Both the position numbers and the translations under genes were made by a program. Shown here one piece after another: positions 1 through 64,000 of a stretch of DNA of 64,000 nucleotides. Origin of the DNA: an uncultured Lentimicrobiaceae bacterium (lineage in GTDB: Bacteria > Bacteroidota > Bacteroidia > Bacteroidales > UBA4417). The notes beneath the pieces are model-generated. The model was not told the DNA's origin and made no database searches. It worked only from the letters and a program-made list of their open reading frames with translations. The stretch is taken from contig CAZJCG010000001.1 in the NCBI GenBank assembly GCA_964544545.1, positions 38,073 to 102,072 on the forward strand. The letters are read 5' to 3'. Each line of letters opens with the position of its first letter. The first letter of the stretch is position 1.

Positions 1-236
1 AATCTGGGATGTCGCTTTTAATTATTTACCTGAAAACAAGAAACAAATAGAAAACATCCTGTTACTTGAAGATTAAGCAACGGACATAATAGTATCAGCC
101 CATACCCGGGTTTTCGCTCGTGCTTTTACAAGCTTTTTATAAAATTCCAAGTCTGTGCTTTTCAGGAAACTGAGTAAAAAAAACTTGCAGCAGTCAGTTT
201 GTAAACGTTAGGTGGTATTAAGAGAAACAGCATAAC

Positions 237-1121
237 ATGATATTATTCACAATATTAATTCTGATTATTTTCATTACTGCCATGAAAATTGATTTAGTTT
301 CTGACTGGTATAAGAGGATAATAACTCAACCCTATAATTATTATGTATTATTGGGATTACTGATAATAGGTTTTTTTGCACAATTGGATTATACAGACAG
401 ATGGGGATGCATAATAGGTGGAGAGTCAATTTTTGGTTTTAAGAATATACTTTTTTCAACGATTTCCATATTTCTAATTCTAACTTCATTTTTTCTGAAA
501 CCAAGGAGCTTAAAAATTACTTTGATGCTTACTGAATTAGCATTCTGGATCTTTAAGTTGTTTTATTTTAAAGGTGGCTACGTTGTCTCAGTTATTGCGG
601 CACCAGACCCAATCATTTCGTTTTATGATACAACGACTTTAGCTCTAAGATTTTTTATAATAAACGGATTACTAAGAAATGAAATGAAAACAGTTTATAT
701 CATTATTCTTACCTTGACAATAATGGCAATTAAAGTACTTGGATATCCAACTCAAATTAATATGCTTATCGAGGAGAAGAAAAGCTTACAAAGAGCGTCA
801 ATGACAAAAGATAAACTATATGGAGAATGGATTGGAATATATGAATATGATACTATCCACATGGATCAAACTACTCATATTATTGATCCTGTAAAAATTC
901 GCTTTGACACAAATTTGGTAATACTTTATAATTTTAAAGGTCTTGATAGTACTCTTCTAAAGGCAGAGTTTACCAATGAGTTTGGGGGCTTTTTAAATAC
1001 CGAGTCAAAAGATGATTGGGAAAATTGCTACAACTTCTGGATAAGGAATATCAGTCCTCATTCTTTAGACTTGGCAATACAACAATCTGTGATAAACTAT
1101 GAATTTAAAATGAAAAAATAA
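237..1121 (+). CDS. hypothetical multi-pass membrane protein with a soluble C-terminal domain of about 110 aa
   Basis: 294-aa ORF with an ATG start. The N-terminal two thirds consist of hydrophobic segments (ILFTILILIIFITA, YYVLLGLLIIGFFA, ILFSTISIFLILTSFFL, YIIILTLTIMAI). No family recognised. Much more AT-rich than most of the window. Confidence 0.5.
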   Translation: MILFTILILIIFITAMKIDLVSDWYKRIITQPYNYYVLLGLLIIGFFAQLDYTDRWGCIIGGESIFGFKNILFSTISIFLILTSFFLKPRSLKITLMLTELAFWIFKLFYFKGGYVVSVIAAPDPIISFYDTTTLALRFFIINGLLRNEMKTVYIIILTLTIMAIKVLGYPTQINMLIEEKKSLQRASMTKDKLYGEWIGIYEYDTIHMDQTTHIIDPVKIRFDTNLVILYNFKGLDSTLLKAEFTNEFGGFLNTESKDDWENCYNFWIRNISPHSLDLAIQQSVINYEFKMKK

Positions 1122-1322
1122 ACGACCCCTAATAGCTGGTATAGTGCATGCGAGTTTAGCTTGCTTAACTCCCTTAGGTCGGTTCAGCAGTTTTCGGAGT
1201 TTTGTGGCAGTAAAAACGTTGGAGTACTTGATTGGAAATCACTTTTTAATCCCGTTCTACATCATTCCATTAACCGTCAAACTCGATCGGAAAATCATCT
1301 TCAGTAACATTCAGAAAGAACA

Positions 1323-1364
1323 GGGGCGCAACGGAAGAATCAGGATATTCTTCCGTTTCGCCCC
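1323..1364. terminator. strong hairpin between convergent genes, candidate bidirectional terminator
   Basis: ggggcgcaacggaagaat (1323-1340) pairs with attcttccgtttcgcccc (1347-1364). This gives an 18-bp stem with one mismatch and a 6-nt loop. It lies between the 3' ends of 237-1121 (+) and 1435-1929 (-). Confidence 0.5.
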
Positions 1365-1434
1365 ATGTAACAATCTGTTTAAGTATCTGTTACGTTAGTA
1401 AGCTGAAAACTTCCATCGGAAATCTACCACTCAC

Positions 1435-1929
1435 TTATTTCTTCTTCGATTCGGTTTTGCCGGCAGGCTTTATCACCGGTTTCTTTACGGGAGGAGTTGC
1501 CTTGGTTGCAGGCGTGGCACCGGGTTTAACATCTTTTTTCCCGGCCTGGGGAGGGGTTGTTTTCTTCGGATTTCCCTTTTCATCCAGCCATACAGGCTGA
1601 CCTTTTTTACCGGTCTGCTTAACTGTCCCCTGTTTAGGTGTTTGTGTGGTTTTGCTGACAGCCGTGGTTCCGGGCTTTTTCACGGCAGGAGCAGTGGTCT
1701 TTCCGCCGCTCTTTTTGTAAGCATCGGCCTTTCTTTTTGCTTCTGCCTTTTGTTCCGGAGTCATTGCATCATATTTCTTCTTCATTTCGGCCTGGCGCTT
1801 TTTATTCTTTTCCAGGTTTTCCTGCTTTTGTTTATCGGCAGCCACACCGACATTCTGAGCATTTACTTCCCCAGCCCATAAAACCGAGCTGCAAAGCAGG
1901 GCTGCGGCTAAATAACTGATTGCTTTCAT
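1435..1929 (-). CDS. secreted lysine/proline/threonine-rich low-complexity protein
   Basis: ATG start. Signal peptide MKAISYLAAALLCSSVLWAGEVNA. The remainder is K/P/T/A-rich (KKPGTTAVSKTTQTPKQGTVKQTGKKGQP...) with no recognisable fold. Confidence 0.55.
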   Translation of the reverse strand: MKAISYLAAALLCSSVLWAGEVNAQNVGVAADKQKQENLEKNKKRQAEMKKKYDAMTPEQKAEAKRKADAYKKSGGKTTAPAVKKPGTTAVSKTTQTPKQGTVKQTGKKGQPVWLDEKGNPKKTTPPQAGKKDVKPGATPATKATPPVKKPVIKPAGKTESKKK

Positions 1930-1999
1930 GGTTAGATGTTTTTGGTAAGATTTAAAATGATCGCGGACTACTCAAACTCTGTGCCAACTCAGGAATATT

Positions 2000-3160
2000 C
2001 TATTTAATGTTCTTTTGCCATGCTTCTGTTCCTGATGCATCTGTTTTGTTCAGGAAAATATAACTGCCACCGCTGTTACTCATGCCGGTGAGGCTAAAAC
2101 CGCCATCGCTTTGTTGTACTACCCCAGTGCCCTGGTCTATCTGGTCACCTCCGTAAGTATGGGTCCAGCTTACCGAACCGGTTGCATCAAATTTAGTCAG
2201 GCTGACATTCTGATCTGAACTTCCCGACGCGCTGGTAATTCCTGCAATTGCATAACCACCGTCAGAGGTCTGAATCAGGCCTGTCCCGAAATCATAACCT
2301 TTCCCGCCTGTAGAGTCAGCCCAAATCTTATCCCCATTGAGGGTTGTTTTCATCAGGTAGACATCCTGTGCATTAGAACTGACGGCTCCGCCAATTACCA
2401 GGTTCCCGTCGGATGCTACGATTACCGAATAACCTATGCCCTGGCTGTAGGTCTTTGTCCACAGACTATCGCCTGATGCATTGATTTTCATCAGGAAAAT
2501 ATTGCCACAGCAATTCGACTGACCTGACAAAGAACCGGTGATATAGAAGCTGCTATCGCCGACAGGTGCAATTGAATATGCAGCGTCGTAAGTTGATGCA
2601 GATGAAGAAGAATAAGGAGTTCCGTATCGTTTTTGCCATACAAGTCCGCCTCCTGCCGTAACTTTCACGAGATAAAGATCTCTGTCGGCACCATAATTAT
2701 TCTGGATGAAGCCGCAGGCAATGTACCCTCCGTCGCCGGAAGAGGTAACTGAAAACCCTTGTGCTATGCTGTCGCCGCCGAAGGTGGTGAGCCAGAGTTT
2801 CTCCCCGTTCTCATTTACCTTCAGGATCATAAGATTTGTATAGCTGTCGGAATAGGTTCCGACAAACCCGGTTGCCACATAACCGCCATCGGTCGAAGGT
2901 ATCACCTTATACAGACCGTCGGAGTATATTCCCCCATAAAAGTAGCCCCACTGAACTGCCCCTTCGGGACTTACCTTGGTCAGATACCCATCGTAGTTAC
3001 CGATACCGCCTGTATTGAAGCCTGCAATGATCATGTTTCCGTCGTTTGCAGGTATGATGCAGTTACCACCGCGCAGATAGGCCTCATCAAAGTCGTCTTT
3101 CTGGCAGGAGAATAGTGCGAGGATGGTCAGGAGAAGCAGAGAAGGGAAAAGGAATTTCAT
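2000..3160 (-). CDS. lipoprotein with a repeated beta-propeller-like module
   Basis: Lipobox-like N-terminus (LTILALFSC). About 45-50-aa repeats each centred on [ST]xDGG[YF]xxxG (TDGGYVATGF, GDGGYIACGF, SDGNLVIGGA, SDGGYAIAGI, SDGGFSLTGM). Confidence 0.65.
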   Translation of the reverse strand: MKFLFPSLLLLTILALFSCQKDDFDEAYLRGGNCIIPANDGNMIIAGFNTGGIGNYDGYLTKVSPEGAVQWGYFYGGIYSDGLYKVIPSTDGGYVATGFVGTYSDSYTNLMILKVNENGEKLWLTTFGGDSIAQGFSVTSSGDGGYIACGFIQNNYGADRDLYLVKVTAGGGLVWQKRYGTPYSSSSASTYDAAYSIAPVGDSSFYITGSLSGQSNCCGNIFLMKINASGDSLWTKTYSQGIGYSVIVASDGNLVIGGAVSSNAQDVYLMKTTLNGDKIWADSTGGKGYDFGTGLIQTSDGGYAIAGITSASGSSDQNVSLTKFDATGSVSWTHTYGGDQIDQGTGVVQQSDGGFSLTGMSNSGGSYIFLNKTDASGTEAWQKNIK

Positions 3161-3237
3161 GGTAAAACTTTAGGATTGAATGTAAATTGGAAGCACCTCA
3201 CAAAATTAACGAATGTTGGCGTGATATCCGGGAAACG

Positions 3238-3702
3238 TTACCACGAAGTGAAAGGGAACCGGGCCAGGCTGGTATTGAGATAACGATTGTCGCCGGTAAC
3301 CTCTTCCCCTACCCAGGGAGGCAGTTCAACATGTTCGTTTCTTTCGTCCAGTTCAACTTCCGCCAGCCATAACCCCTGGTTTTCTCCGTGAAATTCATCC
3401 ACTTCCCAGAGATGCCCGCCCCAGACAATCAGCCTTCTGGTCTTATTGATCAATGGCTTCCGGCAGAATTGCTCCAGCATGTATCCGGCGTCGTCGAACG
3501 GTATCTCATACTCAAATTCCACCCGTACTCCGTCGTTATCAGGTCCTTTGATGGTTATGAAAGACTGATGGCCTGAAATCCGTATTCGTATGGAGTTTCC
3601 TTCGTCCGACTGCAGGTATCCCTGCCGGATAGTAGTCCCGTCAAGCCCGGAGGGAAAAAGTTCCGGATGCACCAAGAATTTCCGTTCGATTTCAAGCGGC
3701 AT
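3238..3702 (-). CDS. CYTH domain protein (CyaB/ThTPase-like triphosphate tunnel enzyme)
   Basis: The N-terminal MPLEIERKFLV carries the ExExK signature of CYTH domains. The 154-aa size is typical. Confidence 0.85.
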   Translation of the reverse strand: MPLEIERKFLVHPELFPSGLDGTTIRQGYLQSDEGNSIRIRISGHQSFITIKGPDNDGVRVEFEYEIPFDDAGYMLEQFCRKPLINKTRRLIVWGGHLWEVDEFHGENQGLWLAEVELDERNEHVELPPWVGEEVTGDNRYLNTSLARFPFTSW

Positions 3703-3742
3703 ATAATTGTCGTTGTATCTGATCTGTTTTCTATTCTGCGAA

Positions 3743-5893
3743 TCAGTTCCGGATATCCAGTTCCCTGATCAGATTGGTTGCACCCGCATATTTATCGATG
3801 ATGAACAATACATAGCGGATGTCAACACAAATCGTCCTTTGGAGTGCCGGTTCAAAGGCATAGTTCCCGCTCATTGCCTCCCAGTTACCATCGAACGCGA
3901 GTCCGATCAGTTGTCCGTCTCCATTCAGCACCGGGCTTCCCGAGTTGCCACCCGTGATATCATTATCCGTCAGGAATGCCACGACCATCTTCCCGTCTTT
4001 GCCGTATGGTCCATAATCCTTTGCCTTATAGAGTTCCTTCAGCTTTTCAGGAACGATGAATTCCCAGCTCGTCGGATCTTCTTTCTGCATGATACCGTCG
4101 AGGGTGGTAACATAATCATAGTCGACTGCATCGGCAGGACTGTAATCGAGCACCTTCCCGTAGGTCAAGCGCATGGTACTGTTGGCATCAGGGTAGAATT
4201 TCTGATCCGGAAGCATTTCTCTGAGGCCTTTTACATAAAGCCTGCGCCCGTTCGTCAGCAGTTCCTGTCCGGGCTTCACCAGACTGTCGAGCAACTGGCT
4301 GTTGGCTGTAAATGCTTTCTGCAGTATCCAGGCCGGGTCCTTCTCCAAAGCTTTACGTGAGGGTGCTGTAAGGAAACGGTCAACTTTATCCTGGCTGGCG
4401 AACATCGATTTGGAGAATAGTTTCGCGGCATACAGGTTGAAATCGCCTTTGTATTGTTTCGCAATTTTATTCAGATAGTCAGGTTGCTGGGCCTGCGGGA
4501 CATCCTCGCGGAAGAGTTGCAGCATGGCAGCCAGCATTTTCTGGTCCGTTGGCGCATTGTAATTCTTGAAATACTGAGCAGCAGCATCCTGAGCTTTGTC
4601 GCTAAGACTCTTTATCAATTTGGGATCGGGATTGCTTTTTGCCAGTTCCCTGGAAAGGTTTTCGAACTGGCGGGTAAAAGCGATGATCTCACACCCCCTC
4701 ATGATGGCTTCGGAACTATACCGGATAGCAGTCTCATATTTATTGATGATGTTATAAGCCTTATCGATGTTGAAGAGTGCGTCGCGGTATATGGGAATCC
4801 TGTCACGGTTGGCATTCACCCAATCGGCAAACTGCTTTTCCAGTTCCCGTTTGCGTTCTTCAACATTCAGCCGTTTGAGCCCTTTATTCTGTCCGATATA
4901 GAATTTCCAGTAGTTTGCCGAGCCCGCATACTTGGAAGCGTACTTGATCCTCACTTCAGGGTCGGCATTCATGTCTTCCTTCAGAATAGCCAGTTTCCGC
5001 GTGCGGATCTTGACCACCGCCGGATTGTTATGTTCCAGAGCCCAGTCGATTGTGCCTGATGTTGCATAGCGGTCGGTGGTCCCGGGATAGCCAAGTATCA
5101 TGGCGAAGTCATTTTTCTGAACGCCTTTTAAAGATACCGGCAGAAATTGACGCGGTTTTAAGGGTACATTATTCTTATCGTACTCAGCCGGTTTGTTCTC
5201 CCGGTTGGCATACACCCGGAAGACTGAGAAATCGCCGGTATGCCTGGGCCACATCCAGTTATCGGAATCTGCTCCGAATTTGCCGATAGAAGAAGGCGGC
5301 GCACCAACAAGCCTAACATCTTTAAATACCTCATAAATAAAAAGGTAGTATTCATTCCCATTGAAGAATGAACTCACCCTGGCTTCGTATTGCGTCCCCT
5401 TGGTGGCGTTGGTTTCAAGTTTACGGATGTTCTCCCTGATCTTTGCAGCGCGCTCGGTCTCGTTCATACTCTCCGAAACATCTGCCTGTGCAGCAGCAGT
5501 TACATCCTGCATGCTGACCAGAAAACGGACCGAAAGACCGGGGATGGGCAATTCTTCCTCATAGCGGGCAGCCCAGAATCCATCCGTCAGGTAGTCGTGA
5601 TCGACAGTGCTCTGCGATTGTATTGCGCCATATCCGCAATGATGGTTTGTAAAAAGCAATCCCTGCCCGGAAACGATCTCCCCGGTGCATCCGCCGCCAA
5701 AATGTACAATGGCATCTTTCAGGCTATTGTGATTGATGCTGTAGATTTCTTCAGCAGTAAGGTGAAGGCCTTCTTTCTGCATATCAACATAGTTAAGGCG
5801 TTCGATGAACAGGGGCAGCCACATGCCTTCATCGGCATAAGCCCGCACCATGAATGAACCCAGAACCAGTACGAGGAACAGTATCCTTTTCAT
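3743..5893 (-). CDS. S46 family dipeptidyl-peptidase (DPP7/DPP11-like)
   Basis: Signal peptide followed by ADEGMWLP, HHCGY (catalytic His region) and GGNSGSPV (catalytic Ser). About 716 aa. The ATG at 5893 is preferred over the TTG at 5902 used by the ORF track. Confidence 0.9.
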   Translation of the reverse strand: MKRILFLVLVLGSFMVRAYADEGMWLPLFIERLNYVDMQKEGLHLTAEEIYSINHNSLKDAIVHFGGGCTGEIVSGQGLLFTNHHCGYGAIQSQSTVDHDYLTDGFWAARYEEELPIPGLSVRFLVSMQDVTAAAQADVSESMNETERAAKIRENIRKLETNATKGTQYEARVSSFFNGNEYYLFIYEVFKDVRLVGAPPSSIGKFGADSDNWMWPRHTGDFSVFRVYANRENKPAEYDKNNVPLKPRQFLPVSLKGVQKNDFAMILGYPGTTDRYATSGTIDWALEHNNPAVVKIRTRKLAILKEDMNADPEVRIKYASKYAGSANYWKFYIGQNKGLKRLNVEERKRELEKQFADWVNANRDRIPIYRDALFNIDKAYNIINKYETAIRYSSEAIMRGCEIIAFTRQFENLSRELAKSNPDPKLIKSLSDKAQDAAAQYFKNYNAPTDQKMLAAMLQLFREDVPQAQQPDYLNKIAKQYKGDFNLYAAKLFSKSMFASQDKVDRFLTAPSRKALEKDPAWILQKAFTANSQLLDSLVKPGQELLTNGRRLYVKGLREMLPDQKFYPDANSTMRLTYGKVLDYSPADAVDYDYVTTLDGIMQKEDPTSWEFIVPEKLKELYKAKDYGPYGKDGKMVVAFLTDNDITGGNSGSPVLNGDGQLIGLAFDGNWEAMSGNYAFEPALQRTICVDIRYVLFIIDKYAGATNLIRELDIRN

Positions 5894-5926
5894 ATCTATC
5901 AAAACGTTGAGGTTATTATTGATCCG

Positions 5927-7018
5927 TTAAATGTACCTTTCGCCTTTCTTTTCCCTGACAGCATCGACGTATTCGCGGATATGCTGCTCATCGCTCCTGC
6001 GACAGATGAGGAGGATATCGTTCTCATCCACCACGATATAGTCATCAAGGCCCTGGATCATCGCCACTTTTTCATCGGGCAGGGTTATGATGCAGTTCCG
6101 GGTGCCGGAGGTAATGACCGAGTTGCCAACAATGGCGTTATTATCCTGGTTTTTGGTACGGGCTTCGAATAATGATCCCCAGGTACCCAGGTCCGACCAG
6201 CCAAAATCGGAAGGAATCACATAAACATTGTCGGCTTTTTCCATGACCCCATAGTCGATTGAAATGCTAGTGCAGATAGTATAGGCAGTCTTGATGTAAT
6301 CATTTTCAAGCGGGGTAAAGTAGGCCGATTGGCCGTCGCGGAAAATGGAGTTTACATCGGCAAGGTGGGTGGAGAAGGCATTCAGGATACTCCTGAGGGA
6401 CCAGATGAATATACCGGAGTTCCAAAGGAAGTCACCACTCTGGAGAAAAGATACTGCCAGGTCGTAATGAGGCTTTTCCGTGAATGTCTTTACTTTCCTG
6501 ACAATTCCTTCCGGGCCGAAGGACCGTGAATCATCGAACTGGATATAGCCGTAGCCTGTATCCGGCCGGCTGGGCATGATCCCGAGGGTGATCAGCCAAT
6601 CGTTTGCAGAAGCAGCTTCGAGAGCCTTCCGGAGGGTTTCGGTGAAAACCTCTTCCCGAAGGATAATATGATCGGAAGGAGCGACCACGATATTGGCATC
6701 CGGGTTTAATTTGGCGATTTTATGGCATGCATAAGCTATACAGGGCGCCGTATTGCGCCGCACAGGTTCGCACAGTATGTGGTCCGGTACAATATCAGGC
6801 AACTGTTCCTGCACCAGTTCACAATAAAGATCATGGGTAACAACAAAAATATTCTCCGGCGGACATATCGAAGTAAGTCGCCGGAAAGTCTGCTGGATAA
6901 GGGTTTCGCCAGTTCCAAGGATATCGATGAACTGTTTGGGGCGCATTGTACGGCTCATAGGCCAAAACCGGGCTCCCACTCCACCGGCCATGATGACACA
7001 ATAGTTGTTGTTGCTCAT
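5927..7018 (-). CDS. mannose-1-phosphate guanylyltransferase (nucleotidyltransferase-only form)
   Basis: N-terminal VIMAGGVGARFWPMSR nucleotidyltransferase motif. The 363-aa size indicates no C-terminal isomerase domain. Confidence 0.85.
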   Translation of the reverse strand: MSNNNYCVIMAGGVGARFWPMSRTMRPKQFIDILGTGETLIQQTFRRLTSICPPENIFVVTHDLYCELVQEQLPDIVPDHILCEPVRRNTAPCIAYACHKIAKLNPDANIVVAPSDHIILREEVFTETLRKALEAASANDWLITLGIMPSRPDTGYGYIQFDDSRSFGPEGIVRKVKTFTEKPHYDLAVSFLQSGDFLWNSGIFIWSLRSILNAFSTHLADVNSIFRDGQSAYFTPLENDYIKTAYTICTSISIDYGVMEKADNVYVIPSDFGWSDLGTWGSLFEARTKNQDNNAIVGNSVITSGTRNCIITLPDEKVAMIQGLDDYIVVDENDILLICRRSDEQHIREYVDAVREKKGERYI

Positions 7019-7094
7019 TGATTGTTGGTTAAATATTGAGGGTTATATAACAATACGGTAAGGTGACCTCCCGACAAATGTAATAAAAGGCGTT

Positions 7095-7724
7095 TCAATG
7101 TTTGGTTTCCACCGGAATAATTTGGGCACAGCCCGAAACCAGGTAGTACCGCCGGTTGGCCGGGCAATAGCATTTGTAACGCGTACGCATTTTCTGCAGC
7201 TTAACAAACGTTCTCCCGTCGTGTAAACGGAAAGATTCGTTCAGGTTCAGATCCGCCAGGGTAAACAGAGGTTCCTGCCCGTCGAGGCTTTGGATCAGCT
7301 GCTGGAAGGCAACATCGCGCTGAAAAGAAGCCGGTGTCTTCCTGAAAAAATGAAGTAAACCGTCTTTAAAGGACTCAGGTAGTCTGCTATCCTGAAAAAG
7401 AGGAAGAGCCAATTCCTGAAACAGGGATTTCCATTCGGTGCCATGCGGAGCTGCTCTTCTGCCATGCTTATTCCAGACAGCCAGATGTGCCAGTTCATGC
7501 AGGAACACCAGCAGGAACATGTGAGGTCCCAGGTCGTTGTTGATACTGATCAACGGCAATATACCTCCGGATGAGGCCCGGAAACTGCCCAGTTTTTGTT
7601 TCCTTGGACGGGTTATGTGAAACCGGAAACGGTACCGCTGAAAGTACTCTTTCACCAGCGGACGTGTACTTTCAGGAAAAAAAGCCAGGATTTCAGCAGG
7701 AACTTCAGGCACGGCCGGATACAT
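7095..7724 (-). CDS. SprT-like zinc metalloprotease domain protein
   Basis: HELAH zinc-binding motif within LVFLHELAHLAVW. C-terminal Cys-containing segment (YKCYCPANRRYYLVSGC). Confidence 0.7.
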   Translation of the reverse strand: MYPAVPEVPAEILAFFPESTRPLVKEYFQRYRFRFHITRPRKQKLGSFRASSGGILPLISINNDLGPHMFLLVFLHELAHLAVWNKHGRRAAPHGTEWKSLFQELALPLFQDSRLPESFKDGLLHFFRKTPASFQRDVAFQQLIQSLDGQEPLFTLADLNLNESFRLHDGRTFVKLQKMRTRYKCYCPANRRYYLVSGCAQIIPVETKH

Positions 7725-7908
7725 TCGGTTGGGAAGGGACAGCTTTTACCGGCATCTCAAGGTAACATCCGCATCGGTTCCTGCCCGTACTGGGAGGCGT
7801 CCTGTGCCAGTTGCGGTTCTGGTAAGCCGATGCGCATCCTTCAGTCAGGAACACAATGGCAATAACGGCGAACAGGCATATCAGGCGGGATGAAATCTTG
7901 CGAAGCAT
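7705..7908 (-). CDS. candidate small lipoprotein
   Basis: ATG start. Signal/lipobox-like MLRKISSRLICLFAVIAIVFLTEGC. It overlaps the SprT-like start by 20 nt. No family recognised. Confidence 0.3.
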   Translation of the reverse strand: MLRKISSRLICLFAVIAIVFLTEGCASAYQNRNWHRTPPSTGRNRCGCYLEMPVKAVPSQPNVSGRA

Positions 7909-7990
7909 GGCGGGAATTTCTGGTGCAAAGGAACTAAAACTTCCGTGATAAGCTAAATTTACGCTAATTTAGCAGTACTTATTGTGCCCA

Positions 7991-8731
7991 ATGAAGATTT
8001 TGTATCACTTCGGACGATATCTTAACCTGTTGCTCAAGGTCTTCAAGCAACCGGAAAAAATGGCGGTATACCGCCGGCAGTTCATCGTTGAGGTTGAGAA
8101 CCTGGGTATGGCCTCCGTCTGGATCGTTGCGATCATTTCGGTGTTCATGGGGGCGGTGCTGACCATACAGATGGCGATTAATATCGACTCACCGCTTGTG
8201 CCCATTTATACTATCGGTTTTGCTACGCGTCAGAGCATCGTCCTGGAATTTGCCCCGACCATTATCAGCCTGATCCTCTGCGGCAAGGTCGGTTCGCGCA
8301 TTGCATCCGAGATCGGAACCATGCGGGTTACCGAGCAGATCGACGCGCTGGAGGCAATGGGCATCAACTCAGCGTCCTATCTCATCCTGCCTAAAATCAT
8401 GGCAGCCATGTTCATCTTCCCTTTTCTGATCATGATGAGCATGGTACTGGGAGTGATCGGAGGTTGGGCGGCAGGAACCGCAACCGGATCCATCACCTCC
8501 TATGGCTATATTTATGGCATCCAGTCATTTTTTCACATGTATGATATCTGGTATGCACTCATCAAAACGGTGGTTTTTGCATTCATCATCACTTCCATAT
8601 CCTCGTATCACGGATATTACACGCAGGGCGGAGCGCTGGAAGTAGGCAATGCCAGCACCGACGGGGTCGTATATAGCAGTATAGCGATCATCTTTTCCAA
8701 CCTGATCCTCACCCAACTCCTTCTGGCATGA
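7991..8731 (+). CDS. mlaE: MlaE-family ABC transporter permease
   Basis: Multi-TM protein with the MlaE-type EQIDALE motif (MRVTEQIDALEAMG). ATGA overlap with the downstream ATPase. ATG at 7991 preferred over TTG at 7982. Confidence 0.85.
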   Translation: MKILYHFGRYLNLLLKVFKQPEKMAVYRRQFIVEVENLGMASVWIVAIISVFMGAVLTIQMAINIDSPLVPIYTIGFATRQSIVLEFAPTIISLILCGKVGSRIASEIGTMRVTEQIDALEAMGINSASYLILPKIMAAMFIFPFLIMMSMVLGVIGGWAAGTATGSITSYGYIYGIQSFFHMYDIWYALIKTVVFAFIITSISSYHGYYTQGGALEVGNASTDGVVYSSIAIIFSNLILTQLLLA

Positions 8732-9477
8732 TCGAAGGTCTCCATATCACTAAAAAATACGGCAGCAATACAGTGTTGGAGGATGTTACCGTTCGTTTCG
8801 AACAGGGTAAGACCAACCTTATCATCGGGCAGAGCGGCATGGGAAAAACGGTGCTGCTGAAATGCCTGGTTGGGCTGATCGAGTTTGAGCAGGGCCAGGT
8901 TTTTTATGATAATCGTCCGTTCTCCGAGATGTCCTTCAACGAAAAGAAGACGATCCGGCAGGAAATCGGCATGCTGTTCCAGGGCGGGGCTTTGTTCGAT
9001 TCTCTAACGGCCGAACAAAATGTGATGTTCCCGCTTACCATGTTCACATCGATGACCCTGGCCGAGAAAATTGAGCGGGTTAACTTCTGCCTTGCGCGGG
9101 TAAACCTGGTCAACGCCAACAAGCTTTATCCCTCCGAGTTAAGTGGAGGCATGAAAAAGCGTGTTGCCATTGCCCGTGCCATTTCCTTGAATCCCCGTTA
9201 TCTTTTCTGCGACGAACCGAACTCAGGACTTGATCCGCAGACAGCCAACCTGATCGATGAACTGATCAGCGAGATCACGGTCGAATTCAACATGACAACC
9301 GTCGTAGTAACCCACGATATGAACTCAGTGCTGGAAATCGGGCAGAAAATCTATTTCCTGTATAAGGGGAAACTATGGTGGGAAGGTAATCGCGACAACA
9401 TCCTGCTGACCGACAATACTGAGCTGAAGGCTTTTGTATTCAACTCCGAACTCACCAAAAGGCTAAGGCCTTCCTGA
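8728..9477 (+). CDS. mlaF: ABC transporter ATP-binding protein (MlaF-like)
   Basis: Walker A GQSGMGKT, ABC signature LSGGMKKR, Walker B LFCDEP. Translationally coupled to the MlaE-like gene. Confidence 0.85.
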   Translation: MIEGLHITKKYGSNTVLEDVTVRFEQGKTNLIIGQSGMGKTVLLKCLVGLIEFEQGQVFYDNRPFSEMSFNEKKTIRQEIGMLFQGGALFDSLTAEQNVMFPLTMFTSMTLAEKIERVNFCLARVNLVNANKLYPSELSGGMKKRVAIARAISLNPRYLFCDEPNSGLDPQTANLIDELISEITVEFNMTTVVVTHDMNSVLEIGQKIYFLYKGKLWWEGNRDNILLTDNTELKAFVFNSELTKRLRPS

Positions 9478-9490
9478 AGCGCTCTCCGGT

Positions 9491-10027
9491 ATGAACACCC
9501 TCGACATCATCCTGCTCGTGCCGTTGGCGTATTTTGCTTATAAGGGATTCACCAAGGGATTTGTGATAACCCTAGCCATGTTCGCTGGAATCCTGATCGG
9601 ATTTTATGCTGCGATCCATTTTTCGGAATACGCTGCCGGATTTCTGAAAGAAAAGCTGGACCTGAACAGCGACAACCTGAAGATGATCTCCTATGTCGTC
9701 ACTTTTATTGTAGCACTGGTTCTGGTATTCATGCTGGGGCAGTTCCTTTCGGGAGTTGTCAAGACCACCGGGCTTGGGTTTGTAAACCGCCTGGGAGGAC
9801 TTTTGCTGGGCGTGCTAAAAGGGATGCTGATCATTTCAGCGTTTGTGGTGCTTTTCGGAAAGATCGACCCGAAATCGCATCTTATACCGGCCCATTCAAA
9901 GCAGGAATCAGTATTGTACAAGCCTGTATCAGCCCTGGCACCAAAGATATTTCCGGTACTGAAAAAATATACCGATAAGGTCAAAGACCTGATGTTTGAC
10001 GAAAAACCGGAACAAACCGGCAGCTGA
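9491..10027 (+). CDS. CvpA family membrane protein
   Basis: N-terminus MNTLDIILLVPLAYFAYKGFTKGF and a four-TM layout typical of CvpA/colicin V production proteins. Confidence 0.8.
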   Translation: MNTLDIILLVPLAYFAYKGFTKGFVITLAMFAGILIGFYAAIHFSEYAAGFLKEKLDLNSDNLKMISYVVTFIVALVLVFMLGQFLSGVVKTTGLGFVNRLGGLLLGVLKGMLIISAFVVLFGKIDPKSHLIPAHSKQESVLYKPVSALAPKIFPVLKKYTDKVKDLMFDEKPEQTGS

Positions 10028-10801
10028 TCAATACCTGATCCCCCAGAAAGGAGGCTCTTCCGCAGCACGCCGGTCTTTCACATGATTTTCCAGAACACGG
10101 TAGTAGTCCGCTTCATTAACGTGCTTCCCCTTGATTTTTCTGGGCAGATCCATTTCATTGGTCAGGGGGCGCAGTTCGATCTTATCAGCTGTGATTACCA
10201 TGGCGCCGTCGTTGACATCTACTTCCAGGATCATTCCGGGCAGACCGCAAAACCTCTCGGGACCGGAGCTCAGAGGCATATCCATGGCAAACCAGGCGAT
10301 CACTTTCTGCTGCTTGATGGTATCGGTCCAGGCGGCATCCATGCATATATGACCGGCCACTTCCTTGATATCATTCAGGATCTTCCAGTTTTGAGGCCGG
10401 AGTGAATCCTGTATAATATAAACCTTTCCGAGAAGCTGGATCATATCGAAGATCGTATTGTCGCTGAAGTTGCGCCGTATGGCGTAAACATCCTGCCGCC
10501 ATGAATAGCCCTCATCATCGCGCTCGGCACGTTCTTCCGAATCACGATAGAAGGTTTTACCCGGGGCCATGTATAACTCGGTATACTCCTTCCACTCTGC
10601 ACGATTCCCCCACATATAGGTAATACGTTCACGCTGCTGTTTACTCAAATAATCAACCGCCGCCATCTTCTTTGTCCAGTTGTGGGTAACAAGGTAACGG
10701 ATCTTCCCTTCCAGACTCTGAGCAAAACTTCCTGTGCCGGTAAAAAGCAGGACCAACAGGATAAGCGGGAAAAGAAACGAACTATATTTCCGATGTTTCA
10801 T
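10028..10801 (-). CDS. GLPGLI family protein
   Basis: Signal peptide plus the family-defining CGLPGMILEV motif. Sits downstream of a CarboxypepD_reg-type OM barrel, a common Bacteroidota pairing. Confidence 0.8.
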   Translation of the reverse strand: MKHRKYSSFLFPLILLVLLFTGTGSFAQSLEGKIRYLVTHNWTKKMAAVDYLSKQQRERITYMWGNRAEWKEYTELYMAPGKTFYRDSEERAERDDEGYSWRQDVYAIRRNFSDNTIFDMIQLLGKVYIIQDSLRPQNWKILNDIKEVAGHICMDAAWTDTIKQQKVIAWFAMDMPLSSGPERFCGLPGMILEVDVNDGAMVITADKIELRPLTNEMDLPRKIKGKHVNEADYYRVLENHVKDRRAAEEPPFWGIRY

Positions 10802-10849
10802 AGTTTCAACTTTGAAGGTAATGTCTGTTAAAATGATCTGAACTGCTTT

Positions 10850-13666
10850 CTACCAAAAATTATTCTTTTTCAATTTATCCTCAAAGCCTCTCAGGTTATA
10901 GGAGAGACTCAGCATATAATATCTGGCCAGGGTGGGAGCGTTGGTATAAGAGATATAATTTGCCGATCCGTATTGCGAGACGTAAATCCGTTTGTTGAGA
11001 ATATCGAAGGCTGCCAGCCTTACCTCTATGCGGTTTTGTTTCCCGAACAACCGCCGGATGGAGCCATTCCAGATAGGCATATCCTGATCAAAACCAAGCT
11101 GGTCGTTCCGGAAGATGGAATAATTGAAGTTGCTTTCGAGGAAGAACTTCCCGGCAAACTGCCACTTAACAGAGGCCTGGGTTTGGTAATTCCGGATCTT
11201 CTGGTTTTGTTCCTGATGGATCGAATAGGTGATGTTGTTCATCCCTATACTCTCGGCGGCATAAAGGATAAGCTTGGGCGAAGGTGTCAATGTGATTCCG
11301 ACATCAATATTGAAACCCTTGTTCCGGGTTTCATTTAAAACATCGTTCACATAAGCAGGTGACTCACCGAGATTCACAGATCCGTTCATATCGATGGTCA
11401 GTTTGGTCTTGATAATCGGGAAACTCGACCAGACATACGTATTAAAATCTGTTCCGCCACTGACGTTTCCCGGCTTTGTGGTGGTGACAATTCCGGTACT
11501 GTCAACATAGCTGACCGTCTGGTTGTACACAATATTCCGGTCATAAGCACCGAAATTGCAGCCAATCCCCAGGCTGGCAAAGGATGCCGGATTCCAGTAA
11601 TTGAAAAACATACTGGCAGAATGTCTCAGTTCCGGCTTAAGTTCAGGATTACCCTCACTCCGGTACAGGGGGTTATCTGCATTGGGTACCGACTGCAGGT
11701 CGGAGAGGGATGGCTCATTGACCTGATAGGTATAACTGGCATTCAGCCACATATTATGCGGAAACTCATAGCTGGCTGAGAAGTTTGGGGTCCAGTTGAG
11801 ATAGGTTTTCTTCAACGAATCAGAATATGGCATATTGCGGTCAATGGCATAATTCCCTTCCTGCCGCAGTTGCTGACCAGCCAGGCCAATACTCGCATTA
11901 AGCCCTTTGTTTGAGTACCGGATGCTGCTTCCTATACGGTTGTAAAGCACATCGTTGGTATAATATACGCTCAGGCTGTCGATACGGCTGTTTGCATCGG
12001 CCGGGTTCAGTACCTGACGGTTGACACCGTTGCTGCTAAGGCTGAAATTATAGAAGGATTCCCAGAACCATGTCTTTGCCAGTGGTTCGGTATATAAAAG
12101 ACTGCTTTTTATCTGAGAAGCGTCATTTTCCCTTTCGTTCAGCTTCTGGATCTGTTCTTTGAAGGTATTAGCCTTGAAGAATTCATTGATCGACAGCAGG
12201 TCATCGGAACCGTCGGAATGGTTGATATTATAACCCACACTGGCGGCAAACGTTCTTCCTTTCTTTTTGAAACGATGCCGGTAAATAGCGGCACTGGTTA
12301 CACTCCACGAATCCAGCTCACTGCCGTTTTGCATGGAAAGTATATTATAGGGAGCTTCTTCCGAATTAAAATATGCCTGAGCCTGGTTATCCGTTTTGTC
12401 GGTGGTGGTGAACCTGAAATTGGCCTTCGCGATCAGCACATTGTTAGAGTCTACTTCCTTTTCAAAACGTGTTGCAAGGCTGTGGTTACCTTTGAAACTT
12501 GCCCGGGAAAGTGTATCCCGGTTAAAGAAGGAGCTATCCCCTACAAAGGTTTGTTTCCTTGAATACTGATCCAGTGACAGGCGGGTCTGGTTGTAAAAGT
12601 AACTGGCGTTAAACTTTGTTTTCTTGTTATCATAATTGTAGTTGGTACCAGCCCCGGCATTCTTCGTGAAGCCTCTTCCGTCGAAGTTGTTGCGCGGTGA
12701 ATCATCCGATTCGGAATAATAGGTGAACATACCGCCGGAACTGAATCCAAAATCGCCGTTATCATAATTGTTGAAGGCATTCTGGCCCATAAACTCTCCA
12801 TAATCTTCCCAGTTAACTCCGGTCTGGTTGATATTGTTGGCATAGCCGATGAACGACAGCTGGTTTTTCTCATTGAAACGGTTATAATTACCCCGGGTGG
12901 CCCAACGATCATCCGTGCCTCCTGCAACGGTCATTTTCCCGAATGCCCCTTTTTTATACTCTTCCTTGAGCTCCAGATTCATAGCCTTTTCCTTGGTACC
13001 ATCTTCGATCCCGGTAAGCTTGGCCTGTTCTGATTTTTCATCATAGACCTGTACCTTGGATATGGTTTCGGCTCCCAGGTTTTTGGTAACGCTCTTCGGG
13101 TCATCCCCGAAAAAAGTTTTACCATCAACGAAGACCCGCTTCACGTCTTTCCCCTGTGTTTTGATATTGCCATCAGCATCTACTTCGATCCCGGGAAGTC
13201 GTCGCAGAAGATCTTCCACTGTGGATCCGGGCGGAACCTTGAAAGTGGTGGCATCGTATTCAACCGTATCCCCGCGGATTTTTAACGGTGCTTTTGCGGC
13301 TCGCACAACTACTTCCATCAAAGCCAGCGAAATCGGTTTTACCCGTATTACTCCCAGATCATTGACAGGGGTTGTTGATACCGGTATAAGCTGCTGATGC
13401 GGCAGATAACTGATATGAGAGATCTTGAGCAGATAGGGAATATTCCTCACGTTGTTAAAGCTGAACGCTCCCGTGGCATCACTGGTTGTAAAGTTCACCA
13501 GAGTGCTGTCCTTTGGGGTTAGCAGCATAACGGTAGCAAACGGCACTTCAGCATTTGTGGAATCACGGATGATAGATTTAATAGTGACCTTCCCGGGATT
13601 TTGTGCCTGCATGATTAAAGAAATGCAGACCAACAGGAGTGCCAGGGACTTATTAAGGTAATTCAT
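10850..13666 (-). CDS. outer-membrane beta-barrel / TonB-dependent receptor-like protein with an N-terminal carboxypeptidase-regulatory-like domain
   Basis: Signal peptide. CarboxypepD_reg-like segment (VPFATVMLL...SDATGAFSF). Plug-like segment (TVEDLLRRLPGIEVDADGNIKTQGK.VKRVFVDGK). Long Y/N/S-rich barrel ending in an aromatic residue (NNFW). Confidence 0.8.
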   Translation of the reverse strand: MNYLNKSLALLLVCISLIMQAQNPGKVTIKSIIRDSTNAEVPFATVMLLTPKDSTLVNFTTSDATGAFSFNNVRNIPYLLKISHISYLPHQQLIPVSTTPVNDLGVIRVKPISLALMEVVVRAAKAPLKIRGDTVEYDATTFKVPPGSTVEDLLRRLPGIEVDADGNIKTQGKDVKRVFVDGKTFFGDDPKSVTKNLGAETISKVQVYDEKSEQAKLTGIEDGTKEKAMNLELKEEYKKGAFGKMTVAGGTDDRWATRGNYNRFNEKNQLSFIGYANNINQTGVNWEDYGEFMGQNAFNNYDNGDFGFSSGGMFTYYSESDDSPRNNFDGRGFTKNAGAGTNYNYDNKKTKFNASYFYNQTRLSLDQYSRKQTFVGDSSFFNRDTLSRASFKGNHSLATRFEKEVDSNNVLIAKANFRFTTTDKTDNQAQAYFNSEEAPYNILSMQNGSELDSWSVTSAAIYRHRFKKKGRTFAASVGYNINHSDGSDDLLSINEFFKANTFKEQIQKLNERENDASQIKSSLLYTEPLAKTWFWESFYNFSLSSNGVNRQVLNPADANSRIDSLSVYYTNDVLYNRIGSSIRYSNKGLNASIGLAGQQLRQEGNYAIDRNMPYSDSLKKTYLNWTPNFSASYEFPHNMWLNASYTYQVNEPSLSDLQSVPNADNPLYRSEGNPELKPELRHSASMFFNYWNPASFASLGIGCNFGAYDRNIVYNQTVSYVDSTGIVTTTKPGNVSGGTDFNTYVWSSFPIIKTKLTIDMNGSVNLGESPAYVNDVLNETRNKGFNIDVGITLTPSPKLILYAAESIGMNNITYSIHQEQNQKIRNYQTQASVKWQFAGKFFLESNFNYSIFRNDQLGFDQDMPIWNGSIRRLFGKQNRIEVRLAAFDILNKRIYVSQYGSANYISYTNAPTLARYYMLSLSYNLRGFEDKLKKNNFW

Positions 13667-14045
13667 GGGGGTTAGGGTTATCTTATGAATACAGCAATAA
13701 TGATCTGATTTTCAAAAGTAAAAACGAAAATTTGTATTGCGCTGACAAGTCGATCTTCGTTATCCGTGACTTAATAACTTAAGTTTTACATGAAAATTGT
13801 CAGCATATATACAATTATTTTCAGCATTTCAGAGGATACAAATTTCTGTAAGATGTGCTATAAATTACCAGAGTATCGGATTATTAAGAGAATTTAACAA
13901 ATCGCCGGAGCCAGCAGGGTCCCGGATAGATAAGAATCATTGATAACGTTGCTGTTTCCCATAGAAGAACTCCGGGCCTGCGGTTCCATCCGAAGGAGAC
14001 CTTCAGACCATTGGGCACAGCCGTTGCGATCTTTTGCAAAAGCAA

Positions 14046-14070
14046 AGGGGATGTCACGATGACATCCCCT
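14046..14070 (-). terminator. candidate rho-independent terminator of the tryptophanase gene
   Basis: aggggatgtc (14046-14055) and gacatcccct (14061-14070) form a perfect 10-bp stem with a 5-nt loop. It lies about 50 nt past the stop codon. On the transcribed strand it is followed by TTGCTTTTGC. Confidence 0.5.
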
Positions 14071-14119
14071 CAGGCAACTTTGGTATTTCTGGTGGTTGAG
14101 GTGACAGAGATCAGATATC

Positions 14120-15517
14120 CTACACAGCAGACGCAACAAGCTGTACAGGTTTCAGCCGAACCGTAAAATGCCGGAGGATCGGTGCTTCGTAAGTGATTTC
14201 AAGTCCACTGGCAATTGATTTACGTCGATTGTAAACATTGGCCGTTACTGCAGCGATATACTCCATGTGGTTATTGGTATAGACCCGGCGCGGAATGGCG
14301 AGCCGGACCAGTTCGAGTGCAGGATAACGGTTCTGGCGGGTCAGCGGATCACGGTCGGCCATGATGGCGCCAATCTCAACACCCCTGACGCCTCCTTCGA
14401 GATAGAGTTCAACGGCCAGCGTCTGGGCACGGTAGTATTCCTTTGGAAGATGAGAAAGGATCTTGTTGGCATCAATGAATATGGCATGCCCTCCCGACGG
14501 ACGTTGAACAGGAACGCCGTATTCCGTGAGGAGTTTCCCAAGATAACCCACCTGGCTTACGCGGGCATCGAGGTAATCGTAATCGCAGGCTTCATAAAGG
14601 CCCTGTGCAAGGGCTGCCATGTCGCGACCGGCCAGTCCGCCATAGGTTACGAATCCTTCGAACATGATATTGAAAACCGAAGCCTGGCGCCAGATTTCAG
14701 GATCACGTAATCCGATAAAGCCACCGATATTGACGATCCCGTCCTTTTTGCTGCTCATGGTCATGCCATCAGCCAGGGCGAACATATCGGCTACGATCTC
14801 CCGGATGCTCCTGTTTTGTTGACCAGGTTCACGCTGCTTGATGAAGTATGCATTCTCGGCATAGCGTGCCGAGTCGTATATAAGCATTATCCCGTATTTC
14901 CTTGCCATAGCGCTTACCTGCCTCAGGTTCTCCAGCGAAACCGGCTGACCTCCGGACGAGTTGCAGGTAACAGTGACAATAATAAAAGGTATCTTTTCCT
15001 TGGGGTATTTCTTCAGGACAGCCTCAAGTTTTTCAAGGTCTACATTCCCTTTGAAAGGATGCTCTATTTCGGTGTCGAAGGCTTCATCAATCGTACAGTC
15101 GATGGCTTCAGCCTTACGGAATTCAATATGGCCTTTGGTAGTATCGAAGTGGGAATTTCCGGGCACAACATTGCCCTCTTTCACCAGCACGCTGAATAAT
15201 ACATTCTCGGCAGCCCTGCCCTGGTGTGTCGGAAGGAAATGCTCAAAGCCAAAGATATCCTTAATGGCTGACTTGAGTTTGTAATAGGAGGCTGAACCGG
15301 CATAGGATTCATCGCCCCGCATCATCTCAGCCCACTGTTGGTCGCTCATGGCGCCGGTTCCGGAATCGGTGAGCAGGTCGATGAAAACCTGTTCGGATCG
15401 GAGGTTAAACAAGTTGTAACCGGCTTCTGCAATCCACCGCTCCCGGTCTTTACGGGTGCTCTTGCGGATTGTTTCCACCATCTTTATCTTATAAGGTTCG
15501 GCAAAAGGTAATTCCAT
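14120..15517 (-). CDS. tnaA: tryptophanase (beta-eliminating lyase family; tyrosine phenol-lyase not excluded)
   Basis: Alignable by eye along its full length to TnaA/TPL: MELPFAEPYKIKMVE, DLLTDSGTGAMS, PTHQGRAAE, DSARYAENAYFIKQRE, PLP-lysine region MSSKKDG, RLAIPRRVYT. Confidence 0.8.
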   Translation of the reverse strand: MELPFAEPYKIKMVETIRKSTRKDRERWIAEAGYNLFNLRSEQVFIDLLTDSGTGAMSDQQWAEMMRGDESYAGSASYYKLKSAIKDIFGFEHFLPTHQGRAAENVLFSVLVKEGNVVPGNSHFDTTKGHIEFRKAEAIDCTIDEAFDTEIEHPFKGNVDLEKLEAVLKKYPKEKIPFIIVTVTCNSSGGQPVSLENLRQVSAMARKYGIMLIYDSARYAENAYFIKQREPGQQNRSIREIVADMFALADGMTMSSKKDGIVNIGGFIGLRDPEIWRQASVFNIMFEGFVTYGGLAGRDMAALAQGLYEACDYDYLDARVSQVGYLGKLLTEYGVPVQRPSGGHAIFIDANKILSHLPKEYYRAQTLAVELYLEGGVRGVEIGAIMADRDPLTRQNRYPALELVRLAIPRRVYTNNHMEYIAAVTANVYNRRKSIASGLEITYEAPILRHFTVRLKPVQLVASAV

Positions 15518-15694
15518 TTTATTCTTTCTTAATCAAATTTCTAATACTGTGTTAATTGGGATCAAAACAAGCGCATATGAAAACTATCTCTTTCTTTAAG
15601 AAAGCGGTACAGAGATTTCCTGGTATATAACGGATGTATGCGATTCATCGGTCAGCTTTTGAAGCGCGCCAAATATACATTATTTTGAGAAATC

Positions 15695-15822
15695 AAACTG
15701 AATCTTAACAGGTATGCTCTCCATCGGAGGGACTCTTCGAGTCGAAGCAAAGCTGATTAGATTCAGTAATACTGAGCAAGTTCCGAATAACAAATTTCGC
15801 AAACCTGTTCAGCCGCAGTATA
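15695..15822. mobile_element. MITE/REPIN-like inverted-repeat element, copy 1 (about 128 bp)
   Basis: Left end actgaatcttaacaggtatg. Right end caaacctgttcagccgcagtata (15800-15822). These match the termini of the copy at 52146-52248. Contains an extra inner arm ctctccatcggagggactcttcgagtcg. Lies in the divergent tnaA/hydrolase intergenic region. Confidence 0.6.
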
Positions 15823-15888
15823 CAAAAAATGCAGACTTTTGCAGAGCGTCCGAAACTGTTCACTTCCAGGCTTTCCGGCTTTCAAAAA

Positions 15889-17274
15889 ATGAAAAAAATT
15901 TTACATTATATTTTGTTCCTCGCCTTGCTGCTTATCCTGCTGCCGTCATGCGGAAAAAGCCATTCCGGCAATGGATTAAATCCGGAATTCAAACCGGGAA
16001 CTGTAGTCGGCCGGGTGACTGTTCAGGCTGATACACTGCAAACCTATGCCCTTTTTGTTCCTTCCGGGTATTCCGGTGATACAAAGTGGCCATTGGTGAT
16101 CTGTTTCGACCCTCATGCCGAAGGACTGCTCCCGGTCAACCTGTTCAAAGCACAGGCAGAAAAATACGGGTTCATCCTGGCGGGTTCCAACAACTCAAAG
16201 AACGGCCTGTCGTTGGATGAAACCACCGGCATTTGCCGGAATATGCTGGAGGACCTGAAACAACGCTTTGCCGTTGATGATTCGGTGATCTATCTTGCAG
16301 GATTCTCGGGCGGATCACGGGTGGCAGGCAGCATCGCTCTCACCGAAGGTACCATTGCCGGAGTGATTGGCTGCGGGGCAGGACTTCCCAATCTTAATCA
16401 AAGACCCGTCAGGAAATTCAGTTATCTGGCTGTCGCCGGGACCAAAGATTTCAACTATTCCGAACTCCGGCAACTCGACGATGTGCTCGAATCGGCAGGT
16501 TTCACCCATTATATGCTTGAATTCGACGGCCCCCATGCCTGGCCTCCTGATTCTTTAACAAGTCCCATATTTACCTGGATCCAGTTCGACCGGATGCGCA
16601 ACGGAAGTCTGCCGGCCGACCGGGACGCAATCAACCGTTTCATCGATCAGACATACTCCAATGCAGAGAAAGCAGGGAAAACTGACCTGCTTCGAAAGGT
16701 AAGCATCCTGAAGATGATGAAGCATTACCTGGACGGACTCACCGACATCACTCCCCTGCAGGATGAAATAGACAGGCTTGAGAAAGATCCCTTGGTAATG
16801 AAATTGGAGGAAAACCAGGCACTCCTGTTTGAAAAAGAAAACTACCTGAAGGAAGGGTATGCCCGCCAGTTGCAGACAGAAAGCCTCGGATGGTGGTCGC
16901 AGGAAGCCGCAAAACTCCGGAAAAAGGCAAACGCTCCTTCCAACTCTGCTGAAACAGCCATGTATCAGCGTGTACTTGGTTTCCTGAGTATGAATTCCTA
17001 TTCCTTGTCGAATTCGGCTTTAAAAATGAATGACCTTACCGCTGCGGATCATGCGATCGGATTGTACGAGGCCGTTGATCCGGAGAATCCCGAACACCGG
17101 TACATGGCTGCTACCGTTTCGATAAAAAAAGGTAACAGCAGCCTGGCTATCAACCAACTTTCTTCTGCCATCAAACTGGGGTTCAAGGATTTCACCCGAT
17201 TGAAAAACGACCCGATATTTACCCCTCTACATGGCAATCCTCAGTTTCAAAAGCTATTTCCTACCCATCCTTAA
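15889..17274 (+). CDS. lipoprotein with an N-terminal alpha/beta-hydrolase (esterase-like) domain and a helical C-terminal domain
   Basis: ATG at 15889 gives MKKILHYILFLALLLILLPSCGK (lipobox). GxSxG nucleophile elbow GFSGGS. C-terminal half is helical and TPR-like. Exact family not recognised. Confidence 0.55.
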   Translation: MKKILHYILFLALLLILLPSCGKSHSGNGLNPEFKPGTVVGRVTVQADTLQTYALFVPSGYSGDTKWPLVICFDPHAEGLLPVNLFKAQAEKYGFILAGSNNSKNGLSLDETTGICRNMLEDLKQRFAVDDSVIYLAGFSGGSRVAGSIALTEGTIAGVIGCGAGLPNLNQRPVRKFSYLAVAGTKDFNYSELRQLDDVLESAGFTHYMLEFDGPHAWPPDSLTSPIFTWIQFDRMRNGSLPADRDAINRFIDQTYSNAEKAGKTDLLRKVSILKMMKHYLDGLTDITPLQDEIDRLEKDPLVMKLEENQALLFEKENYLKEGYARQLQTESLGWWSQEAAKLRKKANAPSNSAETAMYQRVLGFLSMNSYSLSNSALKMNDLTAADHAIGLYEAVDPENPEHRYMAATVSIKKGNSSLAINQLSSAIKLGFKDFTRLKNDPIFTPLHGNPQFQKLFPTHP

Positions 17275-17284
17275 AACTACTAAA

Positions 17285-18553
17285 ATGAAGAAATTATTCC
17301 TGCTGGCGTTTTTGTTAACGGTTTTATCAGCAAATGCAGCCTTCGACGACTGGTTCTATCCCAGGACACTGCGGATCGATTACTACCATAGCGGAGATTC
17401 AAAAAGTGAGTCCTATTCCATCGACCGTCTTCTGAGCGAGGAATACTGGGGCGGATCCAGGACCAACCTGCTCGATACCCTCAACATGGGAAAATACTTT
17501 TTTAAAGCCTTTGACGTGGCTACCAACAAGTTGATATACAGTCATGGGTACTGCACGCTGTTCGATGAGTGGCAGTTTACGGAAGAAGCAAAGACAACCC
17601 GTAAAAGTTTCACTGAAACCGTAGTCATGCCTTACCCGAAACAGGATGTGCGGCTGGAATTTTACAGCCGGAACAATAAAGGGCATTTCGACAAGGTCTT
17701 CGAATATGTGGTTGATGTGGACAGCTACTTTATCTCCACCGAACGGCGTTACATTTTCCCGGTTTATGAGGTATTGAAGAGCGGCGATCCTGCAAACACT
17801 ATCGACGTGGTGATCCTGCCTGAAGGTTATACGGATAAAGAGATGGATCTTTTCAAGTCCGATTGCGACAAGTTTGCCAGGGAACTTTTCACCTTTGATC
17901 CGTACTCCAAAAACAAGGATAAGTTCAACATCAGAGGTATCCTGGCCCCGTCAGCCGAAAGCGGCACCGACATCCCGGGTGACCGGATCTGGAAGAACAC
18001 TATCCTGAATTCGCAGTTCTATACCTTCGATTCGGAACGCTACCTCATGACCTTCGACAACAGGAGTGTACGCGATGTAGCATCCAATGCTCCCTATGAC
18101 ATCATTTATATACTGGTGAACAGTACCAAGTACGGAGGCGGTGCCATCTATAATCATTACAACACCTCGGTGAACAGCAATGTTTCCTCTGCCAAGATCT
18201 TCGTCCACGAACTGGGCCATGGATTTGCCGGTCTGGGGGATGAATACGACGACGGCTCTACTGCATTCAATGACATGTATCCACTGGATATCGAACCCTG
18301 GGAGCCTAACCTGACGACCCTGGCAGACTTCAGCCGAAAATGGAAGGATATGCTGCCTGCCGGAACACTTATCCCTACCCCGCTGAACCCAGAGGATCCT
18401 CTGAAACTGGGTGTTTATGAAGGTGGAGGTTACGTAACCAAAGGCATTTACCGTCCGGTGACCGACTGCCTGATGCGCACCTTTAAAGGGAATGAATTCT
18501 GCCCGGTATGCAAACGTGCTATCCAGCAGATGATTGATGTTTATACGAAGTAA
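17285..18553 (+). CDS. M64 family (IgA peptidase-like) metallopeptidase
   Basis: HELGHGFAGLGDEY (HExxH plus GLxDEY), typical of peptidase M64. ATG at 17285 gives the signal peptide MKKLFLLAFLLTVLSANA and removes overlap with the upstream gene. Confidence 0.85.
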   Translation: MKKLFLLAFLLTVLSANAAFDDWFYPRTLRIDYYHSGDSKSESYSIDRLLSEEYWGGSRTNLLDTLNMGKYFFKAFDVATNKLIYSHGYCTLFDEWQFTEEAKTTRKSFTETVVMPYPKQDVRLEFYSRNNKGHFDKVFEYVVDVDSYFISTERRYIFPVYEVLKSGDPANTIDVVILPEGYTDKEMDLFKSDCDKFARELFTFDPYSKNKDKFNIRGILAPSAESGTDIPGDRIWKNTILNSQFYTFDSERYLMTFDNRSVRDVASNAPYDIIYILVNSTKYGGGAIYNHYNTSVNSNVSSAKIFVHELGHGFAGLGDEYDDGSTAFNDMYPLDIEPWEPNLTTLADFSRKWKDMLPAGTLIPTPLNPEDPLKLGVYEGGGYVTKGIYRPVTDCLMRTFKGNEFCPVCKRAIQQMIDVYTK

Positions 18554-18554
18554 A

Positions 18555-19440
18555 GGGAAGAAAAGATAAAAGATAAAAGTAAAAAGATAAAAGATACAAT
18601 TTGAGAATGTAAAAATGTATGAATTTGAGAATTAGTTAATTAGCTGATTTGATGATTCGACGATTCGGTGATTGAATTTCAATTGTAATCATCCTTTTAG
18701 CCCTTTGCCCTAAGCTCTTTGCTGATTAAAGACAAAAGATAAAAGGAAAAAGATAAAAGACTTACGATGAATGGCTACGAATGACTATGAATGACCATGA
18801 ATGACAGCTCACAAATGCTCTGCACCTAGCCCTAAGCTCTTTGCTGATTAAAGATAAAAGACAAAAGGCAAAAGATAAAAGATACAATTTAAGAATGTAG
18901 GAATGTAGAAATTTGAGAATTAGTTAATTAGCTAATTCGGTGATTCGATGATTCGATGATTGAAATTCAATTGTACCTCAGCTCTTTGCCCTCTGCTACA
19001 TTATGATAAAAGCCTTCAATAAATGACGATGAATGGCTACGAATTACTATGAATGACCATGAATGACCATGAATGACAGCTCACAAATGATCTGCACCTA
19101 GCCCTAAGCTCTTTGCTGATTAAAGATAAAAGACAAAAGACAAAAGACAAAAGATAAAAGATACAATTTGAGAATGTAGGAATGTAGGAGTTTGAGAATT
19201 AGTTAATTAGCTGATTCGGTGATTCGACGATTCGGTGATTGAATTTCAATTGTACTTCATCCTCTTAGCCCTTTGCCCTAAGCTCTTTGCTGATTAAAGA
19301 CAAAAGATAAAAGGAAAAAGATAAAAGACTTACGATGAATGGCTACGAATGACTATGAATGACAACGAATGATCCGCCAGCCGGCGGAAGTGACAACTTA
19401 CTCCCTGCTCTCTGCTCTCAGCCCTTTGCCATTTGCACCT
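18555..19440. repeat. composite higher-order tandem repeat (about 280-290 bp period, 3 copies) built from nested 7-10-nt micro-repeats
   Basis: The marker gatacaattt recurs at 18593, 18881 and 19160. The junction taagctctttgctgattaaaga recurs at 18711, 18833, 19105 and 19279. Sub-modules: (aaaga[tc]aaaag)n, gaatgtag doublets, gaattagttaattagctgatt, (tgattcgn)n, (atgaatgac[ct])n. No ORF of 60 aa or more. Confidence 0.9.
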
Positions 19441-19445
19441 GCCTG

Positions 19446-19453
19446 TAGTTTTG
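19446..19453 (+). promoter_or_regulatory. candidate Bacteroidota -7 promoter element for mtnA
   Basis: tagttttg matches the TAnnTTTG consensus 71 nt upstream of the ATG. No convincing -33 TTTG at canonical spacing. Confidence 0.25.
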
Positions 19454-19523
19454 TAGTCAGAGCCGAAGGATTTTTCAGGGTCTTGCTAAATGTTGCCAAT
19501 AATTACCGCACGCACATCAGCCT

Positions 19524-20672
19524 ATGAAAGTAAATAACCATGCTTACCGAACGATATGGATGGAAGGCTCATCGGTCTTTATGATCGATCAGAATGTCCT
19601 GCCGTTCGGGTTCCGTATTTATGAAGCGAAAACCTGCAGTGATACCTGTGTGGCGATCAGGACGATGATCACAAGAGGTGCGGGGGCAATCGGTGCTGCT
19701 GCAGGATTTGCGATGGCCCAGGCCTGCCTGGAAGCAAACCTTGCTGTAAAGGGGACGGTTGAGAGTAGTAGCCTTACCGGACAAAAGAGTAATATACCAT
19801 CGGAAAAACGAAATCCTGAGTCTGGTAACGCTCCCGACAATCAGTATAGCCGATTCATTCAGAATGCCCGTGAAGAGATTGAGGCTACCCGCCCGACTGC
19901 AAGAAATCTCTTTTATGCCGTAGAAAAAGTATTTGAAGCAGGCATGCAATCAGCCTCAGCCGCGGTTACCGAAGCACAGCTGCTCGCAGAAGAGAACCTC
20001 GCTGACGCAATGAAAATTGCAGAAGCCGGTAATGCCATTATCAGGGATGGATTCAGGATACTTACTCACTGCAATGCCGGCTGGCTGGGATTTGTAGACT
20101 GGGGAAGTGCCTTAGCGCCGATATACCGGGCCCACCGGGAAGGCAAGGACATCTTTGTGTACGCCGATGAAACAAGACCCCGGGGACAGGGAGCCCGGCT
20201 GACAGCCTGGGAACTGGAAAATGAGGGAGTACCTCATACCATCGTTCCGGATAATGCCGGAGCTTATCTTATGTCGAAAGGATTGATTGATATGGTGATC
20301 GTCGGGGCCGACCGGATCGCAGCCAACGGCGATACAGCCAACAAGATAGGGACTTTTGAAAAAGCAATTATAGCCAAAGAATTCGGGATTCCTTTTTACG
20401 TTGCGGCGCCTTTGTCGACATTCGACTTCACGATTTCAAACGGCAGTATGATACCGATTGAAGAGCGAAGTCCTGATGAACTTCTGTACCAGTCGGGGCC
20501 GGATGAAACCGGTCATATTCGTCGTATCCGGGTTGCATCGCCGGGCTCCGGTGCGATCAATCCTGCCTTCGACGTCACTCCGGTGAGTTATATCAAAGCA
20601 TTCATCACCGAAAAAGGAATTATCGGTACATCCCGGGAGGCCCTTTCTTCCGTGGCAACCAGCCATTATTAG
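19524..20672 (+). CDS. mtnA: S-methyl-5-thioribose-1-phosphate isomerase / eIF-2B-related isomerase
   Basis: Alignable by eye to MtnA: RGAGAIGAAAGF, TRPTARNL, HCNAG, ETRP..QGARLTAWEL, GADRIAANGDTANKIGT, FYVAAPLSTFD, NPAFDVTP. Contains a low-complexity insertion of about 30 aa. Confidence 0.8.
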   Translation: MKVNNHAYRTIWMEGSSVFMIDQNVLPFGFRIYEAKTCSDTCVAIRTMITRGAGAIGAAAGFAMAQACLEANLAVKGTVESSSLTGQKSNIPSEKRNPESGNAPDNQYSRFIQNAREEIEATRPTARNLFYAVEKVFEAGMQSASAAVTEAQLLAEENLADAMKIAEAGNAIIRDGFRILTHCNAGWLGFVDWGSALAPIYRAHREGKDIFVYADETRPRGQGARLTAWELENEGVPHTIVPDNAGAYLMSKGLIDMVIVGADRIAANGDTANKIGTFEKAIIAKEFGIPFYVAAPLSTFDFTISNGSMIPIEERSPDELLYQSGPDETGHIRRIRVASPGSGAINPAFDVTPVSYIKAFITEKGIIGTSREALSSVATSHY

Positions 20673-20716
20673 TGTTAATCATTTGTTATTAAAAACCTGA
20701 TTTAGCTCATAGTGTG

Positions 20717-20724
20717 TACTTTTG
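20717..20724 (+). promoter_or_regulatory. candidate -7 promoter element for the RND efflux operon
   Basis: tacttttg matches TAnnTTTG 22 nt upstream of the ATG at 20746. The nearest upstream TTTG (20682-20685) is farther away than the canonical spacing. Confidence 0.3.
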
Positions 20725-20745
20725 TTCCCCATTGAATCCAGCTCT

Positions 20746-21834
20746 ATGAAGTATACTGCTCATATCCTTGCATTCACTCTTACTGCAGCTCTCCTTTACC
20801 TGCTGCCGGGCTGTTCATCACGTCAGGACGGAAAAAAGGAAGGGGGAAAAAGAGGGGATCAAAAACCGGTTGTAGCGGATGCGATCGTCATCGCTCCCGG
20901 TAAACTCGACAATATCATTGAAACCAATGGCACCTTGCGGCCTGGCGAAGAAGTGGAACTGCGCAGCGAAGTTCCCGGACGCATTGTCAGCATTAACTTC
21001 AGGGAAGGCTCTCATGTAAACAGGGGCGACCTGCTGGTCAAGATTGATGACCGTGAACTGCAGGCGCAGCTCAAAAAGCTGCAGCTTGATGAAAAGCTGG
21101 CAGCCGACGATGTAAGCAGGAAAGAAAAGTTGCTGGCTATCAATGCCGTCAGCCGGGAAGAATATGATAAGGCTGTTAACCAGCTGGAGATCATCAGGGC
21201 GAACATGGACCTCAGCAAGACCCAGATCACAAAAACGGAGATCAGGGCTCCTTTCAGCGGGATTGTTGGCCTGCGCCAGGTAAGCGAAGGCGGCTATGTT
21301 TCTTCCTCAACGCTGGTTTCAAAACTGCAACAGGTCGATCCCATGAAACTTGACTTCTCCGTACCCGAAAAGTACCGTAACATGCTGAAATCGGGCACCC
21401 TGGTCAATTTCACCGTCGAAGGTTCCGAGAAAACCTTCTCAGCCAGGGTTTATGCCATAGAGCCATCGGTAGATCCGACCACGCATACTATCCTGCTTCG
21501 GGCTCTCTGTTCAAACCCCGGGAATACGCTAATGCCCGGCGCATTTGCCCGAATCCGGATACTTCTGGAAACCATAAACCAGGCTATCACCGTGCCGTCA
21601 GAAGCTGTTATACCTGTTATCGACGGCCAGAAAGTCATGATCTGCCGCAACGGGAAAGTGGCTTCGCAAAAAGTAGTGACAGGCATCCGGAACGAACAGA
21701 TGATACAGATCATCAACGGTCTGCAGGAAGGTGATACTGTCTTCGTGAGCGGACTGTTGGTGATGAAAGATGAAATGAAAGCGAACCCGAAAGTCATAAC
21801 CTATTCGTTTACCGGTACCGGCGGGGCTCAGTAA
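20746..21834 (+). CDS. efflux RND transporter periplasmic adaptor subunit (lipoprotein)
   Basis: ATG at 20746 gives MKYTAHILAFTLTAALLYLLPGCSS (lipobox). Coiled-coil hairpin segment and beta-barrel segments typical of HlyD/MFP adaptors. Located upstream of the RND pump. Confidence 0.85.
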   Translation: MKYTAHILAFTLTAALLYLLPGCSSRQDGKKEGGKRGDQKPVVADAIVIAPGKLDNIIETNGTLRPGEEVELRSEVPGRIVSINFREGSHVNRGDLLVKIDDRELQAQLKKLQLDEKLAADDVSRKEKLLAINAVSREEYDKAVNQLEIIRANMDLSKTQITKTEIRAPFSGIVGLRQVSEGGYVSSSTLVSKLQQVDPMKLDFSVPEKYRNMLKSGTLVNFTVEGSEKTFSARVYAIEPSVDPTTHTILLRALCSNPGNTLMPGAFARIRILLETINQAITVPSEAVIPVIDGQKVMICRNGKVASQKVVTGIRNEQMIQIINGLQEGDTVFVSGLLVMKDEMKANPKVITYSFTGTGGAQ

Positions 21835-21855
21835 CCAGAAGATGCCATCAGAATC

Positions 21856-22047
21856 ATGAACATTAATTCCATGAAGCCGGTTCGAGTCCTCGGTTACCTT
21901 TTCGGTATCACCGGATTGATATTGCTGATCAGTAATGCTGTGACCTATTGGGGGAATCAGAAGTATGAAAAGATCTCCATCGTTGCCGGACTGCTTTTCT
22001 GTATGATCGGAGCGGCCCTGATCAGGAAAAGAAAGAAATCCGCTTAA
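21856..22047 (+). CDS. small two-TM membrane protein encoded inside the RND operon
   Basis: ATG start, 63 aa. Two hydrophobic helices (VLGYLFGITGLILLISNAV, IVAGLLFCMIGAALI) and a basic tail RKRKKSA. Fills the adaptor-pump intergenic gap on the same strand. Confidence 0.45.
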   Translation: MNINSMKPVRVLGYLFGITGLILLISNAVTYWGNQKYEKISIVAGLLFCMIGAALIRKRKKSA

Positions 22048-22093
22048 TCCCCGCCGCGATCCATCCAACCCTTTCAATTGTCGATCTTACTAA

Positions 22094-25000
22094 ATGAATA
22101 TATCCTCACTAAGCATAAACAGACCAGTTCTGGCAACCGTCATCTCGCTGCTCATCGTTCTTTTGGGCGGGATAGGTTTCCTGTTCCTCGGAGTGCGCGA
22201 ATACCCGAGTGTAGATCCTCCTGTGGTGTCGGTCAGCACCACCTACACAGGTGCCAATGCGGATGTGATCGAATCTCAGATCACCGAACCGCTGGAAGAA
22301 TCAATTAACGGGATCTCCGGTATCCGCTCGCTCACCTCTTCGAGCAGCGACGGCCGCAGCAATATTACTGTTGAGTTTGAACTTGGCGTCGATATGGAAG
22401 CAGCCGCCAACGACGTCCGCGACCGGGTTTCGCGTGTCACGCGCAGCCTTCCTGCCGATGTTATCCCTCCTGTGGTTTCAAAATCAGATGCCGATGCAAA
22501 CCCGATCCTGATCTATACGATTCAGAGTGACTCCCGCGATTTGATGAACCTGTCGGAAGTCGCCAATAATATGTTCAAGGAACGGTTGCAGACCGTTACC
22601 GGCGTTAGTGAGATCAGGATTTACGGTGAAAAGAAGTATGCTATCAAGATCCTGCTTGATCCTGCCAAACTGGCGGCATATAAACTGGCGCCATCCGACA
22701 TCCGGAACGCTGTAACCCGGGAGAACGTAGAACTACCCACCGGTCGCATTGAAGGATACAATACGGAACTGACTATACGGACTCAGGGCAGGCTCACCAC
22801 ACCGGAACAATTCAACAACCTGATCATCAAGGAAGAGAATGGCTCTGTGATCCGCCTGAGCGAGATCGGGGAAGCCAAATTGCTTCCCGAAAATGAGCGC
22901 ACCGTGATGCGTGGCAACAAAGGCCTTCCGATGGTAGCCGTGGCTATCACACCGCAGCCGGGAGCTAACCAGATCGAAATAGCCGATGATGTCTATAAAA
23001 AGATGGAGCAGATCCAAATTGACCTGCCTTCCGATATCAAGGTCGGCCTCATGATGGATACCACGCAGACCATCCGGAAAGCCATCACCGAAGTGGAAGA
23101 GACCATTCTGTTTGCCTTCCTGCTGGTATTGCTTGTTATCTTCCTGTTCCTGCGAAGCTGGCGTACTACCCTCATTCCCATTATTGCCATTCCTATTTCG
23201 CTGGTGAGCGGCTTCTTCATCATGTACATCGCCGGCTTTTCGATCAATATCCTAACCCTGCTGGCCATTGTGCTGGCAACCGGACTGGTGGTGGATGATG
23301 CCATCGTGGTGATGGAAAACATCTGGCACAAGATCGAACGGGGCATGAATCCCATTGAGGCGGGCCATAAGGGATCGAAAGAGATCATCTTTGCTATCTT
23401 ATCAACCACCATCACGCTGGCAGCAGTATTCCTTCCGATCATATTTCTACAGGGCCTAACCGGCAGGCTTTTCAGGGAATTCGCCGTAGTAGTGGCCGGG
23501 ACAGTGATTGTCTCCGCTTTGGTTTCGCTGACGCTCACACCAATGATGAGCTCCCACCTGCTAAGGAAAGTTGAAAAGCACAATAAGCTTTTCCGGATGA
23601 GCGAGCGGTTCCTGGATAATCTGACTGACAACTACAATCGTTCACTTACCCGTTTCATCTCTCACCGGTGGTGGGCTTTCGTGATCGTTGCCGTGTCGCT
23701 GGGAATGATCCTGTTCTTCGGAATGAAGATACCGTCGGAACTTGCACCCATGGAAGATAAAAGCCGGCTCTCCATCCAGGCAACTGCACCCGAGGGGACT
23801 TCCTTCGAAAAGATGGATGAATATATGCGCCAGATGATCGCCGTGGTAGATACCATACCGGAAAAGGTCGCCATGAACGCGCTCACCTCTCCCGGTTGGG
23901 GATCAGCGACCAACAGCGGATTTATCCGCCTGTCGCTCACGCCTCCATCTGAACGCCAACGCAGCCAGCAGGATATTGCCGATGAACTTACCGCTGTTTC
24001 ACGGAAATTCAATTTTGCCAAAGCATTCGTCGTTCAGGAACAAACCATCGGCGGAGGACGTGGCGGGGGGATGCCGGTTCAGTTTGTTATCCAGGCGCCG
24101 GACTTTGAGAAACTGAAGAAGGTAGTGCCTGCCTTCATGGAAAAAGCCCAGGCAAGCCCGGTATTTCAAAATGTGGACCTGAACCTGAAATTCAATAAAC
24201 CTGAGCTATCGGTTTCGATCGACCGGGAACGTGCCAGGGCTCTCGGAGTAAATGTCAGGGACATTGCAGAAACCCTTCAGTTGCTGATGAGCGGTCAGCG
24301 TTACGACTACTTCATCATGAACTCCAAGCAATACCAGATCATCGGGCAGGCAAACAGGGCCAACCGCGATCAGCCACTCGACCTGAGTTCGATCTTCGTG
24401 AGAAATAATGCAGGTGAGCTCATCCAGCTGGATAATCTTATCCATACCAGCGAACAAAGCAATCCTCCGCAATTATACCGCTATAACCGTTATGTTTCGG
24501 CTACGGTATCGGCCCAGCCAAACAAGGGCTTAACCCTTGGGCAGGGCATCGATGAAATGAAACGGATTGCCTCCGAAACACTGGATCCAACCTTCTCCAC
24601 CGACCTGGCAGGCGCATCCAAGGAATATGCCGACAGCACCGGAAACATAGCATTTGCCATGGTACTGGCCCTCATCCTGATCTACCTGATCCTGGCCGCC
24701 CAGTTCGAAAGCTACCGCGATCCGCTGACCATCATGTTCACTGTCCCGCTGGCGCTGGCCGGAGCCTTGCTGTCGCTTACCCTCTTCGGCCAGACCCTGA
24801 ATATCTTCAGCGAGATCGGCGTTATCGTATTGATCGGTATCGTGACCAAAAACGGTATCCTGATCGTTGAATTTGCCAACCAGCGGAAACTGGCCGGATT
24901 ACCGCTCAGGCAAGCTGTTATAGATGCAGCTACCCGGCGTCTGAGGCCCATCCTGATGACCAGTCTGGCGACGGCATTGGGAGCATTGCCCATTGCACTG

Positions 25001-25168
25001 GCGCTGGGAGCATCTTCCCAAAGCCGCATCCCCATGGGGATAACCATTATCGGCGGACTTATCTTTTCCCTTATCCTGACGCTCTACGTGATTCCCGCAT
25101 TGTACACCTTCCTCTCCCGCAACCTCAAAGCAACTGAAATCAAAACTGTCACGGAGTATGAAAACTAG
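22094..25168 (+). CDS. efflux RND transporter permease (AcrB/HAE1-like)
   Basis: 1024 aa. N-terminal SINRPVLATVISLLIVLLG. Twelve-TM, two-large-loop architecture. Conserved VVDDAIVVMENI segment. Confidence 0.9.
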   Translation: MNISSLSINRPVLATVISLLIVLLGGIGFLFLGVREYPSVDPPVVSVSTTYTGANADVIESQITEPLEESINGISGIRSLTSSSSDGRSNITVEFELGVDMEAAANDVRDRVSRVTRSLPADVIPPVVSKSDADANPILIYTIQSDSRDLMNLSEVANNMFKERLQTVTGVSEIRIYGEKKYAIKILLDPAKLAAYKLAPSDIRNAVTRENVELPTGRIEGYNTELTIRTQGRLTTPEQFNNLIIKEENGSVIRLSEIGEAKLLPENERTVMRGNKGLPMVAVAITPQPGANQIEIADDVYKKMEQIQIDLPSDIKVGLMMDTTQTIRKAITEVEETILFAFLLVLLVIFLFLRSWRTTLIPIIAIPISLVSGFFIMYIAGFSINILTLLAIVLATGLVVDDAIVVMENIWHKIERGMNPIEAGHKGSKEIIFAILSTTITLAAVFLPIIFLQGLTGRLFREFAVVVAGTVIVSALVSLTLTPMMSSHLLRKVEKHNKLFRMSERFLDNLTDNYNRSLTRFISHRWWAFVIVAVSLGMILFFGMKIPSELAPMEDKSRLSIQATAPEGTSFEKMDEYMRQMIAVVDTIPEKVAMNALTSPGWGSATNSGFIRLSLTPPSERQRSQQDIADELTAVSRKFNFAKAFVVQEQTIGGGRGGGMPVQFVIQAPDFEKLKKVVPAFMEKAQASPVFQNVDLNLKFNKPELSVSIDRERARALGVNVRDIAETLQLLMSGQRYDYFIMNSKQYQIIGQANRANRDQPLDLSSIFVRNNAGELIQLDNLIHTSEQSNPPQLYRYNRYVSATVSAQPNKGLTLGQGIDEMKRIASETLDPTFSTDLAGASKEYADSTGNIAFAMVLALILIYLILAAQFESYRDPLTIMFTVPLALAGALLSLTLFGQTLNIFSEIGVIVLIGIVTKNGILIVEFANQRKLAGLPLRQAVIDAATRRLRPILMTSLATALGALPIALALGASSQSRIPMGITIIGGLIFSLILTLYVIPALYTFLSRNLKATEIKTVTEYEN

Positions 25169-26462
25169 GTTGATCATCGTGCTCGCCTTTCTCGCAGGCA
25201 GTGCTGCCGCCCAGGAGATACTTACCCTTCCGGCGGCAGTAGAATGGAGCCTGAAAAATAACTTTTCCATCATCCTGCAAAGCAATGCAGCTGCCATAGC
25301 CAAAAACAACAACACTGCCGGGAATGCCGGCATGCTTCCCTCTCTTGGCTGGACGGGAACTCAGAATAACACAGTTTACACAACCCATCAACGTGCTTTC
25401 TCCGGAACGGAAAAGAATGTGACCAATGCACTGAACACCTCCGTTAACACGGGATTACAACTTAACTGGACCCTCTTTGACGGCATGAACATGTTCGCCG
25501 GCAAACAGATGCTGGGATCGTTGCAGGAACTGGGTGAGAACACATCCCGTGCTGTGCTGGAAAACACCGTTGCCGATGTTGCACTCGCATACTACAATAT
25601 CGTTCAGCTTAAACAGGTGGTTAAAGTGAACGAAGAAGCTGTGCGGCTGTCGCATGAAAGGCTGAAAATAGCCGAGGCCCGTTTCTCACTGGGATCCGGA
25701 TCGCAACTGGCCGTTCTTCAATCCACTGTCGACCTGAATACCGACAGTACCAGCCTGCTGAACCAGCTTACATTGCTCGACAATGCCAGGGCTGACATGA
25801 ATTTTCTCCTTGCCCGGGATGCCAATACGCCTTTCGACATCTATGATTCTATACAGCTCATTACCATCGGAAGCTACGAAGATCTGGCGGGAAAGGCTAT
25901 GCAACAGAATACCGAACTGCTCGCAGCCCGGATGGATGAGCGGATCGCGGAACTTGACCTCCGGATCGCACAATCAGCACGCTATCCGAAAGTTGCTTTC
26001 CAATCGGGATATAATTTCATCCGGCAGAAATCGCAGACCGGCTTCGCCGAATACAATCAAAGCTACGGGCCCTACTTCGGATTAACTGCTTCATATACGC
26101 TTTTCAACGGATTCAATACAAGCAGGAACATCCGGAACGCCCGGGTCATGCTAAATTCCGGAGAGGTCACAGTCCAGCAAACCGGCTTCGATATCCGTAC
26201 CCGGATCCTTAAACTATACAATTCATACAAGACGGCACTGGGAATTGCGGGTCTACAGCAGGCGAATGTGGCAGTAGCCCGGACGAATGAATATGTGGCA
26301 TTTGAAAAGTATATGCTGGGGAGCCTGTCAGATATTGAGTTGCGGGAAGCCCAGAAAAAACTAATCGATTCGCAGTACCAATTGCTGGAAGCCCAGTTTC
26401 AGGCCAAGCAGGCCGAAATCGAGATCATGAGGCTTAGCGGGGATCTGATGGGATTGTTCTGA
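25158..26462 (+). CDS. TolC-family outer membrane efflux protein
   Basis: Signal peptide and duplicated coiled-coil/beta repeat organisation. Overlaps the 3' end of the RND pump gene by 11 nt. Confidence 0.85.
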   Translation: MKTRLIIVLAFLAGSAAAQEILTLPAAVEWSLKNNFSIILQSNAAAIAKNNNTAGNAGMLPSLGWTGTQNNTVYTTHQRAFSGTEKNVTNALNTSVNTGLQLNWTLFDGMNMFAGKQMLGSLQELGENTSRAVLENTVADVALAYYNIVQLKQVVKVNEEAVRLSHERLKIAEARFSLGSGSQLAVLQSTVDLNTDSTSLLNQLTLLDNARADMNFLLARDANTPFDIYDSIQLITIGSYEDLAGKAMQQNTELLAARMDERIAELDLRIAQSARYPKVAFQSGYNFIRQKSQTGFAEYNQSYGPYFGLTASYTLFNGFNTSRNIRNARVMLNSGEVTVQQTGFDIRTRILKLYNSYKTALGIAGLQQANVAVARTNEYVAFEKYMLGSLSDIELREAQKKLIDSQYQLLEAQFQAKQAEIEIMRLSGDLMGLF

Positions 26463-26695
26463 GTAAAAACCTGAGAACATTTCGGATGCTATGCCATGTT
26501 CAGGCCCATGAGCATCCGGATCAGCCTGGATAGTATGAAAAATGTCCGGCTATAGGTCTTGAATTCTGCTCCATTAAAGATGCTTCCGGTATGAATTGAG
26601 GAACAGCCTGGAAGGCCTGTTTAGCTGAAGAAGAATCTGGCAGTCATAAAATCCGTATTTTTATATTCAGTTTTACTATTCAATTTTCGTTTATC

Positions 26696-27337
26696 ATGAT
26701 TTTACTTGAGCCTGGTAAGTTTTACCACATTTACAACAGGGGTATTAATGGCTGCAAACTGTTTTATACGACAGAAAACCATCGACATTTTCTCCGTTTG
26801 TACCAGAGGTACATTGATCCCATAGCCGAGACATTCGCCTGGGTCCTGTTAAAGAATCATTTTCATCTGCTGGTTAGAATCAGGATAGAAAGTGAAATTG
26901 ACCTAAACTCGATTCCATTGCCCAAGTATAAAGATTTGGAGAATTATCAGGTGAAACTGCGTCAGCCGCATCTATATTTCTCTGACTTATTCAATGCTTA
27001 TTCCAAAGCTATCAACAAACAGCAGAACCGGACCGGGTCGCTTTTTGAACGGCCATTCCGGAGGATACAGGTTGATCGACCAGATTACTTCAGGAATGTC
27101 ATCATATACATCCACAGGAATCCGGAACATCATGGATTTACTGACAATTTCAGGGATTATCCCTGGTCGTCCTATGGAACAATCCTTAGCATTCAGCCCA
27201 CATCACTAAACCGGTCGAAGGTTATCGGGTGGTTTAATGATGTTGCCGAGTTTAAAAGTGAGCATGAAAAAATCCAGGCTGCTGACATATACGGCAGCTA
27301 TTTCATTGAATCAGATGACGGCAAGTACATTCTCTAA
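26696..27337 (+). CDS. RAYT-like / IS200-like Y1 (HUH) transposase family protein
   Basis: HUH motif in NHFHLLVRI and a catalytic-Tyr region IIYIHRNPEHHG. The 213-aa size fits REP-associated tyrosine transposase-like proteins (COG1943 type). Confidence 0.75.
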   Translation: MILLEPGKFYHIYNRGINGCKLFYTTENHRHFLRLYQRYIDPIAETFAWVLLKNHFHLLVRIRIESEIDLNSIPLPKYKDLENYQVKLRQPHLYFSDLFNAYSKAINKQQNRTGSLFERPFRRIQVDRPDYFRNVIIYIHRNPEHHGFTDNFRDYPWSSYGTILSIQPTSLNRSKVIGWFNDVAEFKSEHEKIQAADIYGSYFIESDDGKYIL

Positions 27338-27343
27338 TGAGTA

Positions 27344-27380
27344 TTCAACCTGACAGGTTTTATAAACCCGTCAGGTTGAA
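27344..27380. repeat. near-perfect 37-nt palindrome just 3' of the RAYT-like gene (REP-like hairpin and/or terminator)
   Basis: ttcaacctgacaggttt (27344-27360), loop tat, aaacccgtcaggttgaa (27364-27380). This is a 17-bp stem with one mismatch, starting 6 nt after the stop codon. Confidence 0.55.
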
Positions 27381-27467
27381 ATTACCCCCGAACCTGGCAG
27401 AAGACCATTTACATTTCATCAGGAACACTTAAATGCCCTATCTTCGGACAAAAAACAGATCCGCTTT

Positions 27468-28151
27468 ATGGCTTCTACCAAAAGAACCGTGAATTCCCGC
27501 ACCGTTAAAGAAAAATCCCCCACAGTTAAATCATCCTCCGACAGGTCGCCTCAGACTTCCGCCAAACCAGGCCCCGGACGTCCGGATACCTGTCCCTGGC
27601 CTTCCAACGATTCCCTCATGACCGAATACCATGATACCGAATGGGGAGTGCCGCTGCACGACGACCGCAAATTGTTCGAGTTCATGGTACTGGATGCATT
27701 CCAGGCCGGATTGAGCTGGCGGACGATCCTGCATAAGCGCGAGAACTTCCGGAAAGCCTTTGATAACTTTGAACCGGAAGTCATAGCCAACTACTCCGAA
27801 GGGAAAATCCAGCTTCTGCTCCAGGATGCCGGCATCATCCGCAACAAAGCCAAAGTAAGGGGAACTGTCGACAATGCCAGAGCGTTTCTGAAGATCCGGG
27901 AAGAGTATGGATCATTCGACCGTTATATCTGGCAGTTCACCGGCGGTAAAACCCTTGACAACAAACCGGTTGCTCTGTCGCAAATACCTGTATCCTCCCG
28001 CGAGTCCGACGCCATGAGCGCCGATCTGAAAAAACGGGGCTTTAAATTTGTCGGAACAACCATCTGTTACGCCTTCATGCAGGCTGCCGGAATGGTGAAT
28101 GACCACCTGGTGAATTGCTTCTGCCGCGATGATCACACCATCAAGAGATGA
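27468..28151 (+). CDS. tag: DNA-3-methyladenine glycosylase I with an N-terminal basic low-complexity extension
   Basis: Alignable by eye to E. coli Tag: YHDTEWGVP, FEFMVLDAFQAGLSW, ILHKRENFR, DAGIIRN..K, KKRGFKFVGTTICYAFMQA.GMVNDH. Preceded by about 45 S/T/K/P-rich residues. Confidence 0.9.
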   Translation: MASTKRTVNSRTVKEKSPTVKSSSDRSPQTSAKPGPGRPDTCPWPSNDSLMTEYHDTEWGVPLHDDRKLFEFMVLDAFQAGLSWRTILHKRENFRKAFDNFEPEVIANYSEGKIQLLLQDAGIIRNKAKVRGTVDNARAFLKIREEYGSFDRYIWQFTGGKTLDNKPVALSQIPVSSRESDAMSADLKKRGFKFVGTTICYAFMQAAGMVNDHLVNCFCRDDHTIKR

Positions 28152-28201
28152 CCATAGAACACCTTAGCATTGGATGCCGGATTACATACTCCTGCACTGC
28201 A

Positions 28202-29245
28202 TCAACTTTCTTCTTTGAAAAACAGCTGGTAATAATGCATGCCTGATTCCTCATCGTAGCCTTTCACGATCTTTTGATGATCACCATGCACGTAAATATG
28301 AAAATTTTTATCCAGCTTGATCACACTCTTGAAAACCCTGGACTGCTTCTTCACTGCAGCGTCCGAGATGGAGAAACTATCATTCAGCTCAATGTCCCTT
28401 TCCTGCTCAAACTGTGACTTATAGGTCCTGAAACTATCGATCACTTCCGGTTCGGACAGCACTTCACTTGCAAACTCCTCCATCTCAAAGGTTTCCTTCT
28501 CCTTGAAAAACTTCACCGACCTGTTCAGTATATCCACCTGGTCGGCTTTGGTAACGTCAAATTGGCCGGGCAGCGTTTCAAGCACAAAACTCTTTGCCAG
28601 GCTGAGGACATTTTTAGTTTGAAAAAAACCGTCATTCCTGGGACGAACATGCAGGAAATGATCCATCCAATACTGTGCTTCGCTGCCTTTGCTTACATTA
28701 TCGATAACACTGACAAGAAATCCGTTTTCTTTGCCGGTGTTGAAAATCAGGCAACCTTTGTCGAGTTTGTTGATGTTGATACCGGTTTCCGGATCAATTG
28801 CAAAACCATCGCCTTCCTGCCTGACTTTAAGGAACGTTTCTTTGTTTTCCGACTTGAATAAGCCTACTACATCAACAGTCTCATTTTCAACGACGCAATC
28901 GGTAAAATAAACCACATAAAACTCACCTCCTTTTACTTTAGGATGAACGGATTGCTCGTATAAATGCCTGGCAATGTTAACCGATTGTTCTTTCAGGCAT
29001 TCCGGATCCTCAAAAACCGCGCTCACATAAGTGAACACCTCATTCAACTGAATATCCGATTCATGAAAGAAGTTGAAATATTCTTCCCCTTTAAAGGGTT
29101 GAAAGAAATAGGTCAGCAGGAGATCATGGATCGTTTCATCTATCCTGAGAGCAGATTTTGAGAAAACGATGCCTTCATCGGCGGATTTGTTTCCGACTTT
29201 ATGGACCAGGACTGATCCGATCCTGAGGTAATCGGTTTGAATCAT
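28202..29245 (-). CDS. nucleoid-associated protein (NdpA/YejK-like family)
   Basis: N-terminal LVHKVGNKSADEGIVFSKS pattern and about 347-aa size, typical of the 37-kDa nucleoid-associated protein family as found in Bacteroidota. Confidence 0.7.
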   Translation of the reverse strand: MIQTDYLRIGSVLVHKVGNKSADEGIVFSKSALRIDETIHDLLLTYFFQPFKGEEYFNFFHESDIQLNEVFTYVSAVFEDPECLKEQSVNIARHLYEQSVHPKVKGGEFYVVYFTDCVVENETVDVVGLFKSENKETFLKVRQEGDGFAIDPETGININKLDKGCLIFNTGKENGFLVSVIDNVSKGSEAQYWMDHFLHVRPRNDGFFQTKNVLSLAKSFVLETLPGQFDVTKADQVDILNRSVKFFKEKETFEMEEFASEVLSEPEVIDSFRTYKSQFEQERDIELNDSFSISDAAVKKQSRVFKSVIKLDKNFHIYVHGDHQKIVKGYDEESGMHYYQLFFKEES

Positions 29246-29433
29246 TTTGGATTTCAGTTTACTGATAAACGGGTACCTGAATTGTCAGGAGAGCTGCAAA
29301 GAAAAGAAATTGTATGTTTCTTCTGATGGCTGGAACGGGGAATCATGCAAACCGGTTCCGGGATTAATTGCAGATCTCCTGTCGGCAGAATGTACCTTTC
29401 AGATAAAGGACACTGTGCTTGCCTGATTTGGCC

Positions 29434-29441
29434 TATCTTTG
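29434..29441 (+). promoter_or_regulatory. candidate -7 promoter element for ygiQ
   Basis: tatctttg matches TAnnTTTG. It overlaps the TTG used by the ORF track at 29439, which argues for the downstream GTG (29472) as the true start. Confidence 0.3.
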
Positions 29442-29471
29442 CATCCCTACCTTAAACTCATCTCCCGAATT

Positions 29472-31331
29472 GTGAATGAATATCCGCTTTCTGCCTGGCT
29501 GCCCATCACCCGTGACGAAATGCTGAAACGCGGCTGGGAAGAAGTGGACGTTGTCCTTATTTCCGGGGATGCCTATGTAGATCATCCCGCCTTCGGCAGC
29601 GCGCTGATAGCCAGAGTGATTGAATCCGCGGGTTACAGGGTGGCCTTAGTGCCTCAGCCCAACTGGCAGGATGACCTGCGCGATTTCCGGAAGTTCGGCC
29701 GGCCACGTATCTGCTTTGCAGTCTCCGCAGGCAATATGGATTCGATGGTGAACCATTATACAGCCAACAAACGTCTCCGGAGCGACGACGCCTACACGCC
29801 CGGCGGAAAGTCAGGCTTTCGTCCCGATTACGCCACACGCGTTTATACACAGTCGCTGAAGAAGATCTATCCTGACGTTCCGGTCATTATCGGCGGTATC
29901 GAGGCTTCCATGCGCCGCCTCGCGCATTACGACTACTGGAGCGACAGCCTGATGCCTTCAATCCTTGCCGACAGCGGAGCTGACCTCCTCATCTACGGCA
30001 TGGCAGAGAAAGCGATCGTGGAAACCCTGAAACGTCTTGAAAAGCAACATGATGTCGCCTGGCTGACAGACATCCCGCAAACGGCCTTCGTCGTGGATTC
30101 ATCCCTGGCCGCTGTTATGGCGAAAGAGATGCCCTCGATCGAATTACCTTCCTTTACCGAATGCCTGAATGATAAAAAAGCTTTTGCACGGGCATTCCGG
30201 GAGATCGAGAACGAATCTAACAAGATGTCGGCTAAAAGGCTGATCCAGCCAACCGGAAATGTGGCTGTGATCGTAAATCCTCCCTACCCTACCATGACGA
30301 CAGCCGAAGTGGATGCTGCATACGATCTTCCTTACACCCGGCTGCCTCATCCCAAGTACAACAAGCGGGGCGTCATCCCGGCCTACGAGATGATCCGCCA
30401 TTCGGTGAACATTCACCGCGGATGTTTCGGAGGCTGTTCGTTCTGCACCCTGGCCATGCACCAGGGCAAATTCATCGCCAGCCGTTCGGAGGAATCCATC
30501 ATGAAAGAAGTGGAGGCTGTCACCAGAATGCCCGATTTCAAAGGCTATGTCACTGACCTCGGGGCTCCATCGGCCAATATGTACCGTATGCAGGGCTTTG
30601 ATCTTTCTATCTGTGCCAAATGCAACCGCCCATCCTGCATCTTCCCGAATATCTGCAGGAACCTCAACACCGACCACATTCCCCTCACTGAGCTTTACCG
30701 GAAAGCAGCTACAGTGAAAGGCGTAAAGAAGGTAACCATCGGAAGCGGGGTCCGGTACGATATGCTCGTTGGCAGGACTGCTGATGAAGACAAACGTTTC
30801 GGACTGACAGTCTATACCAATCAGCTGATCAGGAACCATGTTTCCGGCCGCCTGAAAGTAGCACCTGAGCATACCAGCGATTCCGTCCTCAAAATCATGC
30901 GAAAACCGTCGTTCAGGCTTTTTCATGACTTCCGGAAAGTATTCGATGCCATCAACCGGGAAGCAGGATTGAAGCAACAACTCATTCCTTATTTCATCTC
31001 CAGTCATCCGGGAAGCCGCCTGCAGGACATGGCCCGGCTGGCACTCGAAACCAGGGATCTGGGATTCCAGTTGGAACAGGTACAGGACTTTACCCCTACG
31101 CCAATGACGCTTTCAAGTGTTATCTATTGGTCAGGTATCCACCCCTTTACAGGTGAAACAGTCTATACTCCCAGATCGAAACAGGATAAGCTCGACCAAC
31201 GTCAGTTCTTTTTCTGGTATAAACCTGAAAACAAGGATGCTATCCGCAGAACCCTTGTGAAAATCGGCGAGAATAAACTTGCTGATGCATTGTTGGGTAA
31301 GGGGAAGAGGAAAGAAAATGGCAGAATTTAG
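29472..31331 (+). CDS. ygiQ: YgiQ family (UPF0313) radical SAM protein
   Basis: Alignable by eye to E. coli YgiQ: GDAYVDHPAFG, GNMDSMVNHYTA, GGIEASMRRLAHYDYWSD, IPAYEMIRHSVNIHRGCFGGCSFC, KVAPEHT, LIPYFISSHPG. Start uncertain (GTG 29472 or TTG 29439). Confidence 0.85.
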   Translation: MNEYPLSAWLPITRDEMLKRGWEEVDVVLISGDAYVDHPAFGSALIARVIESAGYRVALVPQPNWQDDLRDFRKFGRPRICFAVSAGNMDSMVNHYTANKRLRSDDAYTPGGKSGFRPDYATRVYTQSLKKIYPDVPVIIGGIEASMRRLAHYDYWSDSLMPSILADSGADLLIYGMAEKAIVETLKRLEKQHDVAWLTDIPQTAFVVDSSLAAVMAKEMPSIELPSFTECLNDKKAFARAFREIENESNKMSAKRLIQPTGNVAVIVNPPYPTMTTAEVDAAYDLPYTRLPHPKYNKRGVIPAYEMIRHSVNIHRGCFGGCSFCTLAMHQGKFIASRSEESIMKEVEAVTRMPDFKGYVTDLGAPSANMYRMQGFDLSICAKCNRPSCIFPNICRNLNTDHIPLTELYRKAATVKGVKKVTIGSGVRYDMLVGRTADEDKRFGLTVYTNQLIRNHVSGRLKVAPEHTSDSVLKIMRKPSFRLFHDFRKVFDAINREAGLKQQLIPYFISSHPGSRLQDMARLALETRDLGFQLEQVQDFTPTPMTLSSVIYWSGIHPFTGETVYTPRSKQDKLDQRQFFFWYKPENKDAIRRTLVKIGENKLADALLGKGKRKENGRI

Positions 31332-31735
31332 AAATTTGAGAATGTGGGAATTAGTTAATTAGCTGATTAGCAAATTAGCTGATTAGCTGATGCGGGAAAT
31401 TGGGGAATTTAGAAATGAAGAAATTTAGGAATATATGAATTTGATAATTAGTTGATTCGGTGAATAGCTGATTAGCTGATGCGGGAAATTGGGAAATTTA
31501 GAAATGAATGAATTTAGGAATGTAAGAATTTGAAAATTAGCTGATTCGGTGATTAGCTGATTAGCTGATGCGGAAATTCAGAAATGAAAGAATTTAAGAA
31601 TTTAGAAATGTGATAATGTGATAATGTGATAATTAGCTGATTCGGTGATGAAATTTGGGAATGTGAAAATTTGGGAATTTAAAAATGTAAAAATTTGAAA
31701 ATTAGGCTATTCGACAATTTATACTATCTACTAAT
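31332..31735. repeat. tandem repeat array (89-bp period x3 plus degenerate tail), related to the 18.6-19.4 kb array
   Basis: gattagctgatgcgg recurs at 31381, 31470 and 31559. It shares the 21-mer gaattagttaattagctgatt (31348-31368) and ctgattcggtgat with the first array. The tail contains (gtgataat)3. It begins at the ygiQ stop codon. No ORF of 60 aa or more. Confidence 0.9.
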
Positions 31736-31954
31736 TATTACTATCGTTGATCATTAGACAATATGAGCAGTGTTTACCAGAAATGGGGTGACACTTCTTA
31801 AGATCATTTCGGATTTAATTCGTGCCTTCGTGGCAAATTTTGTTCTCCTGGTGTTCGCAACCAGTTAGGGATATGCGATGATCAGCGATTTTTTTCTGCG
31901 GGATCGGTTGGAAATAATCCCGGAAAAAGCATGTCTGCTTCAGTATGTGTTACC

Positions 31955-32389
31955 CTATCGTTCCGGCACCACAAGCACCGGGCATGGACTTGTTTTGAGA
32001 ACACCCGTACTGATGCTCCCGATGAATGCCCTGTAGAGGAATCCGTGGTTGTGGGCACCCATAATGATCATATCGGAATTGAACTCCTTTGCCTTTTGAA
32101 TGATGGTATCAATGATGGAACCTTGCAGATACTCATATCTTGCGTTTACACCGCGTTGCCTTAAAAAGTGAGTCATCGCTTTCAGATCTTCATGGATCTG
32201 GGCAATTTCTTCCGTATGCTGCTCCGGCACCACAGGAGGGCTCAGTTCATTTCCGATGAATGCCGGAGAAGGTGGCTCAACGTGTACAATCAATACTTCG
32301 CAACCAAAAGCCTTAGCCTGCATGGCTGCGTGGTCGATCACCTGTGTGGCCAGATCAGAAAAATCAATGGCAACCAATATCTTCTCCAT
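31955..32389 (-). CDS. universal stress protein (UspA family)
   Basis: MEKILVAIDFSD N-terminus and C-terminal MGAHNHG...GS....VL....CPVLVVP ATP-binding motif region. Confidence 0.85.
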   Translation of the reverse strand: MEKILVAIDFSDLATQVIDHAAMQAKAFGCEVLIVHVEPPSPAFIGNELSPPVVPEQHTEEIAQIHEDLKAMTHFLRQRGVNARYEYLQGSIIDTIIQKAKEFNSDMIIMGAHNHGFLYRAFIGSISTGVLKTSPCPVLVVPER

Positions 32390-32455
32390 ACGAAAAACGA
32401 TAGAATGAACAAATATAATGAATTATATAGCCGAAGGCAAGAAAAAAGTGCAATG

Positions 32456-33811
32456 TCAGAAATCGTATTTGATACCGGATCGGAAACCGAGAGAGAATGA
32501 ATCGGTGGGGAAGCCGTTCTTTTCGAGGACGGGTTTGATATAAATGCGCGAGGTAGGTGCTAAAGAAACACTCAGCCGCTTCAAAACACGATAGTTGATA
32601 TCAAGCCCTGTCACCAGGCTGAAATTCATTCCGTTATAATCAGGGATTTCCAGGTCCATCTGGTTCACCTGCGAGTTATTGTGTGAACTGATCGTTTTTA
32701 TCGTCTCTTCACGAAGGCTGGAATTATCGAGCCGCACTGCAAAACCGGCGCCGGTATTGAGCCAGGTGGTTATCCGTCCTTTACTGAACAGCCTTTTCCC
32801 AATACCCATGTCATAGGTAATGTATTGATGCCGTTCGGTACCCTCCAGTTGCGAAGCACCGCTGGCCTCTACAATAGCCGTACTATCCACTCCGCTGCCA
32901 GGATTGGGAACCGTTATGGCGATGAACTGCGTATAGTTTACATCATAAACACGGTGCTCGGAATTGTAGACCATCCCGATGCTCGAATTAAAACGGGTTT
33001 TTTCATTACCTACGCTGGCCATCAGTCCGAAATTGTGGAAAAGCGATGTACCAGTCCCGTTCTCCAGCGACTCAGGCAGGTAGTTGGCGGCCAGACTGAA
33101 CCTGCTATCCTTTTTCTTCATCGGGTCGTAGGGATCGGGAGAATAATACCGCACCGGCTCCTGAAGGGCATAAACCGGTAAAGGAACAACGGCTGTTTTT
33201 CCCGGGGATTGGATCAATCCACGCTTCGCGACGGGCAGATCGTACCGGCCGGTGGCATATTCAAAAACCTGAATGAGCGGTGCTGCAAGTCTGAACTCAA
33301 TAGTATTTTCAGTTTGATTAACGGAGAGGTAGGTTTCAGATCGGTTATCCGAAGGATGACGGCCAGGAGAAGTATGATTGGCAGGTATCGATGCAAGGCT
33401 TCCCGGACTTGTTATCTTTTCTGTCAGATTCCCTGCCGGATGTTGTGATGTTGCCGATGGTTCTATCGTCTTATTGAGCTGTTGGGAAAGCGTAGCCGTT
33501 GCCGGTTCTTTCCCTGTGGGTTCCGTTGTCCTGAATATCGTGAACAACAAAGCCAGCGAGGCAGCAGCGGCTAACGAAGCATAAGTGCCGATCCTGAATG
33601 CTTTGGCGCGCTGCATCCGTTGCAGAATTAACGCCCAGGTGCCGGAATCCGGGCGGTGTACAGGCAGTCCGGCCAGCTTTTCCTCATAAGCCTGCCGGGC
33701 ATCCAGTTGATCAAGACCGGAAGCAATACGATCCCACATTCCCTCATCCGGCGAATGCACCGGAAGTCGGTCAGAAAAGGAGGAATCATGTATGTTCCTG
33801 TTGATCTTCAT
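32456..33811 (-). CDS. putative anti-sigma factor-like membrane protein with a C-terminal beta-barrel-like domain
   Basis: Starts 1 nt after the stop of the ECF sigma gene. Single TM (YASLAAAASLALLFTIF) after a cytoplasmic segment of about 75 aa. The C-terminal 220 aa or so have an alternating beta-strand pattern ending in GIKYDF. Confidence 0.5.
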   Translation of the reverse strand: MKINRNIHDSSFSDRLPVHSPDEGMWDRIASGLDQLDARQAYEEKLAGLPVHRPDSGTWALILQRMQRAKAFRIGTYASLAAAASLALLFTIFRTTEPTGKEPATATLSQQLNKTIEPSATSQHPAGNLTEKITSPGSLASIPANHTSPGRHPSDNRSETYLSVNQTENTIEFRLAAPLIQVFEYATGRYDLPVAKRGLIQSPGKTAVVPLPVYALQEPVRYYSPDPYDPMKKKDSRFSLAANYLPESLENGTGTSLFHNFGLMASVGNEKTRFNSSIGMVYNSEHRVYDVNYTQFIAITVPNPGSGVDSTAIVEASGASQLEGTERHQYITYDMGIGKRLFSKGRITTWLNTGAGFAVRLDNSSLREETIKTISSHNNSQVNQMDLEIPDYNGMNFSLVTGLDINYRVLKRLSVSLAPTSRIYIKPVLEKNGFPTDSFSLGFRSGIKYDF

Positions 33812-33812
33812 A

Positions 33813-34373
33813 TCAGTCCAGCATTGAGGCTAATTTTCTTTTTAACAGGTTTTTGGCATGATGCAACTGGGATTTGGAGGTCCCGATGCTGATGCCAAGT
33901 ATATTGGCTGTTTCTTCATGCGTATATCCCTCGACTTCCGTCAGCAGGAAAACTGTTCTGTATCCGTCAGGCAGCGCAAGGATCACTTTTTCCAGGTATT
34001 CACTGCTCAGTGTATCCGGGATCAACACCGACCCTTCCGATTTCACATCCTCCATGTCGCTAAATTCCATCCTTCTGTTCCTGTAAAGTTGCCGGAGGGA
34101 TGTCCTGATTACTATGGTCTTGATCCAGGAGCCAAGCGATGACTCGAATCTGTATTGTTTCATGTCGCGAAACACCTGGATGAACGAATCCTGAAGCACA
34201 TCGTGGGCGTCATCGCGGTTGTTCATGATCCGGTACGCCGTTGTGAACATTGCATCGCAGTATCGGTAGTAGAGGTCGCGCTGGGCAATACGGTCATTCC
34301 GGATGCACCTTTCTACAAGGTCCCGTTCCAGTTCCGACTTGTTGCCGGCAAAGAGCCTTACTACTTCTCTCAA
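33813..34373 (-). CDS. RNA polymerase ECF-type sigma-70 factor
   Basis: Region 2 (DAHDVLQDSFIQVF) and region 4 HTH (YTHEETANILGISIGTSKSQLHHAK). Only a TTG start is available. Confidence 0.85.
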   Translation of the reverse strand: MREVVRLFAGNKSELERDLVERCIRNDRIAQRDLYYRYCDAMFTTAYRIMNNRDDAHDVLQDSFIQVFRDMKQYRFESSLGSWIKTIVIRTSLRQLYRNRRMEFSDMEDVKSEGSVLIPDTLSSEYLEKVILALPDGYRTVFLLTEVEGYTHEETANILGISIGTSKSQLHHAKNLLKRKLASMLD

Positions 34374-34522
34374 TGGGTAGTTCTCTTAACTTGTTATCAC
34401 CTACAAAGATAACGTTAAGAATCGTGTTAGCGTATAGTTCTTCCAAATGATCACTGTTGGTTAGTACCCGAACGTCTATTAGGGATTATGCCCCATTTAA
34501 AGGTTGCATCATCCGGAAACTT

Positions 34523-35770
34523 TCATGAATCCTGGTTGGGATTGTTCAAAACTCCTGCGAATAATATGGCACCGGTCGTCTTTTCACTGATCACAAACAG
34601 AAAGGGTCTGTCAACAATGAAACTGACGGGCTGAGGGTCATTCCCGATGGTCGTTACCGCAACTCCTACAGAAGTAACTGCGGCAGCTTCCGTTCCTTCT
34701 TCGTTGTTTTCGATGAAAGTCTTATGCCTGACCTCGGAGATATACAATCCGCCGTTGCGGTTGATTCGTGTAAAGTCAGCATAATCGGGGTCAAACGCTA
34801 CTCCCATCCCTAAGGAAGCCAGCACAGGGGTCATTTTCTTTTCCTCATAAGGGAATTTAAATTTGGGTAGCTGCAACCGGATATCGGTGAGCGCCATTTG
34901 GTTCTGCCAGGCAGCCCAGTTTTCCGGTGTGAACTGGTCAATCAGCGCCTCAAGCGTATTCCCAGCATCCGGCAGCATCACCGTCATCAGAAAATTCCCC
35001 TGGTTATACGGCAACTCCACTGCCCCGAATCCATCTCCTTTATAATAATTCAGTCCGGCTTCCTGCAGCATGCCGGGAGCCTGGACGGTGGTTCCGTCGG
35101 CAAGGGTAAAGGCCCTGTCTTCTGTTTTGCTTTTATCGAACTGGTATTTCCACTGCCCTTTGAAATATACTGCGTTGATCAGATACATGACCATCTCTGC
35201 AGGGACCTCATTGATGATCCTGGGGATCAGCTGGTTCGTCTTATCCGACACCCAGTCGTTGATAAGTCCGACGGTACCCGGATCATCAAAATCAACTGCA
35301 TTCACCTCCGCCCCGAAATAATTGAGGTTCACATCGATGAATGACTGTTCGACAGTGAATGTATTCCTGTACCAGATTGAATTGGCTACATTGATCTTTA
35401 CATTGGGATCCAAACCGGAAAAGGTTTCCAGCAGATATTTGTAAGATTCGTTCACTTCCGTATCTGTCATTCCACCGAAGCCCAGAACAGTATTCATGGC
35501 ATCCAGCGTCGTGCCGGCAGCGCCATTTCGTGTCATCCCCAACGCCATCGACACACTCAGGGGCGAAACCATCAGGTTCTTACCCGGTTCCGACACCTCA
35601 TATACTTTCCTGAACAAATCAAATCCGAATGAATTACTATGGTTAACTACCTGTTGTTGTTTTTCGGTAAGTTGGACAGGTTTTACATCTGCCGGCTGGC
35701 TTTCTTCCTTCTGACAGGAAACCGACACGACCGCCAGCGAAAGGACCAGAATAGCAATAATCGTTTTCAT
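34523..35770 (-). CDS. serpin family lipoprotein (inhibitory-type hinge)
   Basis: ATG at 35770 gives MKTIIAILVLSLAVVSVSC (lipobox). Serpin hinge EEGTEAAAVT followed by a reactive-centre loop and the FIVDRPFLFVI signature. Confidence 0.85.
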   Translation of the reverse strand: MKTIIAILVLSLAVVSVSCQKEESQPADVKPVQLTEKQQQVVNHSNSFGFDLFRKVYEVSEPGKNLMVSPLSVSMALGMTRNGAAGTTLDAMNTVLGFGGMTDTEVNESYKYLLETFSGLDPNVKINVANSIWYRNTFTVEQSFIDVNLNYFGAEVNAVDFDDPGTVGLINDWVSDKTNQLIPRIINEVPAEMVMYLINAVYFKGQWKYQFDKSKTEDRAFTLADGTTVQAPGMLQEAGLNYYKGDGFGAVELPYNQGNFLMTVMLPDAGNTLEALIDQFTPENWAAWQNQMALTDIRLQLPKFKFPYEEKKMTPVLASLGMGVAFDPDYADFTRINRNGGLYISEVRHKTFIENNEEGTEAAAVTSVGVAVTTIGNDPQPVSFIVDRPFLFVISEKTTGAILFAGVLNNPNQDS

Positions 35771-36195
35771 GGGTCGACGGATTAAAAACATTTCAATAGG
35801 GTGATGCAAGGGTAAAACGGTTGTATCCGGTGGTGTAGCTTTGTTCGGCCAGGCCTTGTTGCCTACCCTGGCAATGAATTTACAGATCAAACCTGCCGGA
35901 TGACCGAAAAGGATTTGCCCATGATGATAGCTTTACGATCTTTGGGCATGCTTACTTTTCCCGGTTATGCAAATTCTCTGCACAAAATCAGGATATTTGT
36001 CCGGGCCTTCTCTCTTTTCAAGCAGCCTCTTAGTTGAAAACATTGAACTGAACCATCGGCATGACAGAAATCCCGTTAACTTTTGTAAACCTCAAACGGA
36101 TACCGGCGTTCTGTTAACTTTAAGGCATACTTTTCTTCCACATTGACCCATGATCCAAACCAATCCCTGAAATCCAAACAAAGCAATAAAACCCT

Positions 36196-39100
36196 ATGAA
36201 ACGTCATTCCCTAGTCAATTCCCTGTTGATCATCACAATGATCCTGGCAACCTCGTTCTTCATGGAAAGCAGGGCAACCCTTACCCACTTCCGGCCAACA
36301 ACGGGCAAGGTAACATCCGGAGATAAAACAACCGCAAAAGTGCAGGAGAAAAAAGGAAAATCCGGGACCAGAAAAAATGAAACTGCATCGGATACACTCA
36401 AATCTGCGACATTCGGCGGCCTCAAATGGAGAAGCATCGGGCCCGCCCTTACCTCCGGCCGCATTTCCGATTTTGCCGTGAACCCTGCCAACAAGAGCGA
36501 GTGGTATGTTGCGGTGGCTTCAGGGCATGTATGGAAAACCGTGAATAATGGCACCACTTTCGAACCCATTTTCGACAACTACGGGGTCTATTCGATCGGT
36601 TGCGTCACCATCGACCCGAACAATGCCAATGTTGTATGGGTTGGATCGGGCGAGAACAATCACCAGCGTGCGCTGGGATATGGCAATGGTGTCTATAAAA
36701 GTACCGATGGCGGTAAGAGTTTTTCCAACATGGGATTGAAAGAATCCAGGCAAATCGGGGCGGTGCTGATCGACCCGCGGAATTCAGACATCGTATTTGT
36801 AGCCGCCGAAGGTTCTGTCTGGGGCCCTGGCGGTGACCGCGGCCTGTATAAGACCAACGACGGAGGCAAAACATGGAAAAAGGTCCTCGGGATCAGCGAA
36901 AACACCGGCGTCAACAACGTACTGCTTGATCCCAGAAATCCCGATATTATGTATGCCTCTTCCGAACAGCGACGTCGCCATGTGTTCACCAAGATTGGTG
37001 GTGGCCCGGAAACGGCCGTTTACAAATCGGTGAATGGAGGTGAAAGCTGGGATAAACTCACCAACGGCTTGCCTTCAGTCGACATGGGCGGAATGGGACT
37101 TGCCATTTCACCTGTGAATCCCGATGTGATCTATGCCATTATCGAGGCTGCCGACGATGCAGGCGGATTTTACAGAAGCAGCGACCGGGGAGCCTCCTGG
37201 CAGAAAATGAGCAGCCATACGGCACAGGGACAATACTACAATGAAATATATTGCGATCCGAAGAATGTAGATAAGGTTTATTCCATGGAAACGGTTTCGC
37301 AGGTAACCGAAGACGGTGGCAAAACCTGGCGCGCCATCGGGAATAACAAGCGCCATGTGGACGATCACGCTTTCTGGGTCGACAAGGATGATACACGCCA
37401 TTTTATGATTGGAAGCGACGGGGGGATCTATGAGTCGTTCGACGGTGGCTCCAACTTCGTTTTCAAGTCCAACCTGCCTGTCACCCAGTTCTACAGGGTC
37501 CAGGTCGATAATTCCACTCCGTTCTATTACGTTTACGGTGGTACCCAGGATAACAACAGTCTTGGCGGACCATCGCGGAACACATCATACAGCGGGGTTG
37601 CCAATGATGAATGGTTCATCACCAATGGCGGCGACGGTTTCTGGTCGCAGATCGACCCGGAAGATCCAAACATCGTTTACGCTGAATCGCAGTATGGCGG
37701 AATGGTACGTTACGACCGTAAAAGTCAGGAAGCTATCGACATCCGCCCTGAACCGCGAAAAGGGGAAAACAGCTATCAATGGAACTGGAATACTCCCCTG
37801 TTGCTAAGCAGCCATTCACATACAAGGCTCTATTGCGCCGCTAATAAGGTATTTCGCAGCGACGACCGCGGTAACACCTGGCAGGTCATCAGCGACGACC
37901 TGACCGCCGGCATCGACCGGAATACCTGGCCTGTTATGGGAAAATACTGGCCCAGCGATGCCGTAGCCAAGGATATTTCTACTTCACTGTTCGGTACCAT
38001 CGTTTCACTGGAAGAATCTCCGCTCAGCGAAAACCTTTTGTATGCCGGGACCGACGATGGCCTCATCCGCGTCACTGACGACGGCGGCAAGAACTGGACG
38101 AAAGTGTCATCTTTCCCGGGTGTGCCTGAAAACACCTATGTCAGCGACATCCTGGCTTCGAAGTTCGATGCGGATGTCGTCTATGCCTCCTTCGATAACA
38201 TCCTCCGCGATGATTTCAAACCTTACCTTATGAAGTCGACGGACAAAGGCAAAACCTGGACTTCCATTTCGGGTAATCTGCCGGCAAACGGGACCGTACA
38301 CAGCATCCAGCAGGACTTCATCAATCCCGACCTGCTGTTTGCCGGAACCGAGTTCGGATTCTTTTTCAGCCTTGATGGCGGAAAGATCTGGGTGCAACTG
38401 AAATCGGGAATGCCGCCGATAGCCGTGCGTGATATTGCCATTCAGAAACGGGAAAGCGACCTCGTGGTTGGCACCTTCGGGCGTGGCATCTATATCCTCG
38501 ACGATTATTCACCGCTCAGGACCTTTAAAAAAGAGATCCTGGAAAAAGACGGTTACATCTTCCCGGTTAAGGATGCGCTCATGTATCTGCCTTCCGACAG
38601 CCGTTACGGTCAGGGATCCACCTATTACCAGGCTAAAAATCCCGAATTTGGCGCAGTCTTTACCTATTGCTCCAAAGAGGCGCCGAAGTCGCTGAAAGAT
38701 ATCCGCAAGGAAAAAGAGGCAGAACTGTTCAAGAAGGGTGAACCCATCCCGCAACCTACCGAGGAGGAACTGCGTGCCGAAAAGAATGAAACGGCACCTT
38801 ATCTGACCTTTCTGGTGACTGATGAATCGGGCAACAAGGTGAGGATGATCCGGAAAAATCTTTCGGCCGGAATTAACCGGGTGAACTGGGATCTCCGTTA
38901 CCAGAGCAACCATTCTGTTGAAGCCGGCGAATCGCCTGATCCGCTCAACGATCCGGGAAGCCAGGTACTGGCAATGCCGGGTAAATACAACGTCACAATC
39001 CTCCTGACCTCAAAAGGCGAAACCAGCCAGGTGGCCGGTCCTGTATCATTCAATTGTACCGTGCTCAACAACCTTAGCCTTCCGGCAACTGACCGTGCCG

Positions 39101-39573
39101 CCATGACTGCTTTCCACCGGAAAGTTTCGGATGTTACCCGTGCCGTGCAAGGAACGGAACAGTATGCTCAGGGTCTATGGAAAAGATCGAAAGACATCAT
39201 TCAGGCATTGGATGCATCTCCCGCTGCAACACCCGAATTGCTGAAAAAAGCTCAGGATATAAACATGCAACTCGACAGCCTTCTTAACCGGAAATTCAAC
39301 CGGCGATCAGAAAGACCCAGCGATGAAGAAAATCCTCCTGCTCCTGTTCCCCTTAATAACCGGTTATACAAGGTCTCCTGGGCTTGCTGGGCTTCAACGG
39401 CTACTCCGACGCAAACGCAACAGGATGCCCTGGCAATCCTCATGGAAGAATTCCCGCCCGTGTACCAGCTGATCAAACAAATAGGCGAAGTGGATATCCC
39501 TAACCTTGAAAAGGAACTGGAAAAGATCGGAGCACCTGTCACACCGGGCCGGTTGCCACAATGGAAGTTCTAG
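36196..39573 (+). CDS. sortilin/VPS10-like BNR (Asp-box) repeat beta-propeller protein
   Basis: 1125 aa with a signal peptide. At least 10 Asp-box motifs SxDxGxTW (STDGGKSF, TNDGGKTW, SVNGGESW, SSDRGASW, TEDGGKTW, SDDRGNTW, TDDGGKNW, STDKGKTW, SLDGGKIW). Confidence 0.75.
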   Translation: MKRHSLVNSLLIITMILATSFFMESRATLTHFRPTTGKVTSGDKTTAKVQEKKGKSGTRKNETASDTLKSATFGGLKWRSIGPALTSGRISDFAVNPANKSEWYVAVASGHVWKTVNNGTTFEPIFDNYGVYSIGCVTIDPNNANVVWVGSGENNHQRALGYGNGVYKSTDGGKSFSNMGLKESRQIGAVLIDPRNSDIVFVAAEGSVWGPGGDRGLYKTNDGGKTWKKVLGISENTGVNNVLLDPRNPDIMYASSEQRRRHVFTKIGGGPETAVYKSVNGGESWDKLTNGLPSVDMGGMGLAISPVNPDVIYAIIEAADDAGGFYRSSDRGASWQKMSSHTAQGQYYNEIYCDPKNVDKVYSMETVSQVTEDGGKTWRAIGNNKRHVDDHAFWVDKDDTRHFMIGSDGGIYESFDGGSNFVFKSNLPVTQFYRVQVDNSTPFYYVYGGTQDNNSLGGPSRNTSYSGVANDEWFITNGGDGFWSQIDPEDPNIVYAESQYGGMVRYDRKSQEAIDIRPEPRKGENSYQWNWNTPLLLSSHSHTRLYCAANKVFRSDDRGNTWQVISDDLTAGIDRNTWPVMGKYWPSDAVAKDISTSLFGTIVSLEESPLSENLLYAGTDDGLIRVTDDGGKNWTKVSSFPGVPENTYVSDILASKFDADVVYASFDNILRDDFKPYLMKSTDKGKTWTSISGNLPANGTVHSIQQDFINPDLLFAGTEFGFFFSLDGGKIWVQLKSGMPPIAVRDIAIQKRESDLVVGTFGRGIYILDDYSPLRTFKKEILEKDGYIFPVKDALMYLPSDSRYGQGSTYYQAKNPEFGAVFTYCSKEAPKSLKDIRKEKEAELFKKGEPIPQPTEEELRAEKNETAPYLTFLVTDESGNKVRMIRKNLSAGINRVNWDLRYQSNHSVEAGESPDPLNDPGSQVLAMPGKYNVTILLTSKGETSQVAGPVSFNCTVLNNLSLPATDRAAMTAFHRKVSDVTRAVQGTEQYAQGLWKRSKDIIQALDASPAATPELLKKAQDINMQLDSLLNRKFNRRSERPSDEENPPAPVPLNNRLYKVSWACWASTATPTQTQQDALAILMEEFPPVYQLIKQIGEVDIPNLEKELEKIGAPVTPGRLPQWKF

Positions 39574-39577
39574 ACAG

Positions 39578-40477
39578 CTATTCCATCCTGGCTCCGCATG
39601 AGATGCAGAATTTGGCATCCTCAACGACAGGAGCACCGCATTCGCCGCAGAATTTTGGCTTAGCCTGAGGTCCCTGGACTTCAGGCTTCCTTTCTGCAAC
39701 AGGCTGTTGGAAGGTATTTCTCTCCCTTTCAGGGATCACTGGTGCCGGCGCTGGTTTTACCCTGGCGGGAACTGTCCTGCGACTTTTCTTTCTCCTGAAA
39801 AACCATAATACGATCAGCAGAAGGAAGACGGCCAAAACGCCTCCTGCGATCACCAACGTATTGAGCCTGAACTGGCCTTTTGCGGCCCCGCCCGTGCCGT
39901 TGAATGCATTCATGCGCTCCTGCTCGTCAAAACCCACTACCGAGCCGAATCCGACATCAGTAGCCTTCAGAGCCTGGCCCGGCTCCAGCACAATAGTCTT
40001 TCCAATCTTGTCGCCTACCTTCAGCTGACCGCTGATCAGATGAGTGACAGAATTTTGCTGATCCGCCTGGATAAGAAATTCAGCCCCCCTGGCAAGACAG
40101 ACAATATCGGAAGTTATAACCTGAAAATTCGTCTCTTTGTTGATATTCAGCCAAAGCTCCCCCTTCCGGATCAATATCCCGGATTTTAAAAGCGTAATAT
40201 CCGTTGAAGGATTCAGCTTGATGATGCTTCCATCAGGAAAATTAACCTGAGCCTGGCTGTTCTCTTCCACCATGATCTGGTTATTCCTCGCAACGGCGAC
40301 ATCTTCATTGACTTTTGGAGATGCCAGCTCCTTCCCCAGCCCGTCGCGGACTGAAAGTTGGCCCTTGAGCAGGGTAACGGTGGCAACTTGTCCGGAGGCT
40401 TCCCCGCTGATGTATTGCTGCGCTGGTAATGCCCACACCAGGCCAAGAGTGAAGAGTGTGATGATCAGCCTTTTCAT
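39578..40477 (-). CDS. FecR-like domain protein with one TM helix and a C-terminal zinc ribbon
   Basis: Signal peptide MKRLIITLFTLGLVWALPAQ. FecR-like beta-rich ectodomain. TM LVIAGGVLAVFLLLIVLWFF followed by RRKKSRR. Pro-rich linker. C-terminal KFCGECGAPVVEDAKFCISCG (CxxC...CxxC). Confidence 0.65.
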   Translation of the reverse strand: MKRLIITLFTLGLVWALPAQQYISGEASGQVATVTLLKGQLSVRDGLGKELASPKVNEDVAVARNNQIMVEENSQAQVNFPDGSIIKLNPSTDITLLKSGILIRKGELWLNINKETNFQVITSDIVCLARGAEFLIQADQQNSVTHLISGQLKVGDKIGKTIVLEPGQALKATDVGFGSVVGFDEQERMNAFNGTGGAAKGQFRLNTLVIAGGVLAVFLLLIVLWFFRRKKSRRTVPARVKPAPAPVIPERERNTFQQPVAERKPEVQGPQAKPKFCGECGAPVVEDAKFCISCGARME

Positions 40478-40601
40478 ATTTTTTCCTGAAATGGCCCGGT
40501 GGTTCTGGCCATTTTCAGTCCAAATGTAGAAAGGAAAAGTGCATGATCACATCATGAGAATTGAATTTAAGTCCGCCCTATTCATAGGAACCGGCAACGG
40601 C

Positions 40602-41915
40602 CTAGCGGATAAACAGCTTTTCTTTCAGCGTTCTCTGGTCATTGGATACTGTAAGCATATAGATGCCGGATCTCAGTGAAAGATTCAGTATGGTGGGCTG
40701 GTTTCCTGGAACTTGTTTCAGGCAGACCGGTTTACCGGAGGCATCAACGATCTGCATTGTCACAATTCCTGTGCCCAGGCCCGGTTCAAGGGTAAAATGA
40801 CCGGAAGAGGGATTCGGATAGATGATAAGCGTATTTTTTGCAACGGGATCGCCTGTACCGGTTGTATTGATAACATTGGTCTGCTTTACCGTCGACCACT
40901 CACCATCGCCACAGGCATTGATGGCTTTTACACTTACACCGGCAATCCCTGAGAACAGCGGATTCCAGTTCACCGTTGCATTCATCCCATCGGGATTTAA
41001 AATGCCGGCATCAACAGGAGTGAGCTCCCACAGGTAGGAATCTGCATTTGTTGAACCGGAAGTACTGTATATGCTGAAGTTTTCTTCAGCCAGGTCAACA
41101 ATGGAAGGGCCTGCAGGCTCAGGCAGCTGCGCCGGAACAGATCCCACTGCAACAGCCAGATGGCTGGGTGCTCCGTTACCGGCCTGATTCGATCCAAAAA
41201 CGCTTACATTACCCGATGAAGCGTTTGAGCCAAAGCTGACGGAAACATTGGTTGTGCCCTGGCCTGACAGTATGGAAGCTCCCGCTGGTACTGTCCAGTT
41301 ATAACCGGTGGCTCCGGATATCGGGCCAACCGAATAGGAATAACTGTTCCCGGCACAGACTTCCGCGGGTCCTGAGATCGGTCCGGCGGCGCCCGGCAGG
41401 GATACCGTCTGTTCATTTACTACCAGCGTGCTTAACCTGACCGGTCCCGGCTTATTCCTTGCAAAGGCTCCGTAAAATGTTACCTGACCTGTTCCGGCCG
41501 GTGGGGCTGTCCAGGTAAACGTCCAGGAACTCACCGAGGTATTGGCGCTAACATGGGTCACATACTTGTTGTTCCCCACCAGTTGATTGTTGGCACCTGC
41601 CGTAAGGGTACCCAGAAGATCTCCTGCCACATTCTGCGGAGATACCTCAAATCCAAACTTCCCGGACCCTGTGATCTGGTTTGTCGCTGTAATCTGGTAC
41701 GATTGCCCCGGCGTGTAACCCGATGCCGGGATGTTGGAAGTAATCCATCCGGTAACGGAAGTGGGCGTACCTCCATGGCATTCGGTACAATTGCTCCCGT
41801 CACCGGGAGAACCTGTCTTGGCAGGTGGTGCGCCGGTAGGATAAAATGCGATAAAACTGCTCAGTACGAGCAGCGAGGAGATGCTGATTATCAAGGGTAA
41901 ACGTCGGACTTTCAT
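40602..41915 (-). CDS. T9SS C-terminal-sorting-domain protein with an N-terminal CxxCH-containing domain and PKD-like repeats
   Basis: ATG at 41915 gives the signal-anchor MKVRRLPLIISISSLLVLSSFIAF. GSPGDGSNCTECHGG motif. Two repeats of the type CAGNSYSYSV..ISGATGYNWTVP. C-terminal IYPNPSSGHFTLE...LFIR, typical of type A T9SS sorting domains. Confidence 0.7.
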   Translation of the reverse strand: MKVRRLPLIISISSLLVLSSFIAFYPTGAPPAKTGSPGDGSNCTECHGGTPTSVTGWITSNIPASGYTPGQSYQITATNQITGSGKFGFEVSPQNVAGDLLGTLTAGANNQLVGNNKYVTHVSANTSVSSWTFTWTAPPAGTGQVTFYGAFARNKPGPVRLSTLVVNEQTVSLPGAAGPISGPAEVCAGNSYSYSVGPISGATGYNWTVPAGASILSGQGTTNVSVSFGSNASSGNVSVFGSNQAGNGAPSHLAVAVGSVPAQLPEPAGPSIVDLAEENFSIYSTSGSTNADSYLWELTPVDAGILNPDGMNATVNWNPLFSGIAGVSVKAINACGDGEWSTVKQTNVINTTGTGDPVAKNTLIIYPNPSSGHFTLEPGLGTGIVTMQIVDASGKPVCLKQVPGNQPTILNLSLRSGIYMLTVSNDQRTLKEKLFIR

Positions 41916-42237
41916 AGGATTGGGTTTAAGGTCCAAAAGGTTAATATGGACTAAACAATTGAAGTTGGGCATCTGTTCATCAGTCGGTCAGAGCGCCTGA
42001 ATGCAGCAGAAAACTCCGGGAATTCCATAACTGCATAAGCCGGCGGAACACTATTGGGAATTTATCCTTTACCCCGCCAGGCGCCATTCGCAATCCATGT
42101 CCGGCTCTTTCGCATCCTGAATCCGTATTCCCCGGACATTTCATCCGTAGTTGCAACAGACTGTAAGGATAATGGATGATGATTGTCGGCCGCATATCAG
42201 GTTTCCGGTCCCGTAACCTTAGCAACCCTCTTTTTCC

Positions 42238-42245
42238 CTATTTTT
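42238..42245 (+). promoter_or_regulatory. candidate -7 promoter element for the sulfotransferase-flippase module
   Basis: tatttttg matches TAnnTTTG 48 nt upstream of the ATG at 42293. No clear -33 element. Confidence 0.3.
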
Positions 42246-42292
42246 GCCTGACCCTGCACACACCGTACAGGGAGTATATCCATTCATTCCCT

Positions 42293-43354
42293 ATGCCCGC
42301 CCAAACCGTCAGTCAGCAGGTAGCCAACATTCCCGTATTCTTCATCCTCGGTCGCCCGCGTTCAGGAACCACCCTGTTGCGAACCCTGTTCGACGCCCAC
42401 CCGAACGTTGCCACCCCGGTGGAATGTGCCTTTATCATCAACATGAGGCAGAAATATGCCGGTATCACACACTGGTCCAAAGAACTGCTGCTCGAGTTCC
42501 ATGAGGATGTACAGAAGCATATCAAGTTCGATACCTGGAACATTGACCTCGACAGGATGAAGGCCGATTTGCAGGATTGCGCAGGAGAGAACACTTTCCA
42601 GAACATCTGCAAGGTGGTGTATTTCGATTACATCTCCCTCTTCCCGAAAGAGGAGATCAAGTGGATCGGGGATAAGAATCCGGTATATGCCACCTATACC
42701 CCCGAACTGTTGAAGCTCTTCCCCGATTCCAAATTCATACATCTCGTCAGGGATCCAAGGGATAATATCATATCGCTCAAGAACGTCGACTTTGAGGGAC
42801 CGTTTACCGCATTGCTGGCCTATCGCTGGGTTCATTCCGCACGAAAGCTCTTCCACATCAAGAAAAAGTATCCGGGAAAGTTCTATACGATCCGTTATGA
42901 GGATCTGGTTACGGAGCCTCAGCGCTATTATCGTGAAATGTGCGATTTTCTCTCGATCCCTTACAACGATATCGTTTTCGATTTTTATAAGAAGCAGGGT
43001 GAGGCAATGCAGAAATTCAACATCGAAAAGATGATGAAGTATCACAAAAGCCTGTTCTCACCTATCAATAACTCGAAAGTAAATCTCTGGAAAACGCAGC
43101 TCCCTGACCGGGATATCAGGATCACCGAATTTGTTGCCGGCAAATGGACCCGCAAGTACGGATACGAGCGGAAATACCGTCATGCCGGATTGAAAGCTGT
43201 CGTTGTTTCAATTCCCTGGCTCATCTATGGCCGTTCCCTGTACCTTCTGCGCGATTTCATCGACCTTTTCCCGTTTAAACTGAAGATCGCCATCAAGAAC
43301 AGGGGTCCAGTCCTGGCCCGCACTTTTGTGAAACTAAGGAATCCCGACTCCTGA
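42293..43354 (+). CDS. sulfotransferase family protein (paralog 1) with a hydrophobic C-terminal tail
   Basis: PAPS 5'-phosphosulfate loop GRPRSGTT and 3'-phosphate motif HLVRDPRDNIIS. ATG at 42293 preferred over the extended ORF. C-terminal LKAVVVSIPWLIYGRSLYLL segment. Confidence 0.8.
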   Translation: MPAQTVSQQVANIPVFFILGRPRSGTTLLRTLFDAHPNVATPVECAFIINMRQKYAGITHWSKELLLEFHEDVQKHIKFDTWNIDLDRMKADLQDCAGENTFQNICKVVYFDYISLFPKEEIKWIGDKNPVYATYTPELLKLFPDSKFIHLVRDPRDNIISLKNVDFEGPFTALLAYRWVHSARKLFHIKKKYPGKFYTIRYEDLVTEPQRYYREMCDFLSIPYNDIVFDFYKKQGEAMQKFNIEKMMKYHKSLFSPINNSKVNLWKTQLPDRDIRITEFVAGKWTRKYGYERKYRHAGLKAVVVSIPWLIYGRSLYLLRDFIDLFPFKLKIAIKNRGPVLARTFVKLRNPDS

Positions 43355-43366
43355 TCATTCGAAACC

Positions 43367-44671
43367 ATGGCGCCGCGGAGTTTTCTGAAGGATATCAGCA
43401 GTGTGTTCGGCAGCAATCTGCTGGCTCTCACCAATGCTTTTCTGGTGGATGTAATCCTTTCGCGGCAACTGGGGCCTGAAGGACGCGGGTTATATATGTC
43501 CATCCTTGTGGTTCCGCTCATCGTGGTGAGTTTCGCCCTGCTAGGAATACGCCGTTCAGCCGTTTTCCATCTGGGGAAAAAGACATTCGACGAAAACAGG
43601 ACCGTTTCAGGGGTTCTCATCCTGCTGATCATCACCAGCGCACTGGCCGTTATCATCAGCGGGATTGCCCTGCTCATCACTAAACCCGAAGGCCTCACGG
43701 CACCCATGGCGATCCTTGCATTGCTCACCATCCCGGTAAAGCTGATCCTGGTTTACTCCGGAGGCATCTATATCGGGAAGGAAGAGTTCCGGCGGTCGAA
43801 CCTGCAGGTGTGGGTTCCGCAGTTCCTCAACCTCATTGGTATCATAGCCTTTGTTTGGATAGTTCGCTGGTATGTCCCCGGGGCTCTGCTGGCATTGTTA
43901 CTGGCTAACCTTGCTGTAGCCATCATATCACTGAATTACCTCAGCCGGAATTATACCATCCGGATCCGGCTCGACAGCGAAGTGATCGGAAGCCTGGCGC
44001 GTATGGGGATTGTTTACGCCCTGGCGGTCGTCATCATGCAACTGAATTACCGGGTTGATATCCTCCTGCTGCAGAAACTATCAACGCTCAAAGAAGTCGG
44101 GTACTATTCGCTGGGAGTGGCCATCAGCGATAAACTCTGGCAACTGCCATCCGCAATCGGACTGGTGGTAATGAGCCGCAGCGCCAACACCAACGACGAA
44201 TACCGGCTGAACAGGGATGTGGCCCGGCTGCTGAGATTATCATTCCTTCTGGTGCTGGCCGTCGCTGTGATCCTCTGGCTGATAATCCCATGGCTGCTGC
44301 CTCTCATTTTCGGCAGCCGTTTTACCCCCAGTGTTGCCATCGTGCAGTGGATGTTGCCGGGTATCCTGATGTTCGTGATCGTTCGCATACTCAGCGGAAG
44401 ATTTGCAGGACAGGGACAACCTTTGACACTCATCTCCATCTTCGTTCCTGCCCTGATCCTGAACATCCTCCTCAATTTCCTCTGGATCCCCTCACATGGT
44501 GGCATTGGCGCCGCCTGGGCCAGTAACGTGAGTTATACGGCAGGCGCCCTAGCCCTGCTCCTGGTCTACTCCGTCAAAATGCAAATCCCGATGTACGAGA
44601 TTGTCCGTTATCGTAAAAGCGATTTCGACTTCATCGCCAACTTCCTTAAGCGCAGGAGGAAACAGTCATGA
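43367..44671 (+). CDS. Wzx-like oligosaccharide/polysaccharide flippase (MOP superfamily)
   Basis: 434 aa and polytopic (12 or more hydrophobic segments). The N-terminal region SSVFGSNLLALTNAFLVDVILSRQLGPEGRGLY is typical of polysaccharide biosynthesis flippases. ATGA overlap with the next gene. Confidence 0.8.
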   Translation: MAPRSFLKDISSVFGSNLLALTNAFLVDVILSRQLGPEGRGLYMSILVVPLIVVSFALLGIRRSAVFHLGKKTFDENRTVSGVLILLIITSALAVIISGIALLITKPEGLTAPMAILALLTIPVKLILVYSGGIYIGKEEFRRSNLQVWVPQFLNLIGIIAFVWIVRWYVPGALLALLLANLAVAIISLNYLSRNYTIRIRLDSEVIGSLARMGIVYALAVVIMQLNYRVDILLLQKLSTLKEVGYYSLGVAISDKLWQLPSAIGLVVMSRSANTNDEYRLNRDVARLLRLSFLLVLAVAVILWLIIPWLLPLIFGSRFTPSVAIVQWMLPGILMFVIVRILSGRFAGQGQPLTLISIFVPALILNILLNFLWIPSHGGIGAAWASNVSYTAGALALLLVYSVKMQIPMYEIVRYRKSDFDFIANFLKRRRKQS

Positions 44672-45735
44672 CAGGAGAGGAGTTAAAAAGGATTGAACAA
44701 ACTCCGATGTTCTTCATCGTCGGAAGGCCCCGCACAGGCTCAACCCTTCTGCGAATGCTGTTCGATGCGCATCCCAACGTGGTCATTCCACAGGAGTGGC
44801 CGATGCTGATGGCCCTGTACCACCAGTTTGGGAATGTGAAAAAATGGGACGCCCCGACGCTCAACCGCTTCTATGATGCACTATTCCAAAAACTACGCAT
44901 CTCCTACTGGGAAATTCAAAACTGGCCGGAATTTGATGCCCGACGGCTGAAAGAATCGATCCTGGCATGCGAAGGGGAACATACCTTCGAAACGCTCTTC
45001 AAGGTAGTTTACAGCAGCTACCATTCTTATTTCGATAAAAAAGAGATCCTCCTGTTCGGAGATAAAAATCCGGTGTATTCCAATCAGGCAGATCAGCTTG
45101 CGAAGCTTTTCCCTACTGCAAAATTCATCCACCTGATCCGCGATTACCGCGACAACATTGTTTCGATGCTGGACGTGGATTTTGAAATGCCCAACACTAC
45201 ACTGCTGGCCTATCGGTGGAAGTATTCGATCGATACGATCAACCGGACGGCTGCCAGTTTCCCTGAGCGTTTTGTTACTCTCCGGTATGAAGACCTGGTT
45301 GCCGACCCTCAATCCCGCTTCGCCGAACTTTGTCATTTCCTTGAAATCCCGGAAGCCCCGTCGATTTTTGAATTTCAAGCCCGGAAAGAGGAATTGGAAG
45401 CTCATGTGCCGAAAGAACTGATAGATCGCTACTTTAAGAACCTGTTTAAACCGATCGACGCTTCCCGCGTAGGACTCTATAAAAACCGACTGAGCAGCAG
45501 GCAGATCCGCATAGCAGAACTTGTCGCCGGCAAAACTGGCAAAAATGCAGGCTATATTACGGCAAACACGCAATTCAGTCCGTTGCTGCGCCTCTGGACG
45601 TTCCCGGCAATTATATATGCAAAGTGGCTGTATTCCGTGGGTTGGCTGGTCTCCCTACTGCCTTACAGATGGATGATGTGGCTGTTGAATAAGCCTTCAG
45701 TGCTGGTGAAGATGTATACGAAACTGAAGAGGTAA
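44668..45735 (+). CDS. sulfotransferase family protein (paralog 2) with a hydrophobic C-terminal tail
   Basis: GRPRTGST and HLIRDYRDNIVS motifs. Alignable to paralog 1 through FFI[LV]GRPR, GDKNPVY, KFIHL, LLAYRW and RYEDLV. C-terminal LWTFPAIIYAKWLYSVGWLVSLL. Confidence 0.8.
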   Translation: MTGEELKRIEQTPMFFIVGRPRTGSTLLRMLFDAHPNVVIPQEWPMLMALYHQFGNVKKWDAPTLNRFYDALFQKLRISYWEIQNWPEFDARRLKESILACEGEHTFETLFKVVYSSYHSYFDKKEILLFGDKNPVYSNQADQLAKLFPTAKFIHLIRDYRDNIVSMLDVDFEMPNTTLLAYRWKYSIDTINRTAASFPERFVTLRYEDLVADPQSRFAELCHFLEIPEAPSIFEFQARKEELEAHVPKELIDRYFKNLFKPIDASRVGLYKNRLSSRQIRIAELVAGKTGKNAGYITANTQFSPLLRLWTFPAIIYAKWLYSVGWLVSLLPYRWMMWLLNKPSVLVKMYTKLKR

Positions 45736-45875
45736 AAATTCCTGACCGTTCTGTGAGTAAATCCCAATCAATTCCCGGTCACTAAACGGATTCGCATTCG
45801 TATACGTGCCAAACAGAAAAGCACTCCTGCTATGCTGCGCAGCAGTAAATACCGGTAATGCAATAAGTGTAGGAT

Positions 45876-46310
45876 TTACCTCAGGATTGTGAAACTCGTC
45901 TCAACAACCGTGTTGCCTTTGATCATGGCCCAAACGGGACAGTACTTATCTTCTGCAAGGGCGATAACCTTCCGGACATCTTCATCCGAAGCATCCTGTG
46001 ATGTGAGGCTTATGTCAAGATGAATGGATTCAAATCCGGTCGGGTGTTCTTCTTTTCTGAATCCTTTAGCCTGAATCTCAAAATGGGTGATCGTTTTGTT
46101 CATTCTCCGGAGAAATGTCAGCATTGCGCTGCCCAGACAGGAGGATAGGCTCAGAAGCAGCAATTCAAGGGAAGTATATCCCTGATCGTCGCCAAGCGGG
46201 GCAATGTAATCGATTGAAACAGGCTCATTATTGTCGACGGAGCCAATGAAATGGAGTTTATCGTTAACCAGCTTAAGGGAAGCGTGTAACTCTTTCGACT
46301 TGTCAATCAT
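45876..46310 (-). CDS. OsmC family peroxiredoxin-like protein
   Basis: 144 aa, with the two conserved Cys regions (LSSCLGS and KYCPVWA) typical of OsmC/Ohr. Confidence 0.85.
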   Translation of the reverse strand: MIDKSKELHASLKLVNDKLHFIGSVDNNEPVSIDYIAPLGDDQGYTSLELLLLSLSSCLGSAMLTFLRRMNKTITHFEIQAKGFRKEEHPTGFESIHLDISLTSQDASDEDVRKVIALAEDKYCPVWAMIKGNTVVETSFTILR

Positions 46311-46481
46311 AATCTGGAAATTAAGAGGTTAGAGAAATTCTTATACTGACTTGATTATTTTGTTACGCCGCAAGACTTTGATCAGATGGCATGAGTTTTC
46401 TGTTCACGACAATCTTTCCGGTACAAATCTACCGGTAATAATGGTTACAACGATTACTATCCGACACGTTCCGATTTACAA

Positions 46482-47366
46482 TTAATTATTCCGGATGACC
46501 GCCTTATCTGAATAGATGGTCTTATTCTCCTTTGACAATGCTACCATGGTATCGAACAATTCCTGAGAGTGTGCAACAAAGAAACGATTCCCTCTGATTC
46601 TGAAGTTTTCACAAACAGACTTGTTCACATATTTATTCATGAAAGCTGTTATGTCATTATTCTTTATCTGCGGATGCGCTACCAGCGTTTTGACAATTTT
46701 TACGGAACCGTCCGGCATTTTCACTTTTGCATCATATACCTTATCTAACCTCGTTTTTATCGGGAACTTGCTTTTCAGGACATCTTCCGGGCAATGAACA
46801 AAAGAAATGAAGTTGGTATCTACGCCAATCCCGATTATTATTCCCTTATACTTCATTATTTTATAATAGGGACTTGATTCATCGCAGGGATATATGGATT
46901 CCCCGTGCCCGCCGACAATATCACCGGCATTTCGTCCGATGGCCACAATCGAATTGATCGGATGTATACTTCTTACTGCAGTGGGATATCTTCTGGCAAT
47001 TTCTGAAAGCAGGCCTAACACCGAAGGTGATCGCTTTACATCAAAAACAAGGTCTTTCGCAAGATAATCCTCTGCCCTGGATGTGATATGCCAGGCAGGA
47101 AACACCAATGTACCGCTATCTCCGACACTTTCGAGCAGGATTTCGAACAACCGGTAAACAGAAAACTGAATGTTTAAAGCATCTATGGAGCTATGAATAA
47201 ATAATACAGATCCTTCGCGAACCCCTATCCGGTCGTGGAGAATGTCCCTGAAATCCTGTTCTGATAATGGCTTGTATATCTTTTTTAAAATCCGCCTGTA
47301 CACTGTTCTTAATGAAATGAAAACGTCGACAGGCAGAATCTGGAAGATTAATTTTTTTATCCCCAT
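46482..47366 (-). CDS. AAC(3)-family N-acyltransferase-like protein
   Basis: SVLFIHSSIDAL....LLESVGDSGTLVFPAW matches the N-terminal signature of aminoglycoside 3-N-acetyltransferase-fold proteins. Last gene of a tightly packed five-gene operon. Confidence 0.6.
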   Translation of the reverse strand: MGIKKLIFQILPVDVFISLRTVYRRILKKIYKPLSEQDFRDILHDRIGVREGSVLFIHSSIDALNIQFSVYRLFEILLESVGDSGTLVFPAWHITSRAEDYLAKDLVFDVKRSPSVLGLLSEIARRYPTAVRSIHPINSIVAIGRNAGDIVGGHGESIYPCDESSPYYKIMKYKGIIIGIGVDTNFISFVHCPEDVLKSKFPIKTRLDKVYDAKVKMPDGSVKIVKTLVAHPQIKNNDITAFMNKYVNKSVCENFRIRGNRFFVAHSQELFDTMVALSKENKTIYSDKAVIRNN

Positions 47367-47367
47367 A

Positions 47368-48417
47368 TCACTCTATTTGCATTTCCTGAGCTAGTTTACT
47401 GAAGGTAGTGAATTCAGCTTCCGGATATTTTTGACGAACTCTTTTCACAAACGACTCCATCAAGCTGAATGAATAATCACCCATACTTTTGGGATGCCCG
47501 CTTATGCTGAATATGGCTGTTTCCTGGTTTATGTACTTCCTGACATTATAGTCCAGGTTCTTCATCAGATAATCTATTGAAAGCGTATAGTTATCAAATG
47601 ATAGCATGCGGGACGAAAACATCATTTTAATTTTGGATTTCAGATCTGTCGGATTGCCTTCGTGAATCTGATATCCGTGATCCCTGGGGCCTTGTGCCGC
47701 CAGTTTCTTTAATTTAAACCGCGTCGGGACTTCAAACGGTGTTTTGGGAATACTTGCAATGGGCACCTCAAGGATTCCCTTCTCTGCTTCTTTTCGGATA
47801 TCTCCGTCCGGACCAATAAACCAGTTTGGCTTTGGCGGCATGTTGAGACAATTAATTTCCGAAAGCCCCGAACGGAAATAATATCCTTTAATGATCGAGC
47901 TGTCAAAACGGATCCCATACCTGTAAAGCGAGGAGAATATTGCTTCAGCGGCATCTTCAATATTATATCCTCCGGCACGGAATGCCAGGCACCGGTAATT
48001 ATGATCTGCAACAGCACAGACTTCATACAAAAAATCGACTCCGGCCTTGATTATTCCATCGATCGTAAAAGGCTTCCCGGTTGAAAAATCCGCCAGACGA
48101 TAATCCTTTGAAGGAACAAAGGTGCTGTCGTTGTAAGAGGATGTCAGCCAATGGGGATGTAAATGCAACTGTACGTCATGATGGCTTCCGGCAGCATCCT
48201 GTAATTGCCTGACATAGGGTTCATAAAATGAACTTTTATCCCATTCTTTAAAACGGATGCCACAGAGCACATCCGTAAATAATACTACAGGCAATTCAAG
48301 TTTTTCAGCCAGATCCAACAATCTGTATGTCGGATCAAACATGGCCTCCTGATACGAAGTCCGGACACCACCTAAAGGCAGTTCATGATCAAATGTCAGT
48401 AATATTTTAAGCTTCAT
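47368..48417 (-). CDS. polysaccharide deacetylase-like / hypothetical hydrolase
   Basis: N-terminal KILLTFDHE plus later His-rich motifs (HHDVQLHLHPHW) resemble metal-dependent carbohydrate esterase/deacetylase-superfamily proteins. The assignment is tentative. Confidence 0.4.
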   Translation of the reverse strand: MKLKILLTFDHELPLGGVRTSYQEAMFDPTYRLLDLAEKLELPVVLFTDVLCGIRFKEWDKSSFYEPYVRQLQDAAGSHHDVQLHLHPHWLTSSYNDSTFVPSKDYRLADFSTGKPFTIDGIIKAGVDFLYEVCAVADHNYRCLAFRAGGYNIEDAAEAIFSSLYRYGIRFDSSIIKGYYFRSGLSEINCLNMPPKPNWFIGPDGDIRKEAEKGILEVPIASIPKTPFEVPTRFKLKKLAAQGPRDHGYQIHEGNPTDLKSKIKMMFSSRMLSFDNYTLSIDYLMKNLDYNVRKYINQETAIFSISGHPKSMGDYSFSLMESFVKRVRQKYPEAEFTTFSKLAQEMQIE

Positions 48418-48665
48418 TACAGAGTGGTGTCGTTGGTTTTCTTTTCAACCAGGCTGATCATATCGCCCACCGTAGCAATGCCTGCAAGATCTTTAAATCC
48501 AAATTCAATTGAAAAATGGCTTTCAATGGCGGCGATCAGCCTGACATGATTTAATGAATCCCATCCTTCTACTGTCAGGGGAGAATCAGAGGACTTAAGT
48601 TTAAGATTAGGTCGTTCAAGAGTATCAGCAAAAATTCTGTTTATCTCAGATAAAATATTTTCCAT
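48417..48665 (-). CDS. acyl/aminoacyl carrier protein
   Basis: About 82 aa with the phosphopantetheine attachment motif GWDSLNHVRLI. ATG at 48665 preferred over TTG at 48671. Confidence 0.8.
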   Translation of the reverse strand: MENILSEINRIFADTLERPNLKLKSSDSPLTVEGWDSLNHVRLIAAIESHFSIEFGFKDLAGIATVGDMISLVEKKTNDTTL

Positions 48666-48667
48666 GT

Positions 48668-49333
48668 TCAAGCTATTGATTTCTGCATTTTGATCCGGGT
48701 TAAGCCCGGCAGGTATTTCAGAACTTCAGTGTTTTCAGTGGACCTTTCCTCAACAATTGTAAATCCGAGTTTTGTCTGACTTAAAACAGCAGCCTGATTT
48801 TGTTTAAAAAGCTGCACCTGAGCTTTGCTGATGGCCGGATATTTCATTTTTGCCGAGCTGATAAGGGCATCCGTTAATAAACCCACAATACCTCTCCCCC
48901 TGTATCCTTCCCTTACATAGGTGGTTTCCAGTTGAAGGGTCATGTGGTCCCTTTTTATGCCGACTTCATCCACTACCGAAGCTATCGAGTGATAATGTTC
49001 AATTTGCCTTTTGTCAAGGAATGCCTTGAAGGCACTCATTTTTAACAACCCCGACGGCATACCTCCGATTCCTTCAATCCACCCGGTATATGCAGCAACA
49101 GGATTTCCGCCAAGTTCGGCAATTTTAAAATTTCTAAAACTAAACTCAAAATCAGGAATATCTTCTTTGAATATTTTTCTCATCAGCGAAGCAAACTCAT
49201 TTTCCGTGATGTCAAATATGGCGCAATAGCTTACAATATTCCCATTCCCCTTTTCAGCATTTATGATTGCTTCAATAAGGAAATCTGAATCCTTTACGGT
49301 TGCATCCCTGATTACAAATTCACTGGTCATCAT
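48668..49333 (-). CDS. GNAT family acyltransferase
   Basis: Acyl-CoA-binding-type motif REGYRGRGIVGLL. About 221 aa. ATG at 49333. Confidence 0.7.
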   Translation of the reverse strand: MMTSEFVIRDATVKDSDFLIEAIINAEKGNGNIVSYCAIFDITENEFASLMRKIFKEDIPDFEFSFRNFKIAELGGNPVAAYTGWIEGIGGMPSGLLKMSAFKAFLDKRQIEHYHSIASVVDEVGIKRDHMTLQLETTYVREGYRGRGIVGLLTDALISSAKMKYPAISKAQVQLFKQNQAAVLSQTKLGFTIVEERSTENTEVLKYLPGLTRIKMQKSIA

Positions 49334-49339
49334 TTTCAA

Positions 49340-50857
49340 CTAAAGCATTTGCTTATCCATAGCCAACAAGGCCTTCCTGTCAATTTTCCCGTTGAGATTG
49401 TACGGCAGGCTATCTATAAAAATAAATCGTTTCGGAAGCATATATTCAGGAATTCTGGCCCTGAGCAGTTCTGTGATAACAGGTCCCTCATAATGAACTT
49501 CTGCAACCAGAAACAACAGTATCTGCAGCTCTTCTGATTCCCCGGTTGCAACGGCAACAGCATCTTTGATCCCGGCAATCCGGTTGGCAGCATCTTCTAT
49601 TTCGCCGAGTTCAATTCGGTAGCCACTGATTTTAACCTGTGTATCATTTCTCCCTAAATAGAAATAGTCGCGCTCCTGATCGACCAAACAGATATCGCCG
49701 GTACGGTAAAAAGTTGATTTGTTGTAATTGATGAATGATTGCTTATTCCGGTTCTCATCATTCAGGTAACCCGAAGTCAACTGCCTGCCCTGAATGCAAA
49801 GCTCTCCTTCCGGATTATTGTCGATGGTTAACTTATCATCACGCATCAATGCAAAGCCGGTCCCAAGGAAGGGTTTCCCTATACAAACCACTCCGTTAAC
49901 ATCTTTAATATCACTTTTCGGACAACGGTAATATGAACAGAAGATCGTTGCTTCGGTTGGTCCGTAAACGTTAAGTATGTCAGCATTTGGCACACATTGC
50001 TGCCAGTTGCTCACCAGTTTGGTCCGTAAGGCTTCACCACAAAACAACCAGTACCGCACATCGGGGAGCCGGATCTTTTTAAAATAAGGTTCCAGATAAC
50101 TGACAAAAGAGGGAACGGTGAGTGTATGCGTTATGGCCTTCTCTTCAATTACGCTTATGGCAGCTGTAAATTTAAACGGGACCCGTGGTAAGGTGTAAAC
50201 ACATGCACCTTTCAGCAACGGGATAAGATAGGAAAATACCGAAAGATCGAAAGTGAGATCGAATACCTGGAGGAACCGGTCTTCCTGATCAATCCTGATA
50301 CCCATCCGATCGATATTCTGGACAAACGCCTGCAGATTCTCTGTAGTGATAGGCACACCCTTAGGAACCCCGGTTGTGCCTGAGGTAAATAGAATATATG
50401 CCGGATTATCGGTTAATCCGACAACAGCATCTGTTGTTAACTCCTTTTCAACCGGATCGGCAAGTAGCTTGTCACCATGTTTCTCTAAAAATTCCCGGTG
50501 CAGCATACCGGCATCCGAACAATAGATTGAACCTAAGCTTAATGCATTGATAATATGACTGTTCCGTTCGTCCGGGTGGGATGGCTCAATAGGAATGTAA
50601 GTGATACCGCTAAGTAAACAGGCAACAATAGCTGAATATGTATCAAAATCGTTGTTGGCAATTATTCCCAATGATTCAATCCTGGTGTTTTGATTCCGGA
50701 ATAAGGACTGGAACAGGGCCACCCGCTTAAGCAGCTGATCATAGGTAAAGCAGGCATCATTAATACAGAATGCATTCCTGTGAGCATGGGTTTTTAAGGA
50801 ATTAAGTAAATCCTGCTGTAATACTCCTTTCCCCTCAGAAATGCTTTTACTGACCAT
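49340..50857 (-). CDS. DltA-like stand-alone adenylation enzyme (ANL superfamily)
   Basis: Adenylation core motifs FTSGTTGVPKG, FDLSV, NVYGPTEAT, YRTGD, GRNDTQVKISGYRIELGEIE, NGKIDRK. The 505-aa size and motif spacing match D-alanine-carrier-protein-ligase-type enzymes. Confidence 0.85.
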   Translation of the reverse strand: MVSKSISEGKGVLQQDLLNSLKTHAHRNAFCINDACFTYDQLLKRVALFQSLFRNQNTRIESLGIIANNDFDTYSAIVACLLSGITYIPIEPSHPDERNSHIINALSLGSIYCSDAGMLHREFLEKHGDKLLADPVEKELTTDAVVGLTDNPAYILFTSGTTGVPKGVPITTENLQAFVQNIDRMGIRIDQEDRFLQVFDLTFDLSVFSYLIPLLKGACVYTLPRVPFKFTAAISVIEEKAITHTLTVPSFVSYLEPYFKKIRLPDVRYWLFCGEALRTKLVSNWQQCVPNADILNVYGPTEATIFCSYYRCPKSDIKDVNGVVCIGKPFLGTGFALMRDDKLTIDNNPEGELCIQGRQLTSGYLNDENRNKQSFINYNKSTFYRTGDICLVDQERDYFYLGRNDTQVKISGYRIELGEIEDAANRIAGIKDAVAVATGESEELQILLFLVAEVHYEGPVITELLRARIPEYMLPKRFIFIDSLPYNLNGKIDRKALLAMDKQML

Positions 50858-51211
50858 CTATAACTAATGGATAAAAATGCCTTTGGGATTGACCCGGGCG
50901 TTTAAATATTGACATTGTAAAATTAAGACAATTTATACAGCATCTTCATGATACTGCACCAAAGGACTGAAGGCATTAAGTACAGCTTCGGAAGGAGCCG
51001 TTGGTCCGGAGCGCCTTCGTTCATTTAAATGTTGTTGCCTTATATTTCCTCCGGGTCTCAATTGTTTGATATTTATAAATCACTGTGAAAAGGCACGTAT
51101 GCCATCAGGCAGGGCTTCACAAAGAAACCAACAGGATCAAAGAAGAAAGGTATTGAACCAGCTTATGAAAGCCTCTGAATATTGGACGCAATGTGATTGT
51201 AGCATATCTGA

Positions 51212-51919
51212 CTACTTTCCCATGGCTTTCTTTTTCAGATCGCCCGGCATCTTTTCGATTGCGTACCGCAATGCCGTCCGTGGCATGATGGATTTATGCT
51301 GCATTACATATTCAAATATCCTTTCTTGGTTCGCTTCAGCGGCAGCCTTTAACATCCATCCGTATCCTTTTTGCACAAGATCATCTTTGTCCAACAGTAA
51401 GATATCAGTAATTTCTAAAATGTCATCCAGGAATTTGCCTTTCCGCGCCGGTATGATCAACGTAACGGCAGATGCCCTGCGAACCCATCTGTTTTCCGAT
51501 GTTGCGAAGGCTTTCAGTTTTGAAACAGCATCGGGATACATCTCGATAAACGTCCCTACTGAATGGTTGCACAGCGTATCACACGATGCCCAGTTGTTCA
51601 CATAACTGTTGATCCATTTTTCAAACAACAGAAAATCACCGGGTTCATACTGCTGATGTATGGCATAGGACCAGTTGCAGGCAATAAACGACTCCTCCAG
51701 GTATCCGGACTGCCATAGCGTTTCACATAAGTCAAATACTTCTGTTCTGGATTTAAAATCAATACGACTAAAAATATCTTTACCGATCCTGTTTACTGTC
51801 GGAACTTTAACGCCATAGAATCTGATCTTCTCTTTGAAAAAATGCTGACTGGTCTGCAGAGTCTTTTCATCAATGTTGTTACTGAGTTCATTTCTGACTT
51901 GTTCGATGATATTCTTCAT
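51212..51919 (-). CDS. DNA alkylation repair protein (AlkD-like HEAT-repeat family)
   Basis: 235 aa, all-helical. The N-terminal pattern (KTLQTSQHFFKEKIRFYGVKVPTVNRIGKD) and WVRRASAV segment are typical of the DNA alkylation repair enzyme family. Confidence 0.75.
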   Translation of the reverse strand: MKNIIEQVRNELSNNIDEKTLQTSQHFFKEKIRFYGVKVPTVNRIGKDIFSRIDFKSRTEVFDLCETLWQSGYLEESFIACNWSYAIHQQYEPGDFLLFEKWINSYVNNWASCDTLCNHSVGTFIEMYPDAVSKLKAFATSENRWVRRASAVTLIIPARKGKFLDDILEITDILLLDKDDLVQKGYGWMLKAAAEANQERIFEYVMQHKSIMPRTALRYAIEKMPGDLKKKAMGK

Positions 51920-52145
51920 GATTAGTTCGGTTTTTTTTGACGGCTTGTATGCCTGAGTGAACGGTCCCTGCCTTGGTGCCGGAACAAAGCCCTGGCAGCT
52001 AAGCCCATCTTATGTCCGATGGATACTACTTTGTCTTTTAAAAGTGTTGATTATTAGATATTAATCTTGCGCAATTATTGACAGTTAATATGTCAATCCT
52101 GAATTCATCAAAAATCAAATAAACTATTCTATAATTTCCCCGTAC

Positions 52146-52248
52146 TATACTGAATCTTAACAGGTTTGCGAAGCAGAGCTGTTTAGATTCAGTTATGCTG
52201 AGCATGTCCCCCAAATAAATTTATGCAAACCTGTTCAGCCGCAGTATA
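52146..52248. mobile_element. MITE/REPIN-like inverted-repeat element, copy 2 (103 bp)
   Basis: Terminal inverted repeats tatactgaatcttaacaggtttg (52146-52168) and caaacctgttcagccgcagtata (52226-52248) match at 19 of 23 positions. Its right end supplies the last 4 codons and the stop of the truncated toxin ORF. Confidence 0.65.
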
Positions 52249-52438
52249 ATTGTCTTATTTTCTGATTGTTGAATTCAGGAACAATAGATCCGGATTGGGG
52301 GAATTCCTCCAAAATATCAACTGATTCAAATAGTTCGGTAACAGTAATTTCAGCATATCTGATCGAATCTTTAGCAATGTATTCACCTATTGCATCAAGA
52401 TCAAGAATTGCAGAATCAGTCCAGACTACTTTAACCAT
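52235..52438 (-). pseudogene. 3'-truncated RelE/ParE-family toxin gene
   Basis: MVKVVWTDSAILDLDAIGEYIAKDS...FPQSGSIVPEFNNQKIRQ matches the N-terminal two thirds of ParE/RelE toxins. The reading frame then runs into the repeat element (LYCG-stop). The C-terminal beta-strands of about 30 aa are missing. Confidence 0.65.
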
Positions 52439-52608
52439 TTGTTGAGCTTTTGTCTTGCTTCTACTTTTGAGTTTATTCTTCCTTCAGCAGAATCAACCAA
52501 ACCTTTTTGAACTTTCTCAACAAATATTAAGTGATCAATTACCTGATCAATAGTCAGATTTTCTGGTAATTTATTCAGAGTATCAATTAGTTGTGTCTTA
52601 GTGATCAT
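52426..52608 (-). CDS. putative antitoxin of the ParE/RelE pair
   Basis: 60 aa, ATG start. Overlaps the toxin start by 13 nt. The C-terminal EKVQKGLVDSAEGRINSKVEARQKLNKW resembles antitoxins paired with this toxin family. Confidence 0.6.
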   Translation of the reverse strand: MITKTQLIDTLNKLPENLTIDQVIDHLIFVEKVQKGLVDSAEGRINSKVEARQKLNKWLK

Positions 52609-52666
52609 TACAAATGTATTTTGATAAAGTTACAAAATAATAGCTCATCATTCAAGTATGGAATAT

Positions 52667-52747
52667 TATACTGAGCAAGTCCCGAAAAACAAATTTCGAC
52701 CCGAAGGGTCCCTCCGAAGGAGAGCAAACCTGTTCAGCCGGAGTATT
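52667..52747. mobile_element. MITE/REPIN-like element, partial copy 3 (right half)
   Basis: tatactgagcaagtcccgaaaaacaaatttcg matches the interior of copy 1. cgacccgaagggtccctccgaaggagag is the inverted counterpart of the copy-1 inner arm. Ends with caaacctgttcagccggagtat. Confidence 0.5.
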
Positions 52748-52891
52748 ACCTTCTTACCTCCATCGGGTATAACGGTTCGCACCTAGGCGCCGGGGCTTGC
52801 ATTGTTGGCCCGTGCATGGGGGGCATACTTTGGAGCTTATGCGCCGTTGGCAACAGGGCGTTGTTCTTTGTTCGGTGCTTATTTGATTGCT

Positions 52892-54223
52892 TTACTCCTT
52901 GATTATTTTATTAATGAATACATGCCCTGAGGAGTCTACTATTTTCAGTAAATAGATCCCAGGATTTATCAATGGTGTTAAAATAATATTATTTAATCCA
53001 ATACTTATATTTTCTTTATAATTATAGCATACAGTCCCATCCATAGTCATAATATTAATTAAAACATCCTGAGAGTTTGAACTATTCAATGAAAACCTGA
53101 ATTGATCTTTAAATGGATTTGGTGTGACTTTAATCTGATTTATTGTTTGATTAAAGTCGATTAAGGAGGTATTCGGAAAGTTAGAAATTTTCAGAATAAA
53201 GCTGTAAGCGAACGCATAACCTGTTGAATCGAAAAATTGGAAATCATGAATCCAATCGGTTAGGTCATCTGTTGCATAAGAAGAATCATAATTAATGAAA
53301 GTAGCTCCTCCATCAACACTTTTATAGATATTGGCAGGCCATCCACTTAACCATATAGTGGAATCATTCTCATAATAGATAGCGTCAGGTAGTAGTTCCC
53401 ATTTATTTTTATAAAAGTGAGAAATTGTGTCGAAATTATTTTCTGTTAACATTACTATGGCATAGTGCCAGTCTCCACCAGTAGTACCACCATGTAAACT
53501 GTCGGCAAAATGTATGTTGTATAAATCTCCTGTCAGCGGTTTACATTCAATCCAATGAGCTCCACCGTCTATTGTTTTTAAAACAAATCCTTGATCCAGG
53601 GACATCGAGCAAGTTGCCCAGCCATATTGTTCATTTATAAATATAATCTTGTTTGGTTTATAATTATTTGATGATGCTGAATCGATGAATTCAGGTGTCA
53701 GTGTTTTTACCCAACTAATACCTCCATCCTCTGTTTTGAATATTGATTTGAACCCGCCACAAAAACCGACATCTTTATTGAAAAAGTAAAAACCTGAACT
53801 GCCATAGAAGGGCCCTCCGGGGGTGAACATTACAGAATCAGTCAGATCAACCCAATTATGACCACCATCATTTGTTGACCAAAAATAAAGATCAGAATTT
53901 GTATAATTTTCAATCAATGCAAAGCCGTTCAACGAATCAACCAGTTGTATATTATCAGCACGATACCCAAGAGGGAAATCATAAACTTTATTGAATGAGA
54001 TAGCTCCATCCGTCGTCTGAATCAAATCATATTGGATGTCTGGCCAAATTCCTGAACGAGAACAGATCCAACCTTCCTTATCATTAATAAAGGAAGCCGA
54101 TATAAAATAATCGTATCCTGCTGGATTGACCTTTTCCCATGTTTGTGCTCTTGTCAACTTTGGAGAGCATATAAAAAGTAAACTCAGTAGGGTAAATTCC
54201 AATATGAAAATTTGTCTATTCAT
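52892..54223 (-). CDS. T9SS C-terminal-sorting-domain protein with a BNR/Asp-box beta-propeller
   Basis: Signal peptide. Asp-box motifs TNDGGHNW, TEDGGISW, TIDGGAHW, SVDGGATF. C-terminal VTPNPFKDQFRFSL...LLKIVDSSGHVFINKIIKE sorting domain. Very AT-rich. Confidence 0.7.
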   Translation of the reverse strand: MNRQIFILEFTLLSLLFICSPKLTRAQTWEKVNPAGYDYFISASFINDKEGWICSRSGIWPDIQYDLIQTTDGAISFNKVYDFPLGYRADNIQLVDSLNGFALIENYTNSDLYFWSTNDGGHNWVDLTDSVMFTPGGPFYGSSGFYFFNKDVGFCGGFKSIFKTEDGGISWVKTLTPEFIDSASSNNYKPNKIIFINEQYGWATCSMSLDQGFVLKTIDGGAHWIECKPLTGDLYNIHFADSLHGGTTGGDWHYAIVMLTENNFDTISHFYKNKWELLPDAIYYENDSTIWLSGWPANIYKSVDGGATFINYDSSYATDDLTDWIHDFQFFDSTGYAFAYSFILKISNFPNTSLIDFNQTINQIKVTPNPFKDQFRFSLNSSNSQDVLINIMTMDGTVCYNYKENISIGLNNIILTPLINPGIYLLKIVDSSGHVFINKIIKE

Positions 54224-54334
54224 TATATTGCCATTGAAAGTACTATTGTATTCTTAGCCTTGTTGCTAACTTGGAAATATGTGCAATCCATCATGAATGT
54301 CCTGCGACATCTGCATCCGGGCAACAGGACAATG

Positions 54335-55012
54335 CTACCGGTACAACCGCTTCCCCTCTTCGGTCATCACGGAGTTCATGATGATCCCTGCCGACTGAAA
54401 GTAGGCTTCGATCTGCTGTGCCAATCCGCTCTCGTAATCCGCCGGCTCCAGTATCAGATAGCCCTCGCCCGACTCCTGGTCATGGAACGTCCTGGCCGCC
54501 CTCCTTATGTTTTTACTCTTCTTTTCGAAGTTATCCCGTGTGAGAAAATAAAGCTGGTTTTCCTCTTCATCCTGCCCGTCGCATAATTCATATCCGATCT
54601 GCTGCGCATAACCTATCGCCGCAAAATTGTCGCGCATTACATGAATGTAGGAAATATGCCAGTCGAGATAGTAGAAACCCACCTCCAGCAATACCAGCGA
54701 AGTTAAAATCGGAATAAAAGTACTGATATAGTCCTGGTCCCAGAAAAACAATCCCGACTCACTGGTCCGGGCCTTCCAGTCCATATTCTTATCGTTGATA
54801 AGTGCGACTTTTTTACCCTGATACTCAACTATATAATAGAAGTTCTCAAAATTATCGATACGCTCGAACCATTTCACCTGCATCCCGGGGGTGATCTCTT
54901 CCCGGAAATTCATCACCCGCCGGATCTCTTCCGAGTTCCTTTTCTGACGCACCAGCTCAATATCGTCCCTCGTCAGACGCCTCAAGGTCAGCCCGTATTT
55001 TCGAACAATCAT
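54335..55012 (-). CDS. GNAT-like N-acyltransferase
   Basis: 225 aa. N-terminal LRRLTRDDIELVRQKRN and overall layout resemble GNAT acetyltransferases found in glycan loci. ATGA overlap with the upstream GT2 gene. Confidence 0.55.
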   Translation of the reverse strand: MIVRKYGLTLRRLTRDDIELVRQKRNSEEIRRVMNFREEITPGMQVKWFERIDNFENFYYIVEYQGKKVALINDKNMDWKARTSESGLFFWDQDYISTFIPILTSLVLLEVGFYYLDWHISYIHVMRDNFAAIGYAQQIGYELCDGQDEEENQLYFLTRDNFEKKSKNIRRAARTFHDQESGEGYLILEPADYESGLAQQIEAYFQSAGIIMNSVMTEEGKRLYR

Positions 55013-55932
55013 TTAAGAATCTTTTTTATGGAATAAGGAGGCTTCTTGTTCTGGACCTTGTAAATCCTGGTAAGGTATTCACCGATCATGCCCAGGCATA
55101 ACATGATGATGCTGGTGGAAAACAGTATGGCAACGATCAGCGAGGTATACCCAAGGGGAACATCATGGATGAGCTTGTTGATGATGAACCGGATCGCAAG
55201 GATGAAGCTGAGCACCGACAGGATAAAACCGCCATAGGTCATGATGCGCAGCGGGACTGCCGTATAGAAGACCACAATATTGAACGACATCTTCATCAGT
55301 TTCCAGGTGGAATACCCCGAATGACTGACGCTCCGTTTATGATGCGTCACCTCCACAAACGAGATATTACCTGTGTACCATAACAGCAGTTCATCAATGT
55401 ACATGAAATGCTGAGTGTGTTTGAGAATACTTTTTGCCAGTTCGCGGGTCATCAGTCTGAAAGAGGAACCCTGTCCGGGGGATTGCAATAGCAGGCGGGA
55501 TGATTTTTTTATAAAGAAACTGCCAAAATTCCGGATCCAGGAATGTTGCTTCTTACCGTAGTAGCCATATACGAGATCGGCATCCGTTGTGTTGAAGGAG
55601 TCGATGAGTTTCGTGATTTCTTCCGGCAGAACCTGGAGATCATCATCGATGGTGATAATGGTTTCTCCCTGTGAATGTTCCAGTCCGCAAAATACGGCAT
55701 TATGCTGACCGAAATTCTTCGAAAGCTTGATAGCAACGACCTCTTCGGGATTTAGTTCCTTAAGGTGAATCAGAATCTCCCAGCTCTTATCCCTGCTGAA
55801 ATCATCCACAAAAACCATCTCGAACGTTTTTCCCAGCGAGGCGAAAACAGCCTTTGTCCTGGAAAAAAGTTCTTCCAGCGTTCCCTCGCTGTTGTAAACA
55901 GGAACAACAATGCTGTAATCAGGTGAAGTCAA
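55009..55932 (-). CDS. family 2 glycosyltransferase, polyprenyl-phosphate glycosyltransferase type (ArnC/GtrB-like)
   Basis: YSIVVPVYN, VFVDDFSRD and TIDDDLQ (DxD) motifs, plus two C-terminal TM helices. 307 aa. Only a TTG start is available. Confidence 0.85.
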   Translation of the reverse strand: MTSPDYSIVVPVYNSEGTLEELFSRTKAVFASLGKTFEMVFVDDFSRDKSWEILIHLKELNPEEVVAIKLSKNFGQHNAVFCGLEHSQGETIITIDDDLQVLPEEITKLIDSFNTTDADLVYGYYGKKQHSWIRNFGSFFIKKSSRLLLQSPGQGSSFRLMTRELAKSILKHTQHFMYIDELLLWYTGNISFVEVTHHKRSVSHSGYSTWKLMKMSFNIVVFYTAVPLRIMTYGGFILSVLSFILAIRFIINKLIHDVPLGYTSLIVAILFSTSIIMLCLGMIGEYLTRIYKVQNKKPPYSIKKILK

Positions 55933-56232
55933 TTTCTCTGTGTTTAATAATTAGTTTACTAACTCTTAATGAGGGAAAACGATACTACAAAGGTTGAAAT
56001 TGCAGGGGGATAAATCAAGTCCTCCAGTTGAAAAGCCGTTGAAATTGTCCGAATGCTTACTGCCATCATTGAGAATTTTTAGGCATTCCGAACCGGCCGG
56101 AAATTTTTCCCTGATCTCTTCTTCTTTCCGGCGAGTTTCCAACCCGTCAGCATCCAAATCCCGAATCCTGTTTCTGAGATCCGGCAGGTAATTTACGGGG
56201 ATTCTCTGTTGTCAAAGGATCGTAGATTATAC

Positions 56233-56967
56233 TTATCCTCCTCCCAGTTGCAGGTTTGTGCCTGTGATCCACTTTGCTGCGTCCGACAAGAGGTAAACTA
56301 TTGCGTTAGCCACATCGTCCGGTTCCCCGAAACCCAGCGGCATCATCTTTTCAAATTTTTCAAGCACCTCATTCGAAATGGTCTCGGCGGCGCCTTCCAC
56401 CATCGGGGTCTTCACAAACGAGGGTGACACGCAGTTCGACCGGATGCCCTTTGGAGCCAGTTCCAGGGCCAGCACCTTGGAATATGCCTCTATAGCCGCT
56501 TTCGTGCTGCAATACAAGGCTCCTCCGAAATAGGGATAGCGGGTGGCAATCGACGACAGGAACACTACCGAAGCGTGGCTCTTTAGTTTTTTCTTTTTCA
56601 GGATGGCTGCCGTTGTGAGAACAGGTGCAGTGTAATTCGTTGCGAAGAAAGGAACAATATCATCCTCCCGTAGGAATTTTACAGGCAGGTGCCCGGTGAT
56701 CCCGGCAGAATGAACGATACCATCCAGACCGGGGAGCAATTCGACGAGGCGGTCACGGTCTTCCTGAAGTGTAAGATCGGCGGGAATCATTATATGTCCC
56801 AGCTGATCGAGTGATTCAAGGGTTTGCTGTAAACGTTGTTCGTTGCGCCCGGTAATGACCAGGGTGCCTCCGGCCTTGCTTACAGCAATAGCGGTTTGTT
56901 TTCCGATTCCGGAAGAAGCTCCTGTCACCAGGATCGTCTTGCCATGCAACAGAAAAGTACTTTCCAC
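56233..56967 (-). CDS. short-chain dehydrogenase/reductase (FabG-like ketoreductase)
   Basis: TGASSGIG cofactor motif and the YCSTK catalytic YxxxK. GTG start. Confidence 0.85.
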   Translation of the reverse strand: MESTFLLHGKTILVTGASSGIGKQTAIAVSKAGGTLVITGRNEQRLQQTLESLDQLGHIMIPADLTLQEDRDRLVELLPGLDGIVHSAGITGHLPVKFLREDDIVPFFATNYTAPVLTTAAILKKKKLKSHASVVFLSSIATRYPYFGGALYCSTKAAIEAYSKVLALELAPKGIRSNCVSPSFVKTPMVEGAAETISNEVLEKFEKMMPLGFGEPDDVANAIVYLLSDAAKWITGTNLQLGGG

Positions 56968-56988
56968 GGAAGAAATTTTAGAAATGGA

Positions 56989-58044
56989 TTAATAGTCGAC
57001 CAAAGGCGGGCAAACCACCCTGTCGACCTCCATGGCGACGCTGCCCCACGACAATCCGACTCCGAATCCGCAGGTCAGCAGCTTTACCTTTTCCCTGCTG
57101 ATCCGTTCCCCGAGTTCCGTTACAATGGTCAGCGGAATGGAGGCAGAACTGGTATTGCCGAACTTATGAATGGAATAGGGAACTTTTTCCTTATCCAGCT
57201 TGAGCATCTTACGAATGGTCTCGTTCATCAGCAGGTTAGCCTGATGAAATACGAAATGGTCGAAATCGGCGGTCGTCACCGACAATTCCCCCATCAGTTT
57301 TTTAATGTTCGGCACCACCTCACGCAGGGCGAAGTTGAACACCTCTATGCCGTTCAGGGCTATCTGCAGGCGGTTCCGGTAGATGCCATCGCCGTATTTC
57401 CGGGTGTCGAACGACTTTTTGCTGATGAAGTTCCGCATGCCGCCATCCGGTATGATGATCGCATCGTAGCCGGCGCCGTCCGATTCAAGGTTAAAATGGA
57501 TGGGACTGGCAGATTCATCCAGCTCGAAGGCAGTGGCGGTCGCGGCATCTCCGAATAGCGGAAAAGTGCTTTTATCGCGATAGGAGGCCGTAAGGGTCGA
57601 AATATCTCCCACCAGCAACAGTCCTTTCCTGATCTTGCCTGCATACATCATGCTGGCAATAGCCGAAATGCCGTACACCCATCCCGAACAACCCAGACCG
57701 ATATCATAGGCTACACAACTGTGCGGCAGCCCCAGCCGGTCCTGGATAATACCCGAGGTGGAAGGTATGATGTAATCGCGCGACTGGCTGATAAAGATCA
57801 GCAACTGAATCTCATTCTTATCCCATCCCAGTTCCCGGATAAGTCTTTCGGCAGCAGCAACGCAGAGGTCTGAGGTGGCGGTACCGGGTTCGGCAACCCT
57901 GCGTTTCTCAACTCCCACAGTCTTGACGAGCATTTCCCGATCTTTCCTGGAAATCCACTTGTAATCGAGATTGGAGTACTCTTTCCTGGGGGCGGCAGCG
58001 GCAATGCCGGCCATCCGGACGTGGGGAACGGAGAAAACAGCCAT
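56989..58044 (-). CDS. ketoacyl-ACP synthase III (FabH-like)
   Basis: Cys-His-Asn triad contexts GLGCSGWVYG, FVFHQAN and FGNTSSASIP. 351 aa. Starts 4 nt after the ACP gene. Confidence 0.85.
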   Translation of the reverse strand: MAVFSVPHVRMAGIAAAAPRKEYSNLDYKWISRKDREMLVKTVGVEKRRVAEPGTATSDLCVAAAERLIRELGWDKNEIQLLIFISQSRDYIIPSTSGIIQDRLGLPHSCVAYDIGLGCSGWVYGISAIASMMYAGKIRKGLLLVGDISTLTASYRDKSTFPLFGDAATATAFELDESASPIHFNLESDGAGYDAIIIPDGGMRNFISKKSFDTRKYGDGIYRNRLQIALNGIEVFNFALREVVPNIKKLMGELSVTTADFDHFVFHQANLLMNETIRKMLKLDKEKVPYSIHKFGNTSSASIPLTIVTELGERISREKVKLLTCGFGVGLSWGSVAMEVDRVVCPPLVDY

Positions 58045-58048
58045 GGGC

Positions 58049-58279
58049 TTACACCTTTGATTTGACTATTTCAAACAGGTCGGTAACAGTCTTTGATTTC
58101 TGTATGTCTTCAGCATTGATGGCGGCACCGTATTCGGTCTTAACCATTGCAATAAGGATCAGGGCATTGATACTATTCCAATCGAATACTTCACGAAAAT
58201 TGGTTTCAGGTTTCAGTTTCCCGGGTTCAATGTCATCAAATTCAGTCTCGATATTCTTGATGAAATCTTCAAGTGTCAT
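58049..58279 (-). CDS. acyl carrier protein (variant attachment motif)
   Basis: About 76 aa from the ATG at 58279 (MTLEDFIKNIE...). Four-helix ACP-like layout. The attachment site reads FDWNSINALI (Ser retained, Asp replaced by Asn). Confidence 0.7.
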   Translation of the reverse strand: MTLEDFIKNIETEFDDIEPGKLKPETNFREVFDWNSINALILIAMVKTEYGAAINAEDIQKSKTVTDLFEIVKSKV

Positions 58280-58311
58280 GGTAACCAGTTTATTAGTACA
58301 AGGAAGAATCG

Positions 58312-58319
58312 CAAATGTA
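58312..58319 (-). promoter_or_regulatory. candidate -7 promoter element for the ACP-KASIII-SDR operon
   Basis: The minus strand reads tacatttg (TAnnTTTG) 33 nt upstream of the ATG at 58279. A TTTG lies at 58344-58347 (minus strand), 24 nt further upstream. Confidence 0.3.
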
Positions 58320-58416
58320 AACAAATTTGGTAGAATGACTTTTCAAAATGAGAATAATCCTGAGGCAACCTCCTCGATTCATTTTTCTATCTTTAGCGGC
58401 TGGAAAGGAAAGGATC

Positions 58417-59796
58417 ATGCCTGAACGAAAAAGAAAACTGTTGCTGATCAACCCGATAAGTCCGGAGAACCGCGGATTTGTCATCAACCAGGGTCAGCGT
58501 TATCCCCCACTCGGGCTTGGGATCGTTGCAGCGCTTACCCCGGATCACTGGGAGGTTGAACTTATCGATGAAGTATTCACCCCTTACCAGTACCGGGATA
58601 ATCTCATTGAAGCGGATCTGGTTGGCTTCGGAGCATTCACCTTTTCGGTAAACAGGGCCTATGAAATAGCGGCAGCCTACCGGAAAAGGGGCATACCTAC
58701 CGTGTTGGGCGGCATTCATGCCAGTATGGTCCCGGAAGAAGCCGGACAATACGTGGATACCATCGTGGTAGGTGAGGCAGAAACCGTCTGGCCAAAACTG
58801 ATCGCCGACTTTGAGGCAGGCCGGATGAACGACCTGTATGAGGGAGGATTGGCAGACCCCGCAACCATACCTCAACCCCGCTTCGACCTCTTTCATCCGG
58901 GTTACTGGTTTGCCTCCATCCAGACTACCCGCGGTTGTCCAATGAACTGCACCTTCTGCTCCGTAACCACATTCAACGGAAAACAACACCGGCTGAGACC
59001 GGTGAACGATGTGCTGGATGAAATCGAGAAGTGCGGAAGGAAGATGATCTTCTTTGTCGATGATAACATCATCGGCTACGGCAGGGAAGCCCGCGACCAT
59101 GCACTGGCCATCTTCCGTGGCATGAAAGAGCGGAAACTGAACAAGGTATGGTTCTCGCAGGCTTCACTCAATTTCGCCGATGATCCGGAAATACTGAAAG
59201 CAGCCAGCGATGCCGGATGCAGACTGATCCTCCTCGGGATCGAGTCGGAGCATGCCGAACAACTGAAACTGGCCAATAAAAAGCTGAACCTGAAGAAGCT
59301 GGACAGTTATAAGGACATATACCGTAAAATCCACAGGCACAGCATTTCGGTACTGGGAACTTTCATCTTCGGACTTGAAGGCGACACTCCGCAGAATATC
59401 ACTGAACGGGCTGCCTATATGGTGCACTCGGGCGTTGATGCGTACCAGGCATCCATCCTCACTCCGTTACCAGGAACATCATTATATGATTCGTTCATGG
59501 CATCCGGAAGGATAACAGACCGTAACTATCCGCAGGATTGGGACAAGTACCAGTTTACCAGAGTAGTCTTTCATCCGGGATCCATGCGGCACGACGAACT
59601 TACCGAAGAGGTCAGGCGGGCATGGCACAATATTTATCAACAACATACGATGTACCGGAAGGCTATCAGGACCTTCTGGGCATTGCGAAGATGGAACCTC
59701 CGCCAGTGGTTCACACGGGGCGTGGAGGCAACCATGTTCGCCTATTATACCAACTGGCACTATAAGAATGTCGTGATCGGAAAGAAAGAGAAATAG
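58417..59796 (+). CDS. B12-binding-domain radical SAM protein (class B), paralog 1
   Basis: ATG at 58417 gives MPERKRKLLLINP. N-terminal Rossmann-like cobalamin-domain pattern (YPPLGLGIVAALTP...ADLVGFGAFT). CxxxCxxC cluster TTRGCPMNCTFC. Confidence 0.85.
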   Translation: MPERKRKLLLINPISPENRGFVINQGQRYPPLGLGIVAALTPDHWEVELIDEVFTPYQYRDNLIEADLVGFGAFTFSVNRAYEIAAAYRKRGIPTVLGGIHASMVPEEAGQYVDTIVVGEAETVWPKLIADFEAGRMNDLYEGGLADPATIPQPRFDLFHPGYWFASIQTTRGCPMNCTFCSVTTFNGKQHRLRPVNDVLDEIEKCGRKMIFFVDDNIIGYGREARDHALAIFRGMKERKLNKVWFSQASLNFADDPEILKAASDAGCRLILLGIESEHAEQLKLANKKLNLKKLDSYKDIYRKIHRHSISVLGTFIFGLEGDTPQNITERAAYMVHSGVDAYQASILTPLPGTSLYDSFMASGRITDRNYPQDWDKYQFTRVVFHPGSMRHDELTEEVRRAWHNIYQQHTMYRKAIRTFWALRRWNLRQWFTRGVEATMFAYYTNWHYKNVVIGKKEK

Positions 59797-59822
59797 CGCC
59801 TGAGACCTGAAAATTATTGTCG

Positions 59823-61208
59823 ATGAACCGAAAGCCAAAGCTGTTGTTGGTCAATCCTGCCAGAGATGAACGAAGAGGATTCCTGATGAACCCTTTCTCC
59901 AAAATCCCTCCGATCAACCTGGCCATCATCGCAGCGTTGACACCTGAACACTGGGATATTAGGATAGCAGATGAGAATTTTGCGCATCACTGCGCAGAGG
60001 AAGCAGACCTGGTCGGGCTGACGGCGTATACATCAAACGCTCCCAGGGCTTACAGGATCGCACAGGAATACCGTGAACGCGGCATACGGACGGTAATGGG
60101 CGGTATCCATGCTTCCATGATGCCGGACGAAGCATCGAAATATGTAGATTCGGTTGTGATCGGCGAAGCTGAAAGCCTCTGGCAGCAAGTGATCAGTGAC
60201 TTTGAGAATAACAGGTTGCAGCCGTTGTACCATGCGCCCAGGGATAAGGTGGTCCGGCAGCCGATGCCCCGTTACGATCTTCTCCATCCCGGATACCTGT
60301 TCGGTTCGGTCCAGACCAGCCGGGGATGCCCCTTTGACTGCAACTTCTGTACGGTAACATCCTTTAATGGCCGGCAGTTCCGTATGCGCCCGGTGGAAGA
60401 TGTCCTCGAAGAGATCGCTGCCATCGACAAACGCTTTCTCCTGTTCGTGGATGATAACCTGGTTGGCTACAGCAAGGAGAGTTACGAACGAGCCATCGAA
60501 CTCTTCAGCAAAATGGCCGAGCGGGGCATCCGTAAGGACTGGATGGGGCAGGTTTCGATGAATGTTGCCGATGATCCGCGCGTATTGAAAGCAGCAGCAA
60601 AAAGCGGATGCAGGAATTTCTTCATCGGCTTCGAAACCGATGATGATGTCCAGCTTCAGCAAATGGACAAGAAATTGAACTTTAAAAGGGGCGTAAATAA
60701 ATACGAAGAACTCATCCGGAAAATCCACCGCCACGGGATCAGCGTTCTTGGTGCCTTTATGTTCGGAAATGAGAACGATACCAGGGAAAGCATGCTGCGG
60801 CGGGTAAACTACATAGTGAATTCAGGGATTGATATTTGCCAGATGACTATCCTGACGCCAATGCCGGGAACACGCCTGTATGATAAATGGTTTGCCGAAG
60901 GAAGGATTGAAAAAGCAAATTACCCGGAGGACTGGAAACATTACGATGCCCTGAGTCCCGTGGTTAAGTATCCCGGAATGAGCAGCTCTGAGATGAAAAC
61001 AACCATGGAGGAGATGTTTGTCCGCATGTATAACCGGAAGACCATCCGTAAAATGTTCATCCGATCCCTGTTCAATACCCGTAGCCTGACAACAGCCTAC
61101 TGGGCGTATGTGTCCAACTATAACTATTACCGGATGGTACTGGAGGACAGGATCATGGCCGGTGATCCGGATTACATTTTCTGGAAAAAGAACTGCAGGA
61201 CCTTTTAA
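59823..61208 (+). CDS. B12-binding-domain radical SAM protein (class B), paralog 2
   Basis: ATG at 59823 gives MNRKPKLLLVNP. IPPINLAIIAALTP...ADLVGLTAYT. TSRGCPFDCNFC. Collinear with paralog 1 along its whole length. Confidence 0.85.
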   Translation: MNRKPKLLLVNPARDERRGFLMNPFSKIPPINLAIIAALTPEHWDIRIADENFAHHCAEEADLVGLTAYTSNAPRAYRIAQEYRERGIRTVMGGIHASMMPDEASKYVDSVVIGEAESLWQQVISDFENNRLQPLYHAPRDKVVRQPMPRYDLLHPGYLFGSVQTSRGCPFDCNFCTVTSFNGRQFRMRPVEDVLEEIAAIDKRFLLFVDDNLVGYSKESYERAIELFSKMAERGIRKDWMGQVSMNVADDPRVLKAAAKSGCRNFFIGFETDDDVQLQQMDKKLNFKRGVNKYEELIRKIHRHGISVLGAFMFGNENDTRESMLRRVNYIVNSGIDICQMTILTPMPGTRLYDKWFAEGRIEKANYPEDWKHYDALSPVVKYPGMSSSEMKTTMEEMFVRMYNRKTIRKMFIRSLFNTRSLTTAYWAYVSNYNYYRMVLEDRIMAGDPDYIFWKKNCRTF

Positions 61209-61265
61209 TTCCGTTGAGAACCTTTTGTCTGTTTTCCGTATTTTCGTCCGCCAACAAGCACTTCA

Positions 61266-62393
61266 ATGAAAGGCAGAATCCTGTATCTCGATAACATTCG
61301 CATCTTCCTGATCTCTTACGTGATCGCCGGGCATGTATCGGTCGCCTACGGAGCGCTGGGAGGCGGCAACTGGTATTACATCGAACCGGCACAGGGCTTT
61401 GCAACCAAGGCAGCCTTCTACCTGTTCGACATGCTGGCCTATTCGTTCCTGATGGCCATGTTCATCTTCATTTCGGGTTATTTTACCCCGGCATCCCTGG
61501 AACGCAAAGGGAGCCTGGGATTCCTGAAAGACCGCATCTTCAGGCTGTTCATCCCCTTTGTATTGTATTATTTTCTTCTGGGACCGGTTACCCGCTATAT
61601 CAGCATGCTGGCCAAAGGCTACGAAGGCAGCATTTTCGAATTCTGGAAAGGGATGTATCAATCGGGTATTTACGGCTATACGGGGGTGATGTGGTTCGTA
61701 GAACTGATCCTTGCCTTTTCATTCCTTTATGCCGCTTTCAGGTACGTTTTCCCCGGAGGATTATGGAAGAGAACCGATGATCGTTTCCCTTCAAATCTTT
61801 CGATCGCCGTTTTCATCCTGATGGTAGGATTTGCAGGATTTATAGCCCGGCTTGCCTTCCCCATGGGAGGAGGATACCTGGGAGCAAGGCCCCTGGCATC
61901 CCTGGTACTCTTTGGAACAGCCTTTTTCCTGGGAACAACTGCCTGGCGTTATCAATGGCTGGATAAACTCAGCGACAAGACAGCATGGCAATGGTTTTGG
62001 GTGGCATTGGTCGTGATGGTGGCCCCTCTGGTGATCTTCCTGTTGTTCCGGAAAAGCATCAGCATCGCCGGGATCAAAGGATCAGGCACTGCAGGTTCTT
62101 TAATCTACTCCTACTGGGAAGTGATCAAATGTGTCGGCACCGGAATGCTGTCGATCGTGATCTTCCGCCGCTATTTCGACAGGCAGGGCAAAATGGCCGC
62201 AGCCATGGGAAGAAGCGCCTTTGCCGCCTATGTGCTTCATCCGATGATCTGCGTGACATTCATGTACCTGCTTTCGGGAGTACAATTGCATGGTCTGATA
62301 AAGTTCGCTCTGGTGGCGCCATTATCCATTGTCTGCACATTCGCAGTCTCCTGGCTTTTTGTGAAGATACCGGGAGTAAATAAAATATTCTGA
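61266..62393 (+). CDS. acyltransferase family 3 (OafA/OatA-like) integral membrane O-acyltransferase
   Basis: N-terminal ILYLDNIRIFLISYVIAGHV motif and about 10 hydrophobic segments. 375 aa. Confidence 0.85.
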   Translation: MKGRILYLDNIRIFLISYVIAGHVSVAYGALGGGNWYYIEPAQGFATKAAFYLFDMLAYSFLMAMFIFISGYFTPASLERKGSLGFLKDRIFRLFIPFVLYYFLLGPVTRYISMLAKGYEGSIFEFWKGMYQSGIYGYTGVMWFVELILAFSFLYAAFRYVFPGGLWKRTDDRFPSNLSIAVFILMVGFAGFIARLAFPMGGGYLGARPLASLVLFGTAFFLGTTAWRYQWLDKLSDKTAWQWFWVALVVMVAPLVIFLLFRKSISIAGIKGSGTAGSLIYSYWEVIKCVGTGMLSIVIFRRYFDRQGKMAAAMGRSAFAAYVLHPMICVTFMYLLSGVQLHGLIKFALVAPLSIVCTFAVSWLFVKIPGVNKIF

Positions 62394-62423
62394 AAATGAG
62401 ATGCGGTCAGGCTGCCTGGCCTC

Positions 62424-64000
62424 TCAGAGCACTACGTTCACAATTTTCTTCGGCACCACTATCACCTTCTTCGGATTGTTCCCCTGAAGCCATTTCTGGG
62501 CCTCGGGAGCGGCAAGCACGGCAGCTTCTACCTGAGCAGGGACCATGTCGGCAGGCAGCTCCAGCATGAAGCGGGTCTTGCCGTTGAATGAAACCGGGTA
62601 GGTAAAGGTATTGTCAACTGTATATTCCACCTTGAACTCAGGGAAGGTCGCGTCGCACACACTGCCTTCATTTCCGAGCAGATGCCAGAGCTCTTCAGCG
62701 ATATGCGGCGCATAGGAAGAGATCAGGATCACCAGTTCCCGGAGTATTTCCCTCTTGTTGCATTTCAGGTCGGCGAGTTCATTTGTGCAGATCATAAAAG
62801 AACTTACCACCGTGTTGAACGAGAAACGTTCTATATCTTCCTGAATCTTCCGGATTGTCTTATGAAGAACCTTAAGCTCTGCAGGGGTGGCCGGCTCATC
62901 CGATACCCTGAAATTCAACTGTTCGTCATGGAACAACTTCCAGAATTTCCGGATGAAACGCGAAACGCCTTCGATCCCGTTGGTATCCCATGGCTTCGAC
63001 TGTTCCAGCGGGCCCAGGAACATTTCATACAACCGCAGCGTGTCGGCACCGTATTTATCAATCAGGTCATCAGGATTCTGTACGTTGTGCTTCGATTTCG
63101 ACATTTTCTCCACTTCCCATCCGCATACATACTTACCATCCTCCAGGATGAACTCGGCATCTGAATACTGAGGCTGCCATTTCCTGAAGGCATCTACATC
63201 CAGGATATCGTTGTGCACCAGGGAGATGTCCACATGCAGGGGCTGCACTTCGTAGTTTGCTTTCAATCCTGCAGAAACATAAGTATTTGAACCTTGCATT
63301 CTGTAAACGAAACTGGAACGTCCCTGTATCATTCCCTGGTTGATCAGCTTTTTGAATGGTTCTTCCACCACTGAGTAGCCCAGGTCGAACAGGAATTTAT
63401 TCCAGAAACGTGAGTAAAGCAGGTGTCCGGTTGCATGCTCCGAGCCACCGATATACAGGTCAACGTCTTTCCAGTAAGCGACTGCTTCGGGCGAAAAGAT
63501 AGCCTCACTGTTGCGGGGATCCATGTAGCGCAGATAATAGGCGCTGGAACCCGCAAAACCGGGCATGGTGTTGGTTTCCAGCGGGTAACCTTCTTTTGTC
63601 ACCCAGTTCTTGGCCCTGGCCAGAGGAGGTTCGCCCTTTTCGGTAGGCAGGTAGGCATCAATTTCAGGAAGTGCCAGAGGCAGTTCTTCCTCCGGAAGAG
63701 TATAAGGCATGCCGTTCCTGTAATACACCGGGAAGGGTTCTCCCCAGTATCGCTGCCGGCTGAAGATGGCATCGCGCAGACGGAAATTCACCTTGCCGAA
63801 ACCAAGTCCCATTTCCTCCACCTTGCTGATGGTTGCCTTTATTGCCTGTTTTACCTCCATTCCATTGATAAAACCGCTCTGGATCATGGTGCCTTCCTTG
63901 GCATCGTGTGATTCTTCCCAGGTTGAAGGATCGGAAGGGCTTTCGCCATGCGGGCATACAACCTGAAGGATAGGGAGCTTATAATGACGGGCAAAGGCAA
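62424..64000 (-). CDS. leuS: leucine--tRNA ligase, C-terminal part (gene continues past the window end)
   Basis: [20 protein letters not shown], the KMSKS motif (EKMSKSKHN) and the C-terminal anticodon-binding region. The frame stays open from 63888 to 64000 (…[13 protein letters not shown]…). Confidence 0.9.

Follow-up and report, generated by a model that had tools for sequence, protein, structure and literature searches.

In the window, i.e., the whole stretch of 64,000 nucleotides analysed from an uncultured Bacteroidales bacterium, minus-strand genes for an acyl carrier protein (ACP), a KAS III, an SDR, a GT2 and a GNAT face a plus-strand group composed of two radical SAM genes (rSAM1 and rSAM2) and an AT3 gene (Table 1). 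The open reading frame list and the Pfam search returned all eight genes with the positions and domains given in the original prediction. The gap between SDR and GT2, expected at about 300 nt, measures 300 nt, the divergent region expected at about 140 nt measures 137 nt, and GT2 overlaps the start of GNAT by 4 nt. The promoters of both operons are presumed to lie in the divergent region because of its position; the Rfam search of this region gave no match, and no DNA-level similarity was found beyond copies of the same genome.

Table 1. Features of the locus, numbered from the first nucleotide of the window.
Feature	Position	Strand	Size and supporting evidence
Sulfotransferase 1, Sulfotransfer_3 family	42176–43354	+	Pfam PF13469, 5.3e-35
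Wzx/MOP-type flippase	43367–44671	+	Pfam Polysacc_synt_3, Polysacc_synt, MurJ
Sulfotransferase 2, paralog of sulfotransferase 1	44668–45735	+	Pfam PF13469, 1.8e-32
Lower-GC insert splitting the cluster	46482–54223	−	GC 0.35–0.43 vs ~0.50 in flanks
GNAT N-acyltransferase, predicted nucleotide-linked amino sugar acceptor	54335–55012	−	225 aa; Pfam Acetyltransf_3
GT2 polyprenyl-phosphate glycosyltransferase, GtrB/ArnC type	55009–55932	−	307 aa; Pfam PF00535, 8e-27
SDR, probable 3-ketoacyl-ACP reductase	56233–56967	−	244 aa; Pfam adh_short_C2, 2.4e-46, and KR domain
KAS III, FabH-like condensing enzyme	56989–58044	−	351 aa; Pfam ACP_syn_III and ACP_syn_III_C
Acyl carrier protein	58049–58279	−	76 aa from ATG; Pfam PP-binding, 25.8 bits (cut-off 20.8)
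Divergent intergenic region, presumed promoters	58280–58416		
rSAM1, B12-binding-domain radical SAM, uncharacterised family	58417–59796	+	459 aa; Pfam B12-binding and Radical_SAM
rSAM2, old paralog of rSAM1	59823–61208	+	461 aa; same Pfam domains as rSAM1
AT3 membrane acyltransferase, putative accessory O-acylation step	61266–62393	+	375 aa; Pfam Acyl_transf_3, 1.4e-27

While the genes proposed as a functional unit stood, the proposed extent did not, since two sulfotransferase genes and a Wzx flippase gene at 42176–45735 also belong to the locus. Indeed, sulfotransferase 1 shares 83% identity with the syntenic gene of the related locus L005, the flippase and sulfotransferase 2 share 73% and 66% with their L005 orthologs, and in relatives the flippase is flanked by both sulfotransferases. 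Homologs of sulfotransferase 1 flank GNAT in L005, L053, L054, L061, L068, L078, L081, L101, L102 and L104–L106. In the window, an insert of ~8.7 kb separates these genes from the rest of the locus; in relatives without it, the sulfotransferase directly adjoins GNAT. The insert encodes an AAC(3)-like acetyltransferase, a carrier protein, a weak GNAT, a DltA-like adenylation enzyme, a DNA_alkylation protein, a ParE-type toxin pair, a BNR protein with a T9SS tail and a 349-aa protein without any family match, and no related locus was found to carry any of its genes.

The gene adjacency, which the original prediction had proposed to check across Bacteroidota, is conserved: in at least 17 independent related MAG loci, an ACP–KAS III–SDR(–GT2–GNAT) group faces one to five tandem rSAM paralogs, and thus the adjacency is not due to chance. 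The rSAM genes are absent in six of the nine loci sampled from the KAS III or GNAT side, which makes them an accessory, optional tailoring module. Coherently with such a role, loci have 0 to 5 of them overall and 0 to 2 in close relatives (KAS III 78–84% identical). The AT3, a weak match to the MdoC and NolL models, has orthologs (52–67% identity) after the rSAM in L005, L061, L081 and L089; in L104, which has no rSAM, an AT3 stands at this divergent position too, and in L101 and L102, an MBOAT takes its place. The relatives additionally encode a FAAL or FAAL-ACP, a WecE-type 4-aminotransferase (542 bits in L005, cut-off 375, with in-cluster transaminases in other relatives too) and a TMTC-like GT-C with TPR repeats and a weak Pfam DUF1736 match (10 loci), all three absent from the window. 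In the literature searched, we found no description of this gene combination.

The ACP and KAS III are 92% and 84% identical to their L005 orthologs. The KAS III reaches 226.7 bits against the NCBIfam KAS III subfamily model (cut-off 249), and the triad described as intact in the original prediction is so: its Cys, His and Asn line up with C112, H244 and N274 in FabH of E. coli. The SDR matches FabG models at 1e-36 to 1e-38, under their cut-offs, and accompanies KAS III and ACP also where the rSAM is absent (L085, L103, L101 and L104–L106). Hence its partner is KAS III and not the rSAMs.

The viosamine island of Pseudomonas syringae pv. tabaci (vioA, vioS, vioB, vioR, acp, vioM and vioT) offers a genetic precedent for such a trio providing the 3-hydroxyacyl group of an amino sugar: there, KAS III, ACP, ketoreductase, transaminase and N-acyltransferase lead to N-(3-hydroxybutanoyl)viosamine, and the island's product is dTDP-N-(3-hydroxybutanoyl)-2-O-methylviosamine for flagellin glycosylation (PMC3927599). 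Both systems pair an N-acyltransferase with a nearby, dedicated set of KAS III, ACP and 3-ketoacyl reductase, and a dTDP-4-amino-4,6-dideoxyhexose 4-aminotransferase is also found in relatives of the present locus. However, the acyltransferase is here a GNAT of predicted PseH/FdhC fold, and the sugar apparently passes to polyprenyl phosphate via the GT2, whereas VioT transfers it directly to a protein glycan. Furthermore, the present locus has no class I methyltransferase and adds B12-domain rSAMs, sulfotransferases, Wzx and AT3, to which relatives add FAAL and GT-C.

The GNAT exceeds its Pfam cut-off narrowly (26.7 bits, cut-off 25.4) and matches the PseH model weakly (7.8e-10; 39 bits vs a cut-off of 93). 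Its AF2 model (pLDDT 94) has a nucleotide-sugar N-acyltransferase fold: the top Foldseek matches were PseH 4RI1 (E = 3.7e-12) and FdhC 5KTA/5KTC (TM 0.62/0.77). FdhC transfers 3-hydroxybutanoyl to a dTDP-amino-dideoxyhexose and was solved with its product, 3-[(R)-3-hydroxybutanoylamino]-3,6-dideoxygalactose. FdhC of Acinetobacter nosocomialis and PseH of Helicobacter pylori are both GNAT-fold N-acyltransferases of nucleotide-linked amino sugars, yet they share just 15–17% sequence identity with the present GNAT, which has 225 residues vs ~180, with ~45 extra at the C-terminus. With 107 members, all of ~225 aa, the GNAT family is small and specific to the cluster.

The GT2 was expected to be of polyprenyl-phosphate type with C-terminal transmembrane helices, and its full-length PDB alignments to GtrB sll0501 (5EKP, 3e-47, residues 5–303) and ArnC (1e-41) cover those helices. 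As in the three-component periplasmic glycosylation of the Arn pathway (ArnB, ArnA, ArnC, ArnD, ArnE/F and ArnT) and of GtrA/GtrB/GtrC, a cytoplasmic GT2 would load one sugar on undecaprenyl phosphate, with a flippase and an outside GT-C transfer. In the Arn pathway, a 4-amino sugar is likewise N-acylated before lipid loading, a likeness resting here on the transaminase of relatives. On the other hand, the GT2 is not ArnC itself (7.4e-50 over residues 6–306; 170 bits vs a cut-off of 529), the flippase is of Wzx/MOP type, the GT-C of relatives is TMTC-like with no counterpart in the window, and a dedicated KAS III/ACP/SDR set makes the N-acyl group.

The ~20 kb between 42176 and 62393 are best explained, albeit tentatively, as the central part of a locus for decorating surface glycans, one that looks able to build its own 3-hydroxyacyl group, attach it to an amino sugar and pass the sugar, on a polyprenyl-phosphate carrier, to export at the cell surface. 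Our best reading of the product, held with somewhat less than even confidence, is an N-(3-hydroxyacyl) amino sugar on polyprenyl phosphate, whose acyl chain would be modified by the rSAMs while on its carrier. The original interpretation, a lipid-linked sugar with an unusual acyl or sugar moiety, is supported in part. Domains, folds, gene order and the dispensability of the rSAMs are results of the analysis, while the substrates, the sequence of steps, cobalamin use, methylation and the final acceptor are inferred. In the proposed pathway, ACP, KAS III and SDR would first assemble a 3-hydroxyacyl thioester, borne by the dedicated carrier protein. Both rSAM paralogs would then alter unactivated carbons of the acyl chain, most likely by cobalamin-dependent C-methylation, each paralog performing its own step. 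The PseH/FdhC-like GNAT would use this chain to N-acylate a nucleotide-activated amino-dideoxyhexose; relatives, unlike the window, carry a WecE-type dTDP-4-amino-4,6-dideoxyhexose transaminase beside the cluster. After loading on undecaprenyl phosphate by the GT2 and flipping by the Wzx-like protein, the sugar would be handed by the TMTC-like GT-C of relatives to an extracytoplasmic acceptor. Sulfate would be added by the sulfotransferases, which are cytoplasmic and PAPS-dependent, and an O-acyl group by the AT3 in the membrane. In weighing this pathway we counted against it AprD4 as the nearest structure to rSAM1, the transaminase, FAAL and GT-C missing from the window, the rSAM arrays found at cysteate synthase without KAS III, GT2 or GNAT, the single-copy MarR-linked homologs described below, and the FAAL of relatives, which hints at chains longer than 3-hydroxybutanoyl.

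The rSAM1 protein gives 50.4 bits for B12-binding and 56.2 bits for Radical_SAM. Its alignment with rSAM2 covers 453 residues at 46% identity (E = 1e-154), in agreement with the half estimated by eye. The two proteins also share the motifs noticed originally, K-LLL-NP at the N-terminus and T[TS]RGCPxxCxFC for the cluster, and rSAM2 retains every family-invariant residue (alignment A2). Neither falls in a characterised orthologous group, as each remains below every NCBIfam cut-off; by sequence comparison they belong to a very widespread, uncharacterised family outside all curated families. HpnJ, HpnR and TIGR04072 were the best or near-best models, with HpnJ first, but far under their cut-offs (107–110 vs 578, 79 vs 650 and 75–86 vs 360 bits). 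The suggested HpnI/HpnJ/HpnK analogy finds no specific support. In the candidate anammox ladderane cluster and in HpnJ/HpnP/HpnR hopanoid biosynthesis (reviewed in PMC13459092), B12-domain rSAMs also lie near ACP and fatty-acid-synthesis-like genes or lipid-linked sugar remodelling genes, but their FabF, FabZ, phytoene-desaturase-like, HpnI and HpnK partners are all absent from the present locus, and the ladderane rSAM itself has only a putative function.

The original prediction had called a duplicated class B rSAM pair uncommon in a glycan or lipid locus. Tandem arrays of two to five are instead frequent in this family, and in the NJ tree the two genes fall in two old paralog lineages and are not a recent local duplication: rSAM1 adjoins a cross-phylum single-copy clade, and rSAM2 clusters with the lone rSAMs of L061, L081 and L065.

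The AF2 model of rSAM1 (pLDDT 89.6) matched AprD4, MgmA, TsrM, CysS and TokK in Foldseek. CysS and TokK (E = 1e-15 to 1e-16, TM 0.65–0.69), whose crystal structures contain pantetheinylated substrates, are cobalamin-dependent rSAM methylases that each perform several successive methylations, and likeness to them fits an ACP-bound substrate. The two-domain architecture is common to the present rSAMs, which differ in sharing just 16–18% sequence identity with them, in being ~200 residues shorter and in a predicted role in which several paralogs would do the steps of one iterative enzyme. The reaction on the acyl chain would probably be C-methylation. In seven loci, an adenylation-family gene follows the last rSAM on the same strand; in five of the seven, it is a full-length FAAL-ACP fusion (684–732 aa, gaps of −11 to 44 nt), while in L083 the gap is 293 nt and in L077 the product has 416 aa. 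The FAAL-ACP directly after the rSAMs points to a carrier-bound acyl substrate, and acyl-CoA carboxylase genes adjoining rSAM arrays also favour this reading.

The nearest solved structure to rSAM1 is AprD4 (TM 0.71–0.72), which also ranks second among the PDB sequence matches (5.8e-14). AprD4, a diol dehydratase whose substrate is an aminoglycoside sugar, is not known to use cobalamin. The rSAMs could accordingly act on the sugar instead of the acyl chain, by C-methylation, as GenK, GenD1 and Fom3 do, or by removing a hydroxyl through radical dehydration and SDR reduction, on the model of AprD4/AprD3, yielding an amino sugar of a rarer, deoxy or branched type, later acylated and exported. We consider this unlikely. 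As in apramycin, where the radical SAM diol dehydratase has an SDR reductase partner, rSAM and SDR occur in an amino-sugar setting, in a locus centred on sugar genes (GT2, GNAT and, in relatives, the transaminase). However, the AprD4 family model gives 57–66 bits vs a cut-off of 500, the SDR is tied to KAS III and ACP even in rSAM-less loci, among same-strand neighbours FAAL-ACP is the one most tightly linked to the rSAMs, and in some loci rSAM arrays stand beside acyl-CoA carboxylase genes with no sugar gene in range.

These acyl-linked neighbours also bear on the possibility, in our view quite improbable, that the locus makes mainly a lipid, either a sulfated, branched hydroxy-fatty-acyl glycolipid or a hydrocarbon, and not a short acyl decoration. 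The FAAL(-ACP) of relatives would load a long fatty acid, which KAS III and SDR would elongate into a long 3-hydroxyacyl-ACP; the rSAMs would add methyl branches or other C–C changes, and a sulfotransferase like those of CurM and olefin synthase (OLS) would sulfate the 3-hydroxyl. FAAL or FAAL-ACP is indeed the commonest rSAM neighbour in Bacteroidota (21 loci), and the best PDB sequence match of sulfotransferase 1 is the CurM sulfotransferase 4GBM (5.9e-17), with the olefin-synthase sulfotransferase 4GOX matched too. The CurM and olefin-synthase sulfotransferases both act on 3-hydroxyacyl-ACP, and FAAL-ACP, ketosynthase, ketoreductase, ACP and sulfotransferase match the module order of an olefin synthase. 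An alpha/beta hydrolase occurs in three relatives, and some Bacteroidota rSAM arrays adjoin cysteate synthase (a sulfonolipid precursor enzyme), sulfotransferase and Wzx, with no KAS III, GT2 or GNAT within 10 kb. The window, however, has neither FAAL nor thioesterase, and the sulfotransferases match tyrosylprotein sulfotransferases equally well and flank a Wzx flippase suited to glycan work. The sugar N-acyltransferase match of the GNAT fold, the polyprenyl-phosphate type of the GT2 and the WecE-type transaminase of relatives, which requires an amino-sugar role, also favour an acylated amino sugar.

Finally, the rSAMs might have their own function, for instance in modifying some common metabolite, a cofactor or a component of the membrane, as in homologs of other phyla, with the glycan locus merely adjacent; we judge this very unlikely. 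Homologs ~50% identical to the rSAMs are single genes, often behind MarR, in many anaerobic phyla and some archaea, and about half of the 4703 homologs, archaeal ones included, are single genes with MarR as sole neighbour. No ACP, KAS III, GT2 or other sugar genes were found near these single-copy MarR-linked homologs, so the ancestral substrate of the family is unlikely to be this particular acyl-ACP. The members of the clade adjoining rSAM1 are 50–55% identical to it, the core locus occurs without rSAMs in most sampled relatives, as reported above, and a fusion to a biotin-protein ligase is seen in one archaeal homolog. In Bacteroidota, however, no MarR gene accompanies the rSAMs, their position between ACP and AT3/FAAL-ACP is maintained in many independent genomes, and their gaps to FAAL-ACP are operon-like. 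Furthermore, the paralog clades are position-specific, which implies a long co-evolution with the locus.

All eight genes named in the original prediction were found as intact open reading frames, and each domain call was backed by Pfam (table below). The ACP gene and the first of two tandem B12-binding-domain radical SAM genes (hereafter rSAM1 and rSAM2) diverge from an intergenic region of 137 nt. The genes for KAS III, ACP, ketoreductase (SDR) and N-acyltransferase (GNAT) are all contiguous on one strand (54335-58279), with GT2 lying between GNAT and SDR. An identical locus is present on a 302-kb contig of the JGI metagenome 3300020813 and in the NCBI assembly GCA_030154545.1, and the nearest named relative is L005, a locus of a Bacteroidales MAG. 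A metagenome scan with KAS III retrieved five close relatives only, all on short contigs.

Genes of the locus and of the lower-GC insert, with their window coordinates
Gene	Position	Strand	Remark
AAC(3)-like acetyltransferase	within 46482-50857	minus	insert; five-gene cassette
349-aa protein	within 46482-50857	minus	insert; five-gene cassette; no family or PDB match
Carrier protein	within 46482-50857	minus	insert; five-gene cassette
Weak GNAT	within 46482-50857	minus	insert; five-gene cassette
DltA-like adenylation enzyme	within 46482-50857	minus	insert; five-gene cassette
DNA_alkylation repair protein	51212-51919	minus	insert
ParE-type toxin (67 aa) and 60-aa partner	52235-52608	minus	insert
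BNR protein with T9SS tail	52892-54223	minus	insert
GNAT	54335-55012	minus	Pfam Acetyltransf_3
GT2	55009-55932	minus	Pfam; 4-nt overlap with GNAT start
SDR	56233-56967	minus	Pfam domain call
KAS III	56989-58044	minus	Pfam domain call
ACP	58049-58279	minus	Pfam domain call
rSAM1	58417-59796	plus	Pfam B12-binding and Radical_SAM
rSAM2	59823-61208	plus	Pfam B12-binding and Radical_SAM
AT3	61266-62393	plus	Pfam Acyl_transf_3

On one side the cluster ends at 62393, since genes for LeuRS, FtsX, UppP and TruB come after the AT3 membrane acyltransferase gene. On the other side, the boundaries first proposed were too narrow: the sulfotransferase, Wzx-type flippase and sulfotransferase genes at 42176-45735 also belong to the locus. 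Indeed, they are 83%, 73% and 66% identical to the L005 genes directly adjoining GNAT, and such genes likewise lie at GNAT in L053, L054, L061, L068, L078, L081, L101, L102 and L104-L106. Unrelated housekeeping, efflux and peptidase genes occupy positions 1-42 kb of the window, and no dTDP-sugar, PAPS or cobalamin genes were found among them.

In the window, the sulfotransferase/Wzx genes are parted from GNAT by an insert (46482-54223) with a GC content of 0.35-0.43 versus about 0.50, none of whose genes is present in any related locus. Its five-gene cassette looks like a module by which an amino acid would be loaded on a carrier for transfer, and the toxin pair and the DNA_alkylation protein are consistent with mobile or acquired DNA. 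Furthermore, no homologs of the transaminase, the fatty-acyl-AMP ligase (FAAL) or the GT-C-like protein were found in the 64-kb window (tblastn, E ≤ 1e-5 for the transaminase). Because it lacks these three genes kept by its relatives and carries a foreign-looking insert, the window's copy may be a rewired version of the locus. The gap between SDR and GT2 (55933-56232) is also long, 300 nt versus 71-140 nt in relatives, and gave neither an Rfam match nor similarity to other loci. A cobalamin riboswitch or other RNA element was rejected for lack of any Rfam match across the window, and the promoter/terminator scan, with fewer sites in the window than in shuffled sequence, was uninformative.

The original prediction had proposed conservation of the gene adjacency as a check, and the arrangement recurs: rSAM genes stand opposite ACP-KASIII-SDR(-GT2-GNAT) in at least 17 independent Bacteroidota MAG loci (tblastn and ORF clustering). 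Scanning a single genome for each species gave at least 599 pattern matches, 583 of them confirmed as relatives, and the best 80 loci were kept. Among these best 80 of the 583 confirmed relatives, the most frequent neighbor was an adenylation enzyme (21 loci), either a FAAL-ACP fusion (684 aa) or a FAAL accompanied by a FadD11-like ligase. It was followed by a TPR membrane protein with a weak TMTC DUF1736 match, a GT-C-like transferase (10 loci), two sulfotransferases (9-10), a Wzx-type flippase (7-8) and a WecE-type transaminase (5). AT3 was found in three Bacteroidota loci, plus one distant 25% match in an Anaerolineales locus.

The number of rSAM genes varies widely among the loci examined, with one copy in 63 loci, two in 15 (including four copies of the window's own genome), three in nine, four in one and five in one. 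A second sampling, from the KAS III/GNAT side and hence without bias towards rSAMs, found no rSAM in six of nine loci: L085 and L103 have ACP-KASIII-SDR-GT2 only, and L101, L104, L105 and L106 have the larger cluster with zero rSAM. L102 and L086/L087 do have rSAMs. In L104, AT3 sits at the exact position of the window's rSAM1-rSAM2-AT3. Since L104 and L105, close relatives with 78-80% identity in KAS III, lack rSAMs, the core pathway works without them. The rSAMs are an optional tailoring module, gained and lost. In a neighbor-joining tree without support values, the Bacteroidota paralogs fall into position-specific clades; rSAM1 adjoins a cross-phylum single-copy clade and rSAM2 clusters with those of the single-rSAM loci L061, L081 and L065. 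These separate positions indicate two old lineages and no recent duplication, with rSAM1 and rSAM2 sharing 46% identity over 453 residues.

Both rSAM proteins exceed the Pfam cut-offs for Radical_SAM (PF04055, 56.2 and 61.0 bits, cut-off 29.5) and B12-binding (PF02310, 50.4 and 52.7 bits, cut-off 32.1), and the CxxxCxxC core (C174, C178, C181) is invariant in 65 family members, including both window proteins. The original prediction counted on the two proteins lying outside characterised orthologous groups, and neither reached any NCBIfam cut-off. The best match, HpnJ (TIGR03471), scored 106.6 and 109.9 bits versus a cut-off of 577.6, with the C-terminal half alone aligning, and BchE, HpnR, PhpK, AprD4, MgmA, Tes and the ladderane-cluster rSAM (TIGR04072) scored 17-90 bits versus cut-offs of 360-650. 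The best solved structures by sequence were MgmA (9CCB) and AprD4. The AlphaFold model of rSAM1 (pLDDT 89.6) matched AprD4 best (TM 0.71-0.72), followed by MgmA, TsrM, CysS, TokK, MiaB and OxsB, and the matches to TsrM, TokK, CysS, OxsB and MgmA extend across both domains. AprD4 has the same two-domain fold but is not known to use cobalamin, so the B12-binding domain alone is no proof of cobalamin chemistry.

The family is large, with 4703 matches at E ≤ 1e-10 among 8000 candidates scored. Proteins of about 50% identity occur in Anaerolineae, Dehalococcoidia, Pirellulales, Spirochaetota, 'delta proteobacteria', Caldisericales, Bathyarchaeota and Methanophagales. In these groups the rSAM is a single gene, without any of the Bacteroidota partner genes. 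A MarR gene lies directly beside it in 23 non-Bacteroidota loci; 21 of these MarR genes precede the rSAM on its own strand and two are divergent from it. Such pairs are seen in Anaerolineae, Dehalococcoidia, Spirochaetota and others (e.g., L008:9350-11133), with a same-strand gap of often 0-3 nt, and this suggests a ligand-responsive two-gene unit.

Regarding the acyl-building trio, both KAS III Pfam domains were found in the KAS III protein, whose Cys-His-Asn triad aligns with C112, H244 and N274 of E. coli FabH; its subfamily model scored 226.7 bits, slightly below the cut-off of 249. On the sugar side, GT2 (PF00535, 8e-27) has its GT-A (GT2) domain ahead of C-terminal membrane helices and aligns over its full length to GtrB sll0501 (3e-47, residues 5-303 of 307) and ArnC (1e-41, residues 6-306). 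It missed the cut-off of the ArnC equivalog NF007986 (169.7 bits versus 529); it is an enzyme of the same kind as ArnC, yet no ArnC ortholog. The GNAT belongs to a small, cluster-specific family of 107 proteins of about 225 aa each, and its model (pLDDT 94) matched PseH and FdhC best. FdhC is a nucleotide-sugar GNAT with a structure solved in the presence of 3-[(R)-3-hydroxybutanoylamino]-3,6-dideoxygalactose.

The two halves of the locus each resemble a known kind of system, namely viosamine-type N-3-hydroxyacylation and Arn/Gtr-type three-component glycosylation. In the viosamine island of P. syringae, vioA, vioS (KAS III), vioB, vioR (reductase) and acp lead to N-(3-hydroxybutanoyl)viosamine (PMC3927599). 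The locus likewise joins KAS III, ACP, ketoreductase and an N-acyltransferase whose GNAT fold is of the sugar N-acyltransferase type. Unlike the island, it has no 4-aminotransferase in the 64-kb window (tblastn, E ≤ 1e-5); this gene is present in the relatives L005, L050, L053, L067, L068, L101, L102, L104 and L105, as a WecE-type enzyme, with the L005 protein scoring 542 bits versus a cut-off of 375 (dTDP-4-amino-4,6-dideoxygalactose transaminase). In the same way, of the three components of the second system (GT2, flippase and GT-C), the GT-C gene is missing from the window; in relatives, a TPR-repeat membrane protein of TMTC-like type occurs in the 10 related loci and in L101 and L104, although its DUF1736 score of 26.8 bits is slightly below the cut-off of 27.

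The original interpretation is supported in part: it was right about the type of pathway and about the rSAMs being uncharacterised, whereas cobalamin use, methylation and the substrate are putative. Folds, domains, synteny and the optional presence of the rSAMs are observed, and from them we infer the substrates, step order, chemistry and acceptor of a possible mechanism. KAS III, ACP and SDR would make a 3-hydroxyacyl thioester, of which the rSAMs would then alter unactivated carbons, most likely by methylation, with one step for each paralog. GNAT would transfer the acyl group onto a nucleotide-linked amino-dideoxyhexose, and GT2 would put the acylated sugar on undecaprenyl phosphate, to be flipped by Wzx. 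In relatives, GT-C would hand the sugar to a surface acceptor. Further groups would be attached by the sulfotransferases and AT3. This mechanism as a whole, a 3-hydroxyacyl amino sugar tailored by rSAMs and exported on polyprenyl phosphate, is tentative, a little short of an even chance. It gives no explanation for the core of L085 and L103 (10001-12907), a minimal four-gene operon in which the polyprenyl-phosphate GT2 and the acyl-building trio stand without GNAT, rSAM, sulfotransferase or Wzx.

A product that is mainly a lipid, made by a logic like that of olefin synthase (OLS) and CurM, appears quite unlikely. KAS III, SDR and ACP are present, and the sulfotransferases match the CurM ST (4GBM, 5.9e-17) and the olefin-synthase ST (3e-13), but tyrosylprotein sulfotransferases match equally well. 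FAAL-ACP is found in relatives only, the window has no thioesterase, and an alpha/beta hydrolase occurs in three relatives only. Logic of the OleABCD or beta-lactone type, with thiolase, SDR, AMP ligase and hydrolase, was rejected, as the locus includes an ACP, its KAS III is matched by FabH models, and the AMP ligases fit FAAL or FadD11-type models and no Ole model. A Nod-factor-like logic (GT2, deacetylase, acyl-ACP N-acyltransferase, sulfotransferase and AT3) was also discarded, as GT2 is of the GtrB/ArnC type (NodC 4.9e-6 versus ArnC 7e-50) and the 349-aa protein has no deacetylase match. Finally, a RiPP locus with B12 rSAM methylases was rejected, as a precursor gene is absent, the sole small ORF (63 aa, 55966-56157, in the SDR-GT2 gap) is not conserved, and the rSAM partners are FabH, ACP and sugar enzymes.

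The genomic contexts of the rSAMs bear on their substrate. In seven loci an adenylation-family gene follows the last rSAM on the same strand; five of these genes encode full-length FAAL-ACP fusions (684-732 aa), with gaps of -11, 6, 6, 31 and 44 nt. In L083 a 684-aa ORF comes 293 nt after the last rSAM, and in L077 a 416-aa product 50 nt after it. In two Bacteroidales loci, L029 and L072, genes for acyl-CoA carboxylase lie divergently from the rSAM array. Together with the cysteate synthase and biotin-protein ligase contexts given below, these arrangements tend to favour acyl or lipid chemistry over sugar chemistry, short of proof. Action of the rSAMs on the sugar itself is unlikely. CysS and TokK, structural matches of the rSAM1 model, were crystallised with pantetheinylated substrates, which would fit a carrier-bound substrate for the rSAMs.

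The contexts, taken together, also show that the family is not bound to a single pathway. L044, L051, L055 and L080 each have two or three tandem rSAMs with a cysteate synthase gene downstream on the same strand (TIGR03844, 480 bits versus a cut-off of 325; L044:9977-15852 and L051:10001-14131). In L044, apart from a sulfotransferase and Wzx divergent from the rSAMs, no further cluster genes lie within 10 kb of the array, and KAS III, GT2 and GNAT are absent over that distance. A function of the rSAMs independent of the locus is very unlikely. In the Methanophagales MAG locus L033 (8079-10172, plus strand), a 697-aa ORF is an rSAM fused to a biotin-protein ligase, in the gene row BioY, BCCP, biotin carboxylase, rSAM-BirA and carboxyltransferase. 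A biotin link of the family drawn from this archaeal fusion was set aside, coming from a single locus.

We found no description of the combination with sulfotransferases, FAAL and an optional B12-domain rSAM array in the literature searched, nor a named function for the rSAM family, and a 2026 review of rSAM enzymes that modify lipids includes neither. Known pieces, namely 3-hydroxyacylation of an amino sugar by its own KAS III/ACP/reductase set and export by way of polyprenyl phosphate, are here joined by an optional rSAM array, whose members are predicted to act on inert carbons in the absence of oxygen. They come from a very large family, about 50% identical between phyla and reaching the archaea, to which no function has been assigned. 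The Bacteroidales loci are a natural experiment, with close relatives that have zero, one, two or more rSAMs and are alike in their other genes, and this copy-number variation could reveal the chemistry of the family. If the rSAMs methylate acyl chains, branched acyl groups would be formed anaerobically by a new route, and the surface antigens of Bacteroidota in anoxic habitats would have a new source of diversity.

A broader and rather improbable reading is that the family is a new radical enzyme class that alkylates or rebuilds unactivated carbons of carrier- or membrane-bound lipid chains. On this view, the arrays in Bacteroidales, with as many as five paralogs, would shape an acyl group with several branches on a surface sugar. 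In anoxic sediments, bulk lipids would be the target of the single-copy, MarR-controlled orthologs from Anaerolineae, Dehalococcoidia, Planctomycetota, Spirochaetota, Desulfobacterota-like bacteria, Bathyarchaeia and Methanophagales. If so, methyl-branched lipid biomarkers could have a genetic source in these enzymes.

Two minor observations concern the surface side of the cluster. In L101 (16003-18432) and L102 (15193-17628), an MBOAT acyltransferase and an unannotated protein of 286-323 aa take the place of AT3, which suggests interchangeable extracytoplasmic O-acylation modules. Proteins with T9SS C-terminal sorting domains flank or interrupt the cluster in the window (40602-41972 and 52892-54223), and are also seen in L061/L081 (between ACP and rSAM), L104, L105, L106, L085 and L103, with PorV and a C25 peptidase nearby in L106. 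Their presence could be due to chance, such genes being abundant in these bacteria, or the acceptor could be a T9SS cargo or anchor.
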